Shown here: positions 1 to 64,000 of the stretch, in pieces
How positions within the stretch are numbered: position 1 is the first letter of the stretch
Layout of the letters: every line of letters starts with the position of its first letter
NCBI GenBank assembly: GCA_963530135.1
Contig: CAUSBS010000003.1
Location: forward strand, 40,373 to 104,372
Length of the DNA: 64,000 nt
Direction: 5' to 3'
Origin: an uncultured Candidatus Saccharibacteria bacterium
GTDB taxonomy: Bacteria > Patescibacteriota > Saccharimonadia > Saccharimonadales > Saccharimonadaceae
Notes under the pieces: model-generated
The model's database searches: none
The model's input: the letters and a program-made list of their open reading frames with translations, nothing else
Told to the model about the DNA's origin: nothing
Made by a program: the position numbers and the translations under genes

Positions 1-570
1 GGCCCCCGTTTCTAGCTTCTGGCCAATATCAACCGCCAGACTCCGAATATACGTACCACTCGAAACATGTGCTCGAATTACCAAGCGAGGATACTCATAT
101 GCGACGAGCTCCAAGGCGTAAATTGACACGGTGCGCTCTGGCATCTCAACCGGCTGGCCATGACGCGCCAGCTGATAGGCCCGACGGCCATTGATCTTGA
201 TGGCGCTAAATATCGGTGGGCGCTGTTTAATTTCACCCACAAATGTACCGAGCACCGCTTCAACCTCACTGCGAGACGGCTGCCGCGCCGACACGCGAGT
301 CAGTTCACCCTCAGGATCACCGGTCGTCGATATCTCGCCAAGCATCAACTCCGCTTCATACCACTTATCAAGCTTCGTAAACGTATCAGCCTCACGGCAC
401 TTCTTGCCCGTCACGATAATCATCAGTCCCGTAGCGAACGGATCAAGTGTGCCGGTATGGCCAACTTTCACTTTTTTGCCCGCGGCCTGGCTGAGCACCC
501 GCCGCAACCGCGCTACTACTCCAAAACTCGTCATGCCAGCCGGCTTATCAATGAGCAGCACCTCGTCCAT
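1..570 (-). CDS. truB: tRNA pseudouridine(55) synthase TruB, C-terminal part cut off by the window edge
   Basis: My translation of the minus strand from ATG 570..568 gives MDEVLLIDKPAGMTSFGVVARLRRV..KVGHTGTLDPFATGLMIIVTG..PIFSAIKINGRRAYQLAR. It contains the TruB catalytic GTLDP motif. The frame is open to position 1 and is not in the ORF track because it runs off the edge. Confidence 0.85.
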   Translation of the reverse strand, partial: MDEVLLIDKPAGMTSFGVVARLRRVLSQAAGKKVKVGHTGTLDPFATGLMIIVTGKKCREADTFTKLDKWYEAELMLGEISTTGDPEGELTRVSARQPSRSEVEAVLGTFVGEIKQRPPIFSAIKINGRRAYQLARHGQPVEMPERTVSIYALELVAYEYPRLVIRAHVSSGTYIRSLAVDIGQKLETGA

Positions 571-573
571 GGA

Positions 574-2346
574 CTATTTTTGCCCCGGAATCTGGAACTG
601 CGACGGGTTAAAGGTGCGCGGCTGTGTAGAGGCGGACGGTGCTAAAGGTGATGTGTTCAACGCTGGCAGCCCCCCATCTGCGGCACCGATCGGAGCTGGT
701 GGTAGCGGCGGTAGGCCTGAACCCGAAAAGTCAGAAAAATCAGGCAGTGGCGGTAGGCCATGCATCACACTGGACTCAATATCAGCCAGCGTCGCCGGGG
801 CAGATGACACCGCAGGTAGTGGCGAAGATGGGGCTACCGGAGCGGGTGAAGCTGCAGCTTCAAGCGGTGGCGCGGCAGCCAGTGCCTCGGTAATTGCCGC
901 ACGAGCATCACGCTCAGAATCTGGCAGTGATGGCGACGTAGCAGACTGAGTCTGTTTAGCGGCTAGTGCTTGCGTCTCCTCTTTCAGTGCGGCAATGACC
1001 GCTTCATCTTTGTTAGTTGTCGCAAACGGATCAACACTTGGCGGTTCATCGGACTTTCCCATGACTGCATTTAACGGCGATTCACCGAGGGCTGGACGCG
1101 ATTCACCAACATAGGTACCATGATGCAGGATAGTCTTGTTTTGATCGGTATCAAGATCGCGGCGCTTATCCTCGGCTGCCCGCTCCGTTGTTGCGTTCAA
1201 TGTTCCACCTAGGAGCGGTGCAGCCGTCTCCGGTTCTGCCGATACTGACGCACCAACCGACGGTGGTGTTGACGGCGTACTGTTTCGCCCACTCGCCGCT
1301 GATACTGCTCGGAGGCGATCAAGCTGTGCCGTCGCCGCACGGGCTGCTGCATCCTGCTCCTCGGCCCGAGTCTGCTTGGCTACCTCATCAAGGCTACCCC
1401 GCCGCTCGTGGCTGATTGATAACGCACCATCATCTCTTCTGGGATCAGCTGTTCTTGAGCGCCTCCCCCGCTCAACCTTGAAATTAGAACCATCCCCGCC
1501 ATCGTCATCATCCGTCTTATCATCAGCTGCGTCATCAGTCGCCTGCTGTGATTGCTCTGACTTTGAATGCTCCTCGGCCTTAATCGCCTGCCCCTCGGCC
1601 AACTTGGTAGCGATCAATTGCTGGTTGGCGCCGACCGCCATCAGTTCTGCTGCCAATGTCATGACTCGTGACGAGGTTAGGTTATTGCTAAACCGTTCCG
1701 TCGCTGCCACAACACCGGTTAGTAACGCCGTTGCGATCTGCTCATCCATAGTCACTTTCGGTGTTCGCAGCTCATCGATCAAATCAACCAACATCTCACT
1801 GACACCTGACGCTCTATCATCATGCCAATCAACCGTCCCGAGATTACTCCTCACCATGCCGGCAGTCACCGTCGATACCACCGCATCATGCAAAATCTTG
1901 CCATGAGCCGTCAACGCCTTGTCGAGATGATCCTGACTCTCAACATTAAGCGCAAGCACCAGCTCAATATTATAATCACCCTGCGAGAACTCTAAATCTG
2001 CCTCAGTAATTGTCGCCCGGTACGGTGTGATAAAAATCTTCACCGCATCATCAACCACCTTGTAGCGCAGATGATCGGCTTTTTCCTTATCAAGCGCGAT
2101 GATAAAATCACGCAGGCTGTCCGCCGTGGCCTCAAACGTCTCATCCGGCTCGAGGAATGAAATTGCCGGCGGAATTTTACCACTAAAAACAGCCGTGGCG
2201 TGCTTGCCGAGTTTATTCAGGAAAATTGTTAGTCCCAGTGCCGCCGATAGCTCATCCACCGATGGATTGACACTCACCGTCACCAAAATATTAGTCACAT
2301 CTTTGATGCTCTGAATGATCTGCTGCTTTTGTGACTGGCTCGCCAT
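574..2346 (-). CDS. DHH-fold (NrnA-like) protein with degenerate catalytic motifs and a ~330-aa Ala/Pro/Ser/Asp-rich low-complexity C-terminal half
   Basis: The first ~250 aa align by eye to DHH phosphoesterases (LLTGVVAATERFSNN resembles GIxTDTGxF). The canonical DxD, DHH and GGGH residues are replaced (SVNPSVDE, QDHL). The gene sits directly upstream of truB, as nrnA does in many Gram-positives. Confidence 0.55.
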   Translation of the reverse strand: MASQSQKQQIIQSIKDVTNILVTVSVNPSVDELSAALGLTIFLNKLGKHATAVFSGKIPPAISFLEPDETFEATADSLRDFIIALDKEKADHLRYKVVDDAVKIFITPYRATITEADLEFSQGDYNIELVLALNVESQDHLDKALTAHGKILHDAVVSTVTAGMVRSNLGTVDWHDDRASGVSEMLVDLIDELRTPKVTMDEQIATALLTGVVAATERFSNNLTSSRVMTLAAELMAVGANQQLIATKLAEGQAIKAEEHSKSEQSQQATDDAADDKTDDDDGGDGSNFKVERGRRSRTADPRRDDGALSISHERRGSLDEVAKQTRAEEQDAAARAATAQLDRLRAVSAASGRNSTPSTPPSVGASVSAEPETAAPLLGGTLNATTERAAEDKRRDLDTDQNKTILHHGTYVGESRPALGESPLNAVMGKSDEPPSVDPFATTNKDEAVIAALKEETQALAAKQTQSATSPSLPDSERDARAAITEALAAAPPLEAAASPAPVAPSSPLPAVSSAPATLADIESSVMHGLPPLPDFSDFSGSGLPPLPPAPIGAADGGLPALNTSPLAPSASTQPRTFNPSQFQIPGQK

Positions 2347-2446
2347 TATCTTGTATCCTGTTTATTTTTGTTTATACCTTTGGGTTAGATTATACATAAG
2401 CATTTCAGAAAAGTCAATAGACTGGGCAGTAAAATATGGGCCAGTC

Positions 2447-2475
2447 TTTACTTTTATCGGGTTTTTCTGTATAAT
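2447..2475 (+). promoter_or_regulatory. candidate sigma70 promoter for rpsT (TTTACT-17 nt-TATAAT)
   Basis: Hexamers at 2447..2452 and 2470..2475 with a 17-nt spacer. An SD AAAGGA precedes ATG 2521. Confidence 0.35.
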
Positions 2476-2520
2476 CCATCCTTGATTAGCGAAACAAATT
2501 TATAGAGGTAAAGGAAATCT

Positions 2521-2889
2521 ATGCCAATCATCAAATCCGCCATCAAACGGGCAAAACAAACCCTAAAGCGCCGCGAGCGCAATATCGGCATCAAGCGCGA
2601 CATCAAGTCAGCCGTCAAGGCTTTTATGGCCGAGCCAAGCGCCGCAACGCTGGCTACTGCTCACAGTGAGCTTGACACTGCCGTCAAAAAGAACCTGCTG
2701 AAGAAAAATACTGCCGCTCGGCGCAAAAGTGCCCTCTCAGCTATCGCCAAGGAAGCTGGCGTGAAGCTTGAAGCGACTAAAAAGGCAGCCACCAAAGCCC
2801 CAGCAAAGACGACGGCAAAAACCACCGCGAAATCAACCACTACCAAAAAACCAGCTGCAAAAAAGCCAGCAGCCAAAGAGGCTAACTAG
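2521..2889 (+). CDS. rpsT: 30S ribosomal protein S20 with Lys/Ala/Thr-rich C-terminal extension
   Basis: MPIIKSAIKRAKQTLKRRERN is the typical S20 N-terminus. The tail is ATKKAATKAPAKTTAKTTAKSTTTKKPAAKKPAAKEAN. Confidence 0.9.
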   Translation: MPIIKSAIKRAKQTLKRRERNIGIKRDIKSAVKAFMAEPSAATLATAHSELDTAVKKNLLKKNTAARRKSALSAIAKEAGVKLEATKKAATKAPAKTTAKTTAKSTTTKKPAAKKPAAKEAN

Positions 2890-2940
2890 CCATTCACGGT
2901 TGCATCAACAATACTTCCGTCAGTTGGCGGGAGTATTTTA

Positions 2941-3852
2941 TTATGTTATATGTCTAGCAATATAAACCAGCGCTGCCTCGACCAACAGCCACGGCGATAC
3001 ACGAGTTGTCTTCATCTGTTCATCAGCCTGCGCCAAGGCAGAGTTAATTACCGCAAGTTGCGCTGGTGTGATTCGCGCTGCATACGGCGCTACCTTTCGC
3101 AGCGCATACGGATGGGCCGCAAAATCACGAGCCACCGCCCCCGCGTCACCGCCAGATAGCACCAGCGCGTTCAGCTGCACCAATTGTGAAACCAATAGCC
3201 CCAGCGTCTGGTACGCCCCATCATCACCGCTCTCCGCCTCGAGATAGGCAATGATCGCGCGCACTTTCCCCCGGTCGCCATCCAGCATTGCCGCAAACAA
3301 CTCAAACGCACTTTCAGCCGGAGCCAGCGGCACTAGTGCATCGATCAGCTCATCATTTAATTCACCGGCCAACGCCAACTGCTGCAACACCAAATCAAGC
3401 CGCAGCTGATCAAACCCCAACCGATCAATCAGTGTCGTCGCCTGCCTCACTGTCAACACTGCCCCATGCACCTTGGCTTGCTCAACACACCACGCGCTCA
3501 GCTGCGGTTTTTGGCGTTCAGTGAAATGAGCGTATTCCCTTACCTCGGCATGGTTTTGCAGCCACTTATACGTTTTTGTGCGCTTATCAAGCTTCGTCTC
3601 TAGAAGGACAACCGTGGTCGCCACGCCGCTAAGTAGCTCCGGCAAATCACGCCACAATGCTACATTCTGACTCACATCAGTAATGACCACTGCCTGCTCT
3701 AGCGTGAACAAACTCTGCCCCATCACCACCTCACAGACCTCGGCGGCCGTCAGTTCTTCACCGTCGCGCCGCACCACCGCCATATCACCAACCAGCGCCG
3801 CAAGCGCCGCCCGCTTCTCAAATTTGTTGTCGCCGTGAAAGAGATAGATCAT
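2941..3852 (-). CDS. holA: DNA polymerase III delta subunit
   Basis: MIYLFHGDNKFEKRAALAAL matches a HolA-like N-terminus, and the gene is adjacent to rpsT, as is common. I prefer ATG 3852, which overlaps the fpg stop as ATGA; the ORF track extends to 3879. Confidence 0.7.
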   Translation of the reverse strand: MIYLFHGDNKFEKRAALAALVGDMAVVRRDGEELTAAEVCEVVMGQSLFTLEQAVVITDVSQNVALWRDLPELLSGVATTVVLLETKLDKRTKTYKWLQNHAEVREYAHFTERQKPQLSAWCVEQAKVHGAVLTVRQATTLIDRLGFDQLRLDLVLQQLALAGELNDELIDALVPLAPAESAFELFAAMLDGDRGKVRAIIAYLEAESGDDGAYQTLGLLVSQLVQLNALVLSGGDAGAVARDFAAHPYALRKVAPYAARITPAQLAVINSALAQADEQMKTTRVSPWLLVEAALVYIARHIT

Positions 3853-4817
3853 ATAACTTCCACCTGGCACACCGGACAAATGTGCGTACCGCGGCCGCCG
3901 ACTTTTAACTTGATGACTTCTTGGTCGGGGTGGCGGTGGCAGGCCTGGCCTTCGCGGCGAAACACATGAGCAAATGTCAGATAATTCCCTTTCTGGCCCT
4001 CGGCGTCAACATAATTTTTATCCGTCGAGCCGCCCTGATCAATACTGAGTTGCAAGATGCGCCGCAACTCAGTAAATAATGCATTCAACTGCTGATCACT
4101 GATGTTCTTCACCCGCGTTTGCGGATGAAGACGCGCTGCCCACAGCGCCTCGTCCGCATAAATATTACCAACGCCTGCGATTACCGTCTGGTCAAGAAAC
4201 GCTGGCTTAATCATCGAATTCTGGTGACGACGAATCCGCTGGATGAAATCCTTGGCGCGCGTCTGAGGATCAAGTGGCTCCGGCCCAACTTTTTGCATGA
4301 ACGGCAGGTTTTTTACTTCATCAGTCGGCAGCAATTTTACCCAGCCAAACTTGCGCTGATCATTGAAAAACAGCCGTGACCCATCGGTAAAATCAATCTG
4401 CACCCGCGTCGACCGATCCGGCAGCTCACCAATCAAACTATCATTCGGATGCCCGCCAGCAAAGTCGTCGATCTCGCGAGCGGTATCCGCAGAAAAATTG
4501 TGGGCAACGTTACGTGGGCCCCGAGATTTTTTTGGGGATACCCGAACGCTATGGCGAGAGCCTTGACGAAACACCAACTGCCCCGTCATCTTCAGATGTA
4601 TCACCAACGAATACTGCGTATCCAGATCAATCATCAGCACCTTTGCCCGTCGCCGCACCGCCGTCACGCGCGCGCCATACAAAAATTGCTTAACATCAGC
4701 CGGCGCATTTGGGAAACTTTTTGGCGAGTCAAACACTGCCGTTCGCACCACCACTTGACCTGGCAGTAGCTCCGCCAACCCGCGGCGAACTGTCTCGACT
4801 TCGGGAAGTTCCGGCAT
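3849..4817 (-). CDS. mutM: formamidopyrimidine-DNA glycosylase (Fpg/MutM) with internal insertion
   Basis: MPELPEVETVRRGL is the Fpg N-terminus with catalytic Pro2 and Glu3. The C-terminal zinc finger reads CHRH..CPVC. At 322 aa it is longer than the usual ~270. Confidence 0.88.
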   Translation of the reverse strand: MPELPEVETVRRGLAELLPGQVVVRTAVFDSPKSFPNAPADVKQFLYGARVTAVRRRAKVLMIDLDTQYSLVIHLKMTGQLVFRQGSRHSVRVSPKKSRGPRNVAHNFSADTAREIDDFAGGHPNDSLIGELPDRSTRVQIDFTDGSRLFFNDQRKFGWVKLLPTDEVKNLPFMQKVGPEPLDPQTRAKDFIQRIRRHQNSMIKPAFLDQTVIAGVGNIYADEALWAARLHPQTRVKNISDQQLNALFTELRRILQLSIDQGGSTDKNYVDAEGQKGNYLTFAHVFRREGQACHRHPDQEVIKLKVGGRGTHICPVCQVEVI

Positions 4818-4826
4818 AGGACGCTC

Positions 4827-5474
4827 CTAAAACTTAAACAACGTATCCCGCTGATACAACCCGATAGTGGTAGCCATCTTGTTGCCATCAGGGATTTGCT
4901 TGATAAACATATCGACGATTTCCTCGACATTAGCAACGGCCGAGCCCTTGGAGCCGCCACAATCTGACGTCCACAGCGCCTTGATCGGCGTTCCGTTCAT
5001 CAACAATTCAAATTTATACACCTTGCCCGTTGCACAAATACCACGCAGATCATTCTGCTCGTCGCTCAGCTGCCGGCCCTCCATCATCTTGCGCTTGTCT
5101 AGTGCATACACCAGTTCCTCGTACGCCTTGAAATTATTGTCCAGCTGCTTGGTGTTTAGCTGCTTCTCGATATACCCCTCGTACGTCGTCATTGTTCGCG
5201 AAGCTGGTGCAATAGTTACTTGATATGAACGGAATTTTTCATTAGCGACAATCGGGCCACGCACTGTCAGTCTGACCGATCGGCCTTCGTCAGTTTGTAG
5301 TAAGTCACTTTTTTTCTGTTCAGTTGTCTCTGGTTGCTGCTTTTGCTCATTGCCACCAAATATTGACCGGCTGATGCTGATAATCGCAACAATGGTCACG
5401 ATGGTGATAATGATAACGAGCAAAATTGGCACAAACCGGGAAAAAGAATTAAACGAATTATACGTACGCCTCAT
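4827..5474 (-). CDS. hypothetical N-terminally membrane-anchored protein
   Basis: TM helix FVPILLVIIITIVTIVAIISI followed by a soluble domain. No family recognised. Confidence 0.5.
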   Translation of the reverse strand: MRRTYNSFNSFSRFVPILLVIIITIVTIVAIISISRSIFGGNEQKQQPETTEQKKSDLLQTDEGRSVRLTVRGPIVANEKFRSYQVTIAPASRTMTTYEGYIEKQLNTKQLDNNFKAYEELVYALDKRKMMEGRQLSDEQNDLRGICATGKVYKFELLMNGTPIKALWTSDCGGSKGSAVANVEEIVDMFIKQIPDGNKMATTIGLYQRDTLFKF

Positions 5475-5520
5475 GGGTTGATTATACCATATTCTGCCAG
5501 TTTTGCATTTATTGCCTCGG

Positions 5521-8055
5521 CTATACCTCGTCCCAGTGCAGCCCTACGCCGACATCCACCTTTAGCGCAATTGGTAGTTCCGGACAAATACCTTCCATTT
5601 CTCTGCGCATGATTTCTCCGACTCGCTCGGCGTCCGCTGCTCGACATTCTACCAAAATCGAGTCGTGGACTTGCAGAACCGGCTCGGCTAATCCAGCCAA
5701 TTTGTCCTCCAGCCGAATCATCGCCAGCTTCATCAAATCCGCTTCCGTGCCCTGAATTGGCATATTCATCGCTGCCCGCTCGGCCGCTGAACGCACCATA
5801 AAATTGCTCGACTTAACGTCTGGCGTTGGCCGCCGCCGGCCAAAATAGGTCTCAACAAAACCCTGTTCGCGCGCTTGAACTAAAATTGTATCCAGATATT
5901 GGCGGATTGGCTGGCGCACCGCAAAATAGTGTTCGATAAATTTTTTTGCCTCGGTAAACATCATACCGGTAGCCGCCGCCAGCCCATGCGGGCTCATGCC
6001 ATACAGCACGCCAAAGTTGATCACCTTGGCCGCACGCCGCTGTGCTTTCGTCACCTGATCCATCGGCACGCCGTAGGTCTCGGCCGCCGTCTTGGTATGA
6101 ATATCAACATCGCTATTAAAATCGTTAATCAGCTGCTCATCGCCCGCCAATACTGCCGCCAGTCGCAGTTCAAATTGCGAATAATCCGCACCAACGAAGA
6201 CCTTACCTTCGCTCGGCACAAACGCCTGGCGAATTTTCCGACCCAGTTCCGTTCGCACGGGGATGTTCTGCAGGTTAGGATTGGTACTGCTCAGCCGCCC
6301 GGTGCTGGTGACGTCTTGGTTAAACGTGGTGTGAATCCGCCCGTCCTCAGCCACCAACTTCGGCAGCGCTTCAATGTAGGTGCTGATCAATTTAGTCAGC
6401 TCCCGGTACCGCTCAATCAGCTCAATGATTGGGTGTTGCCCGCGCAACTTATCCAGCTCTTTCTGCCCCGTCGAATAGCCAGTTTTGCCTTTTTTGATAC
6501 CAGTCGTCGGCAGCTGCAACTTGGTAAATAACACCTCGGACAGCTGCGCCGGACTAGCAGCATTAAACTCGCGCCCAGCCATCGCATACATTTGTTGTTC
6601 AAGCTGACTAACCTCCGCCCTCAGTTCCTCACCCATGCGTTCGAGGAGTGCTGTGTCTAGCTTCATACCACGCTTTTCCATCTGAAACAGCGGCCAAATC
6701 ACCGGAAAATCAAACTCGCGAAGCACCCGAGCAATCTGCTGATGCGTCGCCATATAATCCTGCTGCTGACGGTAAATCTGCCGTAGTCGTGCCAACTGCC
6801 GCGACGCGGAATTATCCTCAGAAAAATCACCCGCCAGTGCCGCTAAACTACGGTCGCGCCTCAGCGGATCGATCAAAAATGCCGCCTGCCCAACATCCCA
6901 GACCTCATGAAACCGCACCGTCACGTTATGGGCGTCTAGCGTGTGATACAGTACCTTGACATCCGCCGCGATCACCACACCCTGCGCCAACAGCTGCCAA
7001 ACCGACCAGCCAATTTCACTAATCTTCGCCCGCCACGCCACACCAGGTTTGGAATTGATATACACCGTGTCCGGCTCTAAGGAGTCAATATAGATACTAT
7101 TTTCTGCCTCAAACAGCGGCTCAGCCGGCAAATCTTCGACGCGCGGCAATTCCAGTTCCACCGTCTCTGCTACCTCATCCACCGCTTGCATTGTTCGCGG
7201 CAGCCGCCCAATCAGCGAATGAAACTCCAATTTCCGCAAAATTTCCGCCACCCGGGCAAAATCGCAGTCGTTAACATCAGCCACCTCCCAGTCCAGCTCC
7301 ACCGGTGCATCTGTCCAGATTTCTGCCACCTGCTTGGTCAGATATGCCGACTCGCGGCCACTTGCTAGCTTTGTCCGTAGAGCACCTATTTGCTCATCCA
7401 AGTGCGCGTACACCCCGTCCAGTGTGTCATATGTTTGCAATAATTTCACCGCCGTCTTTTCACCAACGCCCGGCACGCCCGGCAAATTATCACTGGAATC
7501 ACCTTTTAGCGCCTTCAAATCCAAAAACTGGTCCGTCCGAATACCATATTTTTGTTCAAAATATTCCGCCGTGAATTCCTCGATGTTCCTCAGGCCATTT
7601 TTCATGGCGTACACTTTGGTAAGGGGCGACACCAATTGCAGCGCATCCAAATCCGACGTCAGCAAACACGTCTGCACGCCGCGCGCTTCCGCTTGCCGAG
7701 CAAACGCGCCCATGATATCGTCCGCCTCATAATCATCCAGCTCATACAGCGGCCAGCCGAACGCATCCAGCAGTTCCATTAAAATCGGAATTTGCTGATA
7801 GAAATCATCAGGCGCTGGCTTGCGACCCGCCTTGTACTCTGGATATAATTCCCGCCGCTTACGGATATTGGTACCGCGTTTATCCCACGCCACCGCCACA
7901 TAATCCGGCTCCAATTTCTTGATCAGCTCAATTGCCAAACTCACAAACCCATATACTCCGCCGGTCGGCGTACCGTCCGCCGTACTCAGCCCCGGCATAG
8001 CATAATACCCTCGGTAAAACACTGATTTTCCGTCGATGACCGCCAAACGCTTCAT
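5521..8055 (-). CDS. polA: DNA polymerase I
   Basis: Has a 5'-nuclease N-terminus (AVAWDKRGTNIRKRRELYPEYKAGR) and polymerase motifs (DYSQFELRLAA, QVHDSILVE). The middle domain lacks a recognisable DxE 3'-5' exonuclease motif. Confidence 0.95.
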   Translation of the reverse strand: MKRLAVIDGKSVFYRGYYAMPGLSTADGTPTGGVYGFVSLAIELIKKLEPDYVAVAWDKRGTNIRKRRELYPEYKAGRKPAPDDFYQQIPILMELLDAFGWPLYELDDYEADDIMGAFARQAEARGVQTCLLTSDLDALQLVSPLTKVYAMKNGLRNIEEFTAEYFEQKYGIRTDQFLDLKALKGDSSDNLPGVPGVGEKTAVKLLQTYDTLDGVYAHLDEQIGALRTKLASGRESAYLTKQVAEIWTDAPVELDWEVADVNDCDFARVAEILRKLEFHSLIGRLPRTMQAVDEVAETVELELPRVEDLPAEPLFEAENSIYIDSLEPDTVYINSKPGVAWRAKISEIGWSVWQLLAQGVVIAADVKVLYHTLDAHNVTVRFHEVWDVGQAAFLIDPLRRDRSLAALAGDFSEDNSASRQLARLRQIYRQQQDYMATHQQIARVLREFDFPVIWPLFQMEKRGMKLDTALLERMGEELRAEVSQLEQQMYAMAGREFNAASPAQLSEVLFTKLQLPTTGIKKGKTGYSTGQKELDKLRGQHPIIELIERYRELTKLISTYIEALPKLVAEDGRIHTTFNQDVTSTGRLSSTNPNLQNIPVRTELGRKIRQAFVPSEGKVFVGADYSQFELRLAAVLAGDEQLINDFNSDVDIHTKTAAETYGVPMDQVTKAQRRAAKVINFGVLYGMSPHGLAAATGMMFTEAKKFIEHYFAVRQPIRQYLDTILVQAREQGFVETYFGRRRPTPDVKSSNFMVRSAAERAAMNMPIQGTEADLMKLAMIRLEDKLAGLAEPVLQVHDSILVECRAADAERVGEIMRREMEGICPELPIALKVDVGVGLHWDEV

Positions 8056-8089
8056 ATACTCAGTATAGCAAATTTGCTATACTAACAAC

Positions 8090-8677
8090 ATGACACAACC
8101 ACATGCAAACATTATCGCCCTGGTCGGTCTGGCCGGTAGCGGCAAAAGCTCGGCAGTCGAATATTTCACCAAAAAGGGCATTCCGAAAATTTATTTTGGC
8201 GGCATCATCTACAAAGCCATGGAAGAAGCTGGCATCGAACCAACGTGGGATAATCAGCAAAAATTCCGTGAGGAAATTCGCCGGCGTGAAGGCAAAGATT
8301 TTGTCGTCAAACGCGTTATCAAATCCGCGCATGACTTGATTGATGCTGGCCAAAAACTGATCGTCCTGGACGGCTTGTATACCTGGAGTGAATATAAAAT
8401 CCTCAAACACGAATTCCCCGGCCAGATGTCTGTCATCGCCGTCGTCACACCAAAACACCTGCGCTATCAACGCATGGCTAAACGCCCCGAACGGCCGATG
8501 CAGCCGCGCGAAGTTGACCAACGTGATTGGTCGGAAATTGAAAATCTAGAAAAAGGCGGGCCAATTGCCATTGCCGACTATTTCGTGACAAATGACCGCG
8601 GACTGGACGAGCTATACGCACAGCTGGAGGCCGTCACTCACCACGAACATTTTTGCAAGGCGCCTGAGCAGTGCTAA
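8090..8677 (+). CDS. P-loop nucleotide kinase (dephospho-CoA kinase / dNMP kinase-like)
   Basis: Walker A LVGLAGSGKSS within a small kinase-sized protein. Substrate not assignable. Confidence 0.5.
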   Translation: MTQPHANIIALVGLAGSGKSSAVEYFTKKGIPKIYFGGIIYKAMEEAGIEPTWDNQQKFREEIRRREGKDFVVKRVIKSAHDLIDAGQKLIVLDGLYTWSEYKILKHEFPGQMSVIAVVTPKHLRYQRMAKRPERPMQPREVDQRDWSEIENLEKGGPIAIADYFVTNDRGLDELYAQLEAVTHHEHFCKAPEQC

Positions 8678-8713
8678 ACTATCACCATCCATAAACCATC
8701 TTACTGCATATGG

Positions 8714-9082
8714 TTGCAAAAAAGTAAATTATATGCTATATTTACAACCATGGAACACGATAACACTGACAAACTACCACAACAAACATCACCCGTAGAG
8801 CAGCCAGAAGGCGAGTCAAGTCGGGCGGAAATAGACAAGTCAGACAACAACACCACCACACGCAAACTCGGCGAGAAAGGGACGCAAGCAGCACGGTTGA
8901 CTGGTAAGGAAGCAAAGCAAATAGAAGATCGAATGGCAGAGCTCGACGAGTATGACCGCCTTATGAGAGAACCGCCCGAGGGAGTAGATCCAAACGATGT
9001 CAGAGCAATGCAGAATTCAATGGCCCTACAGCGTGATTTGGCGAATGGAGTGAAGCCCCCGCTGGAAGTCGGTGATAAGTAA
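8714..9082 (+). CDS. hypothetical acidic protein (start uncertain; ATG at 8750 is an alternative)
   Basis: ORF only; no recognisable motif. Confidence 0.35.
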   Translation: MQKSKLYAIFTTMEHDNTDKLPQQTSPVEQPEGESSRAEIDKSDNNTTTRKLGEKGTQAARLTGKEAKQIEDRMAELDEYDRLMREPPEGVDPNDVRAMQNSMALQRDLANGVKPPLEVGDK

Positions 9083-9085
9083 CAC

Positions 9086-10051
9086 CTAGCTCAAATACTC
9101 ATATAACTTCTTGGCGTCTTTGTGCTTCCTCAGCTTTGCCAAAGCCTTCGCCTCAATCTGACGAATTCGTTCGCGTGTCACGGCAAATTGTTGGCCGACT
9201 TCCTCGAGCGTATGGCTTTTGCCGCCATTGTCCAGCCCGAACCGCATGCGCACAATTTTTTGCTCGCGATCAGACAGGCTCGACAGCACCTCGGCGACCT
9301 TTTCTTTCAGCAGCTGATTGGTTGCTGATTCTTCTGGCGAAATTGTATCTTCATCCTCGATGAAATCACCCAGCACCGAATCTTCCTCGTCACCATCACG
9401 CCCGATGCCAGCATCCAAACTCGACGTTTCCTGCCGAATTTTGTTGATGTACTCAATCTTTTCCGGCTCCATGTCCATTTCCTTGGACAATTCTTCCATC
9501 GTCGGCTCGCGGTTCAGCTCCTGAGTAAGCCGCCGCTGTGTCCGCACCAGCTTGTTAATCGTCTCAATCATGTGCACGGGGATGCGAATCGTCCGTGCCT
9601 GATCAGCGATCGCCCGGGTAATCGCCTGGCGAATCCACCACGTCGCATAGGTCGAAAACTTAAAGCCCTTGTCCGGATCGAATTTTTCCACGGCGCGTAG
9701 CAAGCCAGTATTGCCCTCCTGGATCAAGTCAAGAAAATCCAACCCACGGCCCGAATACCGCTTGGCAATTGACACCACCAAACGCATGTTCGCCTCAGCC
9801 ATCTTGTCCTTGGCCTTTTTGTCGCCCTCGATGATCCGCCGCGCCAGCTCCATTTCTTCGTCCGAACTTAATAGCGGGATTTTACCAATCTCACGCAGAT
9901 ACAACCGCACCGAATCGTCCGAAATATCATCCAGATACTGGCCAGTACTCAGCGCCTCGAGATCTTCTATCTCCTCGTCATCATGTACCGCCGTTAAATC
10001 TGGCTCGAGTGGATCGTCATTGGTCGGGGTGTATTGCTGGTCGTTGTTCAC
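9086..10051 (-). CDS. rpoD: RNA polymerase sigma factor RpoD (primary sigma70)
   Basis: Region 2 reads [27 protein letters not shown]. Region 4 reads [24 protein letters not shown]. The GTG start overlaps the dnaG stop (GTGA). Confidence 0.95.
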
Positions 10052-11781
10052 ACATTCTCCTTAATCAGTGCGTTCAGCTGCTGCCGCAAGATACGCGCCC
10101 GCACCTCATCGCTGAGCTCCTCAGCCTCACGCAAATCTTCTAATAATTGTTGTTTTTTTGTGTCGCGGTGTTTACGTATCAATTGCTTTACCAAACGCGC
10201 CATTTCACTGTCCAGAGCTTCCGGCTCCCAGTCCATGTAGCGGCGTTCACTTTTTAACTGTACTATTTTCACATACTGCTCAAATTTTTGCAAGGGGCGT
10301 GGCAATTTTTCTCGATCAAGTAGCGACTCGGCTTGCAGCGCCGTCACCACTGCTCGGGCTGGCTCGTCCAAGCTTGCCGCCTCAAGCGCCCCGACCCAGC
10401 GCCGCGTCGATGGTTGACTAAGCGCCAGACCGACGATGATGTCCGCTAATTCGTCACGAGGTTTACTCGGAGTCGCCTTTTCAATCTTTGGTTTTTTAAG
10501 CTGAGCAGGCGGCGTTGATCTCTCAGCACCAAGCTTTGCTCGCAGCGCCGCGAGACTGGCACCGGTTTCTTTAGAAATCACCGCCAAATAATGCTCTTGC
10601 TCCACCGGGTCTTTCAAGCTGCGCACAATTCTCAATGCAGTTGTCGAAAATCGCCGCTTGCCTTCGGCCGTCGCCAAATCTTCCATTTCAGCGTGCCGAG
10701 CAATCACCCAGTCCACCACTGGCTGCGCCCGCTCAACCGCTGCTTGCCACAGCGCCGCGTCTTTTTGGATCAATTCATCCGGATCTTTCACGCCATCAGG
10801 CAGACTCACTACCTCCAGCTCCACGCCAATTCCTTGCGCCAAAGTAATCGCCCGCTCCGTTGCGCTCACGCCCGCCCGATCGCCATCAAACGCCACACGA
10901 ATCCGCCCTGCCAGCCGGCTCAGCGCCTTCAGATGTTGCAGTGTCATCGCTGTCCCCGCCGTCGCCACCACGTTTTTAATGCCAGCTTGGTGGCTGCTAA
11001 CCACATCCAAATTCCCCTCGACAATCACCGCCGCGTCGCTCTTACGAATCGCCTCTTTCGCCTGATACAGCCCAAAAATATGGCGCGATTTATCAAATAG
11101 CAGGGTCTGCGGCGTGTTCAGATACTTTGGCGCCCTGGGGTCGTCATGAATAATTCGTCCCGTAAAGCCAACCACCTCGCCGCTGCCGTCGCTCAAGGCC
11201 ACCATCATCCGCCCCCGAAACAAATCGCCGCCGAACCGATTCACCAGCCCTGCGTCAGCCAGTTCTCGGCGCGAAAACCCCCGCTTCTCCAGCGCTTTCG
11301 TCAGTGCATCGCCCTGATCTGGCGCATAGCCGATGATAAAATCACCGATCGTCTGCCGATTTAGTCGCCGTTTTTTCACCGCGTATTCTCGTGCTGCCGA
11401 ATTTTTCACCAAATTTTGCTGATAAAAATTCGCGGCTAATTTCAACGCCTCCCGTGCCCGGGCTCGCCGCTTGGCTGTCCGTCCGTCACCGCGGGAAAAC
11501 AAGCTCAAGTCCACGCCTGCCTTGCGCGCCAAATGCTCCAACGACTGACGAAAATCCATCCCCTCCACCAGCATCACAAATGAAAATACGTCACCGCCCT
11601 TGCCCGAAGAAAAATCATGCCAAATCTGTTTTTCCGGACTCACCATAAAACTTGGTGTCCGCTCATCAGTGAATGGACTCAGCCCCTTGAGATTACGACC
11701 CGCCCGCTTCAGCTGAACATATTCACCAATCACGTCCTCAATATTCAGCCGCGCCCGCACTTCTTCTTTGGCATCATTCAT
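10048..11781 (-). CDS. dnaG: DNA primase DnaG (zinc-ligand-less N-terminal domain)
   Basis: Has TOPRIM and RNA-polymerase core motifs ([24 protein letters not shown]). The N-terminus is conserved ([12 protein letters not shown]) but CPFH and CFGC are replaced by SPFT and DFSS. Confidence 0.9.
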
Positions 11782-11835
11782 GGTTTTTATTATATCACCC
11801 TTTACCTCTGTTGTTGTTTATGCTTTAATGGGTGT

Positions 11836-12456
11836 ATGCAGCCATATAACGACTATGACGTACCGACCGGTATCGATTATCTCAATCAGATTTCTGCACC
11901 GCCAGCGCCACAAGGCTTTGATAAAAAATCAAAAATTATCTTGCTCATTCTCGGCATCATCGGACTAATCGGTCTGGTCTTTATTATTAACGCCGCCCAG
12001 AATGCTTCCCGTGGCCCTTCATTGAATAATCTCATTGCTCGTCTGCAAAAACTCCAAACCGTCTCCGAGAAATTTACTCCCCGCCTCAAATCCAGCCAAC
12101 TCCAAGACGCTAATAGCTCGCTTACCGCTGTTCTCACCACTGCCAATAAGTCCATCGAAACACCGGCCGCTGCCCAGAACATTGATGTCAAAAAAGACCT
12201 CAAAAACATCACCGCGCTCGACCCGCCGACAAAACTCGAGGAAAAATTCGAAGAGGCCTATCTCAACGCTGACCTCGACAACACTTATGCTTATACCATG
12301 AACACCGAGCTAGCCGACACGCTGTTGATGATGAATCGTATCAAAGAGGGTTCGCGCAGCAAGAGTACAATTGAATTTCTCGAAAAAACTATTTCCGACC
12401 TCACCAATGTGCGCAAACAGCTGATGGCGATCACCGGTGATTCGGAAAAATCATAA
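11836..12456 (+). CDS. hypothetical single-pass membrane protein
   Basis: Start set at ATG 11836, because the upstream part of the track ORF is antisense to dnaG. TM helix KIILLILGIIGLIGLVFII. Confidence 0.5.
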   Translation: MQPYNDYDVPTGIDYLNQISAPPAPQGFDKKSKIILLILGIIGLIGLVFIINAAQNASRGPSLNNLIARLQKLQTVSEKFTPRLKSSQLQDANSSLTAVLTTANKSIETPAAAQNIDVKKDLKNITALDPPTKLEEKFEEAYLNADLDNTYAYTMNTELADTLLMMNRIKEGSRSKSTIEFLEKTISDLTNVRKQLMAITGDSEKS

Positions 12457-12528
12457 GTTCTATTCACTCTGCCACCAGCTAGGGGCGAATCAGCACCACT
12501 TTTCTCAGCGATTAGCCCCACCGTCCTG

Positions 12529-12879
12529 CTACTCAGCCACTAGCCGATAGCTCAGCCGCGCTAAATCAAAAACTTCCTCATCGCTCAGCTGCCCCGAGCA
12601 GATGATGGTATTCCAATGTTTCTTATTCAGATGATAGCCCGGCAAGACCGTCTCGTACTTCTCGCGGAGATTCTCAGCCAGCAATGGATCGCACTTCAGA
12701 CTAACTCTGAGTGGCTTTGAGCCCTCCGTCACTAGCGCCACCATCTTCCCCACACCGTTATTGCTTTTGCCAAATTTATATACCGCGACATCCTCACCAA
12801 ACGGATAATCCAACCACACACCGGGCAAACTCAGGATAAATTCTTCAAATTGTTTGTGGGTCATGCTCTCAGTATACAA
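12529..12879 (-). CDS. MmcQ/YjbR family protein
   Basis: Size and motifs (FEEFILSLPGVWLDYPFGEDVAVYKF .. KKHWNTI) are typical of the YjbR fold. Confidence 0.65.
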   Translation of the reverse strand: MYTESMTHKQFEEFILSLPGVWLDYPFGEDVAVYKFGKSNNGVGKMVALVTEGSKPLRVSLKCDPLLAENLREKYETVLPGYHLNKKHWNTIICSGQLSDEEVFDLARLSYRLVAE

Positions 12880-13599
12880 TCACAATGTCTTAAGAGCAAT
12901 TTTCTCAGCCATACCCCGCGTCGCGCCAAATCGACCTGCGGCATTTACCGCCACAGCCGCCATACCACGAAGCGCTGCTCGTGTTCGCGCCCTGAGAATA
13001 TCTCGCCCCGTCAAGCCCTTTTGCTGATCTCGCTCTGACTGCCACGCTAATCGGATTGCCCGGCCCGCCAACGCCAGGCCTCGCTGCTTGTCACCTATCA
13101 GGCTTTCGACCATACTCCAGCGAGATGCCATATTTATCTCGTACTGGTCAGCATTCTCTTCTTTAGAAAGCTGGTTTACTTGTGCCATGTCCAGCGCAGC
13201 TTGCCGCGTCATGAGTCGCGCCCTGTCTGCCAACGCTTCAGCCCGACCGTCTGCCAATAGATACGCCTTTAATGCAAATATACCAACATATGATGCCGTG
13301 GCCGACCGCTCGCGTAGCGTCAGCGCCTCAGCTTCAGAATTCTTATTGACTGCCATATCATGAACATCATATGCCCGATCAATATATTTAAGCGCCGCAT
13401 CAGTTCGACCCAAACGATCACTCGCGGCGGCCATGTTACGGTATACCTCTCCCAGAAGCAACTCATTACCTTCATCACGCAGCTCCTCCATTGCCAGCGC
13501 TTTCTTACCAAGTTGCACAGCCCTATCAAAATGACCGCGCGAAATCTCATTCGTTAGCCCGGTCGTATATTGCTGTAACTCAGAACTTACTGCACGCAT
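12880..13599 (-). CDS. hypothetical all-alpha (TPR-like) protein
   Basis: Repeated amphipathic helical segments. The stop abuts the start of the YjbR-like gene. Confidence 0.4.
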   Translation of the reverse strand: MRAVSSELQQYTTGLTNEISRGHFDRAVQLGKKALAMEELRDEGNELLLGEVYRNMAAASDRLGRTDAALKYIDRAYDVHDMAVNKNSEAEALTLRERSATASYVGIFALKAYLLADGRAEALADRARLMTRQAALDMAQVNQLSKEENADQYEINMASRWSMVESLIGDKQRGLALAGRAIRLAWQSERDQQKGLTGRDILRARTRAALRGMAAVAVNAAGRFGATRGMAEKIALKTL

Positions 13600-13685
13600 T
13601 TTCCAACTCCTTTTGTCAAGAGAGTATCAGGCAAGCATACTTTTGTCAAATAATTCAGCAGCTGTGGACATGCTGGCTGATAGAC

Positions 13686-14240
13686 CTAGCGTTTCACCTT
13701 TTTCAAATAATATTGCAATTCCATGATACTACCGCGGATGTCCTCCAGCGCCCGATGGTCCTCTGGTTTGGCAAATTTTTTGCCGTATTTGCCTTCAAAC
13801 ACCACTTTCCAAGCACTGACATCCAGCATCCGGTAGTGAAGGCGTTTTGAAAACTTCTTGAACCAATGATCAATAAAGCGCCTGTCTTGGTGAATCGAAT
13901 TACCCGCCAATAAAATCGGCGTGTCATCAAAATGCTCATCTAGAAATGCCAAGATATCGCGCTCGAGCTGCGCCTTGGTCGTCTTGGTGATCTTGTTTTG
14001 CGCTATCAACTGCTCTCGCGCGGCCGCACCATCGCCATACCAAAACGACTTATTCTTATCAAATCGCGCCTGCATTTTCTCGCTACACCAATGCGCCGCA
14101 CCTTCAAAACGAGCAATCTCAGTAAATTCCCAGTCGGTCACGATCATCGCCACCTCAATCGGAAAATCCTCCACCGGATCTAGCCCCGTCATTTCCATAT
14201 CCAACCATAAAACGCGTTGCGGCTTGAATTTCGCTTTCAT
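13686..14240 (-). CDS. orn: oligoribonuclease
   Basis: DEDDh exonuclease motifs are present: LWLDMEMTGLDP, GNSIHQDRRFI, HRALEDIRGSIMEL. Confidence 0.88.
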   Translation of the reverse strand: MKAKFKPQRVLWLDMEMTGLDPVEDFPIEVAMIVTDWEFTEIARFEGAAHWCSEKMQARFDKNKSFWYGDGAAAREQLIAQNKITKTTKAQLERDILAFLDEHFDDTPILLAGNSIHQDRRFIDHWFKKFSKRLHYRMLDVSAWKVVFEGKYGKKFAKPEDHRALEDIRGSIMELQYYLKKVKR

Positions 14241-14283
14241 ATTTCTATTTTACCACTTCCTTGCAGCGTGCTACACTAAAGTT

Positions 14284-14988
14284 ATGACAAAACGTATCCT
14301 TCTCAAACTATCCGGCGAACAATTACAAGGTGAATTTACTAATGGCTTCGACCCTAAGCGAGCTCGCTGGATCGCCGAACAAATCAAACCAGCCCTAGTA
14401 GCCGGCGCCGAGATCGTCATCATGGTTGGCGGCGGCAATTATGTCCGCGGCAACCAAATCATTGGCCACGGCATCCAGCCCGTATCAGCTCACAATATCG
14501 GCATGCTCTCGACATTAATGAACGCCATTGCTCTAGCCGACGTTTTCAACGACGCCGACCTACCGACCCGCGCGCTCTCAACCGTCGAGGTCAATCAATT
14601 TATCGATCAATACACCTATCGCCGGGCTCTCAGTCACATCAAAAAGGGCCGCATCGTCATCGTTGCCTGCGGCACCGGCCGGCCATTCTTGACTACTGAC
14701 ACCGCCGCCCTCAACCTTGCTCTAGAAATGCAGTGTGACGTCGTGATCAAGACAACGAAAGTCGACGGCGTATACGACAAAGACCCGACCAAGTTCCCTG
14801 ACGCCGTTAAGTTTGACCATCTTAATTACGACCAAATCCTCACCAACCCCGATATCACTATCATGGACAAGGCCGCTATTGGACTAGCTGCCGAAGAAAA
14901 TAAACCGGTCATCATCTGCGACCTGCTCACCGACGGCAATATCGCCCGAGCCGCTCGCGGCGAGACGGTCGGCACGCTAATTTCCTAG
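14284..14988 (+). CDS. pyrH: UMP kinase
   Basis: Contains MTKRILLKLSGEQL and MVGGGNYVRG. Start set at ATG 14284, because the track ORF upstream of that is antisense to orn. Confidence 0.9.
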   Translation: MTKRILLKLSGEQLQGEFTNGFDPKRARWIAEQIKPALVAGAEIVIMVGGGNYVRGNQIIGHGIQPVSAHNIGMLSTLMNAIALADVFNDADLPTRALSTVEVNQFIDQYTYRRALSHIKKGRIVIVACGTGRPFLTTDTAALNLALEMQCDVVIKTTKVDGVYDKDPTKFPDAVKFDHLNYDQILTNPDITIMDKAAIGLAAEENKPVIICDLLTDGNIARAARGETVGTLIS

Positions 14989-15056
14989 CCCATTAAGCAC
15001 CATACTCTCGCGCTAGGGGCAGTACGCCTTGTTCTAGCATAAATCATTTCATATAA

Positions 15057-15091
15057 AAATCCGCCGTCATTTATGCGGCGGATTTGTTTTT
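15057..15091. terminator. bidirectional rho-independent terminator between pyrH and mscL
   Basis: Perfect 10-bp stem AAATCCGCCG / CGGCGGATTT with a 9-nt loop, followed by GTTTTT. There is an A-run on the other side. Confidence 0.75.
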
Positions 15092-15100
15092 AAAACCTGA

Positions 15101-15535
15101 TCAGTCTTTCTTCTTGTCTAACTTATCCAGCTTCAAGAAGTGAATAATTGCGTACACCACAAAGGCCACCGCCAACAAGGTAATCAGCGAGCTAACAAAT
15201 GCACCGTACAGAAATTCACCCTTGCGGCCAGCAATCTCAACAGAGAATGATGCTGCCTGCAGGCCTTCCTGCGAACCAACAATCAGCTGAACCAGCGGAT
15301 CGATAAACGCTGTCACCAATTTCTTGACCGTATCACCAGCCGCGGTACCGATCGCCAAACCGACAGCCAGGCCGACCACGCCCTGCTCACGGATAAAGTT
15401 CATAAAACCGCCGCCATGGCCCTTGACCGCCGCTGCCTTTTCTTTCAGTGCCGCGACACTTGGTTTTTTCACAATTGATTTCTTAGCAGGCGTCTGCTTA
15501 GTGGTCGCCTTTTTGGCCACTTTTTTCTCTGCCAT
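15101..15535 (-). CDS. mscL: large-conductance mechanosensitive channel MscL with ~40-aa Lys-rich N-terminal extension
   Basis: The core FMNFIREQGVVGLAVGLAIGTAAG..IDPLV is MscL-like. It is preceded by MAEKKVAKKATTKQTPAKKSIVKKP. Confidence 0.8.
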   Translation of the reverse strand: MAEKKVAKKATTKQTPAKKSIVKKPSVAALKEKAAAVKGHGGGFMNFIREQGVVGLAVGLAIGTAAGDTVKKLVTAFIDPLVQLIVGSQEGLQAASFSVEIAGRKGEFLYGAFVSSLITLLAVAFVVYAIIHFLKLDKLDKKKD

Positions 15536-15581
15536 AAAAACTCCTTTACGTTAAGTAATATATTGATTGTAGCATAAAACT

Positions 15582-16670
15582 TTACAAATTATCTAAAAGT
15601 TTTCTGGCTGCAGTAAGCTTGCCGTTGCGCAGGCTATTTGGTGGATTTTCCTCGTATAGTTTAATAGCCCGCCTGGCAAGCTCCTTGTTTCCTGTCTGTT
15701 TGGCAATTTTTCGTATGATATCTGGCAAAAACAACTTATTTTTCGATTTGTCGTCTGGGACCAAGCTCTCGTCCACCATAGTCGCTAAATCAATTGCTTG
15801 GTCATATTTTCCTGCCAATATTAGCCGACGACACAACTCATCGACTTCCTTCAGGCCATTTCGCGAATCAACATCAAGATATAACCCTGATAATTCTGAT
15901 AGCTTTTTACTCGCTGCTTCAATATCACCCGACCCCGCTTGTCGGGCAGCATTGTACTGCTGAATCAACAACATACGCCCCGGTACTGAAGGCAGCGTTA
16001 AGAATTGTAATATCCGATTTCGAGGCTTATGTTCGTGAGATTGTGCCGCATCGATAGCATCAAATGACAGCCACGGCCTTGAGCTCATAAACCTTTGCCT
16101 ATCAATCGACGGTGGCAGTCGTTTCAAGAGTTCCCCTGAAAAAAATGTATTCACTGCCCGCAACTCACCCATCGCTAGCTGGTCAAGCGGGTTGGGCGCA
16201 CCACTGCCAATCACGCCGGTCATATCACAACATAGCTCCTCCGTCGCCACATCCAGCAAAAAAGCCCGCCTACTACTCCAATCAAACAGTGTCACCATAG
16301 CGTGCTGATTTGCATAACTGACAAAATGCTCAATGCCGAGCTGCTCCAGACATTCTGACGCGATGATGACATGACCAAAACAGTTTGTAGCCTCACGATT
16401 GGCAACTTTAGCTGCATTGAGTGGTGGTGAGTCAGCCGAAGTCGGAGCAAAATCTACCGTTTGTCGCACTACCTGTGCTATATTAACTGCTGCCTTTGTT
16501 GCATCATCATACGTCTGCGGAGACTGTTCATACACCGCACAAATTAATTTCAGCTGCTGCGAGTCTAATAAAAGCTCACGTCGTAGGCCTGGCTCAGCCT
16601 TAACTAATTGCCATTTAGGCGTCATCAAATCAGCAGAAAGATACTTTTCCATCTCTGCCATATCATACAA
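15582..16670 (-). CDS. hypothetical protein; possible transglutaminase-like Cys-His-Asp fold plus a helical C-terminal half (ATG 16661 is the likelier start)
   Basis: NCFGHVIIASECLEQLGIEHFVSYANQHAMVTLFDWSSRRAFLLDV has the C..H..D order and roughly the spacing of transglutaminase-like proteases. This is an eye alignment only. Confidence 0.3.
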   Translation of the reverse strand: MYDMAEMEKYLSADLMTPKWQLVKAEPGLRRELLLDSQQLKLICAVYEQSPQTYDDATKAAVNIAQVVRQTVDFAPTSADSPPLNAAKVANREATNCFGHVIIASECLEQLGIEHFVSYANQHAMVTLFDWSSRRAFLLDVATEELCCDMTGVIGSGAPNPLDQLAMGELRAVNTFFSGELLKRLPPSIDRQRFMSSRPWLSFDAIDAAQSHEHKPRNRILQFLTLPSVPGRMLLIQQYNAARQAGSGDIEAASKKLSELSGLYLDVDSRNGLKEVDELCRRLILAGKYDQAIDLATMVDESLVPDDKSKNKLFLPDIIRKIAKQTGNKELARRAIKLYEENPPNSLRNGKLTAARKLLDNL

Positions 16671-16684
16671 TATTTACTATTCTT

Positions 16685-18316
16685 TTACAATTTATCAGGG
16701 GCAACGATACCAAGAATGGTGAGTCCCGCCTTCAAAATATCGGCATACACCGCCACCAGACCGACGCGATGCGCTTCTTTATCGCTGCCGACAACTTGAT
16801 TTTTCTCATAGTAGCGGTTAAACTCCTGTGCCAACTCAAACAGATAGGCACAGACATGATGCGGCTCTAAGCTTTCGGTAGCACGGTTAACCGCCTCAGC
16901 GTATTCGCTCAGTTTCCTAACGAGCAGCCGATCTTCGTCAAACAATTCTTTCGGGAAAGTAACTGCTTGCTCAGATTTCGCCAAAATACCCCGGGCCCGA
17001 GCGTGTGCGTATTGCAGGTAGCTACCGGTGTTACCCGTCAAACTGACAGCGTCATTGATGTCAAACACGACGTCGCTACCGATTTTCACTTTCAAGAATT
17101 GATAGCGCAGTGCGCCCGCCACCACCTCGTCGGTCGGCTCGCCGCCAGCTTGGATGATAGCTTTCTTGAACTCGTTAAACAACCAACCAATGGTGATCAC
17201 CTCACCGGTACGCGAACTCATTTTGCCGGTCGTTAGTTTAACCAGGCCAGTTGCATAATTAAACAATTTACCTTTCAATTCTGGAATTGCAAGTTCACTA
17301 GCCGCGATCACCCCGCGGAAATACGCCGCCTGCTCTTCGCCATTGACCGTAATCGACAAGTCCAGGTTTGGATAATCTTGATGCTTCAGCTGAATTAGCC
17401 CCATGTCGTGCGCACCGTACAACCCGTTGCCGTGCGAACCGATGAATACATTATCAAACGCACCGTATTGGCTGCCTTTGAAGATATACGCACCGTCTGA
17501 TTTAGTAAAGACTTCTGGGGTTTTTGCTTTGATCAAGGCTTTACCCGGCACTTCAGTCTCGCTCTCAACATAACGCCGCTCAATTGGCACATTTCCCAGC
17601 CGCGCCACATTAACGTCAATTTCATCAAAGCTCCAGGCTTTACAAATCTCATACACCTGCTTGTACAGCGGATCGTCCAGCACAAACGATTGCTTGGCTA
17701 GCTCATCAATTTCTGCCCGCGCTTCTGGCGATTCTTTAGCTGCCCGCGCTCCCTCAACGTACATACGGCTCATAAATTCGTTACGCTTATCAGCCGGAAT
17801 AGCATCTAGTTTGCTGACATCACCGTCAATTTCGCGAAGAATCGCCCACATACTCTTGCCGACGTGCGTGCCGACGTCGCCGTGGTAACTCACTCGGTGT
17901 ACTGACGCACCATCTACCGCCAGCAGATTCGCCATCGTGTCCGCCAAAATCGCATTCAACGCGTGACCAATGTGCATGGCCTTAAACGGATTCGGGCAAT
18001 TGGTCTCAATGACCACTGTTTGCCCTGCACGACTGGTCGCTGGTCGCACTTTCAGTGACTCAAGCACCGCTTGGTCGCTTAACGTCATGTTGATAAAGCC
18101 CGGCCCAGCCACGCTCACCTCGCCCAACTCCTGGTGGCCGCGCAGCTCCTCAGCAATCGCCTCAGCAATCTCGCGCGGATTCTTACCCAGTGGCTTCGCC
18201 AGCTGCAGCGCTACATTCGTCGCAAAGTCACCAAACTTTGGATCGGGGCGCGTTAATTGCACCGATACATCTTGATCAAAAAGTTGCTTCACCGCCTGAG
18301 AAATAATCTGTTCCAT
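16685..18316 (-). CDS. argS: arginine--tRNA ligase
   Basis: HIGH-type motif AMHIGHALN, KMSK-type motif GKMSSRTG, and a C-terminal anticodon-binding domain. Confidence 0.93.
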   Translation of the reverse strand: MEQIISQAVKQLFDQDVSVQLTRPDPKFGDFATNVALQLAKPLGKNPREIAEAIAEELRGHQELGEVSVAGPGFINMTLSDQAVLESLKVRPATSRAGQTVVIETNCPNPFKAMHIGHALNAILADTMANLLAVDGASVHRVSYHGDVGTHVGKSMWAILREIDGDVSKLDAIPADKRNEFMSRMYVEGARAAKESPEARAEIDELAKQSFVLDDPLYKQVYEICKAWSFDEIDVNVARLGNVPIERRYVESETEVPGKALIKAKTPEVFTKSDGAYIFKGSQYGAFDNVFIGSHGNGLYGAHDMGLIQLKHQDYPNLDLSITVNGEEQAAYFRGVIAASELAIPELKGKLFNYATGLVKLTTGKMSSRTGEVITIGWLFNEFKKAIIQAGGEPTDEVVAGALRYQFLKVKIGSDVVFDINDAVSLTGNTGSYLQYAHARARGILAKSEQAVTFPKELFDEDRLLVRKLSEYAEAVNRATESLEPHHVCAYLFELAQEFNRYYEKNQVVGSDKEAHRVGLVAVYADILKAGLTILGIVAPDKL

Positions 18317-18555
18317 ACCTTCCAGTATAGCAGACGACGAGCAGTTTTACTCTTGACTCATTTCTTCCAGCTGCAGCAGCGTCACCGAACTCGGACTTGA
18401 ACCCTTGACGTGACGCAAAACATACCCAAGCGCCGAGGCATCATCATGACTCAACGTCGTCCCGTCAAGCGGATCATGTGTTTCAATTGTTTCTTCAGCC
18501 ATTGTTATTCCTTTTTGTTTTAGGTACTATCTGGCCGTATGTTAGCATAAGTTTT

Positions 18556-20157
18556 TTACTTTGTCAAGGCAGCTCGAATCAGCCCGTCAAATAGCGGATG
18601 CGGTCGGAATGGGCGCGACTTAAATTCAGGGTGAGCTTGCGTAGCCACGAAATACCGATGATACGGCGCTTCGACAAACTCCACCAGCTGACCATCCGGC
18701 GACGTACCGGAAACTACCAAACCGCCCTTCTCAATTGCTTGAATAAAATCTTGATTCACTTCGTAGCGATGGCGATGCCGCTCAATTACCTCTGTTTTAC
18801 CATAAATTTTAGCAACAAGCGAACCAGATTTCAGCACCGCCGGATAATCACCGAGGCGCATCGTGCCGCCGGTCGACTGCTTGCCCTGCTGGCCGTCCAT
18901 GATGTACACCACATTTGCGCCAGGCTCAGCACCGAACTCTTCGCTGTTAGCGTTCGCTACGCCGCCCAGTCGCGCTGCCGCAATCACCGCCGCCTGCAAA
19001 CCCAGGCAAATTCCTAGATACGGCTTGTTGTTTTTTATACAATATTCAGCTGCCTTGATCTTACCCTCCACGCCGCGCGTACCAAAACCACCCGGCACCA
19101 CGATGGCGTCAACGCTGGCAAAATCAGCCTCACCAGCCGTCTCGGCATTAATCCACTTGATAGAAATCTCGCTTTTGTTTGCCCAAGCGGCAGACTTCAG
19201 CGCCTCGGTCACTGACAAGTAGGTATCAGAATTATCAATGTATTTAGCCACCAAACCGACGGTTACCCGCTTGGCATATTCAGTAGTATCGCGCTGAGCC
19301 AGACGTTTCCATCGCTGTAAATTTGGCTCCACTGAATTGTCGGTAAATTCGCCCAATAGCTTGCCCAAATCACGGTGCACCGTCAATGGTACTTCATATA
19401 CGGTGTCAACATTTGGCATCATAATAATTCCCTCGCGGCGCACACCAGATGAAATAGCAATTTTTTCGCCAATACTGCGCGGCGGCTTGTCGTGACCCTC
19501 AGTCCGCACCGCCACCACGTCCGGCATAATGCCAAAACCACGAAGATCCGCCAGCGCATTCTGAGCCGGCTTGGTCTTATACTCATGCGACGCCTCCAAA
19601 AACGGCACATACACCACGTGCACAAATAGACAATTGTCCCGCCCCACATCCAACGCAAAACCGCGGATCGCCTCGATAAAACTCAGGCCCTCGTAGTCGC
19701 CGACGGTGCCGCCAATTTCCACGATGTGAACGTCGCCTTCGGCCGCCTCGCGGATAGCTGCCTTGATAGAATTAGTTAAATGCGGCACCATCTGTACCGT
19801 CTGGCCGCCAAACTTACCGGCCCGCTCATCAGCAATCAAATCACGCAGCAGCCGACCCGACAGCGTGGTGTTTTTCCGCGTCAGTTCCAAATCCAAAAAC
19901 CGCTCGTAATGCCCCAAATCCAAATCAGTCTCAGCGCCATCTTTGGTCACAAAGCACTCACCGTGCTCTTTTGGATTCAGTAGTCCGGCATCAACATTCA
20001 GATACGGATCGCACTTCTGAGCCGACACGACGATGCCTTTAGCCTGTAATACTGCACCGATACTCGCCGCCGTGATGCCCTTACCGACACCGGATAGCAC
20101 ACCACCAGTAACAAAGATGTATTTTTTATTTTTCCTCACAGTTTTATTCGCCTCCAT
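18556..20157 (-). CDS. pyrG: CTP synthase
   Basis: Contains KYIFVTGGVLSGVGKGI and the GATase motif GICLGLQ..HRHRYEVN. Confidence 0.95.
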   Translation of the reverse strand: MEANKTVRKNKKYIFVTGGVLSGVGKGITAASIGAVLQAKGIVVSAQKCDPYLNVDAGLLNPKEHGECFVTKDGAETDLDLGHYERFLDLELTRKNTTLSGRLLRDLIADERAGKFGGQTVQMVPHLTNSIKAAIREAAEGDVHIVEIGGTVGDYEGLSFIEAIRGFALDVGRDNCLFVHVVYVPFLEASHEYKTKPAQNALADLRGFGIMPDVVAVRTEGHDKPPRSIGEKIAISSGVRREGIIMMPNVDTVYEVPLTVHRDLGKLLGEFTDNSVEPNLQRWKRLAQRDTTEYAKRVTVGLVAKYIDNSDTYLSVTEALKSAAWANKSEISIKWINAETAGEADFASVDAIVVPGGFGTRGVEGKIKAAEYCIKNNKPYLGICLGLQAAVIAAARLGGVANANSEEFGAEPGANVVYIMDGQQGKQSTGGTMRLGDYPAVLKSGSLVAKIYGKTEVIERHRHRYEVNQDFIQAIEKGGLVVSGTSPDGQLVEFVEAPYHRYFVATQAHPEFKSRPFRPHPLFDGLIRAALTK

Positions 20158-20198
20158 GAGGCTTTATTGTAGCACCTTTGAAATGCATATACTACTGC

Positions 20199-20603
20199 CT
20201 ACAGATTGCCCTTATTAATCTGCTCATTCAGCCATTTTCTTTCTTCTGTATTTAAATTCGGATAAATATATTTATCCGAACTAGCCGAATATCCGGCCAG
20301 TTCAGCCTCACGAGGTGTGCAAAAAGTTTTACCGGCATTCATAAATGATAGGTTAATTAGAGGATATCGGTCAGTATAGTGAGCAGCTCTCGTTCGATCA
20401 AAAGAAACCACTGCTTTATACGGCTTATGTCCGCATTCAATCCATTTAGCATAGAGCTGGAGGTTCTGACCACCGTAAGGAGAGATATCTATCAGGACTA
20501 CTGCCATGAACAAAATTATGAAGCTTAGGAGTATTCGCTTCTTGTGTTTCATAATTCTTTTTATGATTTGTTTGTCTTTATTTGATATGAGTTCGAAATG
20601 CAT
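20199..20603 (-). CDS. hypothetical small membrane-anchored protein
   Basis: TM helix ILLSFIILFMAVVLI. ATG 20603 has a GGGGGA SD-like box 7 nt upstream and overlaps the end of the SGNH gene by 26 nt. Confidence 0.45.
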   Translation of the reverse strand: MHFELISNKDKQIIKRIMKHKKRILLSFIILFMAVVLIDISPYGGQNLQLYAKWIECGHKPYKAVVSFDRTRAAHYTDRYPLINLSFMNAGKTFCTPREAELAGYSASSDKYIYPNLNTEERKWLNEQINKGNL

Positions 20604-23016
20604 AAAACAATCCCCCGGTTACCATTATTATTAATGCTATGATCAAACCATAGGAATACACCGCCCCGTGGTCACTATTCTTCGCAGTAACTGCCGATTG
20701 CGGCCTTACCCCAAGCCTATCCTCGGGGTTACCTTTACCCGTTCTACCTTGGGCGGCACCGCCATCAGTTCGTTGCTCAACTGTAACAAAGTCATAGTAT
20801 GTAACTCTCTTTCCATCAGGAAGCGCCCCCACGATCACCAGTGTGTGTCTTCCCGGCTGCACCCCACTAGGCAAATTCATTGTTAGATTCAACCGACCAC
20901 TCGCGCCAACCGTATGAGTCCCTAGATCAGTAGGTGTGGAATAAAGCGTCGCCCGTACGGTACTGTGCGGCATGAGCTGATCGCCTACCGAGGATATGCG
21001 TAACTTCTCGCCCAACTTTACGCGTACAGGCGAGGCATTATTGATACGCCGTGTTGTCGGTGCTGCCTGGTAAAAACCTCCCTCCCTGGCGGTGTTGACC
21101 ACATCCCCCTCAAAAGCTTTTTCTATACCCCCAACCTTTTCAGCTATTTGTCTGGCAATTCTTAGGTGTCCATTTGGGTTTGGGTGGTAAAGATTCTGTC
21201 TATCGCTAAGGATATTCGGTGAGGTAATATTATGAAGACCCGTCATATACTTATCACCACCACATAATCGACCACCAGATAGAGCATCTGTAATATCAAC
21301 AAAAGGCACTCCACTATCTGTCGCTGCTCGCCAAAGTACTTCGTTCATTTCTTTCGTCATATCAAATATGGCTTCTCGTTCATGGTGGTTAAGAAGACCG
21401 CCATTGAGAAAACAGTTCTGCTCCCCTTTTTCAATAAACTGCGGATAACCAACAACGTAAATCTTACTCCCCGGTGAAGCCTCCTTCAGCTTTTTAACCA
21501 ATAGTTTCGTAATACCATACTGATTATGAATACTATCCTTCAGTAGCCGCTTAACGCGATCATCTGCCGCACATGAACAGGTAAAAAAGATAGAAGTTTT
21601 CGGATCGTTGCAAGCCTCAAGTATATCACCAAAGCCAACATCATTGCCACCACCAGTCAACGTGATAACTTTCGGCCTGTACTCTCTAACAAACTCTATT
21701 TGTGGTATATAACCCGGTAAGAAGTTATCTCTCACATTTTGAATAACTTCATCTCTGTTTTTAGTGGCAAACACCGACTTGGCTTGCTTGTTTTGCCCCT
21801 GATAATACTTCAAACGTGAAATATAATCATGCACCACCCGTGCACCAGAACAGGCTATTGACTGCATGCGCCCCTCTTTTACATTCCAATATTTTGCCAA
21901 AATAAACGGATAGGACCGATCGCTCAGATGACAGCCATCCTCCCCGCCGGTATTGCGTATATAATTTACTGATTCTCCATTGTAGATATCCCCCTCCCCA
22001 CTTGAATACGAATCACCCATTGCGAGATAGTCGAGCCGAGAGGCTTGAGGTTCATCCTTGGCTATAGATATCGTCACCACTTCGTTGATCGCCTGACCGC
22101 GCAACGCCCGATGTTGGTATGTTAATTCTGTAAAATCATCATTCGCAGATATTCGCTCATGTGATGCCTCAATATTTTTCCACTGCTCACCATAAAACTT
22201 TGGGTATATCATCCTCGTCGGACACGGATCGCGAAATTCATCGTTCATGTTTTCGTGATCAACGAGGCACTCAGGCGTAAGCCGCCATACTTTAAATATC
22301 GCCGTGCCACCGATAACCACCTGCGTTCCATCATTTGACACTGCCACGCTTGGCTGCGGCTCTACGTTGTGCGTGTGATCATAATATCCTCTGCCGAATA
22401 CCTTTCGCTCGCCCGTTTCTAGATCAATACGCGAAAATATATCATAAGCATTAACGTGTCTTGCGCCACCAGAATAGACGAGATACCGTCCATTATTAGA
22501 AATTCCCCAACTGATGGCGTACATAGGTTTTCCTTTATAATCAAGTGAAAATGCTGGATTTGACATATCAAAGTCAAGCGATTTTTTACTACCATTCATC
22601 GTGAAGCGCTTGGTGAAATTATGGTACTTCTTTAGATGAGAGATTTCATCATAACCAAACGCATATCCACGATGCATACCAATGACCGTATCCGTCCCCT
22701 TGAACCAATGAACTGCACTGAGATTATTCACCTTATAAAAGAGACCGCCATTTGAGGCATATACATCATACAATCCATTTGCTTGCCCAAACCGCCAACC
22801 GTTAAACTCATTCAGGCAAAGTGTCAGCTCCATTGTCGGATTTTTATCCTCATACGTTTTTGCCACTGTCACTGTCTCTAACCTGCAATGACCGCGGACA
22901 TTCACGTTTGGATCGACCGCCGAATCAAGCGGCCGCACATGCTTCACCACTGGATCATTATCCATCCAATTAACCCCGGTAGCAGAGGCCGTCACCTGAT
23001 GCACTAAAAACGACAC
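20578..23016 (-). CDS. large exported SGNH/GDSL hydrolase with beta-propeller-like N-terminal region, Ig-like domain and C-terminal TM anchor; the reading frame continues upstream across an in-frame TGA
   Basis: SGNH blocks are LAMGDSYSSGEG, TLTGGGND and HPNPNGH. C-terminal helix LIIALIIMVTGGLFYAF. See the leader fragment at 23020..23091. Confidence 0.75.
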   Translation of the reverse strand: MSFLVHQVTASATGVNWMDNDPVVKHVRPLDSAVDPNVNVRGHCRLETVTVAKTYEDKNPTMELTLCLNEFNGWRFGQANGLYDVYASNGGLFYKVNNLSAVHWFKGTDTVIGMHRGYAFGYDEISHLKKYHNFTKRFTMNGSKKSLDFDMSNPAFSLDYKGKPMYAISWGISNNGRYLVYSGGARHVNAYDIFSRIDLETGERKVFGRGYYDHTHNVEPQPSVAVSNDGTQVVIGGTAIFKVWRLTPECLVDHENMNDEFRDPCPTRMIYPKFYGEQWKNIEASHERISANDDFTELTYQHRALRGQAINEVVTISIAKDEPQASRLDYLAMGDSYSSGEGDIYNGESVNYIRNTGGEDGCHLSDRSYPFILAKYWNVKEGRMQSIACSGARVVHDYISRLKYYQGQNKQAKSVFATKNRDEVIQNVRDNFLPGYIPQIEFVREYRPKVITLTGGGNDVGFGDILEACNDPKTSIFFTCSCAADDRVKRLLKDSIHNQYGITKLLVKKLKEASPGSKIYVVGYPQFIEKGEQNCFLNGGLLNHHEREAIFDMTKEMNEVLWRAATDSGVPFVDITDALSGGRLCGGDKYMTGLHNITSPNILSDRQNLYHPNPNGHLRIARQIAEKVGGIEKAFEGDVVNTAREGGFYQAAPTTRRINNASPVRVKLGEKLRISSVGDQLMPHSTVRATLYSTPTDLGTHTVGASGRLNLTMNLPSGVQPGRHTLVIVGALPDGKRVTYYDFVTVEQRTDGGAAQGRTGKGNPEDRLGVRPQSAVTAKNSDHGAVYSYGLIIALIIMVTGGLFYAFRTHIK

Positions 23017-23019
23017 TCA

Positions 23020-23091
23020 AACGAGTGCCGTCATAGCTACCAGACCGAAAGTTTGCAAATTACCATGTCGCTTTTTACCTGTTAACCCCAT
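23020..23091 (-). other. 24-codon ORF encoding the n-region and half of the h-region of a signal peptide, in frame with the SGNH hydrolase and separated from it only by TGA 23017..23019
   Basis: My translation is MGLTGKKRHGNLQTFGLVAMTALV-TGA-VSFLVHQVTASA|TG. Joined, this reads as a classical Sec signal peptide with an AxA cleavage site. Confidence 0.6.
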
Positions 23092-23153
23092 ACGCCCCTT
23101 TATGTTGTCTTAAGTATAGCACCTAATTGGCAACGGTATTTCTGGCGCCTGCC

Positions 23154-23327
23154 TCATTCACAACCGTCACATATCGTCAGGCTCGCCGGGTCAATGGGTG
23201 CAGCGATGCCACCACTCATTTTCGCCTGCTCATCGGCTACTGCCTGAGCCGCCTGCATTGCCGCATCAATAGCACTCAGCTTTTCCTCTAGAGACATGTC
23301 ATCAGTAATAATTTGACCTGCATTCAT
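23154..23327 (-). CDS. small ORF (57 aa), hypothetical
   Basis: My translation is MNAGQIITDDMSLEEKLSAIDAAMQAAQAVADEQAKMSGGIAAPIDPASLTICDGCE. An AGGGGAA SD lies ~8 nt upstream. It is below the ORF-track size cutoff. Confidence 0.4.
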   Translation of the reverse strand: MNAGQIITDDMSLEEKLSAIDAAMQAAQAVADEQAKMSGGIAAPIDPASLTICDGCE

Positions 23328-23385
23328 TCTTATGTTCCCCTATATTTAGTATAGCCTTATGGTTATTGTACGCTAGTGCTAGTGC

Positions 23386-23790
23386 TTATGCAATAAAATG
23401 CAGCCAATTTTCCGTTGTGGTTTTTTCATCAAGTTGGCCAATCGGCATGGCATAAAACCGCGGCGTGTCGACTTGCGGCATAAAGCCCCCCAGTTTCTTG
23501 GCGTATGCCTTCTGAGTAGCCGCCAACTCCGCTTCATCAACAATTTCCCGGACAGTTGTCGTCAAGAATACTGCATTTTTCTGCTCATCCCAAACGACAA
23601 ATTCCGCTTTACCCGTACGAAAGGCGTTGTGTGCATGACGCGACATTGGGTCTGACACCCAAACAAGCATGTCATCCAGCCGCGCAAAATGCAGCGCCGC
23701 CACCAGCGGTGTACGATCACGATTGACCGTTGCCAGCGCCCCCACTTCTACCGTATCTAAAATCTCTGTTGCTAATTTGTTCATTGTCAC
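23386..23790 (-). CDS. pyridoxamine 5'-phosphate oxidase-family (FMN-binding split-barrel) protein
   Basis: Size and N-terminal pattern (VGALATVNRDRTPLVAALHFA) are typical of the PNPOx-like family. Confidence 0.55.
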   Translation of the reverse strand: MTMNKLATEILDTVEVGALATVNRDRTPLVAALHFARLDDMLVWVSDPMSRHAHNAFRTGKAEFVVWDEQKNAVFLTTTVREIVDEAELAATQKAYAKKLGGFMPQVDTPRFYAMPIGQLDEKTTTENWLHFIA

Positions 23791-23802
23791 TCCTCGCTGA
23801 CC

Positions 23803-24780
23803 CTACTTCGTGGTATTTACTTCATAGCTGGTGTTAGTGCTCTCAAAGAAATTCACCAATTCCAGCGTGTCATTTGCGGTAGCCATCCATTTAGCCGGGT
23901 TGGCTACGTTATATTCCGGCTCAAACCCAAGCTCGACCAAGCGGCGGTCAGTCATGTGCATGACATATTGATTGACATAATCAGCGTTCAGGCCCAAGAT
24001 TCCCTTTGGTAGCATGTCCTTGTTGTACTCTTTCTCCAGTTCAACCGCCTGCAGGATAAGCCCGCGAATCTCTTCAGCAAATTCCTGAGTTTGCAGTTCT
24101 GGATTTTCGTCCAAGATAGTCAGCAGCAAATTGATGCCAAAGGTCAGGTGCAAGTTCTCATCCTTAGTAATCCAGTCCAGCAGCGTACCGACATTACGCA
24201 GCAAGTTGCGCTGACGGAAACTCATGCCGACCATAAAGCCCGAGTAGAACCAAATGCCCTCCAGTACAATGTTATAGGCCACCAGTGAGCGGACAAAATC
24301 TTTCTTGCCCTCCAGAGAGTAAATATCCAAATTTGGATCGAGCATGACGTCGAGGTGCTTGTTCTGGAAATCTGCCTTGTCAGCCAGCGATTTTTTACCA
24401 AAGCCCGCCGCGTAAATTTCCTCGCGATCAAACGGAAAGGTCTCAATGATGTATTCAAAGGTCATGAAGTGGTTGGCCTCTTCCCACATCTGTTTTGACA
24501 GATAGAGCTGCGCTTCAGCGGCGTTAACGTATGGATAAATACCAAAGGCCAGCGACTTGTTGATCAATAGCTCGTTCGGATTGAGATAGCTAATCACCGT
24601 TTTGAGCGCGTGCTTTTCCTCATCGCTGAGTTTTTCAAAATCTGCCAAATCCTGTACCAGCTGCACTTCGTTAGGAAACCACGTGTTCGCCACCGCTTGG
24701 TTGTATAAATCATACGCCCATGGATAGCGGATTGGATGCAGTGATAAACCGTCGCGTAGTCCTGAACCTAAGATTCCCAT
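23803..24780 (-). CDS. nrdB: ribonucleotide reductase small subunit, class Ic-like (Glu first ligand, Phe at radical-Tyr site)
   Basis: Ligand spacing is E70-31-E101-xx-H104 and E-34-E-xx-H, identical to E. coli D84/E115/H118/E204/E238/H241. Residue H104+4 is Phe108 (codon 24457..24459). Confidence 0.85.
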   Translation of the reverse strand: MGILGSGLRDGLSLHPIRYPWAYDLYNQAVANTWFPNEVQLVQDLADFEKLSDEEKHALKTVISYLNPNELLINKSLAFGIYPYVNAAEAQLYLSKQMWEEANHFMTFEYIIETFPFDREEIYAAGFGKKSLADKADFQNKHLDVMLDPNLDIYSLEGKKDFVRSLVAYNIVLEGIWFYSGFMVGMSFRQRNLLRNVGTLLDWITKDENLHLTFGINLLLTILDENPELQTQEFAEEIRGLILQAVELEKEYNKDMLPKGILGLNADYVNQYVMHMTDRRLVELGFEPEYNVANPAKWMATANDTLELVNFFESTNTSYEVNTTK

Positions 24781-24900
24781 TTATTTGTCCTCCTCTATAG
24801 TGGTGGCAAATAGCGCTTCCTGACCGATAGCTCGCTGTGCGGCCTCGTTCGCCAACAGATCAATTCCCGGCAACGTATCCTGTTGATTTTGATATTCCAT
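24781..24900 (-). CDS. 39-aa acidic micro-ORF wedged between nrdA and nrdB
   Basis: MEYQNQQDTLPGIDLLANEAAQRAIGQEALFATTIEEDK. A perfect AAGGAGG SD lies 6 nt upstream, and its TAA stop abuts the nrdB ATG. Confidence 0.45.
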   Translation of the reverse strand: MEYQNQQDTLPGIDLLANEAAQRAIGQEALFATTIEEDK

Positions 24901-24913
24901 ATCGTTCCTCCTT

Positions 24914-27316
24914 TTATTTATTAACCTTGGCAAATCCAAACCCGCGCGTTTTAGCGCCAGTTCGAATCTTCTGTTCTGCTAATTTTTCTACCGACACGGT
25001 GGTCTGCTCTGATTGATGACGCGGCTTGACGTGCAGATAGTAGGTGGTTTTCAAACCGCGACGCCACGCCTCAGAATAAATTTCTACATACTCATCAATA
25101 TCGCGAGTTTCAAGGTACATATTGCGGCTAATCGCCTGGTCAACCCACTTTTGCGCCCGCGCTGCCACTTCGATAAAAGCATACGGGCTAAGCTGGAAGC
25201 TAGTCTTATAGACATCTTTGATATGCTGTGGAATGCCGTCAATGTGCTGAATGTCACCTTGTGCTGCAAATATTTCATCCTTCAGACGATCCCACAAATT
25301 CAGCTCTTTCAAGTCACGAACCAGATTATGATTCACCTCCAAAAACTTACCATTTAAGGTCGAGCGGCTAAAAATCTGCGCAAACTGTGGATCAATACCC
25401 GGCGTCGTACCCGCCACATGACCGATGTTAGCAGTCGGGGCGATAGCCATCAGCGTCGCATTACGCATACCTTTCTTCACTTTTTTGCGCAAACTATCCC
25501 AGTCCAGGCGCGTTTTGCGATCAATCTTTACCTTTAGCTTGCGATCATCAGATAATGCGTCTAATGTATCAACCGGCAGCAGTCCCTTACTCCAGCCGCT
25601 GCCGTTATATGTCGGATAACTGCCGAGCTTGGCTGCCAAATCCGCCGACTGGTCGATGGCGTGGTAGCTGATAAACTCCGTCAATTGATCAATTAACTCA
25701 TACGCTTCGTTCGACTCATAGCAGTAGCCGAGCTTTTCCAGCACATCGGTAAAGCCCATAACGCCGATACCAATTGCCCGCGTCTGCTGATTTGAGTGCA
25801 TCGCCTCTGGAATTGGCGTCTGGGTGATGTCCACCAGGTTATCGAGCTGGCGCGTTGCTGCCCGCGCTGCCTCTTGCAGCCGTTCCCAGTCCCATGTCTT
25901 ATCCTCGCGCAAGAACGCCGACAGATTAATACTAATTAGATTACAGGTAGCGATATTTTTCTCATCCTGTGGCAGGGTAATTTCCGTACAGAGATTAGAC
26001 AGGTGAATCGTACCGGTATTGTTGTTCAGGGCGCGGACGTTAATGGTGTCTTTCCACGTCAGCCATGGGTGGCTAGTGGCTTGCAGGCTGGTCAGGATTT
26101 GCTTGAACTGCTGACGGGCTGGTACTTTGTCAAAGACGCGCAGCTTACCAGCCTCCGCCAGCTTAACGTACTCTTTGTAGCGAGCCGAGAACTCCTCACC
26201 ATATAGCTCGGGCAGATCCGACGTTTCTGCTGGATCGAACAGATACCAATCTTGGTCTTTCTGCACTCGCTTCATAAATTCATCAGAGATAAATACCGCA
26301 GTGTTGGCAAAGCGTGTGCGCATATATGGGTCGCCGGAATTGGAGCGTAGGTCGATGAACTCCTTGAAATCAATGTGCCAATTTTCCATATACACCGCCG
26401 CCGCGCCCATCTTTTTACCCTTGCGTGATACTGCAAATAGCGCCGTGTCGATCATCTTGATAAACGGGATTGGTCCTGTACTCGTTGTATTGGTTGTCTT
26501 GACCGGACTGCCCGATGATCGCAGCTTCGTAAAGCTGATGCCGATACCCCCCGTGCCCTTGGCGATCCACATGGTATCGCGAATCGATTTAGCAATCGAC
26601 TCCATATCATCTTGCACTTCCAGTAAGAAACAGTTACTAAGCTGCGGGAAGGCGCAGCCAGCATTAACCCGAGTCGAACCGCCCGGTACATACTCCAGAT
26701 TGCTCATATGATGATAGAACGAAATTGCTGCGGCTGTAGGATTTTCTTCGTTGTAGCTTAGCCCCATAGCGATACGCATGTGGGTAAACTGCGGCGGTTC
26801 AATTGGCTCACTGCCGTGCTTACGTAGAGCGTAGCGGTTACGGTTGGTAATCACGCCGAGATATTTACTGAGGTCATCTTTAGCAGGATCAAGTGCTTCG
26901 CCAAGCTTCTTTAGATCAAACCGACCATCACCCATCCGCTCATCAAGCAGACCGTCCTTAACCGCTGCTCTAACAAACTTCGGGAACTCCCGCGCGTGCA
27001 ATTTCTTTAACTCAGCTGCTGTCTCATAATCACCTAGTGTATTTTTGTAAATATTTTTTAGCAATAATCGCGCTGCGATCTTATCATAATCTGGATCATC
27101 CTTGACATTTTGCAGTGTCGTCTGAATCACTGCCTCGTCTAGCTGCTCAGTCGTAATCCCGTCAAATAACGTCAGCTGCAACTCGGTCGCTACCTGCACC
27201 ACCTTTGAAACCTGATCCGGCAGCCCGTCGCAGGCCTTTAAAATTGCCGCATTAATTTTATTTGCATCAAACGGCTCTTTCGTCCCATCGCGTTTGACGA
27301 CGTTAATTTGTTGCAC
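24914..27316 (-). CDS. nrdA: ribonucleoside-diphosphate reductase large subunit (class I, with N-terminal ATP-cone)
   Basis: ATP-cone VVKRDGTKEPFDANKI, active-site NLCTEI, and the YY pair in LKTTYYLH. The GTG start follows AAGGAGGG. Confidence 0.93.
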   Translation of the reverse strand: MQQINVVKRDGTKEPFDANKINAAILKACDGLPDQVSKVVQVATELQLTLFDGITTEQLDEAVIQTTLQNVKDDPDYDKIAARLLLKNIYKNTLGDYETAAELKKLHAREFPKFVRAAVKDGLLDERMGDGRFDLKKLGEALDPAKDDLSKYLGVITNRNRYALRKHGSEPIEPPQFTHMRIAMGLSYNEENPTAAAISFYHHMSNLEYVPGGSTRVNAGCAFPQLSNCFLLEVQDDMESIAKSIRDTMWIAKGTGGIGISFTKLRSSGSPVKTTNTTSTGPIPFIKMIDTALFAVSRKGKKMGAAAVYMENWHIDFKEFIDLRSNSGDPYMRTRFANTAVFISDEFMKRVQKDQDWYLFDPAETSDLPELYGEEFSARYKEYVKLAEAGKLRVFDKVPARQQFKQILTSLQATSHPWLTWKDTINVRALNNNTGTIHLSNLCTEITLPQDEKNIATCNLISINLSAFLREDKTWDWERLQEAARAATRQLDNLVDITQTPIPEAMHSNQQTRAIGIGVMGFTDVLEKLGYCYESNEAYELIDQLTEFISYHAIDQSADLAAKLGSYPTYNGSGWSKGLLPVDTLDALSDDRKLKVKIDRKTRLDWDSLRKKVKKGMRNATLMAIAPTANIGHVAGTTPGIDPQFAQIFSRSTLNGKFLEVNHNLVRDLKELNLWDRLKDEIFAAQGDIQHIDGIPQHIKDVYKTSFQLSPYAFIEVAARAQKWVDQAISRNMYLETRDIDEYVEIYSEAWRRGLKTTYYLHVKPRHQSEQTTVSVEKLAEQKIRTGAKTRGFGFAKVNK

Positions 27317-27412
27317 CTATTTCCCTCCTTGATGCTCAGCAAAACTACCGCCGACCTCTCTGCGGTGGCGACTGACACCTCTCGTCTATTTGCTTTTTGT
27401 TTAGTACCCTCT

Positions 27413-27463
27413 ACACATTTAGTGTATGTATACTATGATAAAGCACTAGATGTGGCGCGACAA
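27413..27463 (-). promoter_or_regulatory. candidate nrdA promoter (TTGTCG-17 nt-TATCAT) overlapped by two short palindromes that may be operators
   Basis: ACACATTTAGTGT lies at 27413..27425 and CACTAGATGTG at 27444..27454, with centres 30 bp apart. The second sits in the -35/-10 spacer and the first just downstream of the -10. Confidence 0.35.
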
Positions 27464-27614
27464 GAGGATTTGTGAATTTTACAATGAAAACAGCTCGCTA
27501 ACTGATTACTCTCCACTAACGAGCCACAGAGGCAATCATACAGAGGCAATCATTAGTAGTGACCCCTCGGGCATATCAGCGAGGATATCGTCCGTAGTTG
27601 TGGATGCTAACCAT

Positions 27615-28196
27615 CTAATATCGACGTCTTGTATGAGCAGTATCCATAAAATCATACACAAACTCTCCGCTTCGTGGCAGGAAGCAGAAGGCCTCGCTGC
27701 TAGAGGTAGCGTCTAGCGGTCGGTCGCCGGGAGCATAGCGGAGGATGCATTTAGCATCGCTGCTGGTCGCAGCATCAAACGTCGGTTGTGCTGAGCCAGC
27801 CACTTCGTTACGCATGCCGACAAATGGTAGCTCCACGCCGATTTCTTTGTACGATTTCCAATCCGTACAGCGATATGGCTGAGCGCAGTTGGCGAACGGC
27901 TGGATGGTCAGCAGGCGCTGACGGATGGAGTCATCGGTAATGACACCAAATAGCGAGCCGTACGGATGCTCGCCGCGGGTTATATATAGAAATGGATGCT
28001 CTGAGTGGATAACGCGGGCGGCTTTGACCGTTGACATATCAAAGCGACTGAGGAATACTTCGCGTGGCTCATAAACTTTGTAATTAGGGAGTAGCGTAAC
28101 GAGAAAGCCTGCCCCAACATAAATCAGCACAACAACTGCGGCGGCAATGGCGCACTTGACGAGGCGGCGATGGCGGTGGTAGAAATCTTCGAGCAT
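27615..28196 (-). CDS. hypothetical N-terminally membrane-anchored protein
   Basis: TM helix AIAAAVVVLIYVGAGFLVTLL; no family recognised. Confidence 0.45.
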   Translation of the reverse strand: MLEDFYHRHRRLVKCAIAAAVVVLIYVGAGFLVTLLPNYKVYEPREVFLSRFDMSTVKAARVIHSEHPFLYITRGEHPYGSLFGVITDDSIRQRLLTIQPFANCAQPYRCTDWKSYKEIGVELPFVGMRNEVAGSAQPTFDAATSSDAKCILRYAPGDRPLDATSSSEAFCFLPRSGEFVYDFMDTAHTRRRY

Positions 28197-28285
28197 GGAT
28201 GTTACTATTGTAAATTAATTAGCGTACCTGATCAAGAAACTGATCTCTAGCTACACCCTTATGTGCCGCCTCAAAAAGCTCAGCA

Positions 28286-28786
28286 TCAACCTTCTTTGAT
28301 GTCGTGAAACGCGAGCAAAGACCGGGCATACTGAATTCCTCCTTCGTTACGAGAGATCGTTAGATACTCCTGAAAGAGTTTTACGACTTGGTCGTGCACC
28401 GTTGGCCCATGTACGATAAGTTTATTGGTCAGGCCAGTGTTAATGGCATTGAGAGCATAAACTCCACCGTCAACTGCATCCATACCATAGTACATCTTAG
28501 TAATTCCGGCGTTGATACAGGCTCCAATGCACATCAAGCAAGGCTCAAGAGTTGAGTACAACACGGCGTTTGAAGCCACGCTCCAAATTCGATGTCCAAG
28601 ACATTCGATCATTGAATTCTCTCCGTGACATGCAGGACCTCCGCGAGCAACACGAGTCTCGCCAATAGCAACCACTTTCCCGTCAACTGCCAAGACACAG
28701 CCAATGGGGTTCTCGCCATTCTGCATCGCGCTACGAGCCGCACCTAGCGCATGCTCCATTAACCGAGAATCATATTCATCCATCAT
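28286..28786 (-). CDS. CMP/dCMP-type zinc deaminase (nucleoside or tRNA-adenosine deaminase-like)
   Basis: Zinc motifs are CHGENSMIE (H[AG]E) and EPCLMCIGAC (PCxxC). Confidence 0.7.
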   Translation of the reverse strand: MMDEYDSRLMEHALGAARSAMQNGENPIGCVLAVDGKVVAIGETRVARGGPACHGENSMIECLGHRIWSVASNAVLYSTLEPCLMCIGACINAGITKMYYGMDAVDGGVYALNAINTGLTNKLIVHGPTVHDQVVKLFQEYLTISRNEGGIQYARSLLAFHDIKEG

Positions 28787-29613
28787 TCACCACTATATAG
28801 CTTTCCACAAGTCACTCTTTCAAACCCTAGAGACGAGTACATCTCCTCCACTGGCGAGTCCGCTTCAGTCTGCAGCAGAATTGTAGGATTGTCGTGCTTA
28901 AACCGCGCGTTTACCTCACGCACTATTGCTTTTGTAGCAAGAGAGCCGTAACCTTTTCTTCTGGAATCAGGGGCTGTTCCTACCGAGTAGATCGCCCCAA
29001 AATCTGGCCCAATCAGGGCCGAGCCGACTGCGACACACCGACCGTCTACCGTAACTTTGCTATGTACAGCATGAATCAACGGATGCTTGGGCTCCTGTTG
29101 TGCATACGACCGCACATATGCAAAGGGTAGCCCAGAATAGCCAATCTCCCCACCATCCTCGTCGGGAGTGCCATACGCAGCCTCGAAGACCATCAGCATA
29201 TCCTTATCAGGCCGATTCACAACCGTGACAGAAATCCCTGAGGTATCGACAGTTGAGCAGTCTATTAGCGCTGTGTCATCGGCTAAAACCATCCATGCTT
29301 CACGAGATTCCAGAGAAAAGGACATGTCGTCAAGCGAATCTGTAGTCCAGATGTTGAGAGGATATCCGTACTGCCTACAGTAGGTGGATATCTGCGCCAT
29401 GTCCCCCTTCGAAGGTGCCCTCCCATCAACGCGGTAAGCGTAGTTCCAGTAGCAGTCGTCAATTCCCGACTGCCCTTGGGCATACCACCATCCATTCCCA
29501 ATCGAATGAATCCCACGCAAAAAGACGCCAACGTTTGCTTCATTGTGGAATGTAACGAGTTTTGGTAGGATTATGACTTCCATTCTATCGATGACGCCGA
29601 GGAATAAGTACAC
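28783..29613 (-). CDS. GNAT-family N-acetyltransferase (C-terminal domain) with unknown N-terminal domain
   Basis: GNAT motif A is VGTAPDSRRKGYGSLATKAIV. Its stop overlaps the deaminase start (ATGA). Confidence 0.6.
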   Translation of the reverse strand: MYLFLGVIDRMEVIILPKLVTFHNEANVGVFLRGIHSIGNGWWYAQGQSGIDDCYWNYAYRVDGRAPSKGDMAQISTYCRQYGYPLNIWTTDSLDDMSFSLESREAWMVLADDTALIDCSTVDTSGISVTVVNRPDKDMLMVFEAAYGTPDEDGGEIGYSGLPFAYVRSYAQQEPKHPLIHAVHSKVTVDGRCVAVGSALIGPDFGAIYSVGTAPDSRRKGYGSLATKAIVREVNARFKHDNPTILLQTEADSPVEEMYSSLGFERVTCGKLYSGE

Positions 29614-29615
29614 TC

Positions 29616-29707
29616 TGGCGGAAGGACGGGGATTCGAACCCCGGAGACCCCGTGAAGAGCCTACACACTTTCCAGGCGTGCCAGTTCAACCACTCCTGCA
29701 TCCTTCC
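29616..29707 (-). tRNA. tRNA-Ser(GGA), CCA encoded
   Basis: Hand fold: acceptor GGAAGGA, anticodon stem CACGC/GTGTG with loop CUGGAAA, long variable arm, T-arm CGGGGTTCGAATCCCCG. Confidence 0.85.
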
Positions 29708-29779
29708 GTGATGCATATTATAACAGAAAGTCCGCTAGCGGTTGCAACTAGAGCGGCTTTTTGTCTATAATAAAAAGCA

Positions 29780-30919
29780 ATGATGAACGATCCTTCAACG
29801 CGAATTAAACTTACTAATGTAACGAAACGATTTGGCTTTGGTGACGCCGAGCAGGTGGCGCTGGACAATGTCAATCTCGAGGTCAAAAAGGGCGAGTTTA
29901 TCGCCATCGTCGGCCCGTCTGGCTGCGGCAAGACAACCCTGCTCAACATCCTCGGATTGCTCGACCACCCGTCAGAGGGCGAATATTACCTCGACAACAA
30001 ACCGGTCGAGGATCTGACGGCGACCCATCACGCCACGATTCGTTCGCGCGATATTGGGTTTATTTTTCAACATTTCAATCTCATCCCGCGCCTGACGGTG
30101 ATCGATAACGTTGCCCTGCCGCTTACTTACAAGGGCATTAGCAAGACCAAGCGCCTCCAAGAAGCCAGTCGAATTTTGCGTAATTTCCATCTGGGCGAGC
30201 GCGAATATTATCTGCCGCATCAGCTATCCGGCGGTCAAGTTCAGCGCGTAGCGATTGCCCGTGCACTGGTCAACAGCCCGTCAATCATTCTGGCCGACGA
30301 GCCAACCGGCAACCTTGATTCCAAGTCCAGCCACATCATCATGGAGGAGCTGTCCGACATTCACCGCCGAGGCAACACGATTATCATGGTGACGCACAAT
30401 CCAGAATTATTGTCATATGCCAGCCGCGTGATTTCTATGCTTGATGGGCGCATTGATACCGATACGCACCACATCAAGAAGATCTTTAAGCAAAAGCTGG
30501 GCGGCGATGACCAGCCAACAACTCCAGTGAGTTCAACGCCGACACACACCGCAACCACTAAAGCTGAGAAAGAAGAAAAGGCCGAACCAGCAAAAACCGC
30601 TCCCGAGAAACCGACAACCAAAGAAGCAGCCACAGCCACCACCCCTGACAAACCTGCTGACCCAGTGAAATCCCCGGATGATCTCCCGCCAAAGCGGCCA
30701 CTTGGTGCTCCTTCAACCAAAGCGACCGCAAAAACCCAGAAAGCTGATACCGAACAGAGTAAAAAATCAGCCGACCCTGATACTGCAAAACGTTCTAGCA
30801 CGCCAACCGAAAAGAAGCCCACCCCTAAGTCCGATAAGTCTGACGATACAAAAACCGATGCCGCCAAATCAACCAAGAAACCAGCCAAAAAAGAACGGAA
30901 AGCTACGAAAAAGTCATGA
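29780..30919 (+). CDS. ABC transporter ATP-binding protein (MacB/FtsE-like) with ~150-aa Lys/Pro/Thr/Ala-rich C-terminal tail
   Basis: Walker A GPSGCGKTT, signature LSGGQVQR, Walker B ILADEPT. The tail runs from about residue 235. Confidence 0.88.
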   Translation: MMNDPSTRIKLTNVTKRFGFGDAEQVALDNVNLEVKKGEFIAIVGPSGCGKTTLLNILGLLDHPSEGEYYLDNKPVEDLTATHHATIRSRDIGFIFQHFNLIPRLTVIDNVALPLTYKGISKTKRLQEASRILRNFHLGEREYYLPHQLSGGQVQRVAIARALVNSPSIILADEPTGNLDSKSSHIIMEELSDIHRRGNTIIMVTHNPELLSYASRVISMLDGRIDTDTHHIKKIFKQKLGGDDQPTTPVSSTPTHTATTKAEKEEKAEPAKTAPEKPTTKEAATATTPDKPADPVKSPDDLPPKRPLGAPSTKATAKTQKADTEQSKKSADPDTAKRSSTPTEKKPTPKSDKSDDTKTDAAKSTKKPAKKERKATKKS

Positions 30920-32133
30920 AAATGCTCCTCAATAATCACTTCGAGAACGCAACTGAGTCACTCAAATCAAATAAAGTCCGCACCTACCTGTCGATTTTTG
31001 GCATCATGGTCGGCATCGCCAGTATCACCATTATCCTGTCACTGCTGACCGGCACGAGTCGCCTGTTTGGTGATCAGTCTGCCAAGATCTCTGATACCAC
31101 AGCGTTAATTCGATCTGGTAGCGAGGCGCGGCCAGATTCATTACTGTCACTCAGCTCCGGACACGCTGCTCAGATGGTGAACACACTAACCGAGCAGGAT
31201 GCCCGAGAAATTGCCAAGGCGACCGACAATAGCGCCGCACCGCTGGCAACATTTCATGCAAATCTATCGACACCAGACGGCAAAACAAAGCTAGAACGCA
31301 TCACCGTTATCGGTAGCTCGGGCGAGCTGGCGAAACTCGCCGGCCTCAAGTTGCGCGAAGGACAATTCATCGACGAAGCCAACGGCGTCGTGATCGGCAA
31401 ACAGCTGTCGATTGACCTATTTGGCACTGAAAAATCCCTCGGCAGCGTCCTCAAACTCCGTGGCGAGACACTCACAGTCGTCGGCGTCCTCGACGAGCCG
31501 GAAACTGCACCTAGTTACCTCGGCGTTGATTTTAATCGCTCCATCGTTCTGCCGCTCACGGTCAGCAAAAAGTTCACCCAAAACACCGCCCAGATCCAGC
31601 AGATTCTCATCACTGCCGACAATGGTACAGCGCTGCAAACCAAAATTGACGCAGCCAAAAAAGTCCTCGCCCAACAGCATCAAGGCGATACCGACTACCA
31701 TACCTTGGTCGGCCAAGCCATCACCGCCCCAAATTCCCACCTGGTGAACGCACTCTCGACAGCCATGGCGGTCATCGCCGGCATCTCGCTACTGGTCGGC
31801 GGCATCGGCATCACCAACATCATGCTGGTTTCGGTTGCTGAACGCCAACGCGAAGTCGGTATCCGCAAAGCCGTTGGCGCCACCAACCGCACCATCATTG
31901 CCCAGTTCCTCATCGAATCAGCCATTATCGGTCTGTTTGGCGGTGTTCTCGGCTACGTTATTGGCCTCGGCGCGTCATTCCTCCTTGGTATGTATCTGCC
32001 ATTCACCCCAGTTCTCGAATGGCAAGCAGCCGCCCTGACTATCGGCGGAGCACTCATCATTGGTATGCTCTTTGGCATCTATCCAGCCAGCCGCGCTGCT
32101 GGTAAAGACCCAATTGAAAGCTTACGCCACTAA
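30916..32133 (+). CDS. ABC transporter permease, FtsX/MacB-type
   Basis: N-terminal TM, a large periplasmic-type loop, and a C-terminal FtsX-like 3-TM bundle (RQREVGIRKAVGATNRTI). The start overlaps the ATPase stop (ATGA). Confidence 0.85.
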   Translation: MKMLLNNHFENATESLKSNKVRTYLSIFGIMVGIASITIILSLLTGTSRLFGDQSAKISDTTALIRSGSEARPDSLLSLSSGHAAQMVNTLTEQDAREIAKATDNSAAPLATFHANLSTPDGKTKLERITVIGSSGELAKLAGLKLREGQFIDEANGVVIGKQLSIDLFGTEKSLGSVLKLRGETLTVVGVLDEPETAPSYLGVDFNRSIVLPLTVSKKFTQNTAQIQQILITADNGTALQTKIDAAKKVLAQQHQGDTDYHTLVGQAITAPNSHLVNALSTAMAVIAGISLLVGGIGITNIMLVSVAERQREVGIRKAVGATNRTIIAQFLIESAIIGLFGGVLGYVIGLGASFLLGMYLPFTPVLEWQAAALTIGGALIIGMLFGIYPASRAAGKDPIESLRH

Positions 32134-32176
32134 ATCACACAAATCCGCCATAGCCCCTCAACAGATTCTAAAATAA

Positions 32177-32216
32177 AAGCGACGCCCCATCTGCCTTGGG
32201 CGCCGCTTTTCATTTT
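32177..32216. terminator. bidirectional terminator between the ABC permease and pgi
   Basis: Stem AAGCGACGCCC / GGGCGCCGCTT (one mismatch), flanked by T-runs on both strands. Confidence 0.6.
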
Positions 32217-32231
32217 CTGGTCCAAATGAGC

Positions 32232-33269
32232 CTACGACAATTCCTTCTTTAGCTGCTCCACCAGCGCCACTGGCTCTGGATTGACACCGTTAAGAATACC
32301 CGCATAAATACTGACAATCTCGCCCAGCGCCAGCCCCCACAGCAGCTGCTCAACCAGTGTCTCGCCCTGCAGCTCGATTACTTCAGCCTTCGGGCGCATA
32401 CCCGATAATAACCGATCAGTCAGCTCCATCCGCTCCCGAATCCGCGGACGCTCAAGGCTGCTCCGAAAATCCACGACCTTATACGGCTTATCGACCGGAT
32501 GTGATGACCAGCCGATGAATTCATTGTGGCTGAACTCCGGATATTGATTCCAAAACGCCACGTTTTTCGCTGACTCGTTAAAGCTAATCTTCCACTTATA
32601 CGCTAATGGCCATGTCAATTCGCCCGCATAAAACACCTGTGTCGAGCCAACCAGCTTGAGCGCCAGTTGCTTGGCATAATTATCCGCCGTCGGTACATCT
32701 TCAGCCCATTGGCTCAGCTGGTCCTTCAGCCACGCACCTCTGGCTGCCACTGCGCGGTACAGGCTATCGTCAATCACCTCAAACTGGCTGAGTAACTTCA
32801 ACAACCCGCGCAAATGATAAATCGTTGACATCCGTGGCTGGCCACCCGACGGAACGCGCACCCGCGGCAGACCATCGGCCTCGGCCGCTGCAAACAATTT
32901 CCCACCCGTCGCCATCACCGCCAACTGACAGCCATGCTCACGAGCCTGCTGATAGCAGCTCATCGTCTCCTCGGTATTTCCCGAGTGGCTAATAGCAATG
33001 ACCAAGGTTCTTTCATTCACAAAATGTGGCAACTGGTAGCCCTTTACTACCTCGAGTGGTACCGTGATCTGATCAGCCGTCAGCACCTTGACCATATCTG
33101 CCGCCAGTGCCGAGCCGCCCATGCCAGCCAGCACCACACTGGTTACTTCACCAGGGATCGCCGGTGACTCTACTTCAGCCGCAAAGTCCGTCTGTGTCGT
33201 CACTGCCACTGCACTCATTCGTGTATTACCCGGGTCGCGCTGCGCTAAAAGATTTTTATCGTCAAGCAT
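32232..33269 (-). CDS. pgi: bifunctional phosphoglucose/phosphomannose isomerase (SIS domain)
   Basis: SIS motifs are VLAGMGGSALAADMV and AISHSGNTEET. Confidence 0.75.
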   Translation of the reverse strand: MLDDKNLLAQRDPGNTRMSAVAVTTQTDFAAEVESPAIPGEVTSVVLAGMGGSALAADMVKVLTADQITVPLEVVKGYQLPHFVNERTLVIAISHSGNTEETMSCYQQAREHGCQLAVMATGGKLFAAAEADGLPRVRVPSGGQPRMSTIYHLRGLLKLLSQFEVIDDSLYRAVAARGAWLKDQLSQWAEDVPTADNYAKQLALKLVGSTQVFYAGELTWPLAYKWKISFNESAKNVAFWNQYPEFSHNEFIGWSSHPVDKPYKVVDFRSSLERPRIRERMELTDRLLSGMRPKAEVIELQGETLVEQLLWGLALGEIVSIYAGILNGVNPEPVALVEQLKKELS

Positions 33270-33346
33270 CTTGAAATTCCTCCTTTTCCTGTGTTACAGT
33301 ATAGCATAGCAAGCAAGCGTAACCGTAATGTGAAAAGAGGTGGGGT

Positions 33347-33817
33347 ATGACAATTCAAGATAGCGGACGAGTTAACAACGATCAGGATCTAGCCAGCGTG
33401 TTGGCGGGTGTTTCTGGTGGCAGTGATGACAATCTACGCTTTGAAGAAACCGGCGCACAGGACGCTAATACAACTAACCGCTCGGCTAATCCACAGGCCA
33501 GCACCACGCCAAATACAACCACGCCGGTATCACGACCAACCACCGACAGCACTAGCCGATCATATACCGCTCCGACTGATATGTCGCTTGATGATATCAA
33601 GCAAAATGCCCTCAGCGAGCTTCGCCCACTAGTCGGCAAGCTGAACGTCTCGCCCGAGGAAAAGTTCGACACCTACCTCCTGTTGCTGCGCTCGACTGAT
33701 GACACCTCGCTAATCGGCCCGGCGCATGAAGCTGCCGTTGCTATCCCCGACGAAACCCGTAAAGCCCAGGCGCTGCTTGATATTATCAAGGAAATTGATT
33801 TCTTGTCGCAGAGCTGA
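33347..33817 (+). CDS. hypothetical protein with disordered N-terminal half
   Basis: ORF with a GAGGTGGGG SD; no recognised motif. Confidence 0.45.
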   Translation: MTIQDSGRVNNDQDLASVLAGVSGGSDDNLRFEETGAQDANTTNRSANPQASTTPNTTTPVSRPTTDSTSRSYTAPTDMSLDDIKQNALSELRPLVGKLNVSPEEKFDTYLLLLRSTDDTSLIGPAHEAAVAIPDETRKAQALLDIIKEIDFLSQS

Positions 33818-33881
33818 GACTACAGCTGTAAGGACAATCTAGCACGAACCCAAAGTCATTAAATACTCACGCAAGTAATAA

Positions 33882-33906
33882 TAAAAAGTCCCGCATCAAA
33901 CGGGAC
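33882..33906 (-). terminator. rho-independent terminator of groEL
   Basis: The minus strand reads GTCCCG-TTTGATG-CGGGAC followed by TTTTTAT. Confidence 0.7.
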
Positions 33907-33930
33907 ATTTTATTAGTAAAAGTAAGAGGC

Positions 33931-35574
33931 TTACATCATCCCCATGCCCGGCATGCCGCCAGGTGCAGCTGGAGCTTCTGGCTCTGGTACGTCGACGACC
34001 AGTGCGCCCATGGTTGCTGCGGTTGAGGCGATTGACACCGCGTTCTGCACCGCTTCCTTGGTGACGCGCGCCGGGTCGATGACGCCAGCTTTTTTGACAT
34101 CCACGAGACCTGCTTCCGGATCCATGACGTTAACACCACATCCAGCCTTACCTGCCTCGACTTGCGCCAAAAGCGCGTCAGCGTTCAAGCCAGCATTGCG
34201 CATAATCTGCAGGAATGGCTGCTTCAGGGCGTCCTTTAGAATCTGCCGGCCAGCCGCGATGCTGTCTGCACCAGTCACCTTCAGGCCGCCAGCCAAGTTC
34301 ACCAAGGTTACGCCACCACCAGCGACGATTCCCTCGGCTAAGGCTGCCTTGGTAGCTGCCACGGCGTCGTCCACACGGAACTTCTTTTCATCAATTTCTG
34401 TCTCGGTCGCACCGCCGACTTTGATAACGGCCACCTTGCCAGATAGCGCCGCTGCTCGCTTGTCGAATTGTTCTTTCTCGTATTCGCTTGAGGCATTGTC
34501 AGACAGTGCCTTGATCTGAGCAATCTGCTCCTGCACTGCTGATGGCTTGCCCGCGCCCTCAACGATGGTGGTCTCGTCTTTGCCGACAATCACCTTGCGC
34601 GCCGAACCTAGAACCTCCAAGCCGGCATTCTCAAACGTCAACCCATGATCTTCAGAAATCACCGTTGCGCCGGTCAAGACTGCGATGTCGCGCAAAATCT
34701 CCTTACGGCGGTCGCCAAAGCTTGGCGCCTTGACCGCCACGGTATTAAATACACCCTTGAGCTTGTTCAGCACCAAAATACTCAGCGCTTCACCCTCAAC
34801 CTCATCGGCGATCAACACTACGTCCTTTTTACCAGATTGTGCCAATTTCTCCAGCATTGGTAGGAACTCTTGCACGCTGGAAATCTTCTTATCGGTAATC
34901 AAAATTGCTGGTTTTTCGTAAACCGCCTCTTGCCGACCAGTGTCGGTAACGAAGAACGGACTGACCCAGCCCTTGTCCAAGCTAAAGCCTTCAACGACCT
35001 CAGCTTCTAGCTCCAGGCCCTGGCCGGCCTCGACCGTTACCACGCCGTCTTTGCCAACTTTTTCGATGACATTGGCGATCAATTTGCCAATTTCTGCGTC
35101 ACCGGCCGAAATGGTTGCCACTTCCGCCACGCGCTCAGATTTGCCTTCAATTGGCTCAGCTAATGTGTTCAGCTCTTTGACAATTTCCGCACCAGCCTGC
35201 TCAATACCCTTGCGCAGCTCCATTGGGTTGTGTCCCGCTGCGATCAACCGGTTGGCCTCCTTCAAAATCGAATAGGTGAGCACTGTCACGGTCGTGGTGC
35301 CGTCACCAGCCTGCTTGTTCAAATTCTTGGCTGCCTGCTTGATCAAATCAGCACCAACCTTATAGCCCAGCGTCTCGTCGTCTTGCTCACCCAGCTCAAT
35401 ACCTTCCGCTACCGTCACACCGTCGTGCGTCACGGTTGGCCCGCCAAACCCCTTGGCAATCACCACATTGCGGCCCTTTGGCCCGTAGGTTACCTTAACT
35501 GCGTTATACAGCGCCTCGGCACCGCCCAACACGCGAGCGCGCGCATCATCATCGTAAAAAACTTTTTTTGCCAT
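33931..35574 (-). CDS. groL: chaperonin GroEL
   Basis: Contains MAKKVFYDDDAR and AVKAPSFGDRRK, and ends in GGMPGMGMM. Start set at ATG 35574 behind a GGGGAG SD. Confidence 0.97.
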   Translation of the reverse strand: MAKKVFYDDDARARVLGGAEALYNAVKVTYGPKGRNVVIAKGFGGPTVTHDGVTVAEGIELGEQDDETLGYKVGADLIKQAAKNLNKQAGDGTTTVTVLTYSILKEANRLIAAGHNPMELRKGIEQAGAEIVKELNTLAEPIEGKSERVAEVATISAGDAEIGKLIANVIEKVGKDGVVTVEAGQGLELEAEVVEGFSLDKGWVSPFFVTDTGRQEAVYEKPAILITDKKISSVQEFLPMLEKLAQSGKKDVVLIADEVEGEALSILVLNKLKGVFNTVAVKAPSFGDRRKEILRDIAVLTGATVISEDHGLTFENAGLEVLGSARKVIVGKDETTIVEGAGKPSAVQEQIAQIKALSDNASSEYEKEQFDKRAAALSGKVAVIKVGGATETEIDEKKFRVDDAVAATKAALAEGIVAGGGVTLVNLAGGLKVTGADSIAAGRQILKDALKQPFLQIMRNAGLNADALLAQVEAGKAGCGVNVMDPEAGLVDVKKAGVIDPARVTKEAVQNAVSIASTAATMGALVVDVPEPEAPAAPGGMPGMGMM

Positions 35575-35593
35575 ACTAAAAACTCCCCTTTTC

Positions 35594-35860
35594 TCAAACA
35601 ACCGTTGCTAAAATATCTTCCTCGCGGACGATCAAATATTCCGTGCCGTCTATTTTCAAATCCGTGGTCGAATATTCCTTATACACAATCTTGTCGCCCA
35701 CTTTCACATTCTTGACATCGCCGCCAACTGCTTTAACCTCAGCCACCACCGGCTTCTCCTTCGAGCTATCCGGTAAATATAATCCGCTAGCCGTCTGCGT
35801 CTTCGCCTCCTCGCGCACCGCTACCACGCGGTCGCCGAGAGGCTTGATAGGTGTATCCAT
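35594..35860 (-). CDS. groS: co-chaperonin GroES
   Basis: MDTPIKPLGDRVVAV..GLYLPDSSKEKP. Start set at ATG 35860 behind a GGAGG SD. Confidence 0.93.
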   Translation of the reverse strand: MDTPIKPLGDRVVAVREEAKTQTASGLYLPDSSKEKPVVAEVKAVGGDVKNVKVGDKIVYKEYSTTDLKIDGTEYLIVREEDILATVV

Positions 35861-35906
35861 ATCATCCTCCATTTCGTTAACAATATACCCATTGTACCGC
35901 ACCAAA

Positions 35907-35933
35907 TTAGCACTCGTCAAGGGCGAGTGCTAG
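35907..35933. promoter_or_regulatory. CIRCE operator (HrcA binding site) upstream of groES
   Basis: TTAGCACTC-N9-GAGTGCTAG matches the consensus TTAGCACTC-N9-GAGTGCTAA at 17 of 18 positions. Confidence 0.9.
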
Positions 35934-35964
35934 AAAAATCCACCAAAGCCAACACCAATACTGC

Positions 35965-35993
35965 TTGACTTTATAAATATATTGTGTTAATAT
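35965..35993 (+). promoter_or_regulatory. near-consensus promoter TTGACT-17 nt-TAATAT with TGn extension, 7 nt upstream of ATG 36001
   Basis: Hexamers at 35965..35970 and 35988..35993, with TG at 35985..35986. No SD lies before the ATG. Confidence 0.6.
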
Positions 35994-36000
35994 TCACAAG

Positions 36001-36315
36001 ATGTGTTTAGAAAAAACAACAACCCCAGATGGCAGAAGAGCCCCCAGGTACGTACAGGACGTACTTCGTGTGTTAGAGTATAATGATGATGGTATACCCA
36101 CCAAGGTTCAGACTCGCCTGGGTATCGTAGCGCTCAATGTTACCCACTGGCTACCCATTGAGCACACCACACACTACGAAGGGACTGCACTATTTCCAAA
36201 GGGAGATAACGATGAGACTAGCGACACAACCAATCCCCAAGCCTTCTCTCTGACGATGTATGACACCAAGCACAATAATGTAGTGGGAGAATTAAGACCT
36301 CTTTTTCTCTACTAA
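36001..36315 (+). CDS. hypothetical 104-aa protein
   Basis: ORF immediately downstream of a strong promoter. It is convergent with the next gene, with a 24-nt 3' overlap. Confidence 0.45.
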   Translation: MCLEKTTTPDGRRAPRYVQDVLRVLEYNDDGIPTKVQTRLGIVALNVTHWLPIEHTTHYEGTALFPKGDNDETSDTTNPQAFSLTMYDTKHNNVVGELRPLFLY

Positions 36316-37470
36316 TGGAAAGGTTCTCTCTCCTTGTTTCTTCTTAATACGGCGGTTGTGCTCCTGCAGTAGTGTCATACTACTCTTACCCGCAGAGGAT
36401 GCTCCTTGTTTATTCCTTAGAAATTCCATTATCATCCCTGTCCTCGTATCGCTCTTTGCCATCATAAAATCATTAATACTTAAGTAGCTTAAGGCGGCGA
36501 TGTCCCTCTTAAGTCGCTTTGTTCTTTCATCAACATCAGCACCAACATCTTCTGGGGTTACACTTTCAACAAACCACGCTATCCGCCTTCTCAGGTTTTC
36601 TTGCGTAGGATTTTCGCGGTATAATCTATCCATCACGCCGGGAGAGGGGTCTGACACCTCTCTCCCATCAGGTTTGTGCTTGTCATACCATACCGGTATA
36701 TTATACATCCGGCGTTGTACTGATCTTGTACCATCTTTGTTGTCAATCTCCACAGATTTTCCCTCATTATAGGGTGCGGACCAAAAATATACACTCTCAA
36801 ACGTAGCGCTCGGCACTGCACGAGATAGTAATTTCGTAGCCATATAGGTCGTCGCGCCGCTACTTCTAATCTCATCCACGATCAATACATTTTTACCATC
36901 AAGCGTAGTAGGTAATTTCCACACCTCATTTTCATAATTATCAGGTGTCAGGTCACCAATGACAAACTTAGCACGAATAGCATTAATGGTATCCTCAGAG
37001 ACGTCCTTGATGTTAAATTCAAAAGGGTCACGATTTTCCTCCCCAACCAATGGAAGCTTCACGCGTGACCACCAGTCTTTACGATCAATATGAATAAAGC
37101 CAAGATGAGGCTTTTTTGCTCCCTTGTCGGCCATTACTTCCCATAGTGAATCAACGAGCCACGCAACAGGTCTAGCCGATTTATCTAGAAACAGTACCTC
37201 ATCTGGCACAAAAGCTGGCTGTTCATTCTCATAACCACCAAGATGCTGAATCATTGCATCTGTAAGATCAAGGTAGGCTGACAATATCCATTCTCTGCTC
37301 CACCGACCATTGAGTTCACTGCCACTAGGGGCGTCCCAAGTTCCTTGTTGCTCAAGTACCCCCCCATTGAGATAGCTTAAAACTGCTTCATTATCCTCTA
37401 AACCAGTTGTAATAGCATCATTGTGACTTGTTAATTTTTCTTTATTACCCATCGTAACGAATATTAGCAT
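36292..37470 (-). CDS. phosphoribosyltransferase-domain protein of unknown function
   Basis: PRPP-binding loop NVLIVDEIRSSGATTYMATKLL sits in the middle of a 392-aa protein. The flanking domains are unrecognised. Confidence 0.5.
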   Translation of the reverse strand: MLIFVTMGNKEKLTSHNDAITTGLEDNEAVLSYLNGGVLEQQGTWDAPSGSELNGRWSREWILSAYLDLTDAMIQHLGGYENEQPAFVPDEVLFLDKSARPVAWLVDSLWEVMADKGAKKPHLGFIHIDRKDWWSRVKLPLVGEENRDPFEFNIKDVSEDTINAIRAKFVIGDLTPDNYENEVWKLPTTLDGKNVLIVDEIRSSGATTYMATKLLSRAVPSATFESVYFWSAPYNEGKSVEIDNKDGTRSVQRRMYNIPVWYDKHKPDGREVSDPSPGVMDRLYRENPTQENLRRRIAWFVESVTPEDVGADVDERTKRLKRDIAALSYLSINDFMMAKSDTRTGMIMEFLRNKQGASSAGKSSMTLLQEHNRRIKKKQGERTFPLVEKKRS

Positions 37471-37533
37471 AAACTTGATAAAAAATCAAGTTCCTGACTC
37501 ACTACTCATATCAAAAGATGCTATACTATACTC

Positions 37534-38820
37534 ATGAGACTCTTCAAAACCCTCATCTCGCGCATTCTTGCCCGCTCTGTCACTACATTCTTCCTGCATA
37601 ATCCACACGTCAAGCTCGTTGCCGTCGTCGGCAGCGTCGGTAAAACCACCACCAAATCAACCCTCGTCAGCATCCTAAACTCCAGCTATAAAGTCCGCAC
37701 CAACCGCGGCAACTTCAACGCCGAGTTTAGCGCGCCGCTGGAAATTCTCGGTGTCGATTCACCACAGAATCCCCGCTCGGTATGGAATTGGTTATCGGTC
37801 TTGGGCCGAGCCCGCCGCGCTGCCCGTCGCCAGCACGACCTCGACGTTGTCGTCCAGGAGTTCGGCATTGATCACCCCGGCGAAATGGCTGCGTTTGGCC
37901 GCTATATTCGCCCCGACATTACCATCGTCACCGCCATCGCACCCGAGCACATGGAGTTTTTTGGCTCACTAGAAACCGTCGCCCGCGAGGAGTTCGCCCT
38001 CGCTGAATATAGCGAAAAAGTGATCTACAACCGCGATGACATTCGCCCCGAGTTCGTGGACTTCGCCGATTGCGGCCAAATCATTTCCTACGGCACCGAG
38101 CCGGGCGCCGACTACCAGATGGCTATCGGTAAATTTACCAGCGGCAAGGGCTTCCGCTGCCAGCTCATCCACGCTGACCAAACCTCGCGTCCATTCATTA
38201 TCCCTGTTGTCGGCGTGCATCAACTCCGCGTTGCCGGCGGCGCAGCGGCGGTGGCGTTAGAGCTTGGACTTGACATTGAGTGTGTGATGACCATGCTCGA
38301 GAATTTCACACCAGTCAGCGGCCGCATGAATATCTTGCCCGGCATCAACGACGCAACCATCATCGACGACTCGTATAATTCCAGTCCCCTCGCCGTAAAA
38401 TCCGCCCTGACGACACTCTACCGGCTGCCCGCCAAAACTAAAATCGCTGTCCTCGGCGATATGAACGAGCTGGGCGAAACCACGGCCGCCGAACACGCCG
38501 CCGTTGGCGCACTATGCGACCCAAAGCAGCTCGATCACGTCATCACCATCGGCCGCTTGGCCGAGCAATTCCTCGCTCCAGCTGCCCGCCAAAACGGTTG
38601 CGCTGTCACTTCGTTTACTAAAGCCACTGATACTACTGAGTTCCTCACCCACTTGGCCAATAAAGACACCACTTTCCTCTTCAAAGGCTCCCAGGGCGGC
38701 ATCTACCTCGAAGAAGCCATCAAGCCACTCCTCAAAAACCCCGCCGACCGCCAAAAGCTTGTCCGCCAATCAGACGCGTGGCTCGAAAAGAAACGGCAGT
38801 TTTTTGAAAGCGACCATTGA
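37534..38820 (+). CDS. murF: UDP-N-acetylmuramoyl-tripeptide--D-alanyl-D-alanine ligase
   Basis: Contains VVGSVGKTTTKS and NRGNFNAEFSAPLEILG, with Mur ligase middle and C-terminal domains. Confidence 0.85.
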   Translation: MRLFKTLISRILARSVTTFFLHNPHVKLVAVVGSVGKTTTKSTLVSILNSSYKVRTNRGNFNAEFSAPLEILGVDSPQNPRSVWNWLSVLGRARRAARRQHDLDVVVQEFGIDHPGEMAAFGRYIRPDITIVTAIAPEHMEFFGSLETVAREEFALAEYSEKVIYNRDDIRPEFVDFADCGQIISYGTEPGADYQMAIGKFTSGKGFRCQLIHADQTSRPFIIPVVGVHQLRVAGGAAAVALELGLDIECVMTMLENFTPVSGRMNILPGINDATIIDDSYNSSPLAVKSALTTLYRLPAKTKIAVLGDMNELGETTAAEHAAVGALCDPKQLDHVITIGRLAEQFLAPAARQNGCAVTSFTKATDTTEFLTHLANKDTTFLFKGSQGGIYLEEAIKPLLKNPADRQKLVRQSDAWLEKKRQFFESDH

Positions 38821-39350
38821 TGAGCGAAAATGCCACATCAAAAAAATCAATTACCACCCACATTGTGCGCTGGCTTATTTACGGTCTGACGATTCTTGTT
38901 TTCGTGCTTGCAACTGCCCATAACGACCACCTACACAAGCTCAACTCCGACCAATTTGGTCCGCCTGACTATTATTATGACTATCATCTAAATGACTCCG
39001 CCTGGTTCATTATAGCTATGCTTATCACCCTACTGATGATTAAGCTAACGGACTGGTCAATTACCGCCGCCCACCACCGGAATCTGCGCAATCGATGGCC
39101 GCTTGTCATAACAGGCATCTTGTTTTACCTCACAATACTGATACTGCTCCTCGATGTGACAATCGGCGGGTGGGGCATCCCGGGGCGCTGCGGCAGCGGA
39201 TTTTCCACCGGTAACTGCTTTCTGGCTGATGGACTCGGGGAATTCGTATACCTGTTCTGTATGCCGCCGCTTTTCATCTGCGGAACATCTCTTATGATTA
39301 TCAATCGCCGCACCAAGTACCGCGAGAGCCGTAAAAAATCACTGCGATAG
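38820..39350 (+). CDS. hypothetical 4-TM membrane protein
   Basis: Four hydrophobic helices and a Cys-containing loop GRCGSGFSTGNC. The ATG overlaps the murF TGA by 1 nt. Confidence 0.5.
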   Translation: MSENATSKKSITTHIVRWLIYGLTILVFVLATAHNDHLHKLNSDQFGPPDYYYDYHLNDSAWFIIAMLITLLMIKLTDWSITAAHHRNLRNRWPLVITGILFYLTILILLLDVTIGGWGIPGRCGSGFSTGNCFLADGLGEFVYLFCMPPLFICGTSLMIINRRTKYRESRKKSLR

Positions 39351-39638
39351 CTTATAAAGGAACGCCAGCCAGAACAACGCCGCTACCGCGAGGCTACTGA
39401 ACGCACAGAGTTTATATACACCCCTCAGCCACACTACCATCCACACTCCCGCCGCCGACAGCAGCATCGGTAGCGCCATTGCTGCTATCTCAGTAACATG
39501 ATATTCACGAATCCACCACGTATCCCACCTCGCCACAACAAAGAGCAGCGCGCACAAAGCTATCGGTGCAACTACCAGCAAAATCACGACCGTATCGCTT
39601 AAATATGGCTTATCCGTCGTCGCTATATCGTCTTTCAT
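39339..39638 (-). CDS. hypothetical 3-TM membrane protein
   Basis: ORF made almost entirely of hydrophobic helices. Confidence 0.45.
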   Translation of the reverse strand: MKDDIATTDKPYLSDTVVILLVVAPIALCALLFVVARWDTWWIREYHVTEIAAMALPMLLSAAGVWMVVWLRGVYKLCAFSSLAVAALFWLAFLYKLSQ

Positions 39639-39791
39639 AACCTACCCTTCATGATAAATCGGCTGTGTTAGTTAATCAACCTATCACTGCGACCAAGTAG
39701 CCGCCAAATAGTAATGAAATCCCTTGGTCACATCCTTGAGGCTTTGACGTACTTGTTGACTATTCTTCACAATTAACCCCGTCAAGCTCCA

Positions 39792-40154
39792 TCAGCGATT
39801 CACTCTGAACAGCTGAATACTTGTCAATATTATAGCGACGATACCAACTATGAGTCCGGTTCTCGCCCAATTAAAAAGCCCTTCAAAACCACTCCCAAAC
39901 AAGGATGTCTGCAGCAGAAACAAAAATGACACGGGGATAAATAGCCATAAAATAGCCGCCAGATGTGAAAGTGGAAAATTCTTTCTTCTATTCGCAGAAG
40001 TAAACAATAATAACAGACTAATCACGGCGGCAATACATTCTATAATCAGCCCTATCTGATATGTATCACCTCGCACCACGAGTAACGGCATGGTAGCCAT
40101 AACGGCCGTCAATAATATATTCTGCGTTATCTTTATCTTTTTATTCTTTTTCAC
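39792..40154 (-). CDS. hypothetical 4-TM membrane protein
   Basis: Hydrophobic helices throughout. Its start lies 3 nt after the stop of the 59-aa ORF. Confidence 0.45.
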   Translation of the reverse strand: MKKNKKIKITQNILLTAVMATMPLLVVRGDTYQIGLIIECIAAVISLLLLFTSANRRKNFPLSHLAAILWLFIPVSFLFLLQTSLFGSGFEGLFNWARTGLIVGIVAIILTSIQLFRVNR

Positions 40155-40157
40155 AAC

Positions 40158-40337
40158 TTACCCCCCTTCGGTAGTGTACTTTACGAATCCTCGTAGCTTA
40201 TAGTCTTTTGCTCTAGGTTTGAGTGCTGGTGATAGATGGTCTTCTGGTTTTAGGGCGTAGCATTTTTCGCTTACGTCTTTGGCGAGAATAATTGGTGTTC
40301 CTTTTTTGATGTCACCACAATCTATTAACCAGATCAT
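40158..40337 (-). CDS. small ORF (59 aa) directly downstream of the Pnkp-like gene
   Basis: My translation is MIWLIDCGDIKKGTPIILAKDVSEKCYALKPEDHLSPALKPRAKDYKLRGFVKYTTEGG. A GGAG SD lies 5 nt upstream, and the gap after the Pnkp stop is 14 nt. Confidence 0.4.
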   Translation of the reverse strand: MIWLIDCGDIKKGTPIILAKDVSEKCYALKPEDHLSPALKPRAKDYKLRGFVKYTTEGG

Positions 40338-40351
40338 CGTACTCCACTAGC

Positions 40352-42508
40352 CTACTCAAACCGTCGCCGCAGCGTGATAATGTCCATCCGCGCTAAGTCC
40401 TCGGTGGGCAGCTGCCGCATATATTCAATTACCCGGGCTGCCAGCGCCGGATCAGGACAATCATCCCTGATTGACGGCTGCCGACCAGTCTGCAGTGCCG
40501 CCAGCGCTGTTCGCATCTGCCGCCAAAAGGTATAATAATCAAGCTTAATCTTGACGTGATGACCACCAGCATCTTCGAGCACAAAGCCCTCAACTCGCTC
40601 ACCCTGCCACCGATACGCCATGCCGTGAAGCTGGCCAAACCACGTCATAAACTCCCTCCACGACGAAAACTCCGCCGCCAGACGCTTGCTGTTCGCCCCG
40701 ATCTCGCGTGCAAATCGCTCCCGCTCCTGCCGATCGACCGCTTCGTATGCAACCTGACGCTTGACGATATCGAGCAGCACCAACTTGTCTGACTCATACG
40801 CGATAATATGCGGATCAAATCGCGGCAACACAACCTCAAACAATAGGCACGCATTATGACGGCGCAGATAATCAGTAATATACGGTAGTTTGTCTCGAAA
40901 TTGCTCCAAAAACTCTCGCCGAAAGGCTGCTGCATAGTCACCCTCGGTCGTCGACTTTGACGCGATCACCAACCCGCCCGCCGCCGAATCATACCCGACC
41001 AACCCCAAAAAGCCATTCTCCTTCACCCACGCCCGCACCGGAAAGGCCATCGTCTGCTCCAGTGCCGCTAGTTCAGTATCGCGCCGCTCGCCGATGTTAA
41101 AAAACTTATCATAGGCCCGAATCACGATTTCGTTTGTCAGCGTATTGAGAAACAGTCCGCGCGCTCGCATCGTCTGCGTCGTCCATGCTTGGCGATAAAA
41201 TGCCTCGGGCTTGAAATTAAACGAGCTGATATCACCCGGCAGAATTGATTCACGAATGTAGCGATTCTGCCGCAGCTGGCTTAGGAACGCTGCGTTTTCT
41301 GGATACAGCCGCGCTGCTGCCTGTTGATTTTGAATAGCGATCGGTGTCATGCCATTCTCGTCCAGCCGCACTGTTCGCAGCTCGCCGCCAAACTCAACCT
41401 TTCCCTCCAAATTGTAGCACCGTTCGTTGTACCGCGTAGGGTAATTTTGCCTATTGCGATGTCCATGAACCTGAAACGTCGCATCATCAGTCTGCGCCAT
41501 AAATGCATTATCCACCGCCCCAACCTCATCATACGCCCCCACGCCATGGATCAGCTGGCTGGTCGCCACCAATGGTAACCGCTCCGGCAGCATACTAAGT
41601 CCACCATGCGTCACCAACACTGTTTGCCCTCGAAATTGGTACAAAATATATTGATCCATCCGCCGCATCAGCCGTGCTACCTTACGCTTATCAATACCTG
41701 CCGCCTCCAGCTGTGGCTGCGTTTGTTCGCTAAATACCCGCGCCGCAACCGGCTGATCGGTTGCCCACTGCCAGAGATACAGCTCGTGATTACCCTCGAC
41801 GAACCGCACGTTTGGCCGGTCAAGCAACTCGTCACAAACAAATCGCATCACCGCATCATTCTCCGTGCCGCGATCTAATAGATCACCGACAAAAATATAC
41901 AGTTCATCATCCCGAAGCGGATACCGCTCGAAATATTCCTTCAGCGGCGTAAAGCACCCCTGCACATCGCCGATATGATGAATCGCCCGATACCTATCAA
42001 CGTTCTCTGGCTGATTGGTAAGCAGCTGATTCACCTCCTCAGCCGTCCGCACCACCGTCACCCATTTCGGCAGTGAACTTCGCTGCAGTCGCCGATGCAT
42101 ACGCTCAAGCACACTACTCGGCACCACCTTATGGCTCGGCCGCTCCCTGTTACGCTCTTGACACACCGCCAGCGGTACATCGGCAAAATCAATCACCACC
42201 AGCCGGTAGCGATATTTCCGACATAGCTCGCCGTACGTCTTGAAATAATTTGGCGTCGTGTGTGTTGCATCAACCACCGTCGTCTCACCCCGCGTCATCC
42301 GCTGCTCCAGCATCTCGTGTAATAGCCGCCACACCATTGCATCCTGACGCGACGGCATGGTCGTTTGTCCGTCAATCATCAGCTGCGGCGACGCCAGCAT
42401 CAGCCGTATCATGTCCGGCGACAGCGTATAATTATCAAGCCCCTGTTCCGCGAGAAACGTCGACTTACCAGAGCCGGGAATCCCTCTGGTTACCAGTAAC
42501 AGCCGCAT
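40352..42508 (-). CDS. trifunctional polynucleotide 5'-kinase / 2',3'-phosphatase / ligase-type nucleotidyltransferase (bacterial Pnkp-like RNA repair enzyme)
   Basis: P-loop GIPGSGKST. Calcineurin-type motifs GDVQGC, GDLLDRG, GNHE, THGG and HGH. Ligase motifs I VKENG, III LLFEVV, IV EGFVLE and V HVKIK. Confidence 0.7.
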   Translation of the reverse strand: MRLLLVTRGIPGSGKSTFLAEQGLDNYTLSPDMIRLMLASPQLMIDGQTTMPSRQDAMVWRLLHEMLEQRMTRGETTVVDATHTTPNYFKTYGELCRKYRYRLVVIDFADVPLAVCQERNRERPSHKVVPSSVLERMHRRLQRSSLPKWVTVVRTAEEVNQLLTNQPENVDRYRAIHHIGDVQGCFTPLKEYFERYPLRDDELYIFVGDLLDRGTENDAVMRFVCDELLDRPNVRFVEGNHELYLWQWATDQPVAARVFSEQTQPQLEAAGIDKRKVARLMRRMDQYILYQFRGQTVLVTHGGLSMLPERLPLVATSQLIHGVGAYDEVGAVDNAFMAQTDDATFQVHGHRNRQNYPTRYNERCYNLEGKVEFGGELRTVRLDENGMTPIAIQNQQAAARLYPENAAFLSQLRQNRYIRESILPGDISSFNFKPEAFYRQAWTTQTMRARGLFLNTLTNEIVIRAYDKFFNIGERRDTELAALEQTMAFPVRAWVKENGFLGLVGYDSAAGGLVIASKSTTEGDYAAAFRREFLEQFRDKLPYITDYLRRHNACLLFEVVLPRFDPHIIAYESDKLVLLDIVKRQVAYEAVDRQERERFAREIGANSKRLAAEFSSWREFMTWFGQLHGMAYRWQGERVEGFVLEDAGGHHVKIKLDYYTFWRQMRTALAALQTGRQPSIRDDCPDPALAARVIEYMRQLPTEDLARMDIITLRRRFE

Positions 42509-42511
42509 GCC

Positions 42512-43810
42512 TCACGCCGCCCGTTCCTGACCAACGATCTCGCGCACCACCTGACCATCATTCCACGGCAGCCGTTGACCATTGACGATCCGATATTGCT
42601 CGTGACCCATGCCGGTGATCAGCACCATATCGCCCTTCTTGGCGCAGCCAAGCGCTCGCTCAATCGCCTGGCGCCGGTCGGCAATTTCCGTCGTTTTCGC
42701 GTCGCCGCGACCGCGCTCAATTCCCTCCATCAACATTCGCCGGATTTGTTCTGGATCTTCGTTATAACTCTCCTCGTCAGTCAGGAAAATCCGATCCGCT
42801 CCACGCGCCGCGATCTCGCCCATAGTCGGTCGCTTGCCCTGATCACGATCACCACACGCCCCGAACACCAAGATCACCCGCTGCTTGGTGATGCCGCGGG
42901 CCGCCGCCAGCAGTTTTTCCAGCGCATCTGGCGTATGAGCATAATCAACGATCACATCATAGCCCAGGCCCTCGACCGCCCGCTCAAACCGCCCCGGCAC
43001 AGCCTCGACATTAGCCACCCCCTCCTGGATATCCTCCAGCTTAACGCCCAATAAATACGCCAGCGTCGTCGCAGCCGTCATGTTCATCACATTGAACTCG
43101 CCCGGCAGATTCGTCGCTAGCTCCAAATGCGTCTGATGATCCAGCACGACGTCGGCCTCGGTACCCTTGCGATACAACTTGACGTGGGTAATTTTTGCCT
43201 CAGCCTCGGCGCTTCGGCCATACGTCATCTTTTGCTCGCTGGCGACAAACTGATTGAAATAGTCATACCACTCATCGTCGCGATTGAGCACGATAAACCG
43301 TGGGCGCAGTTGGAAGAGTTTACTCTTGGCCGCGGCATACTCTTCCATCGTCTTGTGATAATCGAGGTGATCCTGCGTCAAATTCGTCATCACCGCCGCC
43401 TCAATCGGCACGCCGTCCAGCTTGTGCTGATCCAGCGCATGACTCGTCACCTCCAGCACCACATAGTCGGCGTTCGCCCGCTTGGCGTCGCGGAAAAACC
43501 GCTGCATCCGCGCCGTACTCGCCACTGTAGCATTGAGGTCGTTAAGTTTTCGCTCGCCCGCCACCTCGATCACCGCCGTGGTAAACATCGCCGTCGTGAA
43601 GTGAGCCTCTTTCAAAATCTCATTGATATAGCACGACGTTGTCGTCTTGCCATTCGTCCCCGTCACCGCGATCACCCTGAGGTGCTTTGACGGATTACCA
43701 TACCGCGCGCTAACCAGCTTGACGCGCAGCCGCCGATACCCATTCTCTAGCCACCGGAGCATCCCGACAGGCAACACTTTTCTCACAAACTTCACCAATA
43801 TGGCTTTCAT
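42512..43810 (-). CDS. murE: UDP-N-acetylmuramoyl-L-alanyl-D-glutamate--(diamino acid) ligase MurE, without the DNPR DAP-recognition motif
   Basis: Contains VTGTNGKTTT, EVTSHALDQHK and NLTQDHLDYH. The position of DNPR reads EESY (FLTDEESYNEDP). Confidence 0.85.
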   Translation of the reverse strand: MKAILVKFVRKVLPVGMLRWLENGYRRLRVKLVSARYGNPSKHLRVIAVTGTNGKTTTSCYINEILKEAHFTTAMFTTAVIEVAGERKLNDLNATVASTARMQRFFRDAKRANADYVVLEVTSHALDQHKLDGVPIEAAVMTNLTQDHLDYHKTMEEYAAAKSKLFQLRPRFIVLNRDDEWYDYFNQFVASEQKMTYGRSAEAEAKITHVKLYRKGTEADVVLDHQTHLELATNLPGEFNVMNMTAATTLAYLLGVKLEDIQEGVANVEAVPGRFERAVEGLGYDVIVDYAHTPDALEKLLAAARGITKQRVILVFGACGDRDQGKRPTMGEIAARGADRIFLTDEESYNEDPEQIRRMLMEGIERGRGDAKTTEIADRRQAIERALGCAKKGDMVLITGMGHEQYRIVNGQRLPWNDGQVVREIVGQERAA

Positions 43811-43846
43811 GTGTATTATTTTAACACCTTAAGTGGTGAATAACCA

Positions 43847-44485
43847 CTATATCACCACAAAATAAAACGTCCAGTGCAGCGCCAATGTCATATAAATCGT
43901 TCCTGTTTTTTGACGCAACGCGGCACACACCACCCCCATCGCCAGAATCGCCAACGCAGCGAGCCAGTGTGTCGGTGCAAACTTATGTGGCAACATGACC
44001 GCATGTACCGCATAGAACGTGAGACCAGTGGCTATTACTGTCCAAACTGGACTAGCAACGACACGCTGTATATATGATTGCAACAATCCGAACGTCAAGT
44101 ACTGCTGCATAAAGACATTCACCACCGCCATCAGCACATACGCCCAAGCTGGTAAGTCAAAAATAATGCCATCCAACCCACCAGTTCGTAGTGGCAGCAC
44201 CGCCAACGCTAGCAAGACCAAAACAAACAGATAAGCGCTCCAGTGTCGTTTTGCCAACTCTCGATTGATCGATCGCTGGGTCAGTATGAGCGGTACCAGC
44301 AACAAGCAGCTCGCAATTACCCCAACTATAATTTGCTTTACCGCATCATCCGGAAACACCCACTTGCCAATTGGCGTCACGCCAACCCCCGGAATAATAG
44401 ACCACCCAAACACCCAGACCATGATCATCAGCATCAATTCTCGTAGCGGTGAAGGTTTTGCGGTTGCAGTAGTAGCTTGATTCAT
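43847..44485 (-). CDS. polytopic membrane protein, CPBP (CAAX protease/Abi)-like with Gln-Gln in place of the catalytic Glu-Glu
   Basis: Motif order is FMQQYLTFG (versus EExxxR), TFYAVH (FxxxH) and LALHWTFY (Hxxx[ND]). Confidence 0.35.
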   Translation of the reverse strand: MNQATTATAKPSPLRELMLMIMVWVFGWSIIPGVGVTPIGKWVFPDDAVKQIIVGVIASCLLLVPLILTQRSINRELAKRHWSAYLFVLVLLALAVLPLRTGGLDGIIFDLPAWAYVLMAVVNVFMQQYLTFGLLQSYIQRVVASPVWTVIATGLTFYAVHAVMLPHKFAPTHWLAALAILAMGVVCAALRQKTGTIYMTLALHWTFYFVVI

Positions 44486-44518
44486 AATCCATGTCCCTTT
44501 TTGCTATAATACTAGAGT

Positions 44519-45589
44519 ATGAGGATTTTGGGAATCGAGTCCAGCTGCGACGAAACGGCAGCGGCGGTGGTTGAAGATGGCGAACGCTTGCTTTCTAATG
44601 TGGTCAATTCCCAGATTGACATCCATGCTGAGTATGGTGGCGTCATCCCGGAAATTGCCGCCCGCAGCCATCTAGAGGTTATTAACCCGGTTATCAACAA
44701 AGCACTATCTGATGCTGATTGCACCTGGGGCGATATCGATACCATCGCCGTCACCTACGCACCTGGCCTGATCGGCTCGCTGCTCATCGGCACGCTCGCT
44801 GCCCGTACCCTCGCTATTATTCGCAATAAGCCGCTCTACAAGATACACCACGTCGAGGCGCATGTGTATGCCAATTTCATCAGTCAGCAGACTAACAACT
44901 TATCTTTAACCCTACCCAAAAGCCAACCTGCCTTCCCTCTCCTTGCCCTCATCGTCTCTGGTGGCCATTCACAGCTCGTTCTTTTCCAAGCTCACGGCAA
45001 CTACCAGCTCATCGGCCAGACCCAGGACGACGCCGTCGGCGAGGCGTTCGATAAGGTTGCTAAAATCATTGGCCTGCCCTACCCTGGCGGCCCTGCCATC
45101 GCCAAAGCAGCCGAGCTCGGCGATCCCCACGCCTTTCACCTGCCCATCGCCAAGCTCGCCGGTGAGTACGATTTTTCCTTCTCCGGCCTCAAGACAGCCG
45201 TTCTGAGGACCGTTCAGCGCGAGGTGGGCAAAGACTTCACCTTTCCGTCGCACGAGCTTCCAGAGCTAGTAAACGACAGTCTAAGGCATAACATGGCAGC
45301 CAGTTTCCAATACACCGCCATCAAAACCTTGGTCGATAAGACCAAGAAAGCCTATGACAATTTCCAGCCCACCTCCGTCGTCATCGCTGGTGGCGTCGCC
45401 GCCAACCAAGAATTACGCCGCCAATTGCGCCAAGCCTTGCCCATCACTATCGAATACGCACCCGTTCAGCTCTGCACCGACAACGCCGCCATGATCGCCG
45501 CGCTCGGCTATTTCCGCGCCCACATTGACCAGCCCACCGACCCATACGACCTAGAAGTCCAACCAAGTTTATCAATGACAGCAATCTAA
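44519..45589 (+). CDS. tsaD: tRNA N6-adenosine threonylcarbamoyltransferase
   Basis: Contains MRILGIESSCDETAAAVV, HHVEAHV and SGGHSQL. Confidence 0.93.
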   Translation: MRILGIESSCDETAAAVVEDGERLLSNVVNSQIDIHAEYGGVIPEIAARSHLEVINPVINKALSDADCTWGDIDTIAVTYAPGLIGSLLIGTLAARTLAIIRNKPLYKIHHVEAHVYANFISQQTNNLSLTLPKSQPAFPLLALIVSGGHSQLVLFQAHGNYQLIGQTQDDAVGEAFDKVAKIIGLPYPGGPAIAKAAELGDPHAFHLPIAKLAGEYDFSFSGLKTAVLRTVQREVGKDFTFPSHELPELVNDSLRHNMAASFQYTAIKTLVDKTKKAYDNFQPTSVVIAGGVAANQELRRQLRQALPITIEYAPVQLCTDNAAMIAALGYFRAHIDQPTDPYDLEVQPSLSMTAI

Positions 45590-45607
45590 CGTTGTGAGGA
45601 TTACAAC

Positions 45608-46531
45608 ATGAACCAACATTTTTTACAATCAACCGCCTGGCAAGCTTTTCAGGAATCGCTCGGCCGCACTACCTTTCGCGATAGTGGCCCAGACTGGGAA
45701 TACTTGGCTATTTTGGAGCGCAGCACCGGCAATTCCCGCCTCTACTGCCCGTACGGTCCGGCCGCTGATGACGAACATTCACTGGCAGCGGCCCTTGATT
45801 CTCTCATTCACCTTGGCAAAAAACACCGCGCTACCTTCCTGCGCGTCGAGCCAACCAACCTTGATTTTGCCGCCTATCTCCAAGCTCACGGCTGGAAAAA
45901 GGTCACCTACCAAAAGCTCCAGCCCGAGCATTCACACGTCATCGACCTGACTCAGCCACGAGACCAGCTGATCGCCCATATGGCGCAGCCAGTTCGCAAT
46001 GTGTACCGCAATTATCATAAAAAAGGCGTCTCCGTCCACCGCTCAACCGACCCACATGACATTGATATCTTGCTAAAATTTGTTCACCACGTCGCCCGGC
46101 AGCGCGGCATCACACCACATCCCGATAGTTATTTCCGCCAGCAAGCCGCCACCCTCTTCCCGCTCGGCGCAGCCACATTGTACTACGCCACCCTTGACAA
46201 CCAGCTCATCGCCGCTGCCCTGTTTTATCACAGCAGCGATACGCTATATTACGCTCATGCCGGCGCTTCATCGGACCCAGCCCATCGCAAACTCAACGCC
46301 GGCACTGCCCTGCTGGCCGAAGCGATCGTTGATGCTCAGCAGCGCGGATTAACCAAAGCTGACCTCTACGGCATCGCCCCGGACGGCGCCGACAAGAATC
46401 ATCCATGGGCTGGCTTCACCAAATTCAAGCGCTCATTCGGTGGACACGACGTTACTTTTGCCGGTGCTTGGGATTTGCCATTACAGCGCAGTCGCTACTG
46501 GCTGTACCGCGCCTACCAAACGCTGCGTTAA
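45608..46531 (+). CDS. FemAB-family peptidoglycan interpeptide-bridge aminoacyltransferase (FemX-like)
   Basis: MNQHFLQSTAWQAFQESLG is the typical FemAB N-terminus. Also has YYAHAGAS and the right two-GNAT-lobe size. Confidence 0.7.
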   Translation: MNQHFLQSTAWQAFQESLGRTTFRDSGPDWEYLAILERSTGNSRLYCPYGPAADDEHSLAAALDSLIHLGKKHRATFLRVEPTNLDFAAYLQAHGWKKVTYQKLQPEHSHVIDLTQPRDQLIAHMAQPVRNVYRNYHKKGVSVHRSTDPHDIDILLKFVHHVARQRGITPHPDSYFRQQAATLFPLGAATLYYATLDNQLIAAALFYHSSDTLYYAHAGASSDPAHRKLNAGTALLAEAIVDAQQRGLTKADLYGIAPDGADKNHPWAGFTKFKRSFGGHDVTFAGAWDLPLQRSRYWLYRAYQTLR

Positions 46532-46638
46532 ATGCCCCCAATCGGCCATCATCCGCGGTTTTGTCACCCCTTTTTCTGTGATATAATTGGCTTGGTAATA
46601 TAACCGCGTGGAGAGAGAATTTACGCCTATTGTCTGAG

Positions 46639-46652
46639 TTTTCACGTGAAAA
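46639..46652. promoter_or_regulatory. perfect 14-bp palindrome TTTTCACGTGAAAA (copy 1) in the valS leader
   Basis: Read directly from the sequence. Confidence 0.6.
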
Positions 46653-46675
46653 ATCTCAACAATGGCGGTGCTTGC

Positions 46676-46689
46676 TTTTCACGTGAAAA
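46676..46689. promoter_or_regulatory. perfect 14-bp palindrome TTTTCACGTGAAAA (copy 2), ending 2 nt before the valS SD
   Basis: Read directly. It is 37 bp centre-to-centre from copy 1. A 12/14 third copy lies at 47012..47023 inside valS. Confidence 0.6.
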
Positions 46690-46702
46690 GTAGGAATTAT
46701 TC

Positions 46703-49258
46703 ATGCAGCTAGCCAAACAATACACCCCAAACGATTACGAACCAAACGTTTACGCCATGTGGGAAACCAGCGGCGCACTAGAGCCAACCGGTGTCGGCCA
46801 ACCATACTCCATCATCATGCCGCCGCCCAACGCCAACGGCAATCTACACATTGGCCATGCCCTAGACATGAATTTAAAGGATATCTTGATTCGTTATCAC
46901 AGGTTAAAGGGTGATGATGCGGTGTTTATTCCTGGGGCAGATCACGCCGGCTTTGAGACATGGGTAGTCTACGAAAAAGAACTGGCAAAACAGGGAAAAA
47001 GCCGCTTTGACTTTTCACGTGAACAACTGTACGACCAAGTTTGGCAGTTTGTCGAGGAAAAACGCGGCAACATGGAATTGCAGCTGCGAGCTCTGGGCGT
47101 CAGCGCCTCATGGCCACATCTAACCTTTACATTGGACGATAAAGTCATTGCCACGGTATATGAAACATTCAAAAAACTATGGGATGATGGGCTGGTTTAC
47201 CGCGGTGAGCGGATTGTTAATTATTGCACCAAACACCAAACTAGCTTTGCTGATATTGAGGTTGAACATAAAAATGAAAAAGGGAAGTTGTGGCAAATCG
47301 CCTACCCAACGCTGGATAAAATTGGCGAGATTGTCATTGCCACCACACGACCAGAAACCATGCTTGGCGATGTAGCAGTGGCTGTTCACCCAGATGACGA
47401 GCGTTACAAACACCTCATCGGTACGCGAATTCTCCTACCAATCACCAACGAGGAAATCCCGATCATCGCCGACGAGTATGTCGATATGAATTATGGTACT
47501 GGCGCAGTGAAAATTACACCAGCGCATGACCCGAACGACTTTGAAATGGCCGGGCGCCACAACCTACCGCTCAAGCAGATCATTAGCCAAAAGGGCACCA
47601 TGATCAATGTGCCAGAGCAATTTGTGGGTCTGACACCAGCAGAAGCCCGCACCCGCGTGCTGGCAGCCCTAGAGTCGCTCGAACTACGCCGCGGCGAGAC
47701 AGACATTGAGCATGCTGTCGGACACTGCTACAAATGTGGCAGTGTCATCGAGCCCATCGTCAAAGAACAATGGTTCATCAAGATGCAGCCACTAGCACAA
47801 CCAGCCATTGAAGCGCTCGAAAGGGAAGAGATTACCTTTTACCCAGCTGCTAAACGCAAAGAGCTCATCGCTTATCTCAAGCAGCTGAAAGACTGGAACA
47901 TCTCCCGGCAAATCCCGTGGGGCATTCCGATTCCGGCGTTTGTCAATGAGAATGATCCGCGTGATTGGATATTTGATATTCGCACCGGTGAACAAAAGAT
48001 TGTTGTAAATAGCACAACATATATCAGGGAAGAGGATACCTTTGACACCTGGTTCTCATCTGGACAGTGGCCATATATCGTTACCGATTATCTAAATGGC
48101 GGGGAACTAGCCAAATATTTCCCAACCAGCCTGATGGAAACCGGCATGGACATTATGCGGGCGTGGGTAGCGCGCATGATTATGCTCAGCCTGTACCGCA
48201 CTGGCAAACTACCGTTCAAGGACGTCTATCTGCACGGCATGGTGAATGATGAGCATAATCAAAAAATGTCTAAATCCAAGGGTAATGTCATCAATCCAAT
48301 GGAACTGGTTTCACAATTTGGCTCAGACGCTACCCGCATGGGTATTATCACTGGTCGTGCACCGGCACAACACCAAGCCTTCAACAAGGGCGCGGTCATC
48401 GCTGCTCGCAACTTCTGCAATAAACTATGGAATATCGCACGCTTCGTCGAGGCGCAAATTGGCGATGAACATCAAATCGTTGACCTGGAGCCGCAAACGC
48501 CGGCCGACCACTGGATTATCCGCCAGCTGAACGACGCCGCCAATAACGTCGCTATCCGCCTAGAGCAGTACCGCTTTTCTGAAGCTGCTGACACGGTCTA
48601 TCACGCTATCTGGGACGACTTAGCCGATTGGTACATCGAGTCATCAAAAACTGCCATCAACCGCCCACTGCTGTCATGGGCACTGGCAACCAGCTTAAAA
48701 ATCGCTCATCCGTTCGCGCCATTCGTCACCGAGACGATTTGGCAGACACTTAATTACACCGACGGTATCTTGATGCGTGATCACTGGCCAACACCAGAAA
48801 AATTCGACCCCATCGCTGCCGAGCAGTTTGAGCAGCTAAAGACGCTGGTCGCCGAAGGCCGCTGGGTAATTGCTGAGCTGCCGGGCAATAAGAAATATCG
48901 CTTGTTATACGGCAATGATAGCCTCATCGCCGATAATCAAGACACCATCAAACACCTTATGCGCCTGGAATCAATTGCACACACCGACCAGCCACGTGGC
49001 CTTAGGCTGGCAGCAGCAAACAGGGAAGCATGGCTCGATATTGATGAGGAAACGCTCTATCAGCACCAAACCGACCTCGAGGTGCGGCTAGGTGAAGCGC
49101 GGCAAACCTTGTCAACTCTCCAAGCACGACTGGATAACCCAACCTACATCGAAAAGGCACCAGCCCATCTCGTTGAGGAGACTCGCCAGCAACTAGCCGA
49201 GCAAGAAAAGCTCATCCAGCGCTTTATCAGCGAACTCGACGTTATCAGCTCACGCTAA
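46703..49258 (+). CDS. valS: valine--tRNA ligase
   Basis: Contains PPPNANGNLHIGHAL and KMSKSKGN, plus a CP1 editing domain and a C-terminal coiled coil. Confidence 0.96.
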   Translation: MQLAKQYTPNDYEPNVYAMWETSGALEPTGVGQPYSIIMPPPNANGNLHIGHALDMNLKDILIRYHRLKGDDAVFIPGADHAGFETWVVYEKELAKQGKSRFDFSREQLYDQVWQFVEEKRGNMELQLRALGVSASWPHLTFTLDDKVIATVYETFKKLWDDGLVYRGERIVNYCTKHQTSFADIEVEHKNEKGKLWQIAYPTLDKIGEIVIATTRPETMLGDVAVAVHPDDERYKHLIGTRILLPITNEEIPIIADEYVDMNYGTGAVKITPAHDPNDFEMAGRHNLPLKQIISQKGTMINVPEQFVGLTPAEARTRVLAALESLELRRGETDIEHAVGHCYKCGSVIEPIVKEQWFIKMQPLAQPAIEALEREEITFYPAAKRKELIAYLKQLKDWNISRQIPWGIPIPAFVNENDPRDWIFDIRTGEQKIVVNSTTYIREEDTFDTWFSSGQWPYIVTDYLNGGELAKYFPTSLMETGMDIMRAWVARMIMLSLYRTGKLPFKDVYLHGMVNDEHNQKMSKSKGNVINPMELVSQFGSDATRMGIITGRAPAQHQAFNKGAVIAARNFCNKLWNIARFVEAQIGDEHQIVDLEPQTPADHWIIRQLNDAANNVAIRLEQYRFSEAADTVYHAIWDDLADWYIESSKTAINRPLLSWALATSLKIAHPFAPFVTETIWQTLNYTDGILMRDHWPTPEKFDPIAAEQFEQLKTLVAEGRWVIAELPGNKKYRLLYGNDSLIADNQDTIKHLMRLESIAHTDQPRGLRLAAANREAWLDIDEETLYQHQTDLEVRLGEARQTLSTLQARLDNPTYIEKAPAHLVEETRQQLAEQEKLIQRFISELDVISSR

Positions 49259-49601
49259 CTGGATCAACCATCAACCGATGCCCATCAATATCGCCATCGC
49301 CGCCGCGACTAACGAGCTTGGTATGCAGATGCTTGCGGTCAGTGCTGCGCGGCGTTGTCCGTGGATTGGTCTGTCCGTCCTTTAGCACCCCCGAAAAATC
49401 ATGATGGTCAGAGTGGGTATGTGGCGAGGAGTGGGGCTTGGTGTGATGATGATCATCATCGACCTGATACACATCACTCATAATCCGCCAGGCGGAAACA
49501 ACCGCTTTATCAATATTTGTATCGTGTAAAAATACGCCGAGGCTAGTTGATACGCCAAACGCCATGGTGGCAGTGGTGATAATTTGTGGTAAATATTTCA
49601 T
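49245..49601 (-). CDS. hypothetical exported His-rich protein
   Basis: Signal-like N-terminus, then DDDHHHTKPHSSPHTHSDHHDF. It has a 14-nt convergent overlap with valS. Confidence 0.4.
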   Translation of the reverse strand: MKYLPQIITTATMAFGVSTSLGVFLHDTNIDKAVVSAWRIMSDVYQVDDDHHHTKPHSSPHTHSDHHDFSGVLKDGQTNPRTTPRSTDRKHLHTKLVSRGGDGDIDGHRLMVDPVSVS

Positions 49602-49797
49602 ATTCTATTTGTGTTTACTTCTATGGAGTTGAGCCATAGCAATGTTAGGATAATAGCATAAGGTTTTTATTTTGTCAATAATATTTCCTTATTTGTATGG
49701 TGTGACCCACCTAAAATCATTATTCAACACCCATTTCATACGCCAACAAAACAATAAAATAAGCCTCGGACAAACCGAGACTATAGCGACATAACTC

Positions 49798-49890
49798 TGG
49801 CGGAGGAGGGGAGATTCGAACTCCCGCTACAGGTCTCCCCGTACTAACGATTTAGCAAACCGTCCCCTTCAGCCACTTGGGTACTCCTCC
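49798..49890 (-). tRNA. tRNA-Ser(GCU), CCA encoded
   Basis: Hand fold: acceptor GGAGGAG, anticodon loop UUGCUAA, long variable arm, T-arm GGGAGTTCGAATCTCCC. Confidence 0.85.
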
Positions 49891-49998
49891 ATGAGCCAAA
49901 AATAGTGTATCATAGAAGCAGCGGTCTGGCTAGCCCCGCAATTGGTAGGCGGATTGCAAAACTTGACAATGATTATAAGAAAGAGGATAATAACGCGC

Positions 49999-50406
49999 AT
50001 GAAGAGGTTTTTCGCAGGTATCACTAGCATCATGTTGACCATCGCTGTCGGCACGGTGGTTTTGGGCACTCCGGTATTCGCACTCGGCGAGGGCGGCGTC
50101 ACTCGCGGCATCAATGATGCGCGTGGCGACGGCGTACCAACCAACCTAACCAATGGCGATAGTTCGCTGGTGAGAAAGATTATCAACATCATGCTCTATT
50201 TCATCGGTATCCTTGCCGTAGTTATGTTAATCTTTGGTGGTTTTCGCTATGTTGTTTCCAGTGGCAACAAGGATGCTGTCACCTCGGCAAAGAATACAAT
50301 CCTCTATGCCATCATTGGTCTACTCGTCGCCCTGTTCGCCTACGCCATTATTCAATTTGTCCTCAATACCGTCGTTGGTCTCAGCGGTAACTCTACTGAC
50401 GTATAG
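49999..50406 (+). CDS. T4SS-type pilin-like protein (VirB2/TrbC-like), unlinked seventh paralog
   Basis: Signal peptide MKRFFAGITSIMLTIAVGTVVLGTPVFA. C-terminal two-helix module reads LYFIGILAVVMLIFGGFRYVVSSGNKDAVTSAKNTILYAIIGLLVALFAYAI. Confidence 0.65.
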   Translation: MKRFFAGITSIMLTIAVGTVVLGTPVFALGEGGVTRGINDARGDGVPTNLTNGDSSLVRKIINIMLYFIGILAVVMLIFGGFRYVVSSGNKDAVTSAKNTILYAIIGLLVALFAYAIIQFVLNTVVGLSGNSTDV

Positions 50407-50437
50407 CGGATCATGCCGCTCATGGTATACTAGACAT

Positions 50438-50968
50438 ATGGAAGAGCAGCCACACGTAACCGATACCGAAAATACTCAACAAGATGCGGCCCAGCCGACA
50501 ACTGATTTATCGCAGCCTATCGCCTGGCAAGCCCCTGAGGGTATGCAAATCCACCGCACAACGGGCTGGTATATCGCTGTTGGTTTCGTGGTGCTCGCTC
50601 TGATGGCACTGGCGATTTTTGTTTTTAATAGCTGGACATTCGCAATTTTGCTACCGATTATGGCGGCGGCACTCATATTGCTGCGGTCGCGACCATCGGT
50701 AATGGTTAATTACGCCATCAGCCCCAAGGGAGTTTACGTCGCCGACCGCTTGTATGATTTTAGTGAGTTTCGAGCCTTTGGGCTGGGTCAAGACGGCGAT
50801 CAGCACTCGGCAGTGTTACTGCCGGTCAAGCGGTTCTCGCCAGCACTGACCATCTATTTTTCTGAGGCCGAAGGTGAAGCGATCGTTGACATGCTGGGGG
50901 CGCGGCTACCAATGCAGGAAATTGCGCCGGATGCGCTCGAGAAGCTCATTCGGATCATCAGGCTATAG
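50438..50968 (+). CDS. hypothetical 2-TM membrane protein
   Basis: Start set at ATG 50438. Two adjacent TM helices are followed by a small soluble domain. Confidence 0.45.
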   Translation: MEEQPHVTDTENTQQDAAQPTTDLSQPIAWQAPEGMQIHRTTGWYIAVGFVVLALMALAIFVFNSWTFAILLPIMAAALILLRSRPSVMVNYAISPKGVYVADRLYDFSEFRAFGLGQDGDQHSAVLLPVKRFSPALTIYFSEAEGEAIVDMLGARLPMQEIAPDALEKLIRIIRL

Positions 50969-51077
50969 CTTGCCCCGAGCTAACAGGTGTGCTAGAATAC
51001 AAAAGTTCATTGCCGCTGGCATTGAAAGCACTTTATATTTTTGTTATAGCCAATCGGACTTGTCTGAAAGGCTGTAT

Positions 51078-51154
51078 GCACCCGTAGCTCAGCTGGATAG
51101 AGCGTTGGCTTGCGGAGCCAAAGGTCGTACGTTCGAATCGTGCCGGGTGTACCA
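51078..51154 (+). tRNA. tRNA-Arg(GCG), CCA encoded
   Basis: Hand fold: GCACCCG acceptor, D-arm GCTCAGCTGGATAGAGC, anticodon loop UUGCGGA, T-arm GTACGTTCGAATCGTGC. Confidence 0.8.
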
Positions 51155-51166
51155 CATTAGCTTTAT

Positions 51167-51254
51167 GGAGAGATGCAGGAGTGGTTGAACTGGCCGCTCT
51201 CGAAAAGCGGTATGGGGCAACCCATCGAGGGTTCGAATCCCTCTCTCTCCGCCA
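51167..51254 (+). tRNA. tRNA-Ser(CGA), CCA encoded
   Basis: Hand fold: anticodon stem CCGCT/AGCGG with loop CUCGAAA, and a long variable arm. Confidence 0.85.
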
Positions 51255-51277
51255 GAATCCAGTCGCTACGATTAATT

Positions 51278-51367
51278 GGAAGGGTGACCGAGTGGTTGAA
51301 GGTACCGGTCTTGAAAACCGGCGTGCGGTAACACGTACCGAGGGTTCGAATCCCTCCCCTTCCGCCA
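51278..51367 (+). tRNA. tRNA-Ser(UGA), CCA encoded
   Basis: Hand fold: anticodon stem CCGGT/ACCGG with loop CUUGAAA, and a long variable arm. Confidence 0.85.
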
Positions 51368-51509
51368 GACACGATATCATGAAAGAAAGATTAGAAATAG
51401 TAACCAAGCAGGGGGTCGCTACGATAGCAACCCTCGTTTCATTAGCGCTATCAGCGTCCAGCCGCCAGGGCCATCCTGAAAATACGAACACTCCGACAGA
51501 GCACCATGT

Positions 51510-51962
51510 ATGAAAATCACCATTCTTACCATCGGCAAGCGACACGAACCCTGGGTAGAGCCGGGCATTGGACGCTTTTTAGAGCGCCTCAGAGCACCGT
51601 TCGCCGCAGAAATGATCATCATCCCACATTCTGGCCAAACTGGCGACAGAGCACGCCAGGACGAGTCGGAACGCTTGATATCTCGCCTCAAGCCGCACGA
51701 CTTCGTCATCCTACTCGACGAACGTGGCCGCAACCTGAGTTCGCCAGAACTATCACGGCTCATCCTTGATCATACCGATCAGCACATCGTCATCATCATT
51801 GGCGGAGCATATGGCGTCACCGAGATACTTCACCAGCGAGCCGACGTCGTTTGGTCGCTATCGCGCCTGGTATTTCCACATCAACTGGTGCGGCTCATAC
51901 TCGCCGAGCAGCTGTACCGCGCCCAAGAGATCGCTCGGGGCAGTGCGTATCATCACAACTAG
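51510..51962 (+). CDS. rlmH: 23S rRNA (pseudouridine1915-N3)-methyltransferase
   Basis: Contains MKITILTIGKRHEPWV and IIGGAYG, with a SPOUT C-terminus FPHQLVRLILAEQLYRA. Confidence 0.88.
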   Translation: MKITILTIGKRHEPWVEPGIGRFLERLRAPFAAEMIIIPHSGQTGDRARQDESERLISRLKPHDFVILLDERGRNLSSPELSRLILDHTDQHIVIIIGGAYGVTEILHQRADVVWSLSRLVFPHQLVRLILAEQLYRAQEIARGSAYHHN

Positions 51963-52659
51963 GGTTCGATTTATCATTTGTAGTGGCCTTTTTGTCGTTC
52001 CCCTGACGAGCGATAATCCCCACGCGAATATCCTTGGCACCAGCATCCCGCAGGGTTTGAGCTGCCGCCTTAATCGTTGAGCCAGTAGTGAAAATATCAT
52101 CCAAGATCAGATAGGGGACATCGGCCCGAGCGCCACGCACCCGGAAAAACTGCTGCGCCTGCGCTCTGCGCTCAGCTGCCGAGCGAGCATAATGCTGCGT
52201 CACATTTGTCTGCCTGATCAGTGGCCGTTCGACCCTCAGTCCTCGTCGCCGAGCAAACTGCCGAGCGATCAGCAACATATGATCATAGCCACGCTTACGG
52301 ATATTGGCAGGGGCAGTTGGCACTGGTACAACCACTGTTGAGGTATCGTACTCAGGGAGCAACTCATCTAAGAACCAGGCTAACACCCCACTAGCAGCAC
52401 GCACGCGGTGAAACTTATAATCATCAATCAGCCGCGCCACCGCACCTCGTCGCCACAACGCACAATTGAGCGCCCCATAGGGCAGGGCATGCCGCCGACA
52501 CACATTACCGTTGGTGCATGGCTGCTCACAAATCACGCAGACCCGACAGCGATGTTGTTTCACCGCCTCAAGACACGACTGACACAAAAGCGAGCCAGTT
52601 ATACCGCAACGATAGCAATAATGCGGCGCGATATATGACAGTAACGTATCAATAGGCAT
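51895..52659 (-). CDS. comFC: ComF-family competence protein (phosphoribosyltransferase domain)
   Basis: N-terminal zinc finger CYRCG..CQSC..CRVC, and PRT loop YLILDDIFTTGSTI. The 3' end overlaps rlmH by 68 nt. Confidence 0.8.
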   Translation of the reverse strand: MPIDTLLSYIAPHYCYRCGITGSLLCQSCLEAVKQHRCRVCVICEQPCTNGNVCRRHALPYGALNCALWRRGAVARLIDDYKFHRVRAASGVLAWFLDELLPEYDTSTVVVPVPTAPANIRKRGYDHMLLIARQFARRRGLRVERPLIRQTNVTQHYARSAAERRAQAQQFFRVRGARADVPYLILDDIFTTGSTIKAAAQTLRDAGAKDIRVGIIARQGNDKKATTNDKSNPSCDDTHCPERSLGRGTAARRV

Positions 52660-52754
52660 TTTTCGCTTTTTCGCCTTTCACTCTTGATTATAGCGCACAT
52701 AACCGTTATACTAACAAGTGATATTGTCAATCAGCCTATAAAGGCGGAGGAAAC

Positions 52755-53249
52755 ATGGCACGCAAAAATGACGACTTGTTAATCGAAGATGAGCTAACCG
52801 CAGCTTTTTTGAATGATGATCTGGCTAACGACGCACCGCAACCAGCCGCAGCTACACCCGCAGCAGCACCAGCTACTGCAGCGCCCGCTCCTGATGATAA
52901 TTGGGAGGATGAGGCCGATGATTTGATGGGGCAGCTGGCGGTTGATGTATTTGAATCAGAAACTGAACTTATCATCAAGGCACGGACTGCCGGTGTTGAT
53001 CGTAATGACCTAGATGTCAGCATCTCTGACGGCATCCTTACAATCAGCGGCACCCTATCAAGTGGTGATGAGACCGATGTTAAGAACTGGCATATCCAAG
53101 AATGCTACTGGGGTGAGTTCAGCCGAACCCTCGCGCTGCCAGTTGCGGTCAACGAGGAAGGCGTCAAGGCCGAGCTCAAGGATGGTGTGCTCACTATTAC
53201 CTTCGAAAAGATTAAACAAGAACGCGCCAAGAAGATTCAAGTTCTCTAG
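52755..53249 (+). CDS. Hsp20/alpha-crystallin small heat-shock protein
   Basis: Contains AVDVFESETELIIKARTAGV and GVLTITFEK. TTGATT-17 nt-TATACT lies at 52684..52712. Confidence 0.88.
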   Translation: MARKNDDLLIEDELTAAFLNDDLANDAPQPAAATPAAAPATAAPAPDDNWEDEADDLMGQLAVDVFESETELIIKARTAGVDRNDLDVSISDGILTISGTLSSGDETDVKNWHIQECYWGEFSRTLALPVAVNEEGVKAELKDGVLTITFEKIKQERAKKIQVL

Positions 53250-53300
53250 CCCATAGAGGCGAAAAGCACGAAACTATCAAATCAAACTACTGTAAAAACT

Positions 53301-53323
53301 AACCCCCGGAAACACCGGGGGTT
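53301..53323. terminator. bidirectional terminator between hsp20 and the pilin operon
   Basis: AACCCCCGG-AAACA-CCGGGGGTT forms a perfect 9-bp stem. Confidence 0.7.
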
Positions 53324-53344
53324 ATAAAGATCCTGGCTTATATC

Positions 53345-53725
53345 CTACGAGCCAACACCAGTAGAGGTGATCAGGACGAAGTTAACAATAGCATAGGCAA
53401 AGATTGCAATCACCAGACCAATCACCGCGTACATAATGGTGTTTTTGGCAGTAGTTACCTTACTTGAGTCGCCAGATGAAGTCGTGTAAAGGATACCACC
53501 CCAGATCAACATCACCACCGACAGAATACCGACAAAGTAGAGAATACCGTTGACGACATTCTTGACGAGATCATTCGGACGATCAATACCAGCGGCCGCA
53601 CCCTCGCCCTTAGCGGCTTCTGCACCATTCCTGAGCGTATATTGTGCGTTCGCTACTGGTACTGTTGCAAACGCCAGCACCGTCATAGCGAGTACGCCAG
53701 CGATCATAACTTTGAGTTTATTCAT
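53345..53725 (-). CDS. T4SS-type pilin-like protein, paralog 1
   Basis: Signal peptide ..TVPVANA|Q. Module reads LYFVGILSVVMLIWGGILYTTSSGDSSKVTTAKNTIMYAVIGLVIAIFAYAI. Confidence 0.7.
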   Translation of the reverse strand: MNKLKVMIAGVLAMTVLAFATVPVANAQYTLRNGAEAAKGEGAAAGIDRPNDLVKNVVNGILYFVGILSVVMLIWGGILYTTSSGDSSKVTTAKNTIMYAVIGLVIAIFAYAIVNFVLITSTGVGS

Positions 53726-53783
53726 GTATTACTTCCTTGTTTAGGGTTAATGTCACTTCAGCTGTTATTCTATCATTATTTAG

Positions 53784-54158
53784 CTACTTAAACAAGCCAA
53801 AGACCCAGTTAACAATAGCATACGACAGCACCACCACAATGATACCAATCACCGCGTACATGATGGTGTTTTTGGCAGTAGTTGCTTTTTGGCTATCGCC
53901 CGACGAGGTGATATATTGAAAGCCGCCCCAGATCATGATAATAACTGCTATCGCACCAACAAAATAGAGAAAGATATTCACTACATCACCGATAGTAGTG
54001 CCGATAGGCTTCGTGCTCATCTCCGGTGTTCGAGCTGCCTCAACACCCTTAGTAAACTGAGCCGAGGCGGATGGCAGAGCAACTGGCGTTACGGCCGCCA
54101 CAATAGCGACCACCAGTGATAGAGCAGCGGCTATAAGGGGGTTTTTATATCGTTTCAT
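53784..54158 (-). CDS. T4SS-type pilin-like protein, paralog 2
   Basis: Start set at ATG 54158 behind an AAGGAG SD. Signal peptide ..LPSASA|Q. Module reads MIWGGFQYITSSGDSQKATTAKNTIMYAVIG. Confidence 0.7.
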   Translation of the reverse strand: MKRYKNPLIAAALSLVVAIVAAVTPVALPSASAQFTKGVEAARTPEMSTKPIGTTIGDVVNIFLYFVGAIAVIIMIWGGFQYITSSGDSQKATTAKNTIMYAVIGIIVVVLSYAIVNWVFGLFK

Positions 54159-54174
54159 ACATTTCTCCTTTTTC

Positions 54175-54540
54175 TTATATTTTGCCAAATACGAAGTCAA
54201 CAATAGCGTAGGACAGCAGCGCGACTGCAACACCAATCACTGCGTACATGATCGTTGACTTAGCAGCCTTGACCTTGCTCGAGTCGCCAGCCGAGGTTAC
54301 GTACTGAAAACCGCCAACAATAATCATGATAACGGAAACTGCGCCGAGAATTAATAGAACGGCATCGACAAGATTCTTAAACAACGGCTGTATCGTTGCG
54401 CCACGGTTTTTACAAACCTCACCACTAGAGCCCGAGCAGGCACCGTAAATATCGACGCTCTGGGCAGATGCGCTTGATGCTACGACTAGCGGAGCAATGA
54501 GCGCTGCCATCATACCGATAATCACTACGAGTTTTTTCAT
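54175..54540 (-). CDS. T4SS-type pilin-like protein, paralog 3 (Cys pair in variable region)
   Basis: Signal peptide ..ASSASA|Q, Cys pair in GACSGSSGEVCKN, and module IIVGGFQYVTSAGDSSKVKAAKSTIMYAVIG. Confidence 0.7.
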   Translation of the reverse strand: MKKLVVIIGMMAALIAPLVVASSASAQSVDIYGACSGSSGEVCKNRGATIQPLFKNLVDAVLLILGAVSVIMIIVGGFQYVTSAGDSSKVKAAKSTIMYAVIGVAVALLSYAIVDFVFGKI

Positions 54541-54842
54541 ATTGCCGATCCTTTCATGCCACTAATGACAAAGTTAGTTATGAGAAACGCAGAGAGAATG
54601 ATGATGATGCCGATTATTGTGCCAAGGATGGTATTTTTCGCCTTCACAACATTATTGCTATCACCACCAGCCCGAACATAATTAATACCAGCAATCACTA
54701 GCATCAAAATTGCAATTGCCCCGGCAAAGAAATACACCGTATTGAGGATACTGCTAAGCGCATCCGTCGAGGCATTATTTGTCGGAATGCCGAGTGAGTC
54801 TGGCGATCCCAATAATCCAGCCACAAAGCGCATCAACGTCAT
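54537..54842 (-). CDS. T4SS-type pilin-like protein, paralog 4 (no evident signal peptide)
   Basis: Module reads LVIAGINYVRAGGDSNNVVKAKNTILGTIIG. ATGA overlaps occur at both ends. Confidence 0.6.
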   Translation of the reverse strand: MTLMRFVAGLLGSPDSLGIPTNNASTDALSSILNTVYFFAGAIAILMLVIAGINYVRAGGDSNNVVKAKNTILGTIIGIIIILSAFLITNFVISGMKGSAI

Positions 54843-55297
54843 GATCGCGGTAACCCCAATCCGTCGGCTATAATGTTCACCAAGGCAACTGAAGCAATCG
54901 CAATCACCAGACCGATAGCCGCATTGATTACTGTTTTCATACCATTCGCCATTTGGTTTGCATCACCGCCACTTGTCAGATACAGGAAGCCGCCATAGAT
55001 CACAAAACCAACCGTCACAAAACCAGCCAACTGCAATAAATCCTCGACAACGTTCAAGATGACCCGCCAGATGAAACCGCTGAGTGTCGTGTGATTGTTT
55101 GGGTCATTTTGGGCGCGCTTATCACTATTGTCAACGACCGCCTTGATACTACAGTCGTCCTTGGTTAGTCCGTCATACCACGGCTTGAGCGTTAGAATAT
55201 TGCCGCCACAGGCCGCATTGGCTGGCGTTGCCTGAAGCATCGACATCATCAACGACCCCGCAATCATCAGCCCAAGTGCAATCACAAGGTGCTTCAT
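54839..55297 (-). CDS. T4SS-type pilin-like protein, paralog 5 (Cys pair, longest variable region)
   Basis: Signal peptide ..ATPANA|A, Cys pair in CGGN..DDCSIK, and module VIYGGFLYLTSGGDANQMANGMKTVINAAIG. Confidence 0.65.
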   Translation of the reverse strand: MKHLVIALGLMIAGSLMMSMLQATPANAACGGNILTLKPWYDGLTKDDCSIKAVVDNSDKRAQNDPNNHTTLSGFIWRVILNVVEDLLQLAGFVTVGFVIYGGFLYLTSGGDANQMANGMKTVINAAIGLVIAIASVALVNIIADGLGLPRS

Positions 55298-55674
55298 CAG
55301 AACACTCCTCCCGGGATCAGGAAATTAGTGATGGCTACAAAAAATGCAAAGATAAGGAGGCCGATAGCAGTGTTAGCCCAGAGATCTTTGGCCTTTTTAA
55401 TATTTTCTGGGCTACCACCGGCAGCAGAGTAGAGAATACCACCAAAGATAACCGCGCCAACCGCCAGAATACCGATACCGGCAGACATGATTTGGATGAC
55501 AATTTTAATAATGCCGAGAATGGCAGCGTCACCAGTTGCACCGCCACAATTAATGATCGAGGTCGGTGCATCGCCACATTTACTCTCGGCAAATGCAACA
55601 CCGCCAGATAACATGGCGCCGCAGGTAATAGTCGTGAGGAGGGCAGTAGTGATGAGAATATTTCTTTTTGTCAT
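55297..55674 (-). CDS. T4SS-type pilin-like protein, paralog 6 (Cys pair)
   Basis: Start set at ATG 55674. Signal peptide ..GGVAFA|E, Cys pair in KCGDAPTSIINCGG, and module VIFGGILYSAAGGSPENIKKAKDLWANTAIG. Confidence 0.65.
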   Translation of the reverse strand: MTKRNILITTALLTTITCGAMLSGGVAFAESKCGDAPTSIINCGGATGDAAILGIIKIVIQIMSAGIGILAVGAVIFGGILYSAAGGSPENIKKAKDLWANTAIGLLIFAFFVAITNFLIPGGVF

Positions 55675-55695
55675 ATACGGATCTCTTACCCTTAA

Positions 55696-55724
55696 ATTGT
55701 AAAATAGCGGCAGGAAAAATGCAA
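55696..55724 (-). promoter_or_regulatory. candidate promoter of the pilin operon (TTGCAT-17 nt-TACAAT)
   Basis: Minus-strand hexamers at 55724..55719 and 55701..55696. Confidence 0.45.
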
Positions 55725-55732
55725 ACGATTTC

Positions 55733-55761
55733 TTGAAAAAGTCATAAAAGTTTGCTATCAT
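55733..55761 (+). promoter_or_regulatory. candidate promoter of tRNA-Asp (TTGAAA-17 nt-TATCAT), back-to-back with the pilin promoter
   Basis: Hexamers at 55733..55738 and 55756..55761. The tRNA 5' end lies 12 nt downstream. Confidence 0.5.
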
Positions 55762-55773
55762 ACGAAAAGTTAT

Positions 55774-55851
55774 GCGCCCGTAGTGAAGTTGGCCTATCAC
55801 GCCTCCCTGTCACGGAGGAGATCGCCGGTTCGAATCCGGTCGGGCGCGCCA
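55774..55851 (+). tRNA. tRNA-Asp(GUC), CCA encoded
   Basis: Hand fold: GCGCCCG acceptor, anticodon stem CCTCC/GGAGG with loop CUGUCAC, T-arm GCCGGTTCGAATCCGGT. Confidence 0.88.
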
Positions 55852-56048
55852 GAATGAGAATGTTACTACCCGAGCAGCCCATCTTTGTAGAGCAGGGGCT
55901 GTTTTTGTTTACTTTATTGCCGTTAGGGTATTGCTAAATATACAGAATGTGTTACAATAATATTATTCAGAGTTCCAATTATCTACTCTGAGGTGGATTA
56001 AAACTATCATGTGACTGGCCACCGGCCAGAGAAAGGACTCCAAGCGTT

Positions 56049-57020
56049 ATGGAAAGACACGACCATGACCCAAGTAGTTCATTAGAAGGAAACAGATTAA
56101 CTCGTCGCGGAGTGTTAGCTGGGGTTGTCGGCGGAGCAACAATGCTGATTGTTGGCTGCGGTAAGGATCGTATGGCTGTTCCCCCTGATTACTCTACACG
56201 AAGTGCTTCACCATCAGAATCACCATCCACCTCACCATCACCATCTGAGACTGTTGATCCGGAAGTGGCGGCACGAATGCGGGCCAGAGAAGAATACGAA
56301 GAACAAGTAAAAAAAATTGATGAAATACCGTACGACGAATTCATTAAGCTACCGCCAGAGGAGAGAAACAAGATTCTCCAAGCAGAAATCAACTACATGG
56401 AGAAGTCTGGCCGCGCAAAAGATAAAACAGATCATATACTCTACCCAAAAGACAGTCTGCCCTTTGGTGACTATTATAAGAAGTCACCTGCGGACCAAGA
56501 CCCAAAAAAGATGCTCACTGATCCGTTTCTTGCTGTCCAATTTGCCCTCTATGGAAGGTTTACTTACACAGATGACGATATAAAACAAAACTACGAGGAT
56601 TATGCTAAAAAGTTAGTCTCAGAAGCCTTTTTGAATCCCCAAATGGACATGGATAAGCTGCTTGAGGAGATGCGGGCCGGCAAAGTCTCGGATGAAGAGT
56701 ATTTCGCTAAACGTAAAGTAATGGAGCTCATTCATAAAAGAGCAGAGCAGATTAGGTCTAACTCCGGTAGTTCCGAAGACGACGTCGAGCTCTGGAAAAT
56801 GAAAGACATTGAGGGCTTTCCTGTCGATCAGTCGGATGTAGTGGTTGACCCCAAAACGGGCAAGCCGCTTGAGACACATATCACACACTTCTATTCCTAC
56901 GACGGGGATAAAAGAGGCTCTACTCCAGATGGCCAATTCTACACAATTGCTTCGGATCCAACAGTGAATAGGTGGAAGATTGCAGGATCTTCACACTCAG
57001 GCCCCGTTCTCTCTAGATAG
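56049..57020 (+). CDS. predicted Tat-signal lipoprotein of unknown function
   Basis: The N-terminus has a twin-arginine motif TRRGVLAG followed by the lipobox LIVGC and a Ser/Pro-rich linker. Confidence 0.55.
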   Translation: MERHDHDPSSSLEGNRLTRRGVLAGVVGGATMLIVGCGKDRMAVPPDYSTRSASPSESPSTSPSPSETVDPEVAARMRAREEYEEQVKKIDEIPYDEFIKLPPEERNKILQAEINYMEKSGRAKDKTDHILYPKDSLPFGDYYKKSPADQDPKKMLTDPFLAVQFALYGRFTYTDDDIKQNYEDYAKKLVSEAFLNPQMDMDKLLEEMRAGKVSDEEYFAKRKVMELIHKRAEQIRSNSGSSEDDVELWKMKDIEGFPVDQSDVVVDPKTGKPLETHITHFYSYDGDKRGSTPDGQFYTIASDPTVNRWKIAGSSHSGPVLSR

Positions 57021-57040
57021 TGTCAATAACGCGTCCAACA

Positions 57041-57068
57041 AAAGAAGAGCTAAATTAGCTCTTCTTTT
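57041..57068 (+). terminator. rho-independent terminator after the lipoprotein gene
   Basis: Perfect 12-bp stem AAAGAAGAGCTA / TAGCTCTTCTTT with a 3-nt loop and a T-tract. Confidence 0.7.
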
Positions 57069-57095
57069 GAATTACTAACAATAGCGTGGTAATAT
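57067..57095 (+). promoter_or_regulatory. promoter TTGAAT-17 nt-TGgTAATAT, 9 nt upstream of ATG 57105
   Basis: Hexamers at 57067..57072 and 57090..57095, with TG at 57087..57088. No SD. Confidence 0.6.
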
Positions 57096-57104
57096 ATTCT
57101 CATA

Positions 57105-60100
57105 ATGCTTACGCAAAAAAAGACCCTGCATCAACGCATTCGCATTACCTTGGTTGGGCTTGCTGCACTATTGATCATTCCGATGCTCATGACGTTTTTT
57201 GTATTGTCGCCGACCGCTAGTGCGGCTCGAACTCCGCTTGATTATTCACCACAGCTCACACAGGTAAAGCAGCTTCTACTTGCTCGTGCCATGAGAATGT
57301 GTATCATTAATGGTAATGGCGGCCCCGGATTTGGCGGAAATCTTACTGCAGAACGGATAGCACGCGGTGACTGGGGTGGGAGCTTTACCACCACCGTCGG
57401 CCCGATTCTTGATGGTGATAATGATGGACAGTTTGACTGTAAAGAAGTGGTATCCGCTACTCGAGATGTATTCGGCTATAGCTCTTTTATCGATATGTTT
57501 TGCGCCCTAAAGGGTGAGTGGCGAGATGATGCCAATCTCGATTGTCTCAGTAACATAGGCAAACCAGAATATAGTGGAGACAAGTGGAATATACCGAAAG
57601 ACAGAGGTGTATACGCAATTCAAGTTCTTGAAAAAAAGGGCGGCAGAAGTCTCAAGTTTGATTCAGCACTGGTCAACTATTCACTAGCTATGTCAGTACT
57701 CTTATCAGGCCAAAATCTTGGCTGCAAGGCTGAGTGGCGAGGATTTACTAGTGGTGAAGGTGCGCCAGATAACATTAGGGATCTTTTAAGGGGTGAGAAT
57801 AATAGGCCGGTGAATATTGCTTTAGCTGATGGCACATCGGCAGAGGGGCTTTATTATATCCCAAACCTAAATAAAAAAGTGAGGTTATCTTCCAAAGTTG
57901 AATCACCCTATGACCTTCCCGATGGCGTAAAGCCAGATATGTCGTGTGAAGAGATTGCAGCATGGGCATCAAGGAGTGCCGAGGGAGCGGCGCAATCAGC
58001 AAAAACCGACTCTACTGAAAATACCCGTAAGGCTATCCGTAGCGCCCTTATAAAAAGGTGTGTCCAGTCACGAGGTGGAGGACCTGCACAACAAATTTGC
58101 GAAAGTCAGGTTGACGGCTGGATGAACGCATGTAAAGACAAGATGCCGTCAAGCGGCGCTGTGGCAAACTCCAGCGAATATATTAAATGTATTGCTGATC
58201 AGTCTGGGTATAATGAAAAAGAGATTAAAGACACCCTCTCTAACGTCTCTGCCGATCCCCCTGCTGCCCAGAATAAGAGTGATGAAAAAAAACCAGAGTG
58301 TGCCGTCAAGGACCTTGGCTGGCTCATTTGTCCGGTCGTTAATTTCTTAGCTGATATTTCGGATGCAGCTTTTGCCATGATCGCCGACAATTTCCTAAAG
58401 ATTGAACCAGGCATCGCCTCTGGAGGCGAGGTACAGGCAGCCTGGGGAATTATGCGCAACATTGCCAATGGTGCATTTATCATCATGTTCCTGGCAATTA
58501 TCATATCTCAGCTCACTGGCTTTGGAATCTCAAACTACGGCATTAAAAAGATGCTACCGCGACTCATTATCGCCGCAATCCTCGTGAACTTATCGATTTA
58601 TATCTGTCAAATTGCCGTCGACCTGTCTAATATCCTTGGCTATGGTCTGCGCGCTGGGCTCGGTAATGTTGGTGACGAAATTGCCCGGGCAAATGAAATT
58701 TTTCAATCAGGTCAAGGGCGTGGTACATGGGGAGGGTTTGCACTAACTATCCTCGCCGCAGGCACCGCCGGGATTCTCGCCCTCGCAGTCTTGATAGGAG
58801 CACTCGTTTCGGGGCTAGTTGTTATGGCAACCATTGCCGTATTGCTAATCGCCCGCAAAGCACTTATTGTCATCCTTATTGTCATCTCGCCGCTTGCTTT
58901 TGTCGCCTTTCTACTACCAAACACCGAAAAATTCTTTAGTAAATGGCGCTCCATCTTTGTGGGGCTACTCATGGTCTTTCCAACAATCGGCCTACTGTTC
59001 GGTGGTGGTATACTGGCAGGAGCCATTGTTAAGGCCGGAGGTGGCAATGACACAATCATGCAGATTGTCGGTGAGCTAATCAAAGTCCTGCCGCTCATCG
59101 CCGTATGGAGTGTTCTCAAAAAAGCCATTGATGTCGCTGGATCAATCAGCCAACACATCAATAATGCCGGCGGCCGCCTCAGTGGCGGCGCCAGAAATTG
59201 GGCAAAGGGTGCATATGACAACTCCCGACTTGGTGAAATGGAAAAATTCCGCAAACAGCGGCGACAACGCCGCAAGGCCCTCATGCGAGCCGGGGCATGG
59301 AAGGGTGATGGGGCTATTGATAGAATACCCGTCATCGGAAGAAATGCAAGAGCCAGACGCAGCAAGGCATTCAACGAAAGTGTCTTTGCAAACAATCGCT
59401 TCCTCGGAGGAGACTATGGTATTCGTAGTGCTGCAGAGGGACAGGACGCGGTCGACGATGAAGAACGCAAGACAGCAGAGCGTATGCTCGACTATCGATA
59501 CAATGGCGATGCAGCTGCTGCGCTGAGGAGTGCAGGGGATAATGAAATGCTCAAGTATGTTGCTTCTAAAAAGCTTGCATCAACCGGCAAGCATGGCGCT
59601 CAGCAGATGTATGACTATCTCCAAAGCGGTGGAACTATCAGTACCCGCCGCATGGCAGAATCCCTCGTTAGTATGGAGCAGTACCATGCCGGACTATTTG
59701 AGATGGGTACAAGCGCTATTGACCAAATGGAGCAGCATGGAGCAACAACCGTCAGCTTTAGTCCACAGCAAATGGCCGAGTTGACCGCCAAGGGACTTAA
59801 TGGGTTGAGTGATGAAAAGCTAGCACGACAAGCATCTGGTGCAGTTAAGATTGCTGGTGAGACTGAGTTTACCAAGGGCGGCCAGAGAATGGTCGGTATT
59901 TCTGCCGAGCGGGCAGGCTCACTGCTAGATAATAAGCGTGTTAATACCTCAATATCAAGTAGTACACGTGCTGAGTTTGAGAATATACGAAACGGTGGCG
60001 GTAGAGCAGCCGAACCTCAGGAGCTACGAGTGCCACATGATATGAGCGGTGTCTCAGCAGCTGATGTTAAGAATACGATCAACGCCACAACGGAAATTCA

Positions 60101-60266
60101 TAACATCACCGAGGCAGTCCCGTCAGACACCCCAACGGGGCGAACGTTTGTCGCCGGAACAGGGAGGGGGCCAGCTCCACCACAACCACAATCTCCATCC
60201 CCAGCACCAGCTGATAATCAAAATAACCGTAACAATCGGAATAATAATCCGCCGACAACCAGCTAA
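57105..60266 (+). CDS. giant VirB6/TrbL-like polytopic membrane protein, paralog A (Cys-rich ectodomain, cytoplasmic C-terminal domain)
   Basis: N-terminal signal/anchor, a ~380-aa domain with ~14 Cys, then a multi-TM core (GISNYGIKKMLPRLIIAAILVNLS) and a long soluble C-terminus ending in a Pro/Asn-rich tail. Confidence 0.55.
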   Translation: MLTQKKTLHQRIRITLVGLAALLIIPMLMTFFVLSPTASAARTPLDYSPQLTQVKQLLLARAMRMCIINGNGGPGFGGNLTAERIARGDWGGSFTTTVGPILDGDNDGQFDCKEVVSATRDVFGYSSFIDMFCALKGEWRDDANLDCLSNIGKPEYSGDKWNIPKDRGVYAIQVLEKKGGRSLKFDSALVNYSLAMSVLLSGQNLGCKAEWRGFTSGEGAPDNIRDLLRGENNRPVNIALADGTSAEGLYYIPNLNKKVRLSSKVESPYDLPDGVKPDMSCEEIAAWASRSAEGAAQSAKTDSTENTRKAIRSALIKRCVQSRGGGPAQQICESQVDGWMNACKDKMPSSGAVANSSEYIKCIADQSGYNEKEIKDTLSNVSADPPAAQNKSDEKKPECAVKDLGWLICPVVNFLADISDAAFAMIADNFLKIEPGIASGGEVQAAWGIMRNIANGAFIIMFLAIIISQLTGFGISNYGIKKMLPRLIIAAILVNLSIYICQIAVDLSNILGYGLRAGLGNVGDEIARANEIFQSGQGRGTWGGFALTILAAGTAGILALAVLIGALVSGLVVMATIAVLLIARKALIVILIVISPLAFVAFLLPNTEKFFSKWRSIFVGLLMVFPTIGLLFGGGILAGAIVKAGGGNDTIMQIVGELIKVLPLIAVWSVLKKAIDVAGSISQHINNAGGRLSGGARNWAKGAYDNSRLGEMEKFRKQRRQRRKALMRAGAWKGDGAIDRIPVIGRNARARRSKAFNESVFANNRFLGGDYGIRSAAEGQDAVDDEERKTAERMLDYRYNGDAAAALRSAGDNEMLKYVASKKLASTGKHGAQQMYDYLQSGGTISTRRMAESLVSMEQYHAGLFEMGTSAIDQMEQHGATTVSFSPQQMAELTAKGLNGLSDEKLARQASGAVKIAGETEFTKGGQRMVGISAERAGSLLDNKRVNTSISSSTRAEFENIRNGGGRAAEPQELRVPHDMSGVSAADVKNTINATTEIHNITEAVPSDTPTGRTFVAGTGRGPAPPQPQSPSPAPADNQNNRNNRNNNPPTTS

Positions 60267-60290
60267 GACTATTGACTTTTCTCTATAAAA

Positions 60291-62921
60291 ATGCTACCAT
60301 TTCTAGTAATGGAGTGGTTACGTTCACAAGGGCGATCATCAATGCGATGGTTGCAGTGGTTCATATTGCTGGCGGCAGGTCTCCTAGTCAGTATTTTTTT
60401 GAGTACAGTCATAACCTCGAGCCAGGTATCGGCGGCAGATGCAAAGTGGGATAGCAGTAAAATATCCTACGACAACGAGACGTTTGAACGGGTTTCTGAT
60501 GCTGACAAACTAAAAGCCCTCGATTTAGGTGCGGACCAGATGGTCTACATGCCTAAGAAAACTGTGGCCAATAACCAAGATATTCGGGTTGTCCACTTTC
60601 CATCAACGGGCGACCTTGGGTCAATGACCTCGGTGTCCCTGACGACATTTACGTATACTTCGCCAAACACTTACACAAAGAAAGAATCGACTACACTATC
60701 AATTGACCCACCGAGCCAAAACTCTGCATCTTCATGTGAGGTTGCTGGCGGTATCGGCTGGATTCTTTGTCCTGTTTCGGCGTGGCTGGCCAGCTCCATC
60801 GACTGGATGTTTGGGGTGCTTAAAGGGTTTCTTGTAGTGCCACCACTTCAGACGGGCAATCAAGCTAGCGGTATTTTTCTAGCCTGGAACATTGTTCGCA
60901 ATATCGCCAACAGCATTTTTATTATCATGTTCATAGTCATTATTTATTCACAAATTACTTCTATGGGCATCTCCAATTATGGTATCAAAAAAATGTTGCC
61001 TCGTTTGATTATCGCGGCACTACTGGTTAACCTATCATTCCACATATGCGCCATACTTCTCGATCTGTCAAACATCGCCGGAAGCGCACTTCAGGACATG
61101 TTCATGAACATTCGTAACACGGTCGCTACCCTGGGCGGGTCAGCGCCACCATCCGACCCCATGACCTGGCAAGAGGTTACTTTCCAGATTTTGGGCGGAG
61201 CTGCCGGTGGTACAGCACTGGCCGCCGGGCTGATTATGCGGGCTGAGCTACTTCCTTTTGTTGTGCCACTTTTAACCGGGCTCAGTTTGGCGCTTCTTCT
61301 CGTGGTCGTTATCATGGCCGCTCGACAAGCACTAATTATCATTTTAATCATTGTTTCGCCGCTAGCTTTTGTGGCTTACTTACTGCCGGGGACAGAAAAG
61401 TGGTTTGATAAATGGAAGGATGTCTTCTTGACGATGCTGATATTCTTCCCGGGTTTTGCGGCAGCCTTTGGTGGGGCACAGCTCGCAGGCTCAGTCATTA
61501 TGCAAAACGCCGCGGGACCGAACGGGGCGGTGATGTACATCCTCGGTATGGCAGTTCAGATTGCGCCACTCGCTCTAACGCCGTTGATGATCAAGTTAGG
61601 TGGTGGGCTCCTCGGTAAATTCACCGGCCTGGTTAACGACCGCAGCAAGGGATTGTTCGACCGATCTAAGAACTGGGCAAAAGAGCGAAGCGAGATTACT
61701 AAGCGTAAAAAACTCAACAAACGTCCAAACAGCAAGTTTACCCCAACGGCATGGCGACGCAGACTGGCGCAGTCGTCTCAAAATCGTAAGGATATGCTCA
61801 AAGAGTTGCAAGATGAATCTGATGTTATACGAAGGGGGACTGGTTCCTATGCTAAGATTGATCAATACCGACGAATGGTTAACGAAGATAAAAAGGCTAA
61901 TGAGGGTCGGCTAGAGGACGCTTGGGGCAATCATCTGATGTCTAATTCTGCCGCCTTTGACCGATATGCACAAGCACAATCATGGTCTGAGCAGGCTGAG
62001 GCTTCTAAGGGAGCGGTTGATACTCATTATAAGTCGATGCGGGCACTCAAGCCTACCCAGACTAATGAGTTGTCTTCGTCGTTCCAAGAAAGCCTGGAGC
62101 GTGCCCGAGGAGCAGCGCAGCAAGTGGCTCTCCAGGGCCTGCAGAACGCTTCATCGCAGCGTGTTGCTGATGATCGATGGGCAAATGAATTGAAAGAAAA
62201 CGAGACGATGCGCGATCTGGCTGGACAGGTCGAACAAATATACTTCGGTGACAGTCGCGGTGCCGATCGAGCGATTGCCATGGCAGAACAAACGCTCAGC
62301 AATGCCTACAACGAAGGCGTCGAGAGCGCAAATCGCTTACTTGATCGATACAATGCCGATGAGTTTGACATGGTAGACATGGCTCTTGGTACTGTTGGCA
62401 GCGAGGTCAAAGGCATTACTGTCACCAGAGATGTCAAGGCTGCATCACTTCGCCGCGTTCTTGGCGGTAAGAACATTAAAGCCATTAAGTCGTTAACAAG
62501 CCAGCTTGACTTTGCTCACCTTGACGATGCCCTCGCCCAAGAAGCTGGCGACGCTCTCAAGAACAACCCAGCACGACCGTTCTGGATCGGATCTTCAATT
62601 GCTAATAAGATTAAGATTAATAATATGCCGTGGTCTGGCCAAGAGTTTATCACCCAAACGACCATTAAGGCACTTAGCGAGGATAAATTGTCGACCGAAG
62701 GCCTGGTCACGCAAGACGCTGTCTATCTTAATACCTTGGCCGATATGATTGAAAATTCAAACTTCCGAGGACAAATTTCACAACAGCATCTTCAGATTCT
62801 GCGCGACCGACTAAATGAGGTACAGACGGTTCCGCAGTACAGCGGTCGTATAGGTGAAAGTATCGGTGCAATTAAGCGAATGGAGGCGGCTCTTTCGTAT
62901 CTGCCGCCAACAGAAACCTAA
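60291..62921 (+). CDS. giant VirB6/TrbL-like polytopic membrane protein, paralog B (ATG 60342 behind AAGGG is the likelier start)
   Basis: Shares the core with paralog A (GISNYGIKKMLPRLIIAALLVNLS; GWILCPV versus GWLICPV). The ecto- and C-terminal domains differ. Confidence 0.55.
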   Translation: MLPFLVMEWLRSQGRSSMRWLQWFILLAAGLLVSIFLSTVITSSQVSAADAKWDSSKISYDNETFERVSDADKLKALDLGADQMVYMPKKTVANNQDIRVVHFPSTGDLGSMTSVSLTTFTYTSPNTYTKKESTTLSIDPPSQNSASSCEVAGGIGWILCPVSAWLASSIDWMFGVLKGFLVVPPLQTGNQASGIFLAWNIVRNIANSIFIIMFIVIIYSQITSMGISNYGIKKMLPRLIIAALLVNLSFHICAILLDLSNIAGSALQDMFMNIRNTVATLGGSAPPSDPMTWQEVTFQILGGAAGGTALAAGLIMRAELLPFVVPLLTGLSLALLLVVVIMAARQALIIILIIVSPLAFVAYLLPGTEKWFDKWKDVFLTMLIFFPGFAAAFGGAQLAGSVIMQNAAGPNGAVMYILGMAVQIAPLALTPLMIKLGGGLLGKFTGLVNDRSKGLFDRSKNWAKERSEITKRKKLNKRPNSKFTPTAWRRRLAQSSQNRKDMLKELQDESDVIRRGTGSYAKIDQYRRMVNEDKKANEGRLEDAWGNHLMSNSAAFDRYAQAQSWSEQAEASKGAVDTHYKSMRALKPTQTNELSSSFQESLERARGAAQQVALQGLQNASSQRVADDRWANELKENETMRDLAGQVEQIYFGDSRGADRAIAMAEQTLSNAYNEGVESANRLLDRYNADEFDMVDMALGTVGSEVKGITVTRDVKAASLRRVLGGKNIKAIKSLTSQLDFAHLDDALAQEAGDALKNNPARPFWIGSSIANKIKINNMPWSGQEFITQTTIKALSEDKLSTEGLVTQDAVYLNTLADMIENSNFRGQISQQHLQILRDRLNEVQTVPQYSGRIGESIGAIKRMEAALSYLPPTET

Positions 62922-62945
62922 GCTAATCTGCTATAATAATACTCA

Positions 62946-63839
62946 ATGGCTGTCTACAAAGTTCCTCAGGATGTGGAAGCTGATGACAAGCTGCTCGGGC
63001 CGTTTAGTTTCAAGCAGTTTGTTTTCCTGATCGTTGCGGTCGGTATGATTGCGCTGGCATGGGGACTGTTCTCGGTGCTGCCGCCACTAGCGATTATCCC
63101 GGTGCCGATTGCGCTGTTTTTTGGGGCATTAGCCTTGCCGCTGCGCAAGGATCAACCGATGGAGGTTTACCTCGCGGCAGTCATTTCGTTTATGCTCAAA
63201 CCCAAGCAACGGCTGTGGCGAGCCGATGGTACCGAACGAATGGTCGAGGTGATCGCCCCGCGGGTTGAGGAAAAACAATACGGTAAGGGGTATGATCAGG
63301 CTGAGGTTAATCGCCGGCTATCATACCTGGCGACACTGGTCGATACACACGGCTGGTCGGTGCGCGGCGTTGATAATCCAAACAGTTCGGTAAGGGGTAG
63401 CTCGATGCAGGCGGACTGGTATAATGAAGCCCAAGCCGCTCAGGATCCACTCGACCCAAGCAGCAAGACCGCACGCGCCTTTGAAACACTGATTGAGCGG
63501 GCTGACGAAAAGCGCCATGATGACATTGTCCAGCAAATGCAGCGAGCTCAAACCGCCCAGCCAGCCACACCCGCTCAAGATGACCAAGCCTACTCTCTAC
63601 AAACCTCAACCTTCAACCCATATCCAACTATGCAGCAGTCTATTATCACCCCTATCGGCGAGCAATCGGCTACACCTGCCCAAGATGACCAAGCCGCGCC
63701 CCCTAGCACATCACCCGTGTCGCCTGCTATAATGGACTTAGCGCGTAATCACAGCGACCTATCAGTCGCCTCGTTGCAACGAGAGGCTGGCCGTATCCAG
63801 AAAGAACACGATAAGGAAGTAGTGATTTCGCTTCACTAG
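62946..63839 (+). CDS. PrgI/VirB3-like T4SS membrane protein with long disordered C-terminal tail
   Basis: MAVYKVPQDVEADDKLLGPFSFKQFVFLIVAVGMIALAWGLF resembles the PrgI-family N-terminus plus a TM hairpin. The tail carries two ATPAQDDQA repeats. Confidence 0.55.
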   Translation: MAVYKVPQDVEADDKLLGPFSFKQFVFLIVAVGMIALAWGLFSVLPPLAIIPVPIALFFGALALPLRKDQPMEVYLAAVISFMLKPKQRLWRADGTERMVEVIAPRVEEKQYGKGYDQAEVNRRLSYLATLVDTHGWSVRGVDNPNSSVRGSSMQADWYNEAQAAQDPLDPSSKTARAFETLIERADEKRHDDIVQQMQRAQTAQPATPAQDDQAYSLQTSTFNPYPTMQQSIITPIGEQSATPAQDDQAAPPSTSPVSPAIMDLARNHSDLSVASLQREAGRIQKEHDKEVVISLH

Positions 63840-63850
63840 GTGGGATATCT

Positions 63851-64000
63851 ATGCAGCCGAATCAACAGCAATCATATCAATATCCATCAGATGCAGCTGC
63901 TGCATCACAGTTTGGTGCGCCGTCAAATCCGCCGACCATGCCGGGAGTTATTGCCTCTGGGCCCGACCCAGTCTCCGCAGAACCAACATCGCCGTACGCC
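63851..64000 (+). CDS. 5' end of a further ORF (Gln/Pro/Ser-rich N-terminus), truncated by the window edge
   Basis: My translation is MQPNQQQSYQYPSDAAAASQFGAPSNPPTMPGVIASGPDPVSAEPTSPYA, behind an AGGTGGG SD and with no stop. By position it could be a VirB4/PrgJ-type ATPase, but that cannot be seen from the sequence. Confidence 0.4.
   Translation, partial: MQPNQQQSYQYPSDAAAASQFGAPSNPPTMPGVIASGPDPVSAEPTSPYA

Follow-up and report, generated by a model that had tools for sequence, protein, structure and literature searches.

The window, by which we mean the whole 64,000-nt stretch of contig CAUSBS010000003.1 that was analysed, comes from an uncultured Candidatus Saccharibacteria bacterium and carries two large open reading frames, here called A and B, that adjoin on the same strand exactly where the preliminary description had placed them. 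Only 24-42 nt lie between the two genes, which look co-transcribed. They lie among housekeeping neighbours and beside a divergent pilin array and a PrgI-family gene, and their parts and nearest neighbours are as follows.

53345..55800, minus strand: array of six VirB2-like T4SS pilin paralogs, divergently transcribed (Pfam PF18895, E 5e-6 to 4e-16)
56049..57020, plus strand: 323-aa ORF upstream of A, bearing a Tat-like RR signal and a lipobox-like Cys (sequence)
57039..57069, plus strand: perfect 14-bp hairpin in the gap that separates the upstream ORF from A (RNA fold -18.8 kcal/mol, z = -6.7)
57105..60266, plus strand: paralog A, a 'long-NTD' extended VirB6-like protein of 1053 aa (ORF call, Pfam TrbL, orthologs)
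57105..57227, plus strand: N-terminal signal peptide or membrane anchor of A, aa 1-41 (hydropathy scan, sequence reading)
57228..58289, plus strand: Cys-rich, predicted extracytoplasmic alpha/beta domain of A, aa 42-395, 10 Cys (AF2, Cys conservation)
58290..59204, plus strand: polytopic membrane core of A, common with B, aa 396-700, ~7 TM (BLASTP, hhalign, family hydropathy/charge profile)
58299..58337, plus strand: juxtamembrane motif of A, C399-x5-GWLIC409PV (motif search, family invariance)
59205..59999, plus strand: predicted cytoplasmic basic linker and all-helical C-terminal domain of A, aa 701-965 (AF2, K/R-rich stretch)
60000..60263, plus strand: low-complexity, P/N/Q-rich and probably disordered tail of A, aa 966-1053 (pLDDT <50)
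60291..62921, plus strand: paralog B, a 'short-NTD' extended VirB6-like protein of 876 aa from the first ATG (ORF call)
60438..60725, plus strand: small beta-sandwich ectodomain of B, aa 50-145, no Cys (AF2)
60726..61655, plus strand: polytopic membrane core of B, aa 146-455, ~7 TM (BLASTP, hhalign, hydropathy/charge profile)
60735..60776, plus strand: juxtamembrane motif of B, C149-x6-GWILC160PV (motif search, family invariance)
61800..62921, plus strand: polymorphic all-helical C-terminal domain of B, aa 504-876, allele class 1 here (blastn, class comparison, AF2)
62946..63839, plus strand: PrgI-family (VirB3-like) protein, 24 nt 3' of B (Pfam PF12666, E 4.4e-12)

Residues 1-41 of A comprise a basic n-region, a hydrophobic segment (14-36) and an ASA|A site. 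Translation of B likely starts at M7 (nt 60309) because the ortholog consensus begins MEWL and the ortholog P0121 is 870 aa long. Orthologs were recovered from Candidatus Saccharibacteria, Nanosynbacter and oral taxon 488; those of A alone make up more than 100 full-length clusters from oral Saccharibacteria, at 71-100% identity.

Residues 369-733 of A align with residues 128-489 of B at 38% identity over 381 aa (BLASTP, E 2e-54), and the profiles of the two family cores match with an hhalign probability of 100% (E 9e-74). By both alignment statistics this likeness is far beyond chance, and the proposal of a common membrane core in two adjoining paralogs is borne out. The two peptides that had been quoted in its favour were also found, at A 446-512 and B 198-264. 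To call the cores near-identical, matching 'almost residue for residue', is nevertheless an overstatement, because the quoted 67-aa stretch is 75% identical (50/67, or 74.6%) and the core as a whole ~38-41%. Conservation in the core is highest in the TM1-loop-TM2 hairpin (GISNYGIKKMLPR) and in the TM5 loop (P.TEK.F.KW). The Trp of TEK.F.KW (W614 in A, W375 in B) is invariant within each family; VirB6 of A. tumefaciens has an essential Trp in its TM/cytoplasmic-loop region, according to PMC2653234.

A C-x6-GW(L/I)(I/L)CPV element had been described just before the first core helix of both proteins. Its position holds for both, and its spacing is x6 in B but x5 in A; the Cys, Gly and Pro of the element are invariant in both ortholog families (C399, G405, C409 and P410 in A). 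The cysteine counts also required revision. The N-terminal domain of A had been credited with about 14 Cys, but the entire protein contains 13: ten in the ectodomain itself, the two motif cysteines and a single one within a TM helix. For B the corresponding claim was 2 Cys; its ectodomain proper has none, and its three cysteines are divided between the motif (two) and a TM helix (one).

Topology was read by hand from hydropathy and the positive-inside rule applied to both families. In both proteins a signal-peptide-like start precedes a pattern of ~7 TM, and the last TM is followed by a poly-basic stretch. K/R are conserved in the loops that follow TM1 and TM5, and the ~70 residues past the last TM include at least 14 K/R; a 60-residue hydrophobic block in A (545-604) has room for two or three helices. 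From the start, the TM pattern and the poly-basic stretch, this hand-made prediction places the Cys-rich domain of A outside and the C-terminal domains of A and B in the cytoplasm, so that the cytoplasmic location that would have contradicted the preliminary description did not emerge. For both A and B the prediction is thus a polytopic core of at least five TM helices, flanked by an outside N-terminus and a cytoplasmic C-terminus. The hydrophilic regions on the two sides amount to 354 aa (N-terminal) and ~350 aa (C-terminal) in A, and 96 aa and ~420 aa in B.

The end domains were compared separately from the core. The N-terminal domains of A and B are without detectable relationship (hhalign probability 0.1%), in agreement with the claim that they are unrelated. 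The ectodomain of A is modelled by AF2 as an alpha/beta domain (pLDDT ~80-90 over aa 45-385), and its residues C66, C112, C133, C147, C281, C332 and C343 are at least 90% conserved. All ten of its cysteines count as conserved, compared with zero in either C-terminal domain, and the ~350-aa ectodomain is probably disulfide-bonded. It has no Pfam match and no PDB fold match; full-length models of A and B gave no Foldseek match in the PDB at E<=0.001, and the A ectodomain is therefore without a recognisable solved relative. A search of a 5.8-billion-protein set with this domain alone returned only two contig-end fragments and was uninformative because known full-length orthologs were missed. The ectodomain of B is modelled as strands (pLDDT ~65-72) forming a ~95-aa beta-sandwich, with only weak FN3-like Foldseek matches (probability 0.35-0.44). 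A Pfam scan at E<=5 of the four isolated end domains and the upstream ORF returned nothing apart from a RuvA_C-like blip of 12 bits at A aa 368-387.

The C-terminal domains are predicted to be helical in both proteins (A, pLDDT ~80-87 over aa 790-960; B, all-helical, pLDDT 85-90 over aa 620-870), and Foldseek against the PDB gave only generic helical-repeat or 14-3-3-like noise for them. The preliminary description regarded these regions as dissimilar, which is correct by BLAST, but they are not unrelated: the two domains match over 213 columns (hhalign probability 69%, E 4.5e-5), and an HMM of B-type C-terminal domains matches the C-terminal domains of seven A-type proteins with E down to 4.7e-29. 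On profile comparison they are remote homologues. Among 1.84 billion representatives the B domain occurs almost only at the C-termini of 830-1111-aa proteins, besides shorter probable fragments.

The assignment of A and B to the VirB6/TrbL proteins draws on both family matches and genomic context. Pfam TrbL (PF04610) aligns with aa 480-659 of A over profile positions 25-203 of 215 (E 6e-4, 20 bits), which is under the curated cut-off of 25.9; of 40 A-family members, 34 match it at E<=0.01 (best E 5.6e-6). None of 40 B-family members matches TrbL, and B is without any direct Pfam family match; orthologs carry a precomputed match to PF19590 TrbL_3. The best Foldseek result for A is the R388 TrwI/VirB6 chain 8rtd_L (E 0.35, probability 0.63), and the results for B include TrwI 7o3v_F (target-normalised TM-score 0.46), both non-significant and obtained with low-confidence cores (pLDDT ~30-60). 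A PDB sequence search with both family profiles found no relevant relative. In context, the window holds six or seven T4SS_pilin genes, PrgI comes after one or more VirB6-like genes at nearly every one of the 81 loci compared, and three near-identical contigs (L001-L003) encode TraC-like and P-loop VirB4 ORFs together with M23/lysozyme hydrolases after PrgI. A and B are thus encoded alongside VirB3 (PrgI in the window) and VirB4 (in L001-L003), and the locus combines VirB4, PrgI/VirB3, VirB6 and a divergent VirB2-like pilin array, the composition of the Saccharibacteria chromosomal T4SS; no coupling protein is evident. The region is also syntenic with the near-origin T4SS locus of S. epibionticum ML1 (SEML1_0006-0019). 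The term 'extended VirB6' denotes five or more hydrophobic helices with at least one large hydrophilic domain (Alvarez-Martinez & Christie 2009, via PMC12857230), and both A and B have this build. The pilin array, the PrgI/VirB3 and VirB4 context and the weak TrbL/VirB6 matches together place A and B in a chromosomal monoderm-type T4SS, and we consider it quite likely that they are anciently duplicated extended VirB6 subunits of this Saccharibacteria (TM7) system, in accord with the VirB6/TrbL-like character first ascribed to them.

It could instead be argued that A and B are permeases of another transporter class and no T4SS subunits, given that KEGG K01992 (ABC-2 type permease) is attached to SEML1_0011 and SEML1_0013 (PMC10633639 Table S1), that A falls under the Pfam TrbL threshold and that B has no TrbL match. 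Pfam and NCBIfam scans, however, detected no ABC-2 or other non-T4SS transporter family, homology that would have spoken against the preliminary description; the sole family matched was TrbL, in the 34 A-family members noted above. The best structural matches, although non-significant, were to TrwI/VirB6, and the linkage to PrgI and VirB4 also points away from a permease. Neither an adjacent cognate ATP-binding-cassette gene nor a significant match of the cores to ABC-2 permeases was seen, and we regard this reading as highly improbable. Another view holds that one copy is a redundant or decaying duplicate whose divergent ends reflect relaxed constraint. The end domains do diverge much faster than the cores, the last ~90 residues of A are of low complexity and many transposon insertions are tolerated in SEML1_0011, but both ORFs are intact at all examined loci, dN/dS stays at 0.04-0.13 in every domain, the variable ones among them, and within allele class 1 the C-terminal domain of B is better conserved than its core. 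Duplicate decay is also at odds with the retention of the pair in environmental and oral Saccharibacteria and with the essentiality calls for both genes, and we find it very unlikely.

As read from the family comparison, the duplication that produced A and B is old. B-type cores form one clade in an NJ tree, both types are present in 46 of the 81 loci, and the duplication is kept across environmental and oral Saccharibacteria. Of the 81 loci, 38 are arranged A-B-PrgI, eight B-A-PrgI and 18 A-PrgI.

The end domains vary among strains in a manner that the core does not. In blastn comparison with contigs that are otherwise 96-98% identical, the alignment stops at 61799 and restarts at 62926, and the identity of B falls from ~99% to ~30% at aa 503/504. 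In the window's clade the C-terminal 373 residues of B occur as at least three discrete allele classes. Class 1 shares 30-35% identity with class 2a, and 2a shares ~70% with class 2b; within the main classes identity is at least 93%, and over the rest of the gene it is 92-100%. This split is confined to the window's clade; by C-terminal domain, the 137 B-type proteins from other oral clades fall into a single cluster, and the dimorphism is not general. The extracellular Cys-rich domain of A has at least three classes and varies between strains independently of the A core. The upstream lipoprotein and a 1020-aa M23 protein are polymorphic as well, independently of B; the 323-aa upstream ORF, which has no Pfam match, is hypervariable, 27-38% identical in the majority of sister species and 80-94% in a few others. 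Across species the cores, PrgI and VirB4 are fixed; what strains swap is the A ectodomain, the B C-terminal domain, the giant M23 protein and the upstream lipoprotein. No gene within +/-10 kb that tracks the B C-terminal allele class, be it partner, substrate or immunity gene, was found.

Most of these sequences are metagenome assemblies and MAGs, and the class switch in B might for that reason be suspected to be an assembly or binning chimera with no real allelic polymorphism behind it. Every B class, however, is present in at least five independent assemblies, and class 2 is found in the complete genome CP128407. The breakpoint falls at an identical codon and the 3' end of the divergent tract is the stop codon, and the classes are alike in length (876 and 877 aa) and are mutual closest relatives (E about 1e-50). 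A chimera is extremely improbable on this evidence.

Positive selection on the ectodomains had been suggested as a check. The pairwise Nei-Gojobori dN/dS is 0.31 or less in every domain, with medians of 0.04-0.13 across all six domains, and gave no sign of gene-wide positive selection; at this pairwise level purifying selection is shown for every domain of A and B. Between allele classes dS is saturated. Together, the low ratios and this saturation imply that the divergence is old, with no burst of adaptive substitutions, and the low ratios point to old alleles shuffled by recombination. Comparison of the alleles shows such recombinational reshuffling of the end domains of both proteins. Within class 1 the dS of the B C-terminal domain is lower than that of the core, which hints at a recent spread of this class.

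To a considerable extent A and B re-discover a described system and a known category of protein. The chromosomal T4SS of Saccharibacteria/Patescibacteria (Quinonero-Coronel et al. 2025, PMC12102498; Wang et al. 2023, PMC10633639) likewise has a pilin array, two large VirB6-like genes, PrgI, VirB4 and cell-wall hydrolases, at a locus near valS, Hsp20 and RlmH, and it is called essential for the epibiotic growth of S. epibionticum (PMC10633639). The order here is lipoprotein-A-B-PrgI, whereas S. epibionticum (as inferred) and environmental Saccharimonadales have B-type, small gene, A-type and PrgI. The suggestion that domains added to a ~300-aa VirB6 may be the functional novelty does not stand as regards size, as large VirB6 proteins are already established (PMC12857230, PMC2653234). 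The cited Saccharibacteria T4SS papers do not dissect the anatomy of a shared core with different ends or the allele classes of the end domains; what is new here is the discrete B C-terminal allele classes on a conserved gene and the reassortment of the A ectodomain.

By analogy, the closest counterparts of A and B are extended VirB6 proteins and the RvhB6a-e paralogues of Rickettsiales. In the portions of Gillespie et al. 2009 (PMC2653234) considered here, the latter are adjoining VirB6/TrbL-domain proteins of 674-1154 aa whose flanks are highly divergent between paralogs, in organisms that share obligate host dependence and a reduced genome. They differ in belonging to a diderm P-type T4SS with VirB7-11 and VirD4 and in comprising five paralogs with VirB6 domains ~80% divergent, in contrast to two here with cores ~40% identical; strain-level cassette swapping is unmentioned in those portions. 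With the tools applied, no homology was found between the flanking domains of A/B and those of RvhB6a-e. R388 TrwI (PDB 7o3v/8rtd) and pCF10 PrgH are also polytopic inner-membrane T4SS platform proteins, but the TrwI chains are ~260-270 residues long and lack the large soluble domains of A and B, and the similarity is non-significant (E 0.35-3.3, target-normalised TM-score 0.29-0.46, low-confidence cores).

A further comparison is offered by TraG of F-like and SXT/R391 elements, which couples a VirB6-like N-terminal part to a large C-terminal domain responsible for the specificity of mating-pair stabilisation and entry exclusion. Like A and B, TraG is an extended VirB6, one with polymorphic specificity determinants in its C-terminal part. 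Identity with F-like TraG was rejected: neither the whole proteins nor the isolated end domains have a TraG_N or TraG-like Pfam match, no Eex/TraS-like partner was seen, and nothing within +/-10 kb co-varies with the B class. To our knowledge, the Saccharibacteria T4SS is not conjugative.

In domain layout, each protein consists of a cleavable or anchoring signal sequence, an ectodomain, the juxtamembrane Cys-loop GW..CPV helix with the ~7-TM core, and a basic linker with a helical domain. The conserved core may act as a membrane platform, as in R388 TrwI and pCF10 PrgH, on which VirB2-like pilins would polymerise and beneath which PrgI/VirB3-VirB4 would dock; a VirB6-like pentamer has been proposed as the base for VirB2-like pilin polymerisation, Gram-positive systems included (bioRxiv 10.64898/2025.12.18.695078). 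The ectodomains would extend into the cell wall or toward the host interface, and the helical cytoplasmic domains could serve as docking surfaces for ATPase or substrates. A and B may be non-redundant, in one mixed oligomer or two assembly states, in which case their variable ends would serve as interchangeable specificity modules of an otherwise fixed machine. In keeping with non-redundancy, Tn-seq of S. epibionticum classed both SEML1_0011 and SEML1_0013 as essential (PMC10633639, Tables S1 and S2); their orthology to the A/B types we infer from length, gene order and the domain boundaries that have been published. SEML1_0011 kept ~43-46 insertion sites through the experiment (PMC10633639), so part of it may be dispensable.

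As an alternative to one mixed oligomer, A and B could build two stage-specific machines. TM7x has two annotated virB6 genes (bioRxiv 10.1101/2022.03.25.485537) whose expression shifts oppositely between the initial encounter, when TM7x_00055 is higher, and stable symbiosis, when TM7x_00060 is higher, which agrees with non-redundant roles and would suit two machines, although its authors report no consistent expression change in the machinery genes. One VirB6 ring might, for example, serve pilus biogenesis and first contact and another sustained substrate transfer, an arrangement that we hold possible but somewhat unlikely. Similarly, the A-B junction contains, at 60272-60300, a sequence that resembles a sigma-70 promoter (TTGACT-17-TACCAT with TG), but promoter-like matches in the region are no more frequent than expected (15, compared with 12.0 +/- 3.7 after shuffling) and the 24-42-nt gap suggests co-transcription. 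Only the A-type gene adjoins PrgI in 18 of the 81 loci, so an A-only machine seems viable; against two stage-specific machines, both genes are called essential in S. epibionticum under one co-culture condition. We doubt that A and B build separate machines, without dismissing the idea.

The end domains could be specificity cassettes on a nearly invariant machine, homologously recombined among co-resident oral species and maintained by balancing or frequency-dependent selection, a suggestion that we offer as unlikely on present evidence. If it were true, the end domains would decide which host strains are open to parasitism or what substrates the machine loads, or would provide self/non-self discrimination, the last being analogous to TraG-Eex entry-exclusion pairs. 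The T4SS is among the few machines genetically shown to be necessary for the epibiotic life of Saccharibacteria; a domain map of its two largest membrane subunits guides experimenters on where to cut, and host range or substrate choice in human oral TM7 may be determined by the strain-swapped parts. As a minor observation, the hairpin at 57039..57069 is a possible terminator.

A and B, two adjacent extended VirB6-like paralogs in a T4SS locus, are retained duplicates with homologous polytopic membrane cores, each set between a predicted extracytoplasmic N-terminal domain (NTD, or ectodomain) and a helical C-terminal domain (CTD) predicted to be cytoplasmic, and they have been shaped by modular recombination under purifying selection. 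The two neighbouring same-strand ORFs claimed in the preliminary description are present with exactly the limits claimed, in the following setting:

49942-50406, + strand, isolated (seventh) T4SS_pilin gene, adjoining tRNA-Ser
53345-55800, - strand, array of six VirB2-like T4SS_pilin genes, divergent and upstream
56049-57020, + strand, upstream 323-aa ORF with a Tat-like 'RRGVLAGVVGG...VGC' signal and a lipobox-like Cys
57105-60266, + strand, paralog A, ORF of 1053 aa
60291-62921, + strand, paralog B, ORF of 876 aa
starting 24 nt after B, PrgI (VirB3-like protein), PF12666

Pairwise BLASTP of the whole proteins matches A 369-733 to B 128-489 (38% identity, E 2e-54), with no significant similarity beyond this core. 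The cores had been said to match almost residue for residue; both of the 67-residue peptides quoted are present (at A 446 and B 198), but they agree at 50/67 positions (74.6%), against 38% core-wide. The juxtamembrane element described as C-x6-GW(L/I)(I/L)CPV is real in both proteins, with a spacing of x5 in A (C399-x5-GWLIC409PV) and x6 only in B (C149-x6-GWILC160PV), and the Cys, Gly and Pro positions of the element do not vary within either ortholog family. Of the roughly 14 and 2 Cys assigned to the two ectodomains, A is indeed Cys-rich (13 in total, of which the ectodomain proper holds 10, the motif 2 and a TM helix 1), but the ectodomain proper of B contains none of the three Cys of that protein. 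The likeliest start of B is M7 (nt 60309), because the ortholog consensus opens MEWL and the closest ortholog is 870 aa long.

Both N-termini consist of a basic n-region, a hydrophobic segment and an AxA-type site (ASA|A in A, VSA|A in B). Family-averaged hydropathy and charge profiles continue with TM1, a conserved basic loop (GISNYGIKKMLPR), TM2, a ~36-aa loop and a ~60-residue hydrophobic block, which R317/E319 and R345 visibly divide into three helices in B; a conserved loop (P.TEK.F.KW), two further helices and at least 14 K/R in ~70 residues follow. A signal sequence and about seven TM helices, with the NTDs outside and the CTDs cytoplasmic, are therefore predicted by hand from these profiles and the positive-inside rule, an orientation that agrees with canonical VirB6 (N-terminus out, C-terminus in the cytoplasm). 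The topology check proposed for the Cys-rich domain thus predicts it to lie outside. In AlphaFold2 models built from 40-sequence alignments, A 45-385 folds confidently as an alpha/beta domain (pLDDT ~80-90) and A 790-960 is helical (~80-87); B 50-140 forms a beta-sandwich (~65-72) and B 620-870 is entirely helical (85-90). Confidence is low in the two membrane cores and in the P/N/Q-rich tail of A.

The VirB6/TrbL-like identity proposed for the pair is supported. Pfam TrbL/VirB6 scores A at E 6e-4, under the curated cut-off, and is found at E<=0.01 in 34 of the 40 A-family members (best 5.6e-6); the link of the B family to this model runs through core homology to A alone. Orthologs carry a precomputed PF19590 TrbL_3 annotation, and R388 TrwI/VirB6 is the top Foldseek match for A and is also matched by B, in neither case significantly. 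PrgI and the pilins adjoin, and contigs with a 99.6% identical A encode, 3' of PrgI, a TraC-like ORF, a P-loop VirB4 ORF and two large M23/lysozyme proteins. Homologs occur in Candidatus Saccharibacteria, Nanosynbacter and oral taxon 488, and the window also holds the housekeeping genes valS, polA, murE and nrdA. The locus is a chromosomal monoderm-type T4SS of Saccharibacteria, a system already described (PMC7427843, PMC12102498, PMC12857230) and essential for epibiotic growth in Southlakia epibionticum by Tn-seq (PMC10633639).

The VirB6 pair as such is likewise known, its nearest relatives being the presumed orthologs in TM7x and S. epibionticum, which are part of this T4SS. TM7x has two adjacent genes annotated virB6 (bioRxiv 10.1101/2022.03.25.485537), with expression changes of opposite sign as first encounter gives way to stable symbiosis. 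The S. epibionticum genes SEML1_0013 (1088 aa, Foldseek label TrbL/VirB6) and SEML1_0011 (998 aa, 'T4SS protein') lie either side of a small Tat-signal gene upstream of PrgI, and both were called essential (PMC10633639); from lengths, order and published domain boundaries we infer that SEML1_0013 is B-type (short NTD) and SEML1_0011 A-type (long NTD). Next nearest is the 'extended VirB6' category (PMC12857230), into which A and B fit and which already covers the large added domains put forward as the novelty; third are the tandem Rickettsia paralogs RvhB6a-e, with 674-1154 aa and divergent flanks (PMC2653234). The preliminary description was thus a correct re-discovery of a described kind, with some details overstated.

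The two ends of the proteins, both claimed to be unrelated between A and B, differ in this respect. The NTDs are indeed unrelated by hhalign (probability 0.1%). The CTDs are remote homologues: profile-profile alignment gives a probability of 69% (E 4.5e-5, 213 columns), and a B-type CTD HMM matches the CTDs of seven A-type proteins from other lineages (E 4.7e-29 to 2.9e-7). The ancestral gene therefore already comprised a core and a helical CTD. A phmmer search of 1.84 billion representatives with the B CTD returned 61 proteins, the matches lying at the C-terminus of 830-1111-aa proteins except in shorter probable fragments, and by this sequence evidence the domain appears private to the VirB6-like A/B family. 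No end domain of A or B matched a Pfam family or, by sequence, a PDB chain, and none matched a PDB chain significantly by fold (Foldseek).

Three loci near-identical to the window (L001-L003) reveal exchange of an end domain. Their DNA is 96-98% identical across the locus and the proteins correspondingly close (A 99.6%, PrgI 98.3%, upstream ORF 98.8%), but the blastn alignment stops at 61799 and restarts at 62926, and B falls from ~99% identity through residue 503 to ~30% from 504 to the end. Across GTDB species-representative genomes of the window's clade together with L001-L003, the NTD and core of B are 92-100% identical and the CTD falls into discrete classes.

CTD classes of B (L, compared loci; P, B-type ortholog proteins)
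Class 1: window, L004, L005, L006, L009, L010, P0121; within-class identity at least 95%
Class 2a: L001-L003, L007, L008, L011-L013, P0122; within-class identity 89-100%
Class 2b: P0123; ~70% identity to 2a

Classes 1 and 2 are 30-35% identical and are mutual nearest relatives (E ~1e-50). They cut across core kinship, in that the cores of L006 and L009 (class 1) are 99% identical to those of L007, L011 and L013 (class 2). No comparable split of the B CTD was seen in other oral clades, and no gene within +/-10 kb co-varies with CTD class. A is also mosaic: pairs with cores at least 97% identical have ectodomains ranging from 50% to 100%, and in some pairs whose cores are 80-88% identical the ectodomains are almost the same. 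Synonymous divergence is also uneven, for example in A between L011 and L013 (core dS 0.13, CTD 0.013, NTD saturated) and in B between the window and L001 (CTD saturated, flanks 0.1-0.25).

Pairwise dN/dS is low in all domains (medians 0.04-0.13, maximum 0.31; dS is saturated between classes). The pattern is what old allelic lineages would show after reshuffling by recombination, with purifying selection acting on them; neither relaxed constraint nor a detectable gene-wide burst of positive selection fits it. The positive selection suggested for the ectodomains was checked gene-wide, and dN/dS stays at or below 0.31 in every domain. That the end domains of A and B act as specificity cassettes is a tentative reading that we hold to be rather unlikely. 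The strain-level cassette polymorphism (B cytoplasmic domain, A ectodomain) and the remote homology of the CTDs are new, neither having been found in the literature examined.

VirB6-type platforms are pentamers supporting polymerisation of VirB2-like pilin, in R388 and, by modelling, in pCF10 (bioRxiv 10.64898/2025.12.18.695078), and the A/B cores would form such a membrane platform. Conservation between A and B is highest in the TM1-loop-TM2 hairpin and the TM5 loop, which probably contact common partners, e.g. pilins or PrgI/VirB4. The ectodomains would extend into the wall or out to the host interface, and the helical cytoplasmic domains could serve as docking surfaces in a locus with no evident coupling protein. 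A and B may sit in one mixed ring or in two alternative assemblies; the TM7x expression data tilt slightly towards distinct roles.

Among 81 loci (78 from a GTDB species-representative scan plus L001-L003), the order A-B-PrgI occurs in 38, B-A-PrgI in 8 (all environmental Saccharimonadales, with a gene between the paralogs) and A-type alone beside PrgI in 18. A neighbour-joining tree of 125 cores places all B-type cores in one clade, which spans environmental and oral lineages; the pair therefore stems from an old duplication in which B is the derived copy.

Several neighbouring features were also recorded. The upstream 323-aa ORF is hypervariable, sharing 27-38% identity with its orthologs in most sister species and 80-94% in a few; this variation does not follow the allele classes of A and B. 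By position and signal type, the ORF may be the counterpart of the non-essential SEML1_0012 of S. epibionticum. A perfect 14-bp hairpin (57039-57069, -18.8 kcal/mol, z -6.7) lies 3' of it, and a 'TGgTAATAT' -10-like element within 57085-57104 precedes the A ATG by ~12 nt, with no obvious Shine-Dalgarno sequence ahead of that ATG; a separate transcription unit with almost no leader may begin at A. At the A-B junction, a sigma-70-like match (60272-60300, TTGACT-17-TACCAT with an upstream TG) overlaps the first ATG of B; promoter-like matches in the region are no commoner than in shuffles, so the match only hints that B might be expressed independently. For the last pilin of the array, the longest ORF (55297-55800) overlaps tRNA-Asp (55774-55851), so its true start is probably internal; gene callers give it 125 aa in L001.

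Just past the 3' end of the window (L001 16735-19660), VirB4 is seemingly split into a 356-aa TraC-like and a 620-aa P-loop ORF, and the VirB4 ATPase ORF is 98-100% identical in species whose A ectodomains match the window's at only ~60-68%. The 1020-aa Peptidase_M23 protein after VirB4 (L004 19679-22741; compared in L001-L013) is likewise polymorphic, with 87-97% identity in some species and elsewhere ~15% of its length aligned at ~48%; it is a further swapped module of the T4SS locus.

A full A-type ortholog of 1003 aa, with a Cys-rich NTD, the CTIPQLGWILCPA motif and GISNYGIKKMLPR, lies at 9146-12157 of L027 (NZ_MJLT01000001.1, 'Arthrobacter sp. SW1' scaffold_1, 674 kb) in a locus of 62% G+C; the explanation is either co-assembly of an actinobacterial host with its Saccharibacteria epibiont or transfer into an actinobacterium. 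Homologs assigned to a Sphingobacteriales MAG (L051) and a Spirochaetia MAG (L052) look like mis-binned short contigs.

Window positions 46703-63839 have in common with S. epibionticum ML1 valS, the isolated pilin, RlmH, Hsp20, the pilin array, the VirB6 pair, PrgI, RNR and murE (PMC10633639 Table S1). The matching ML1 region adjoins dnaA, which suggests that the replication origin is near the window; the cumulative GC skew of the window flattens past ~46 kb. SEML1_0011 was called essential at all time points, yet 43-46 of 109 input insertion sites were stably kept, at ~800-1100 normalised reads (PMC10633639 Table S1), and disruption may be tolerated in part of this protein, perhaps in the cytoplasmic domain encoded at the 3' end.
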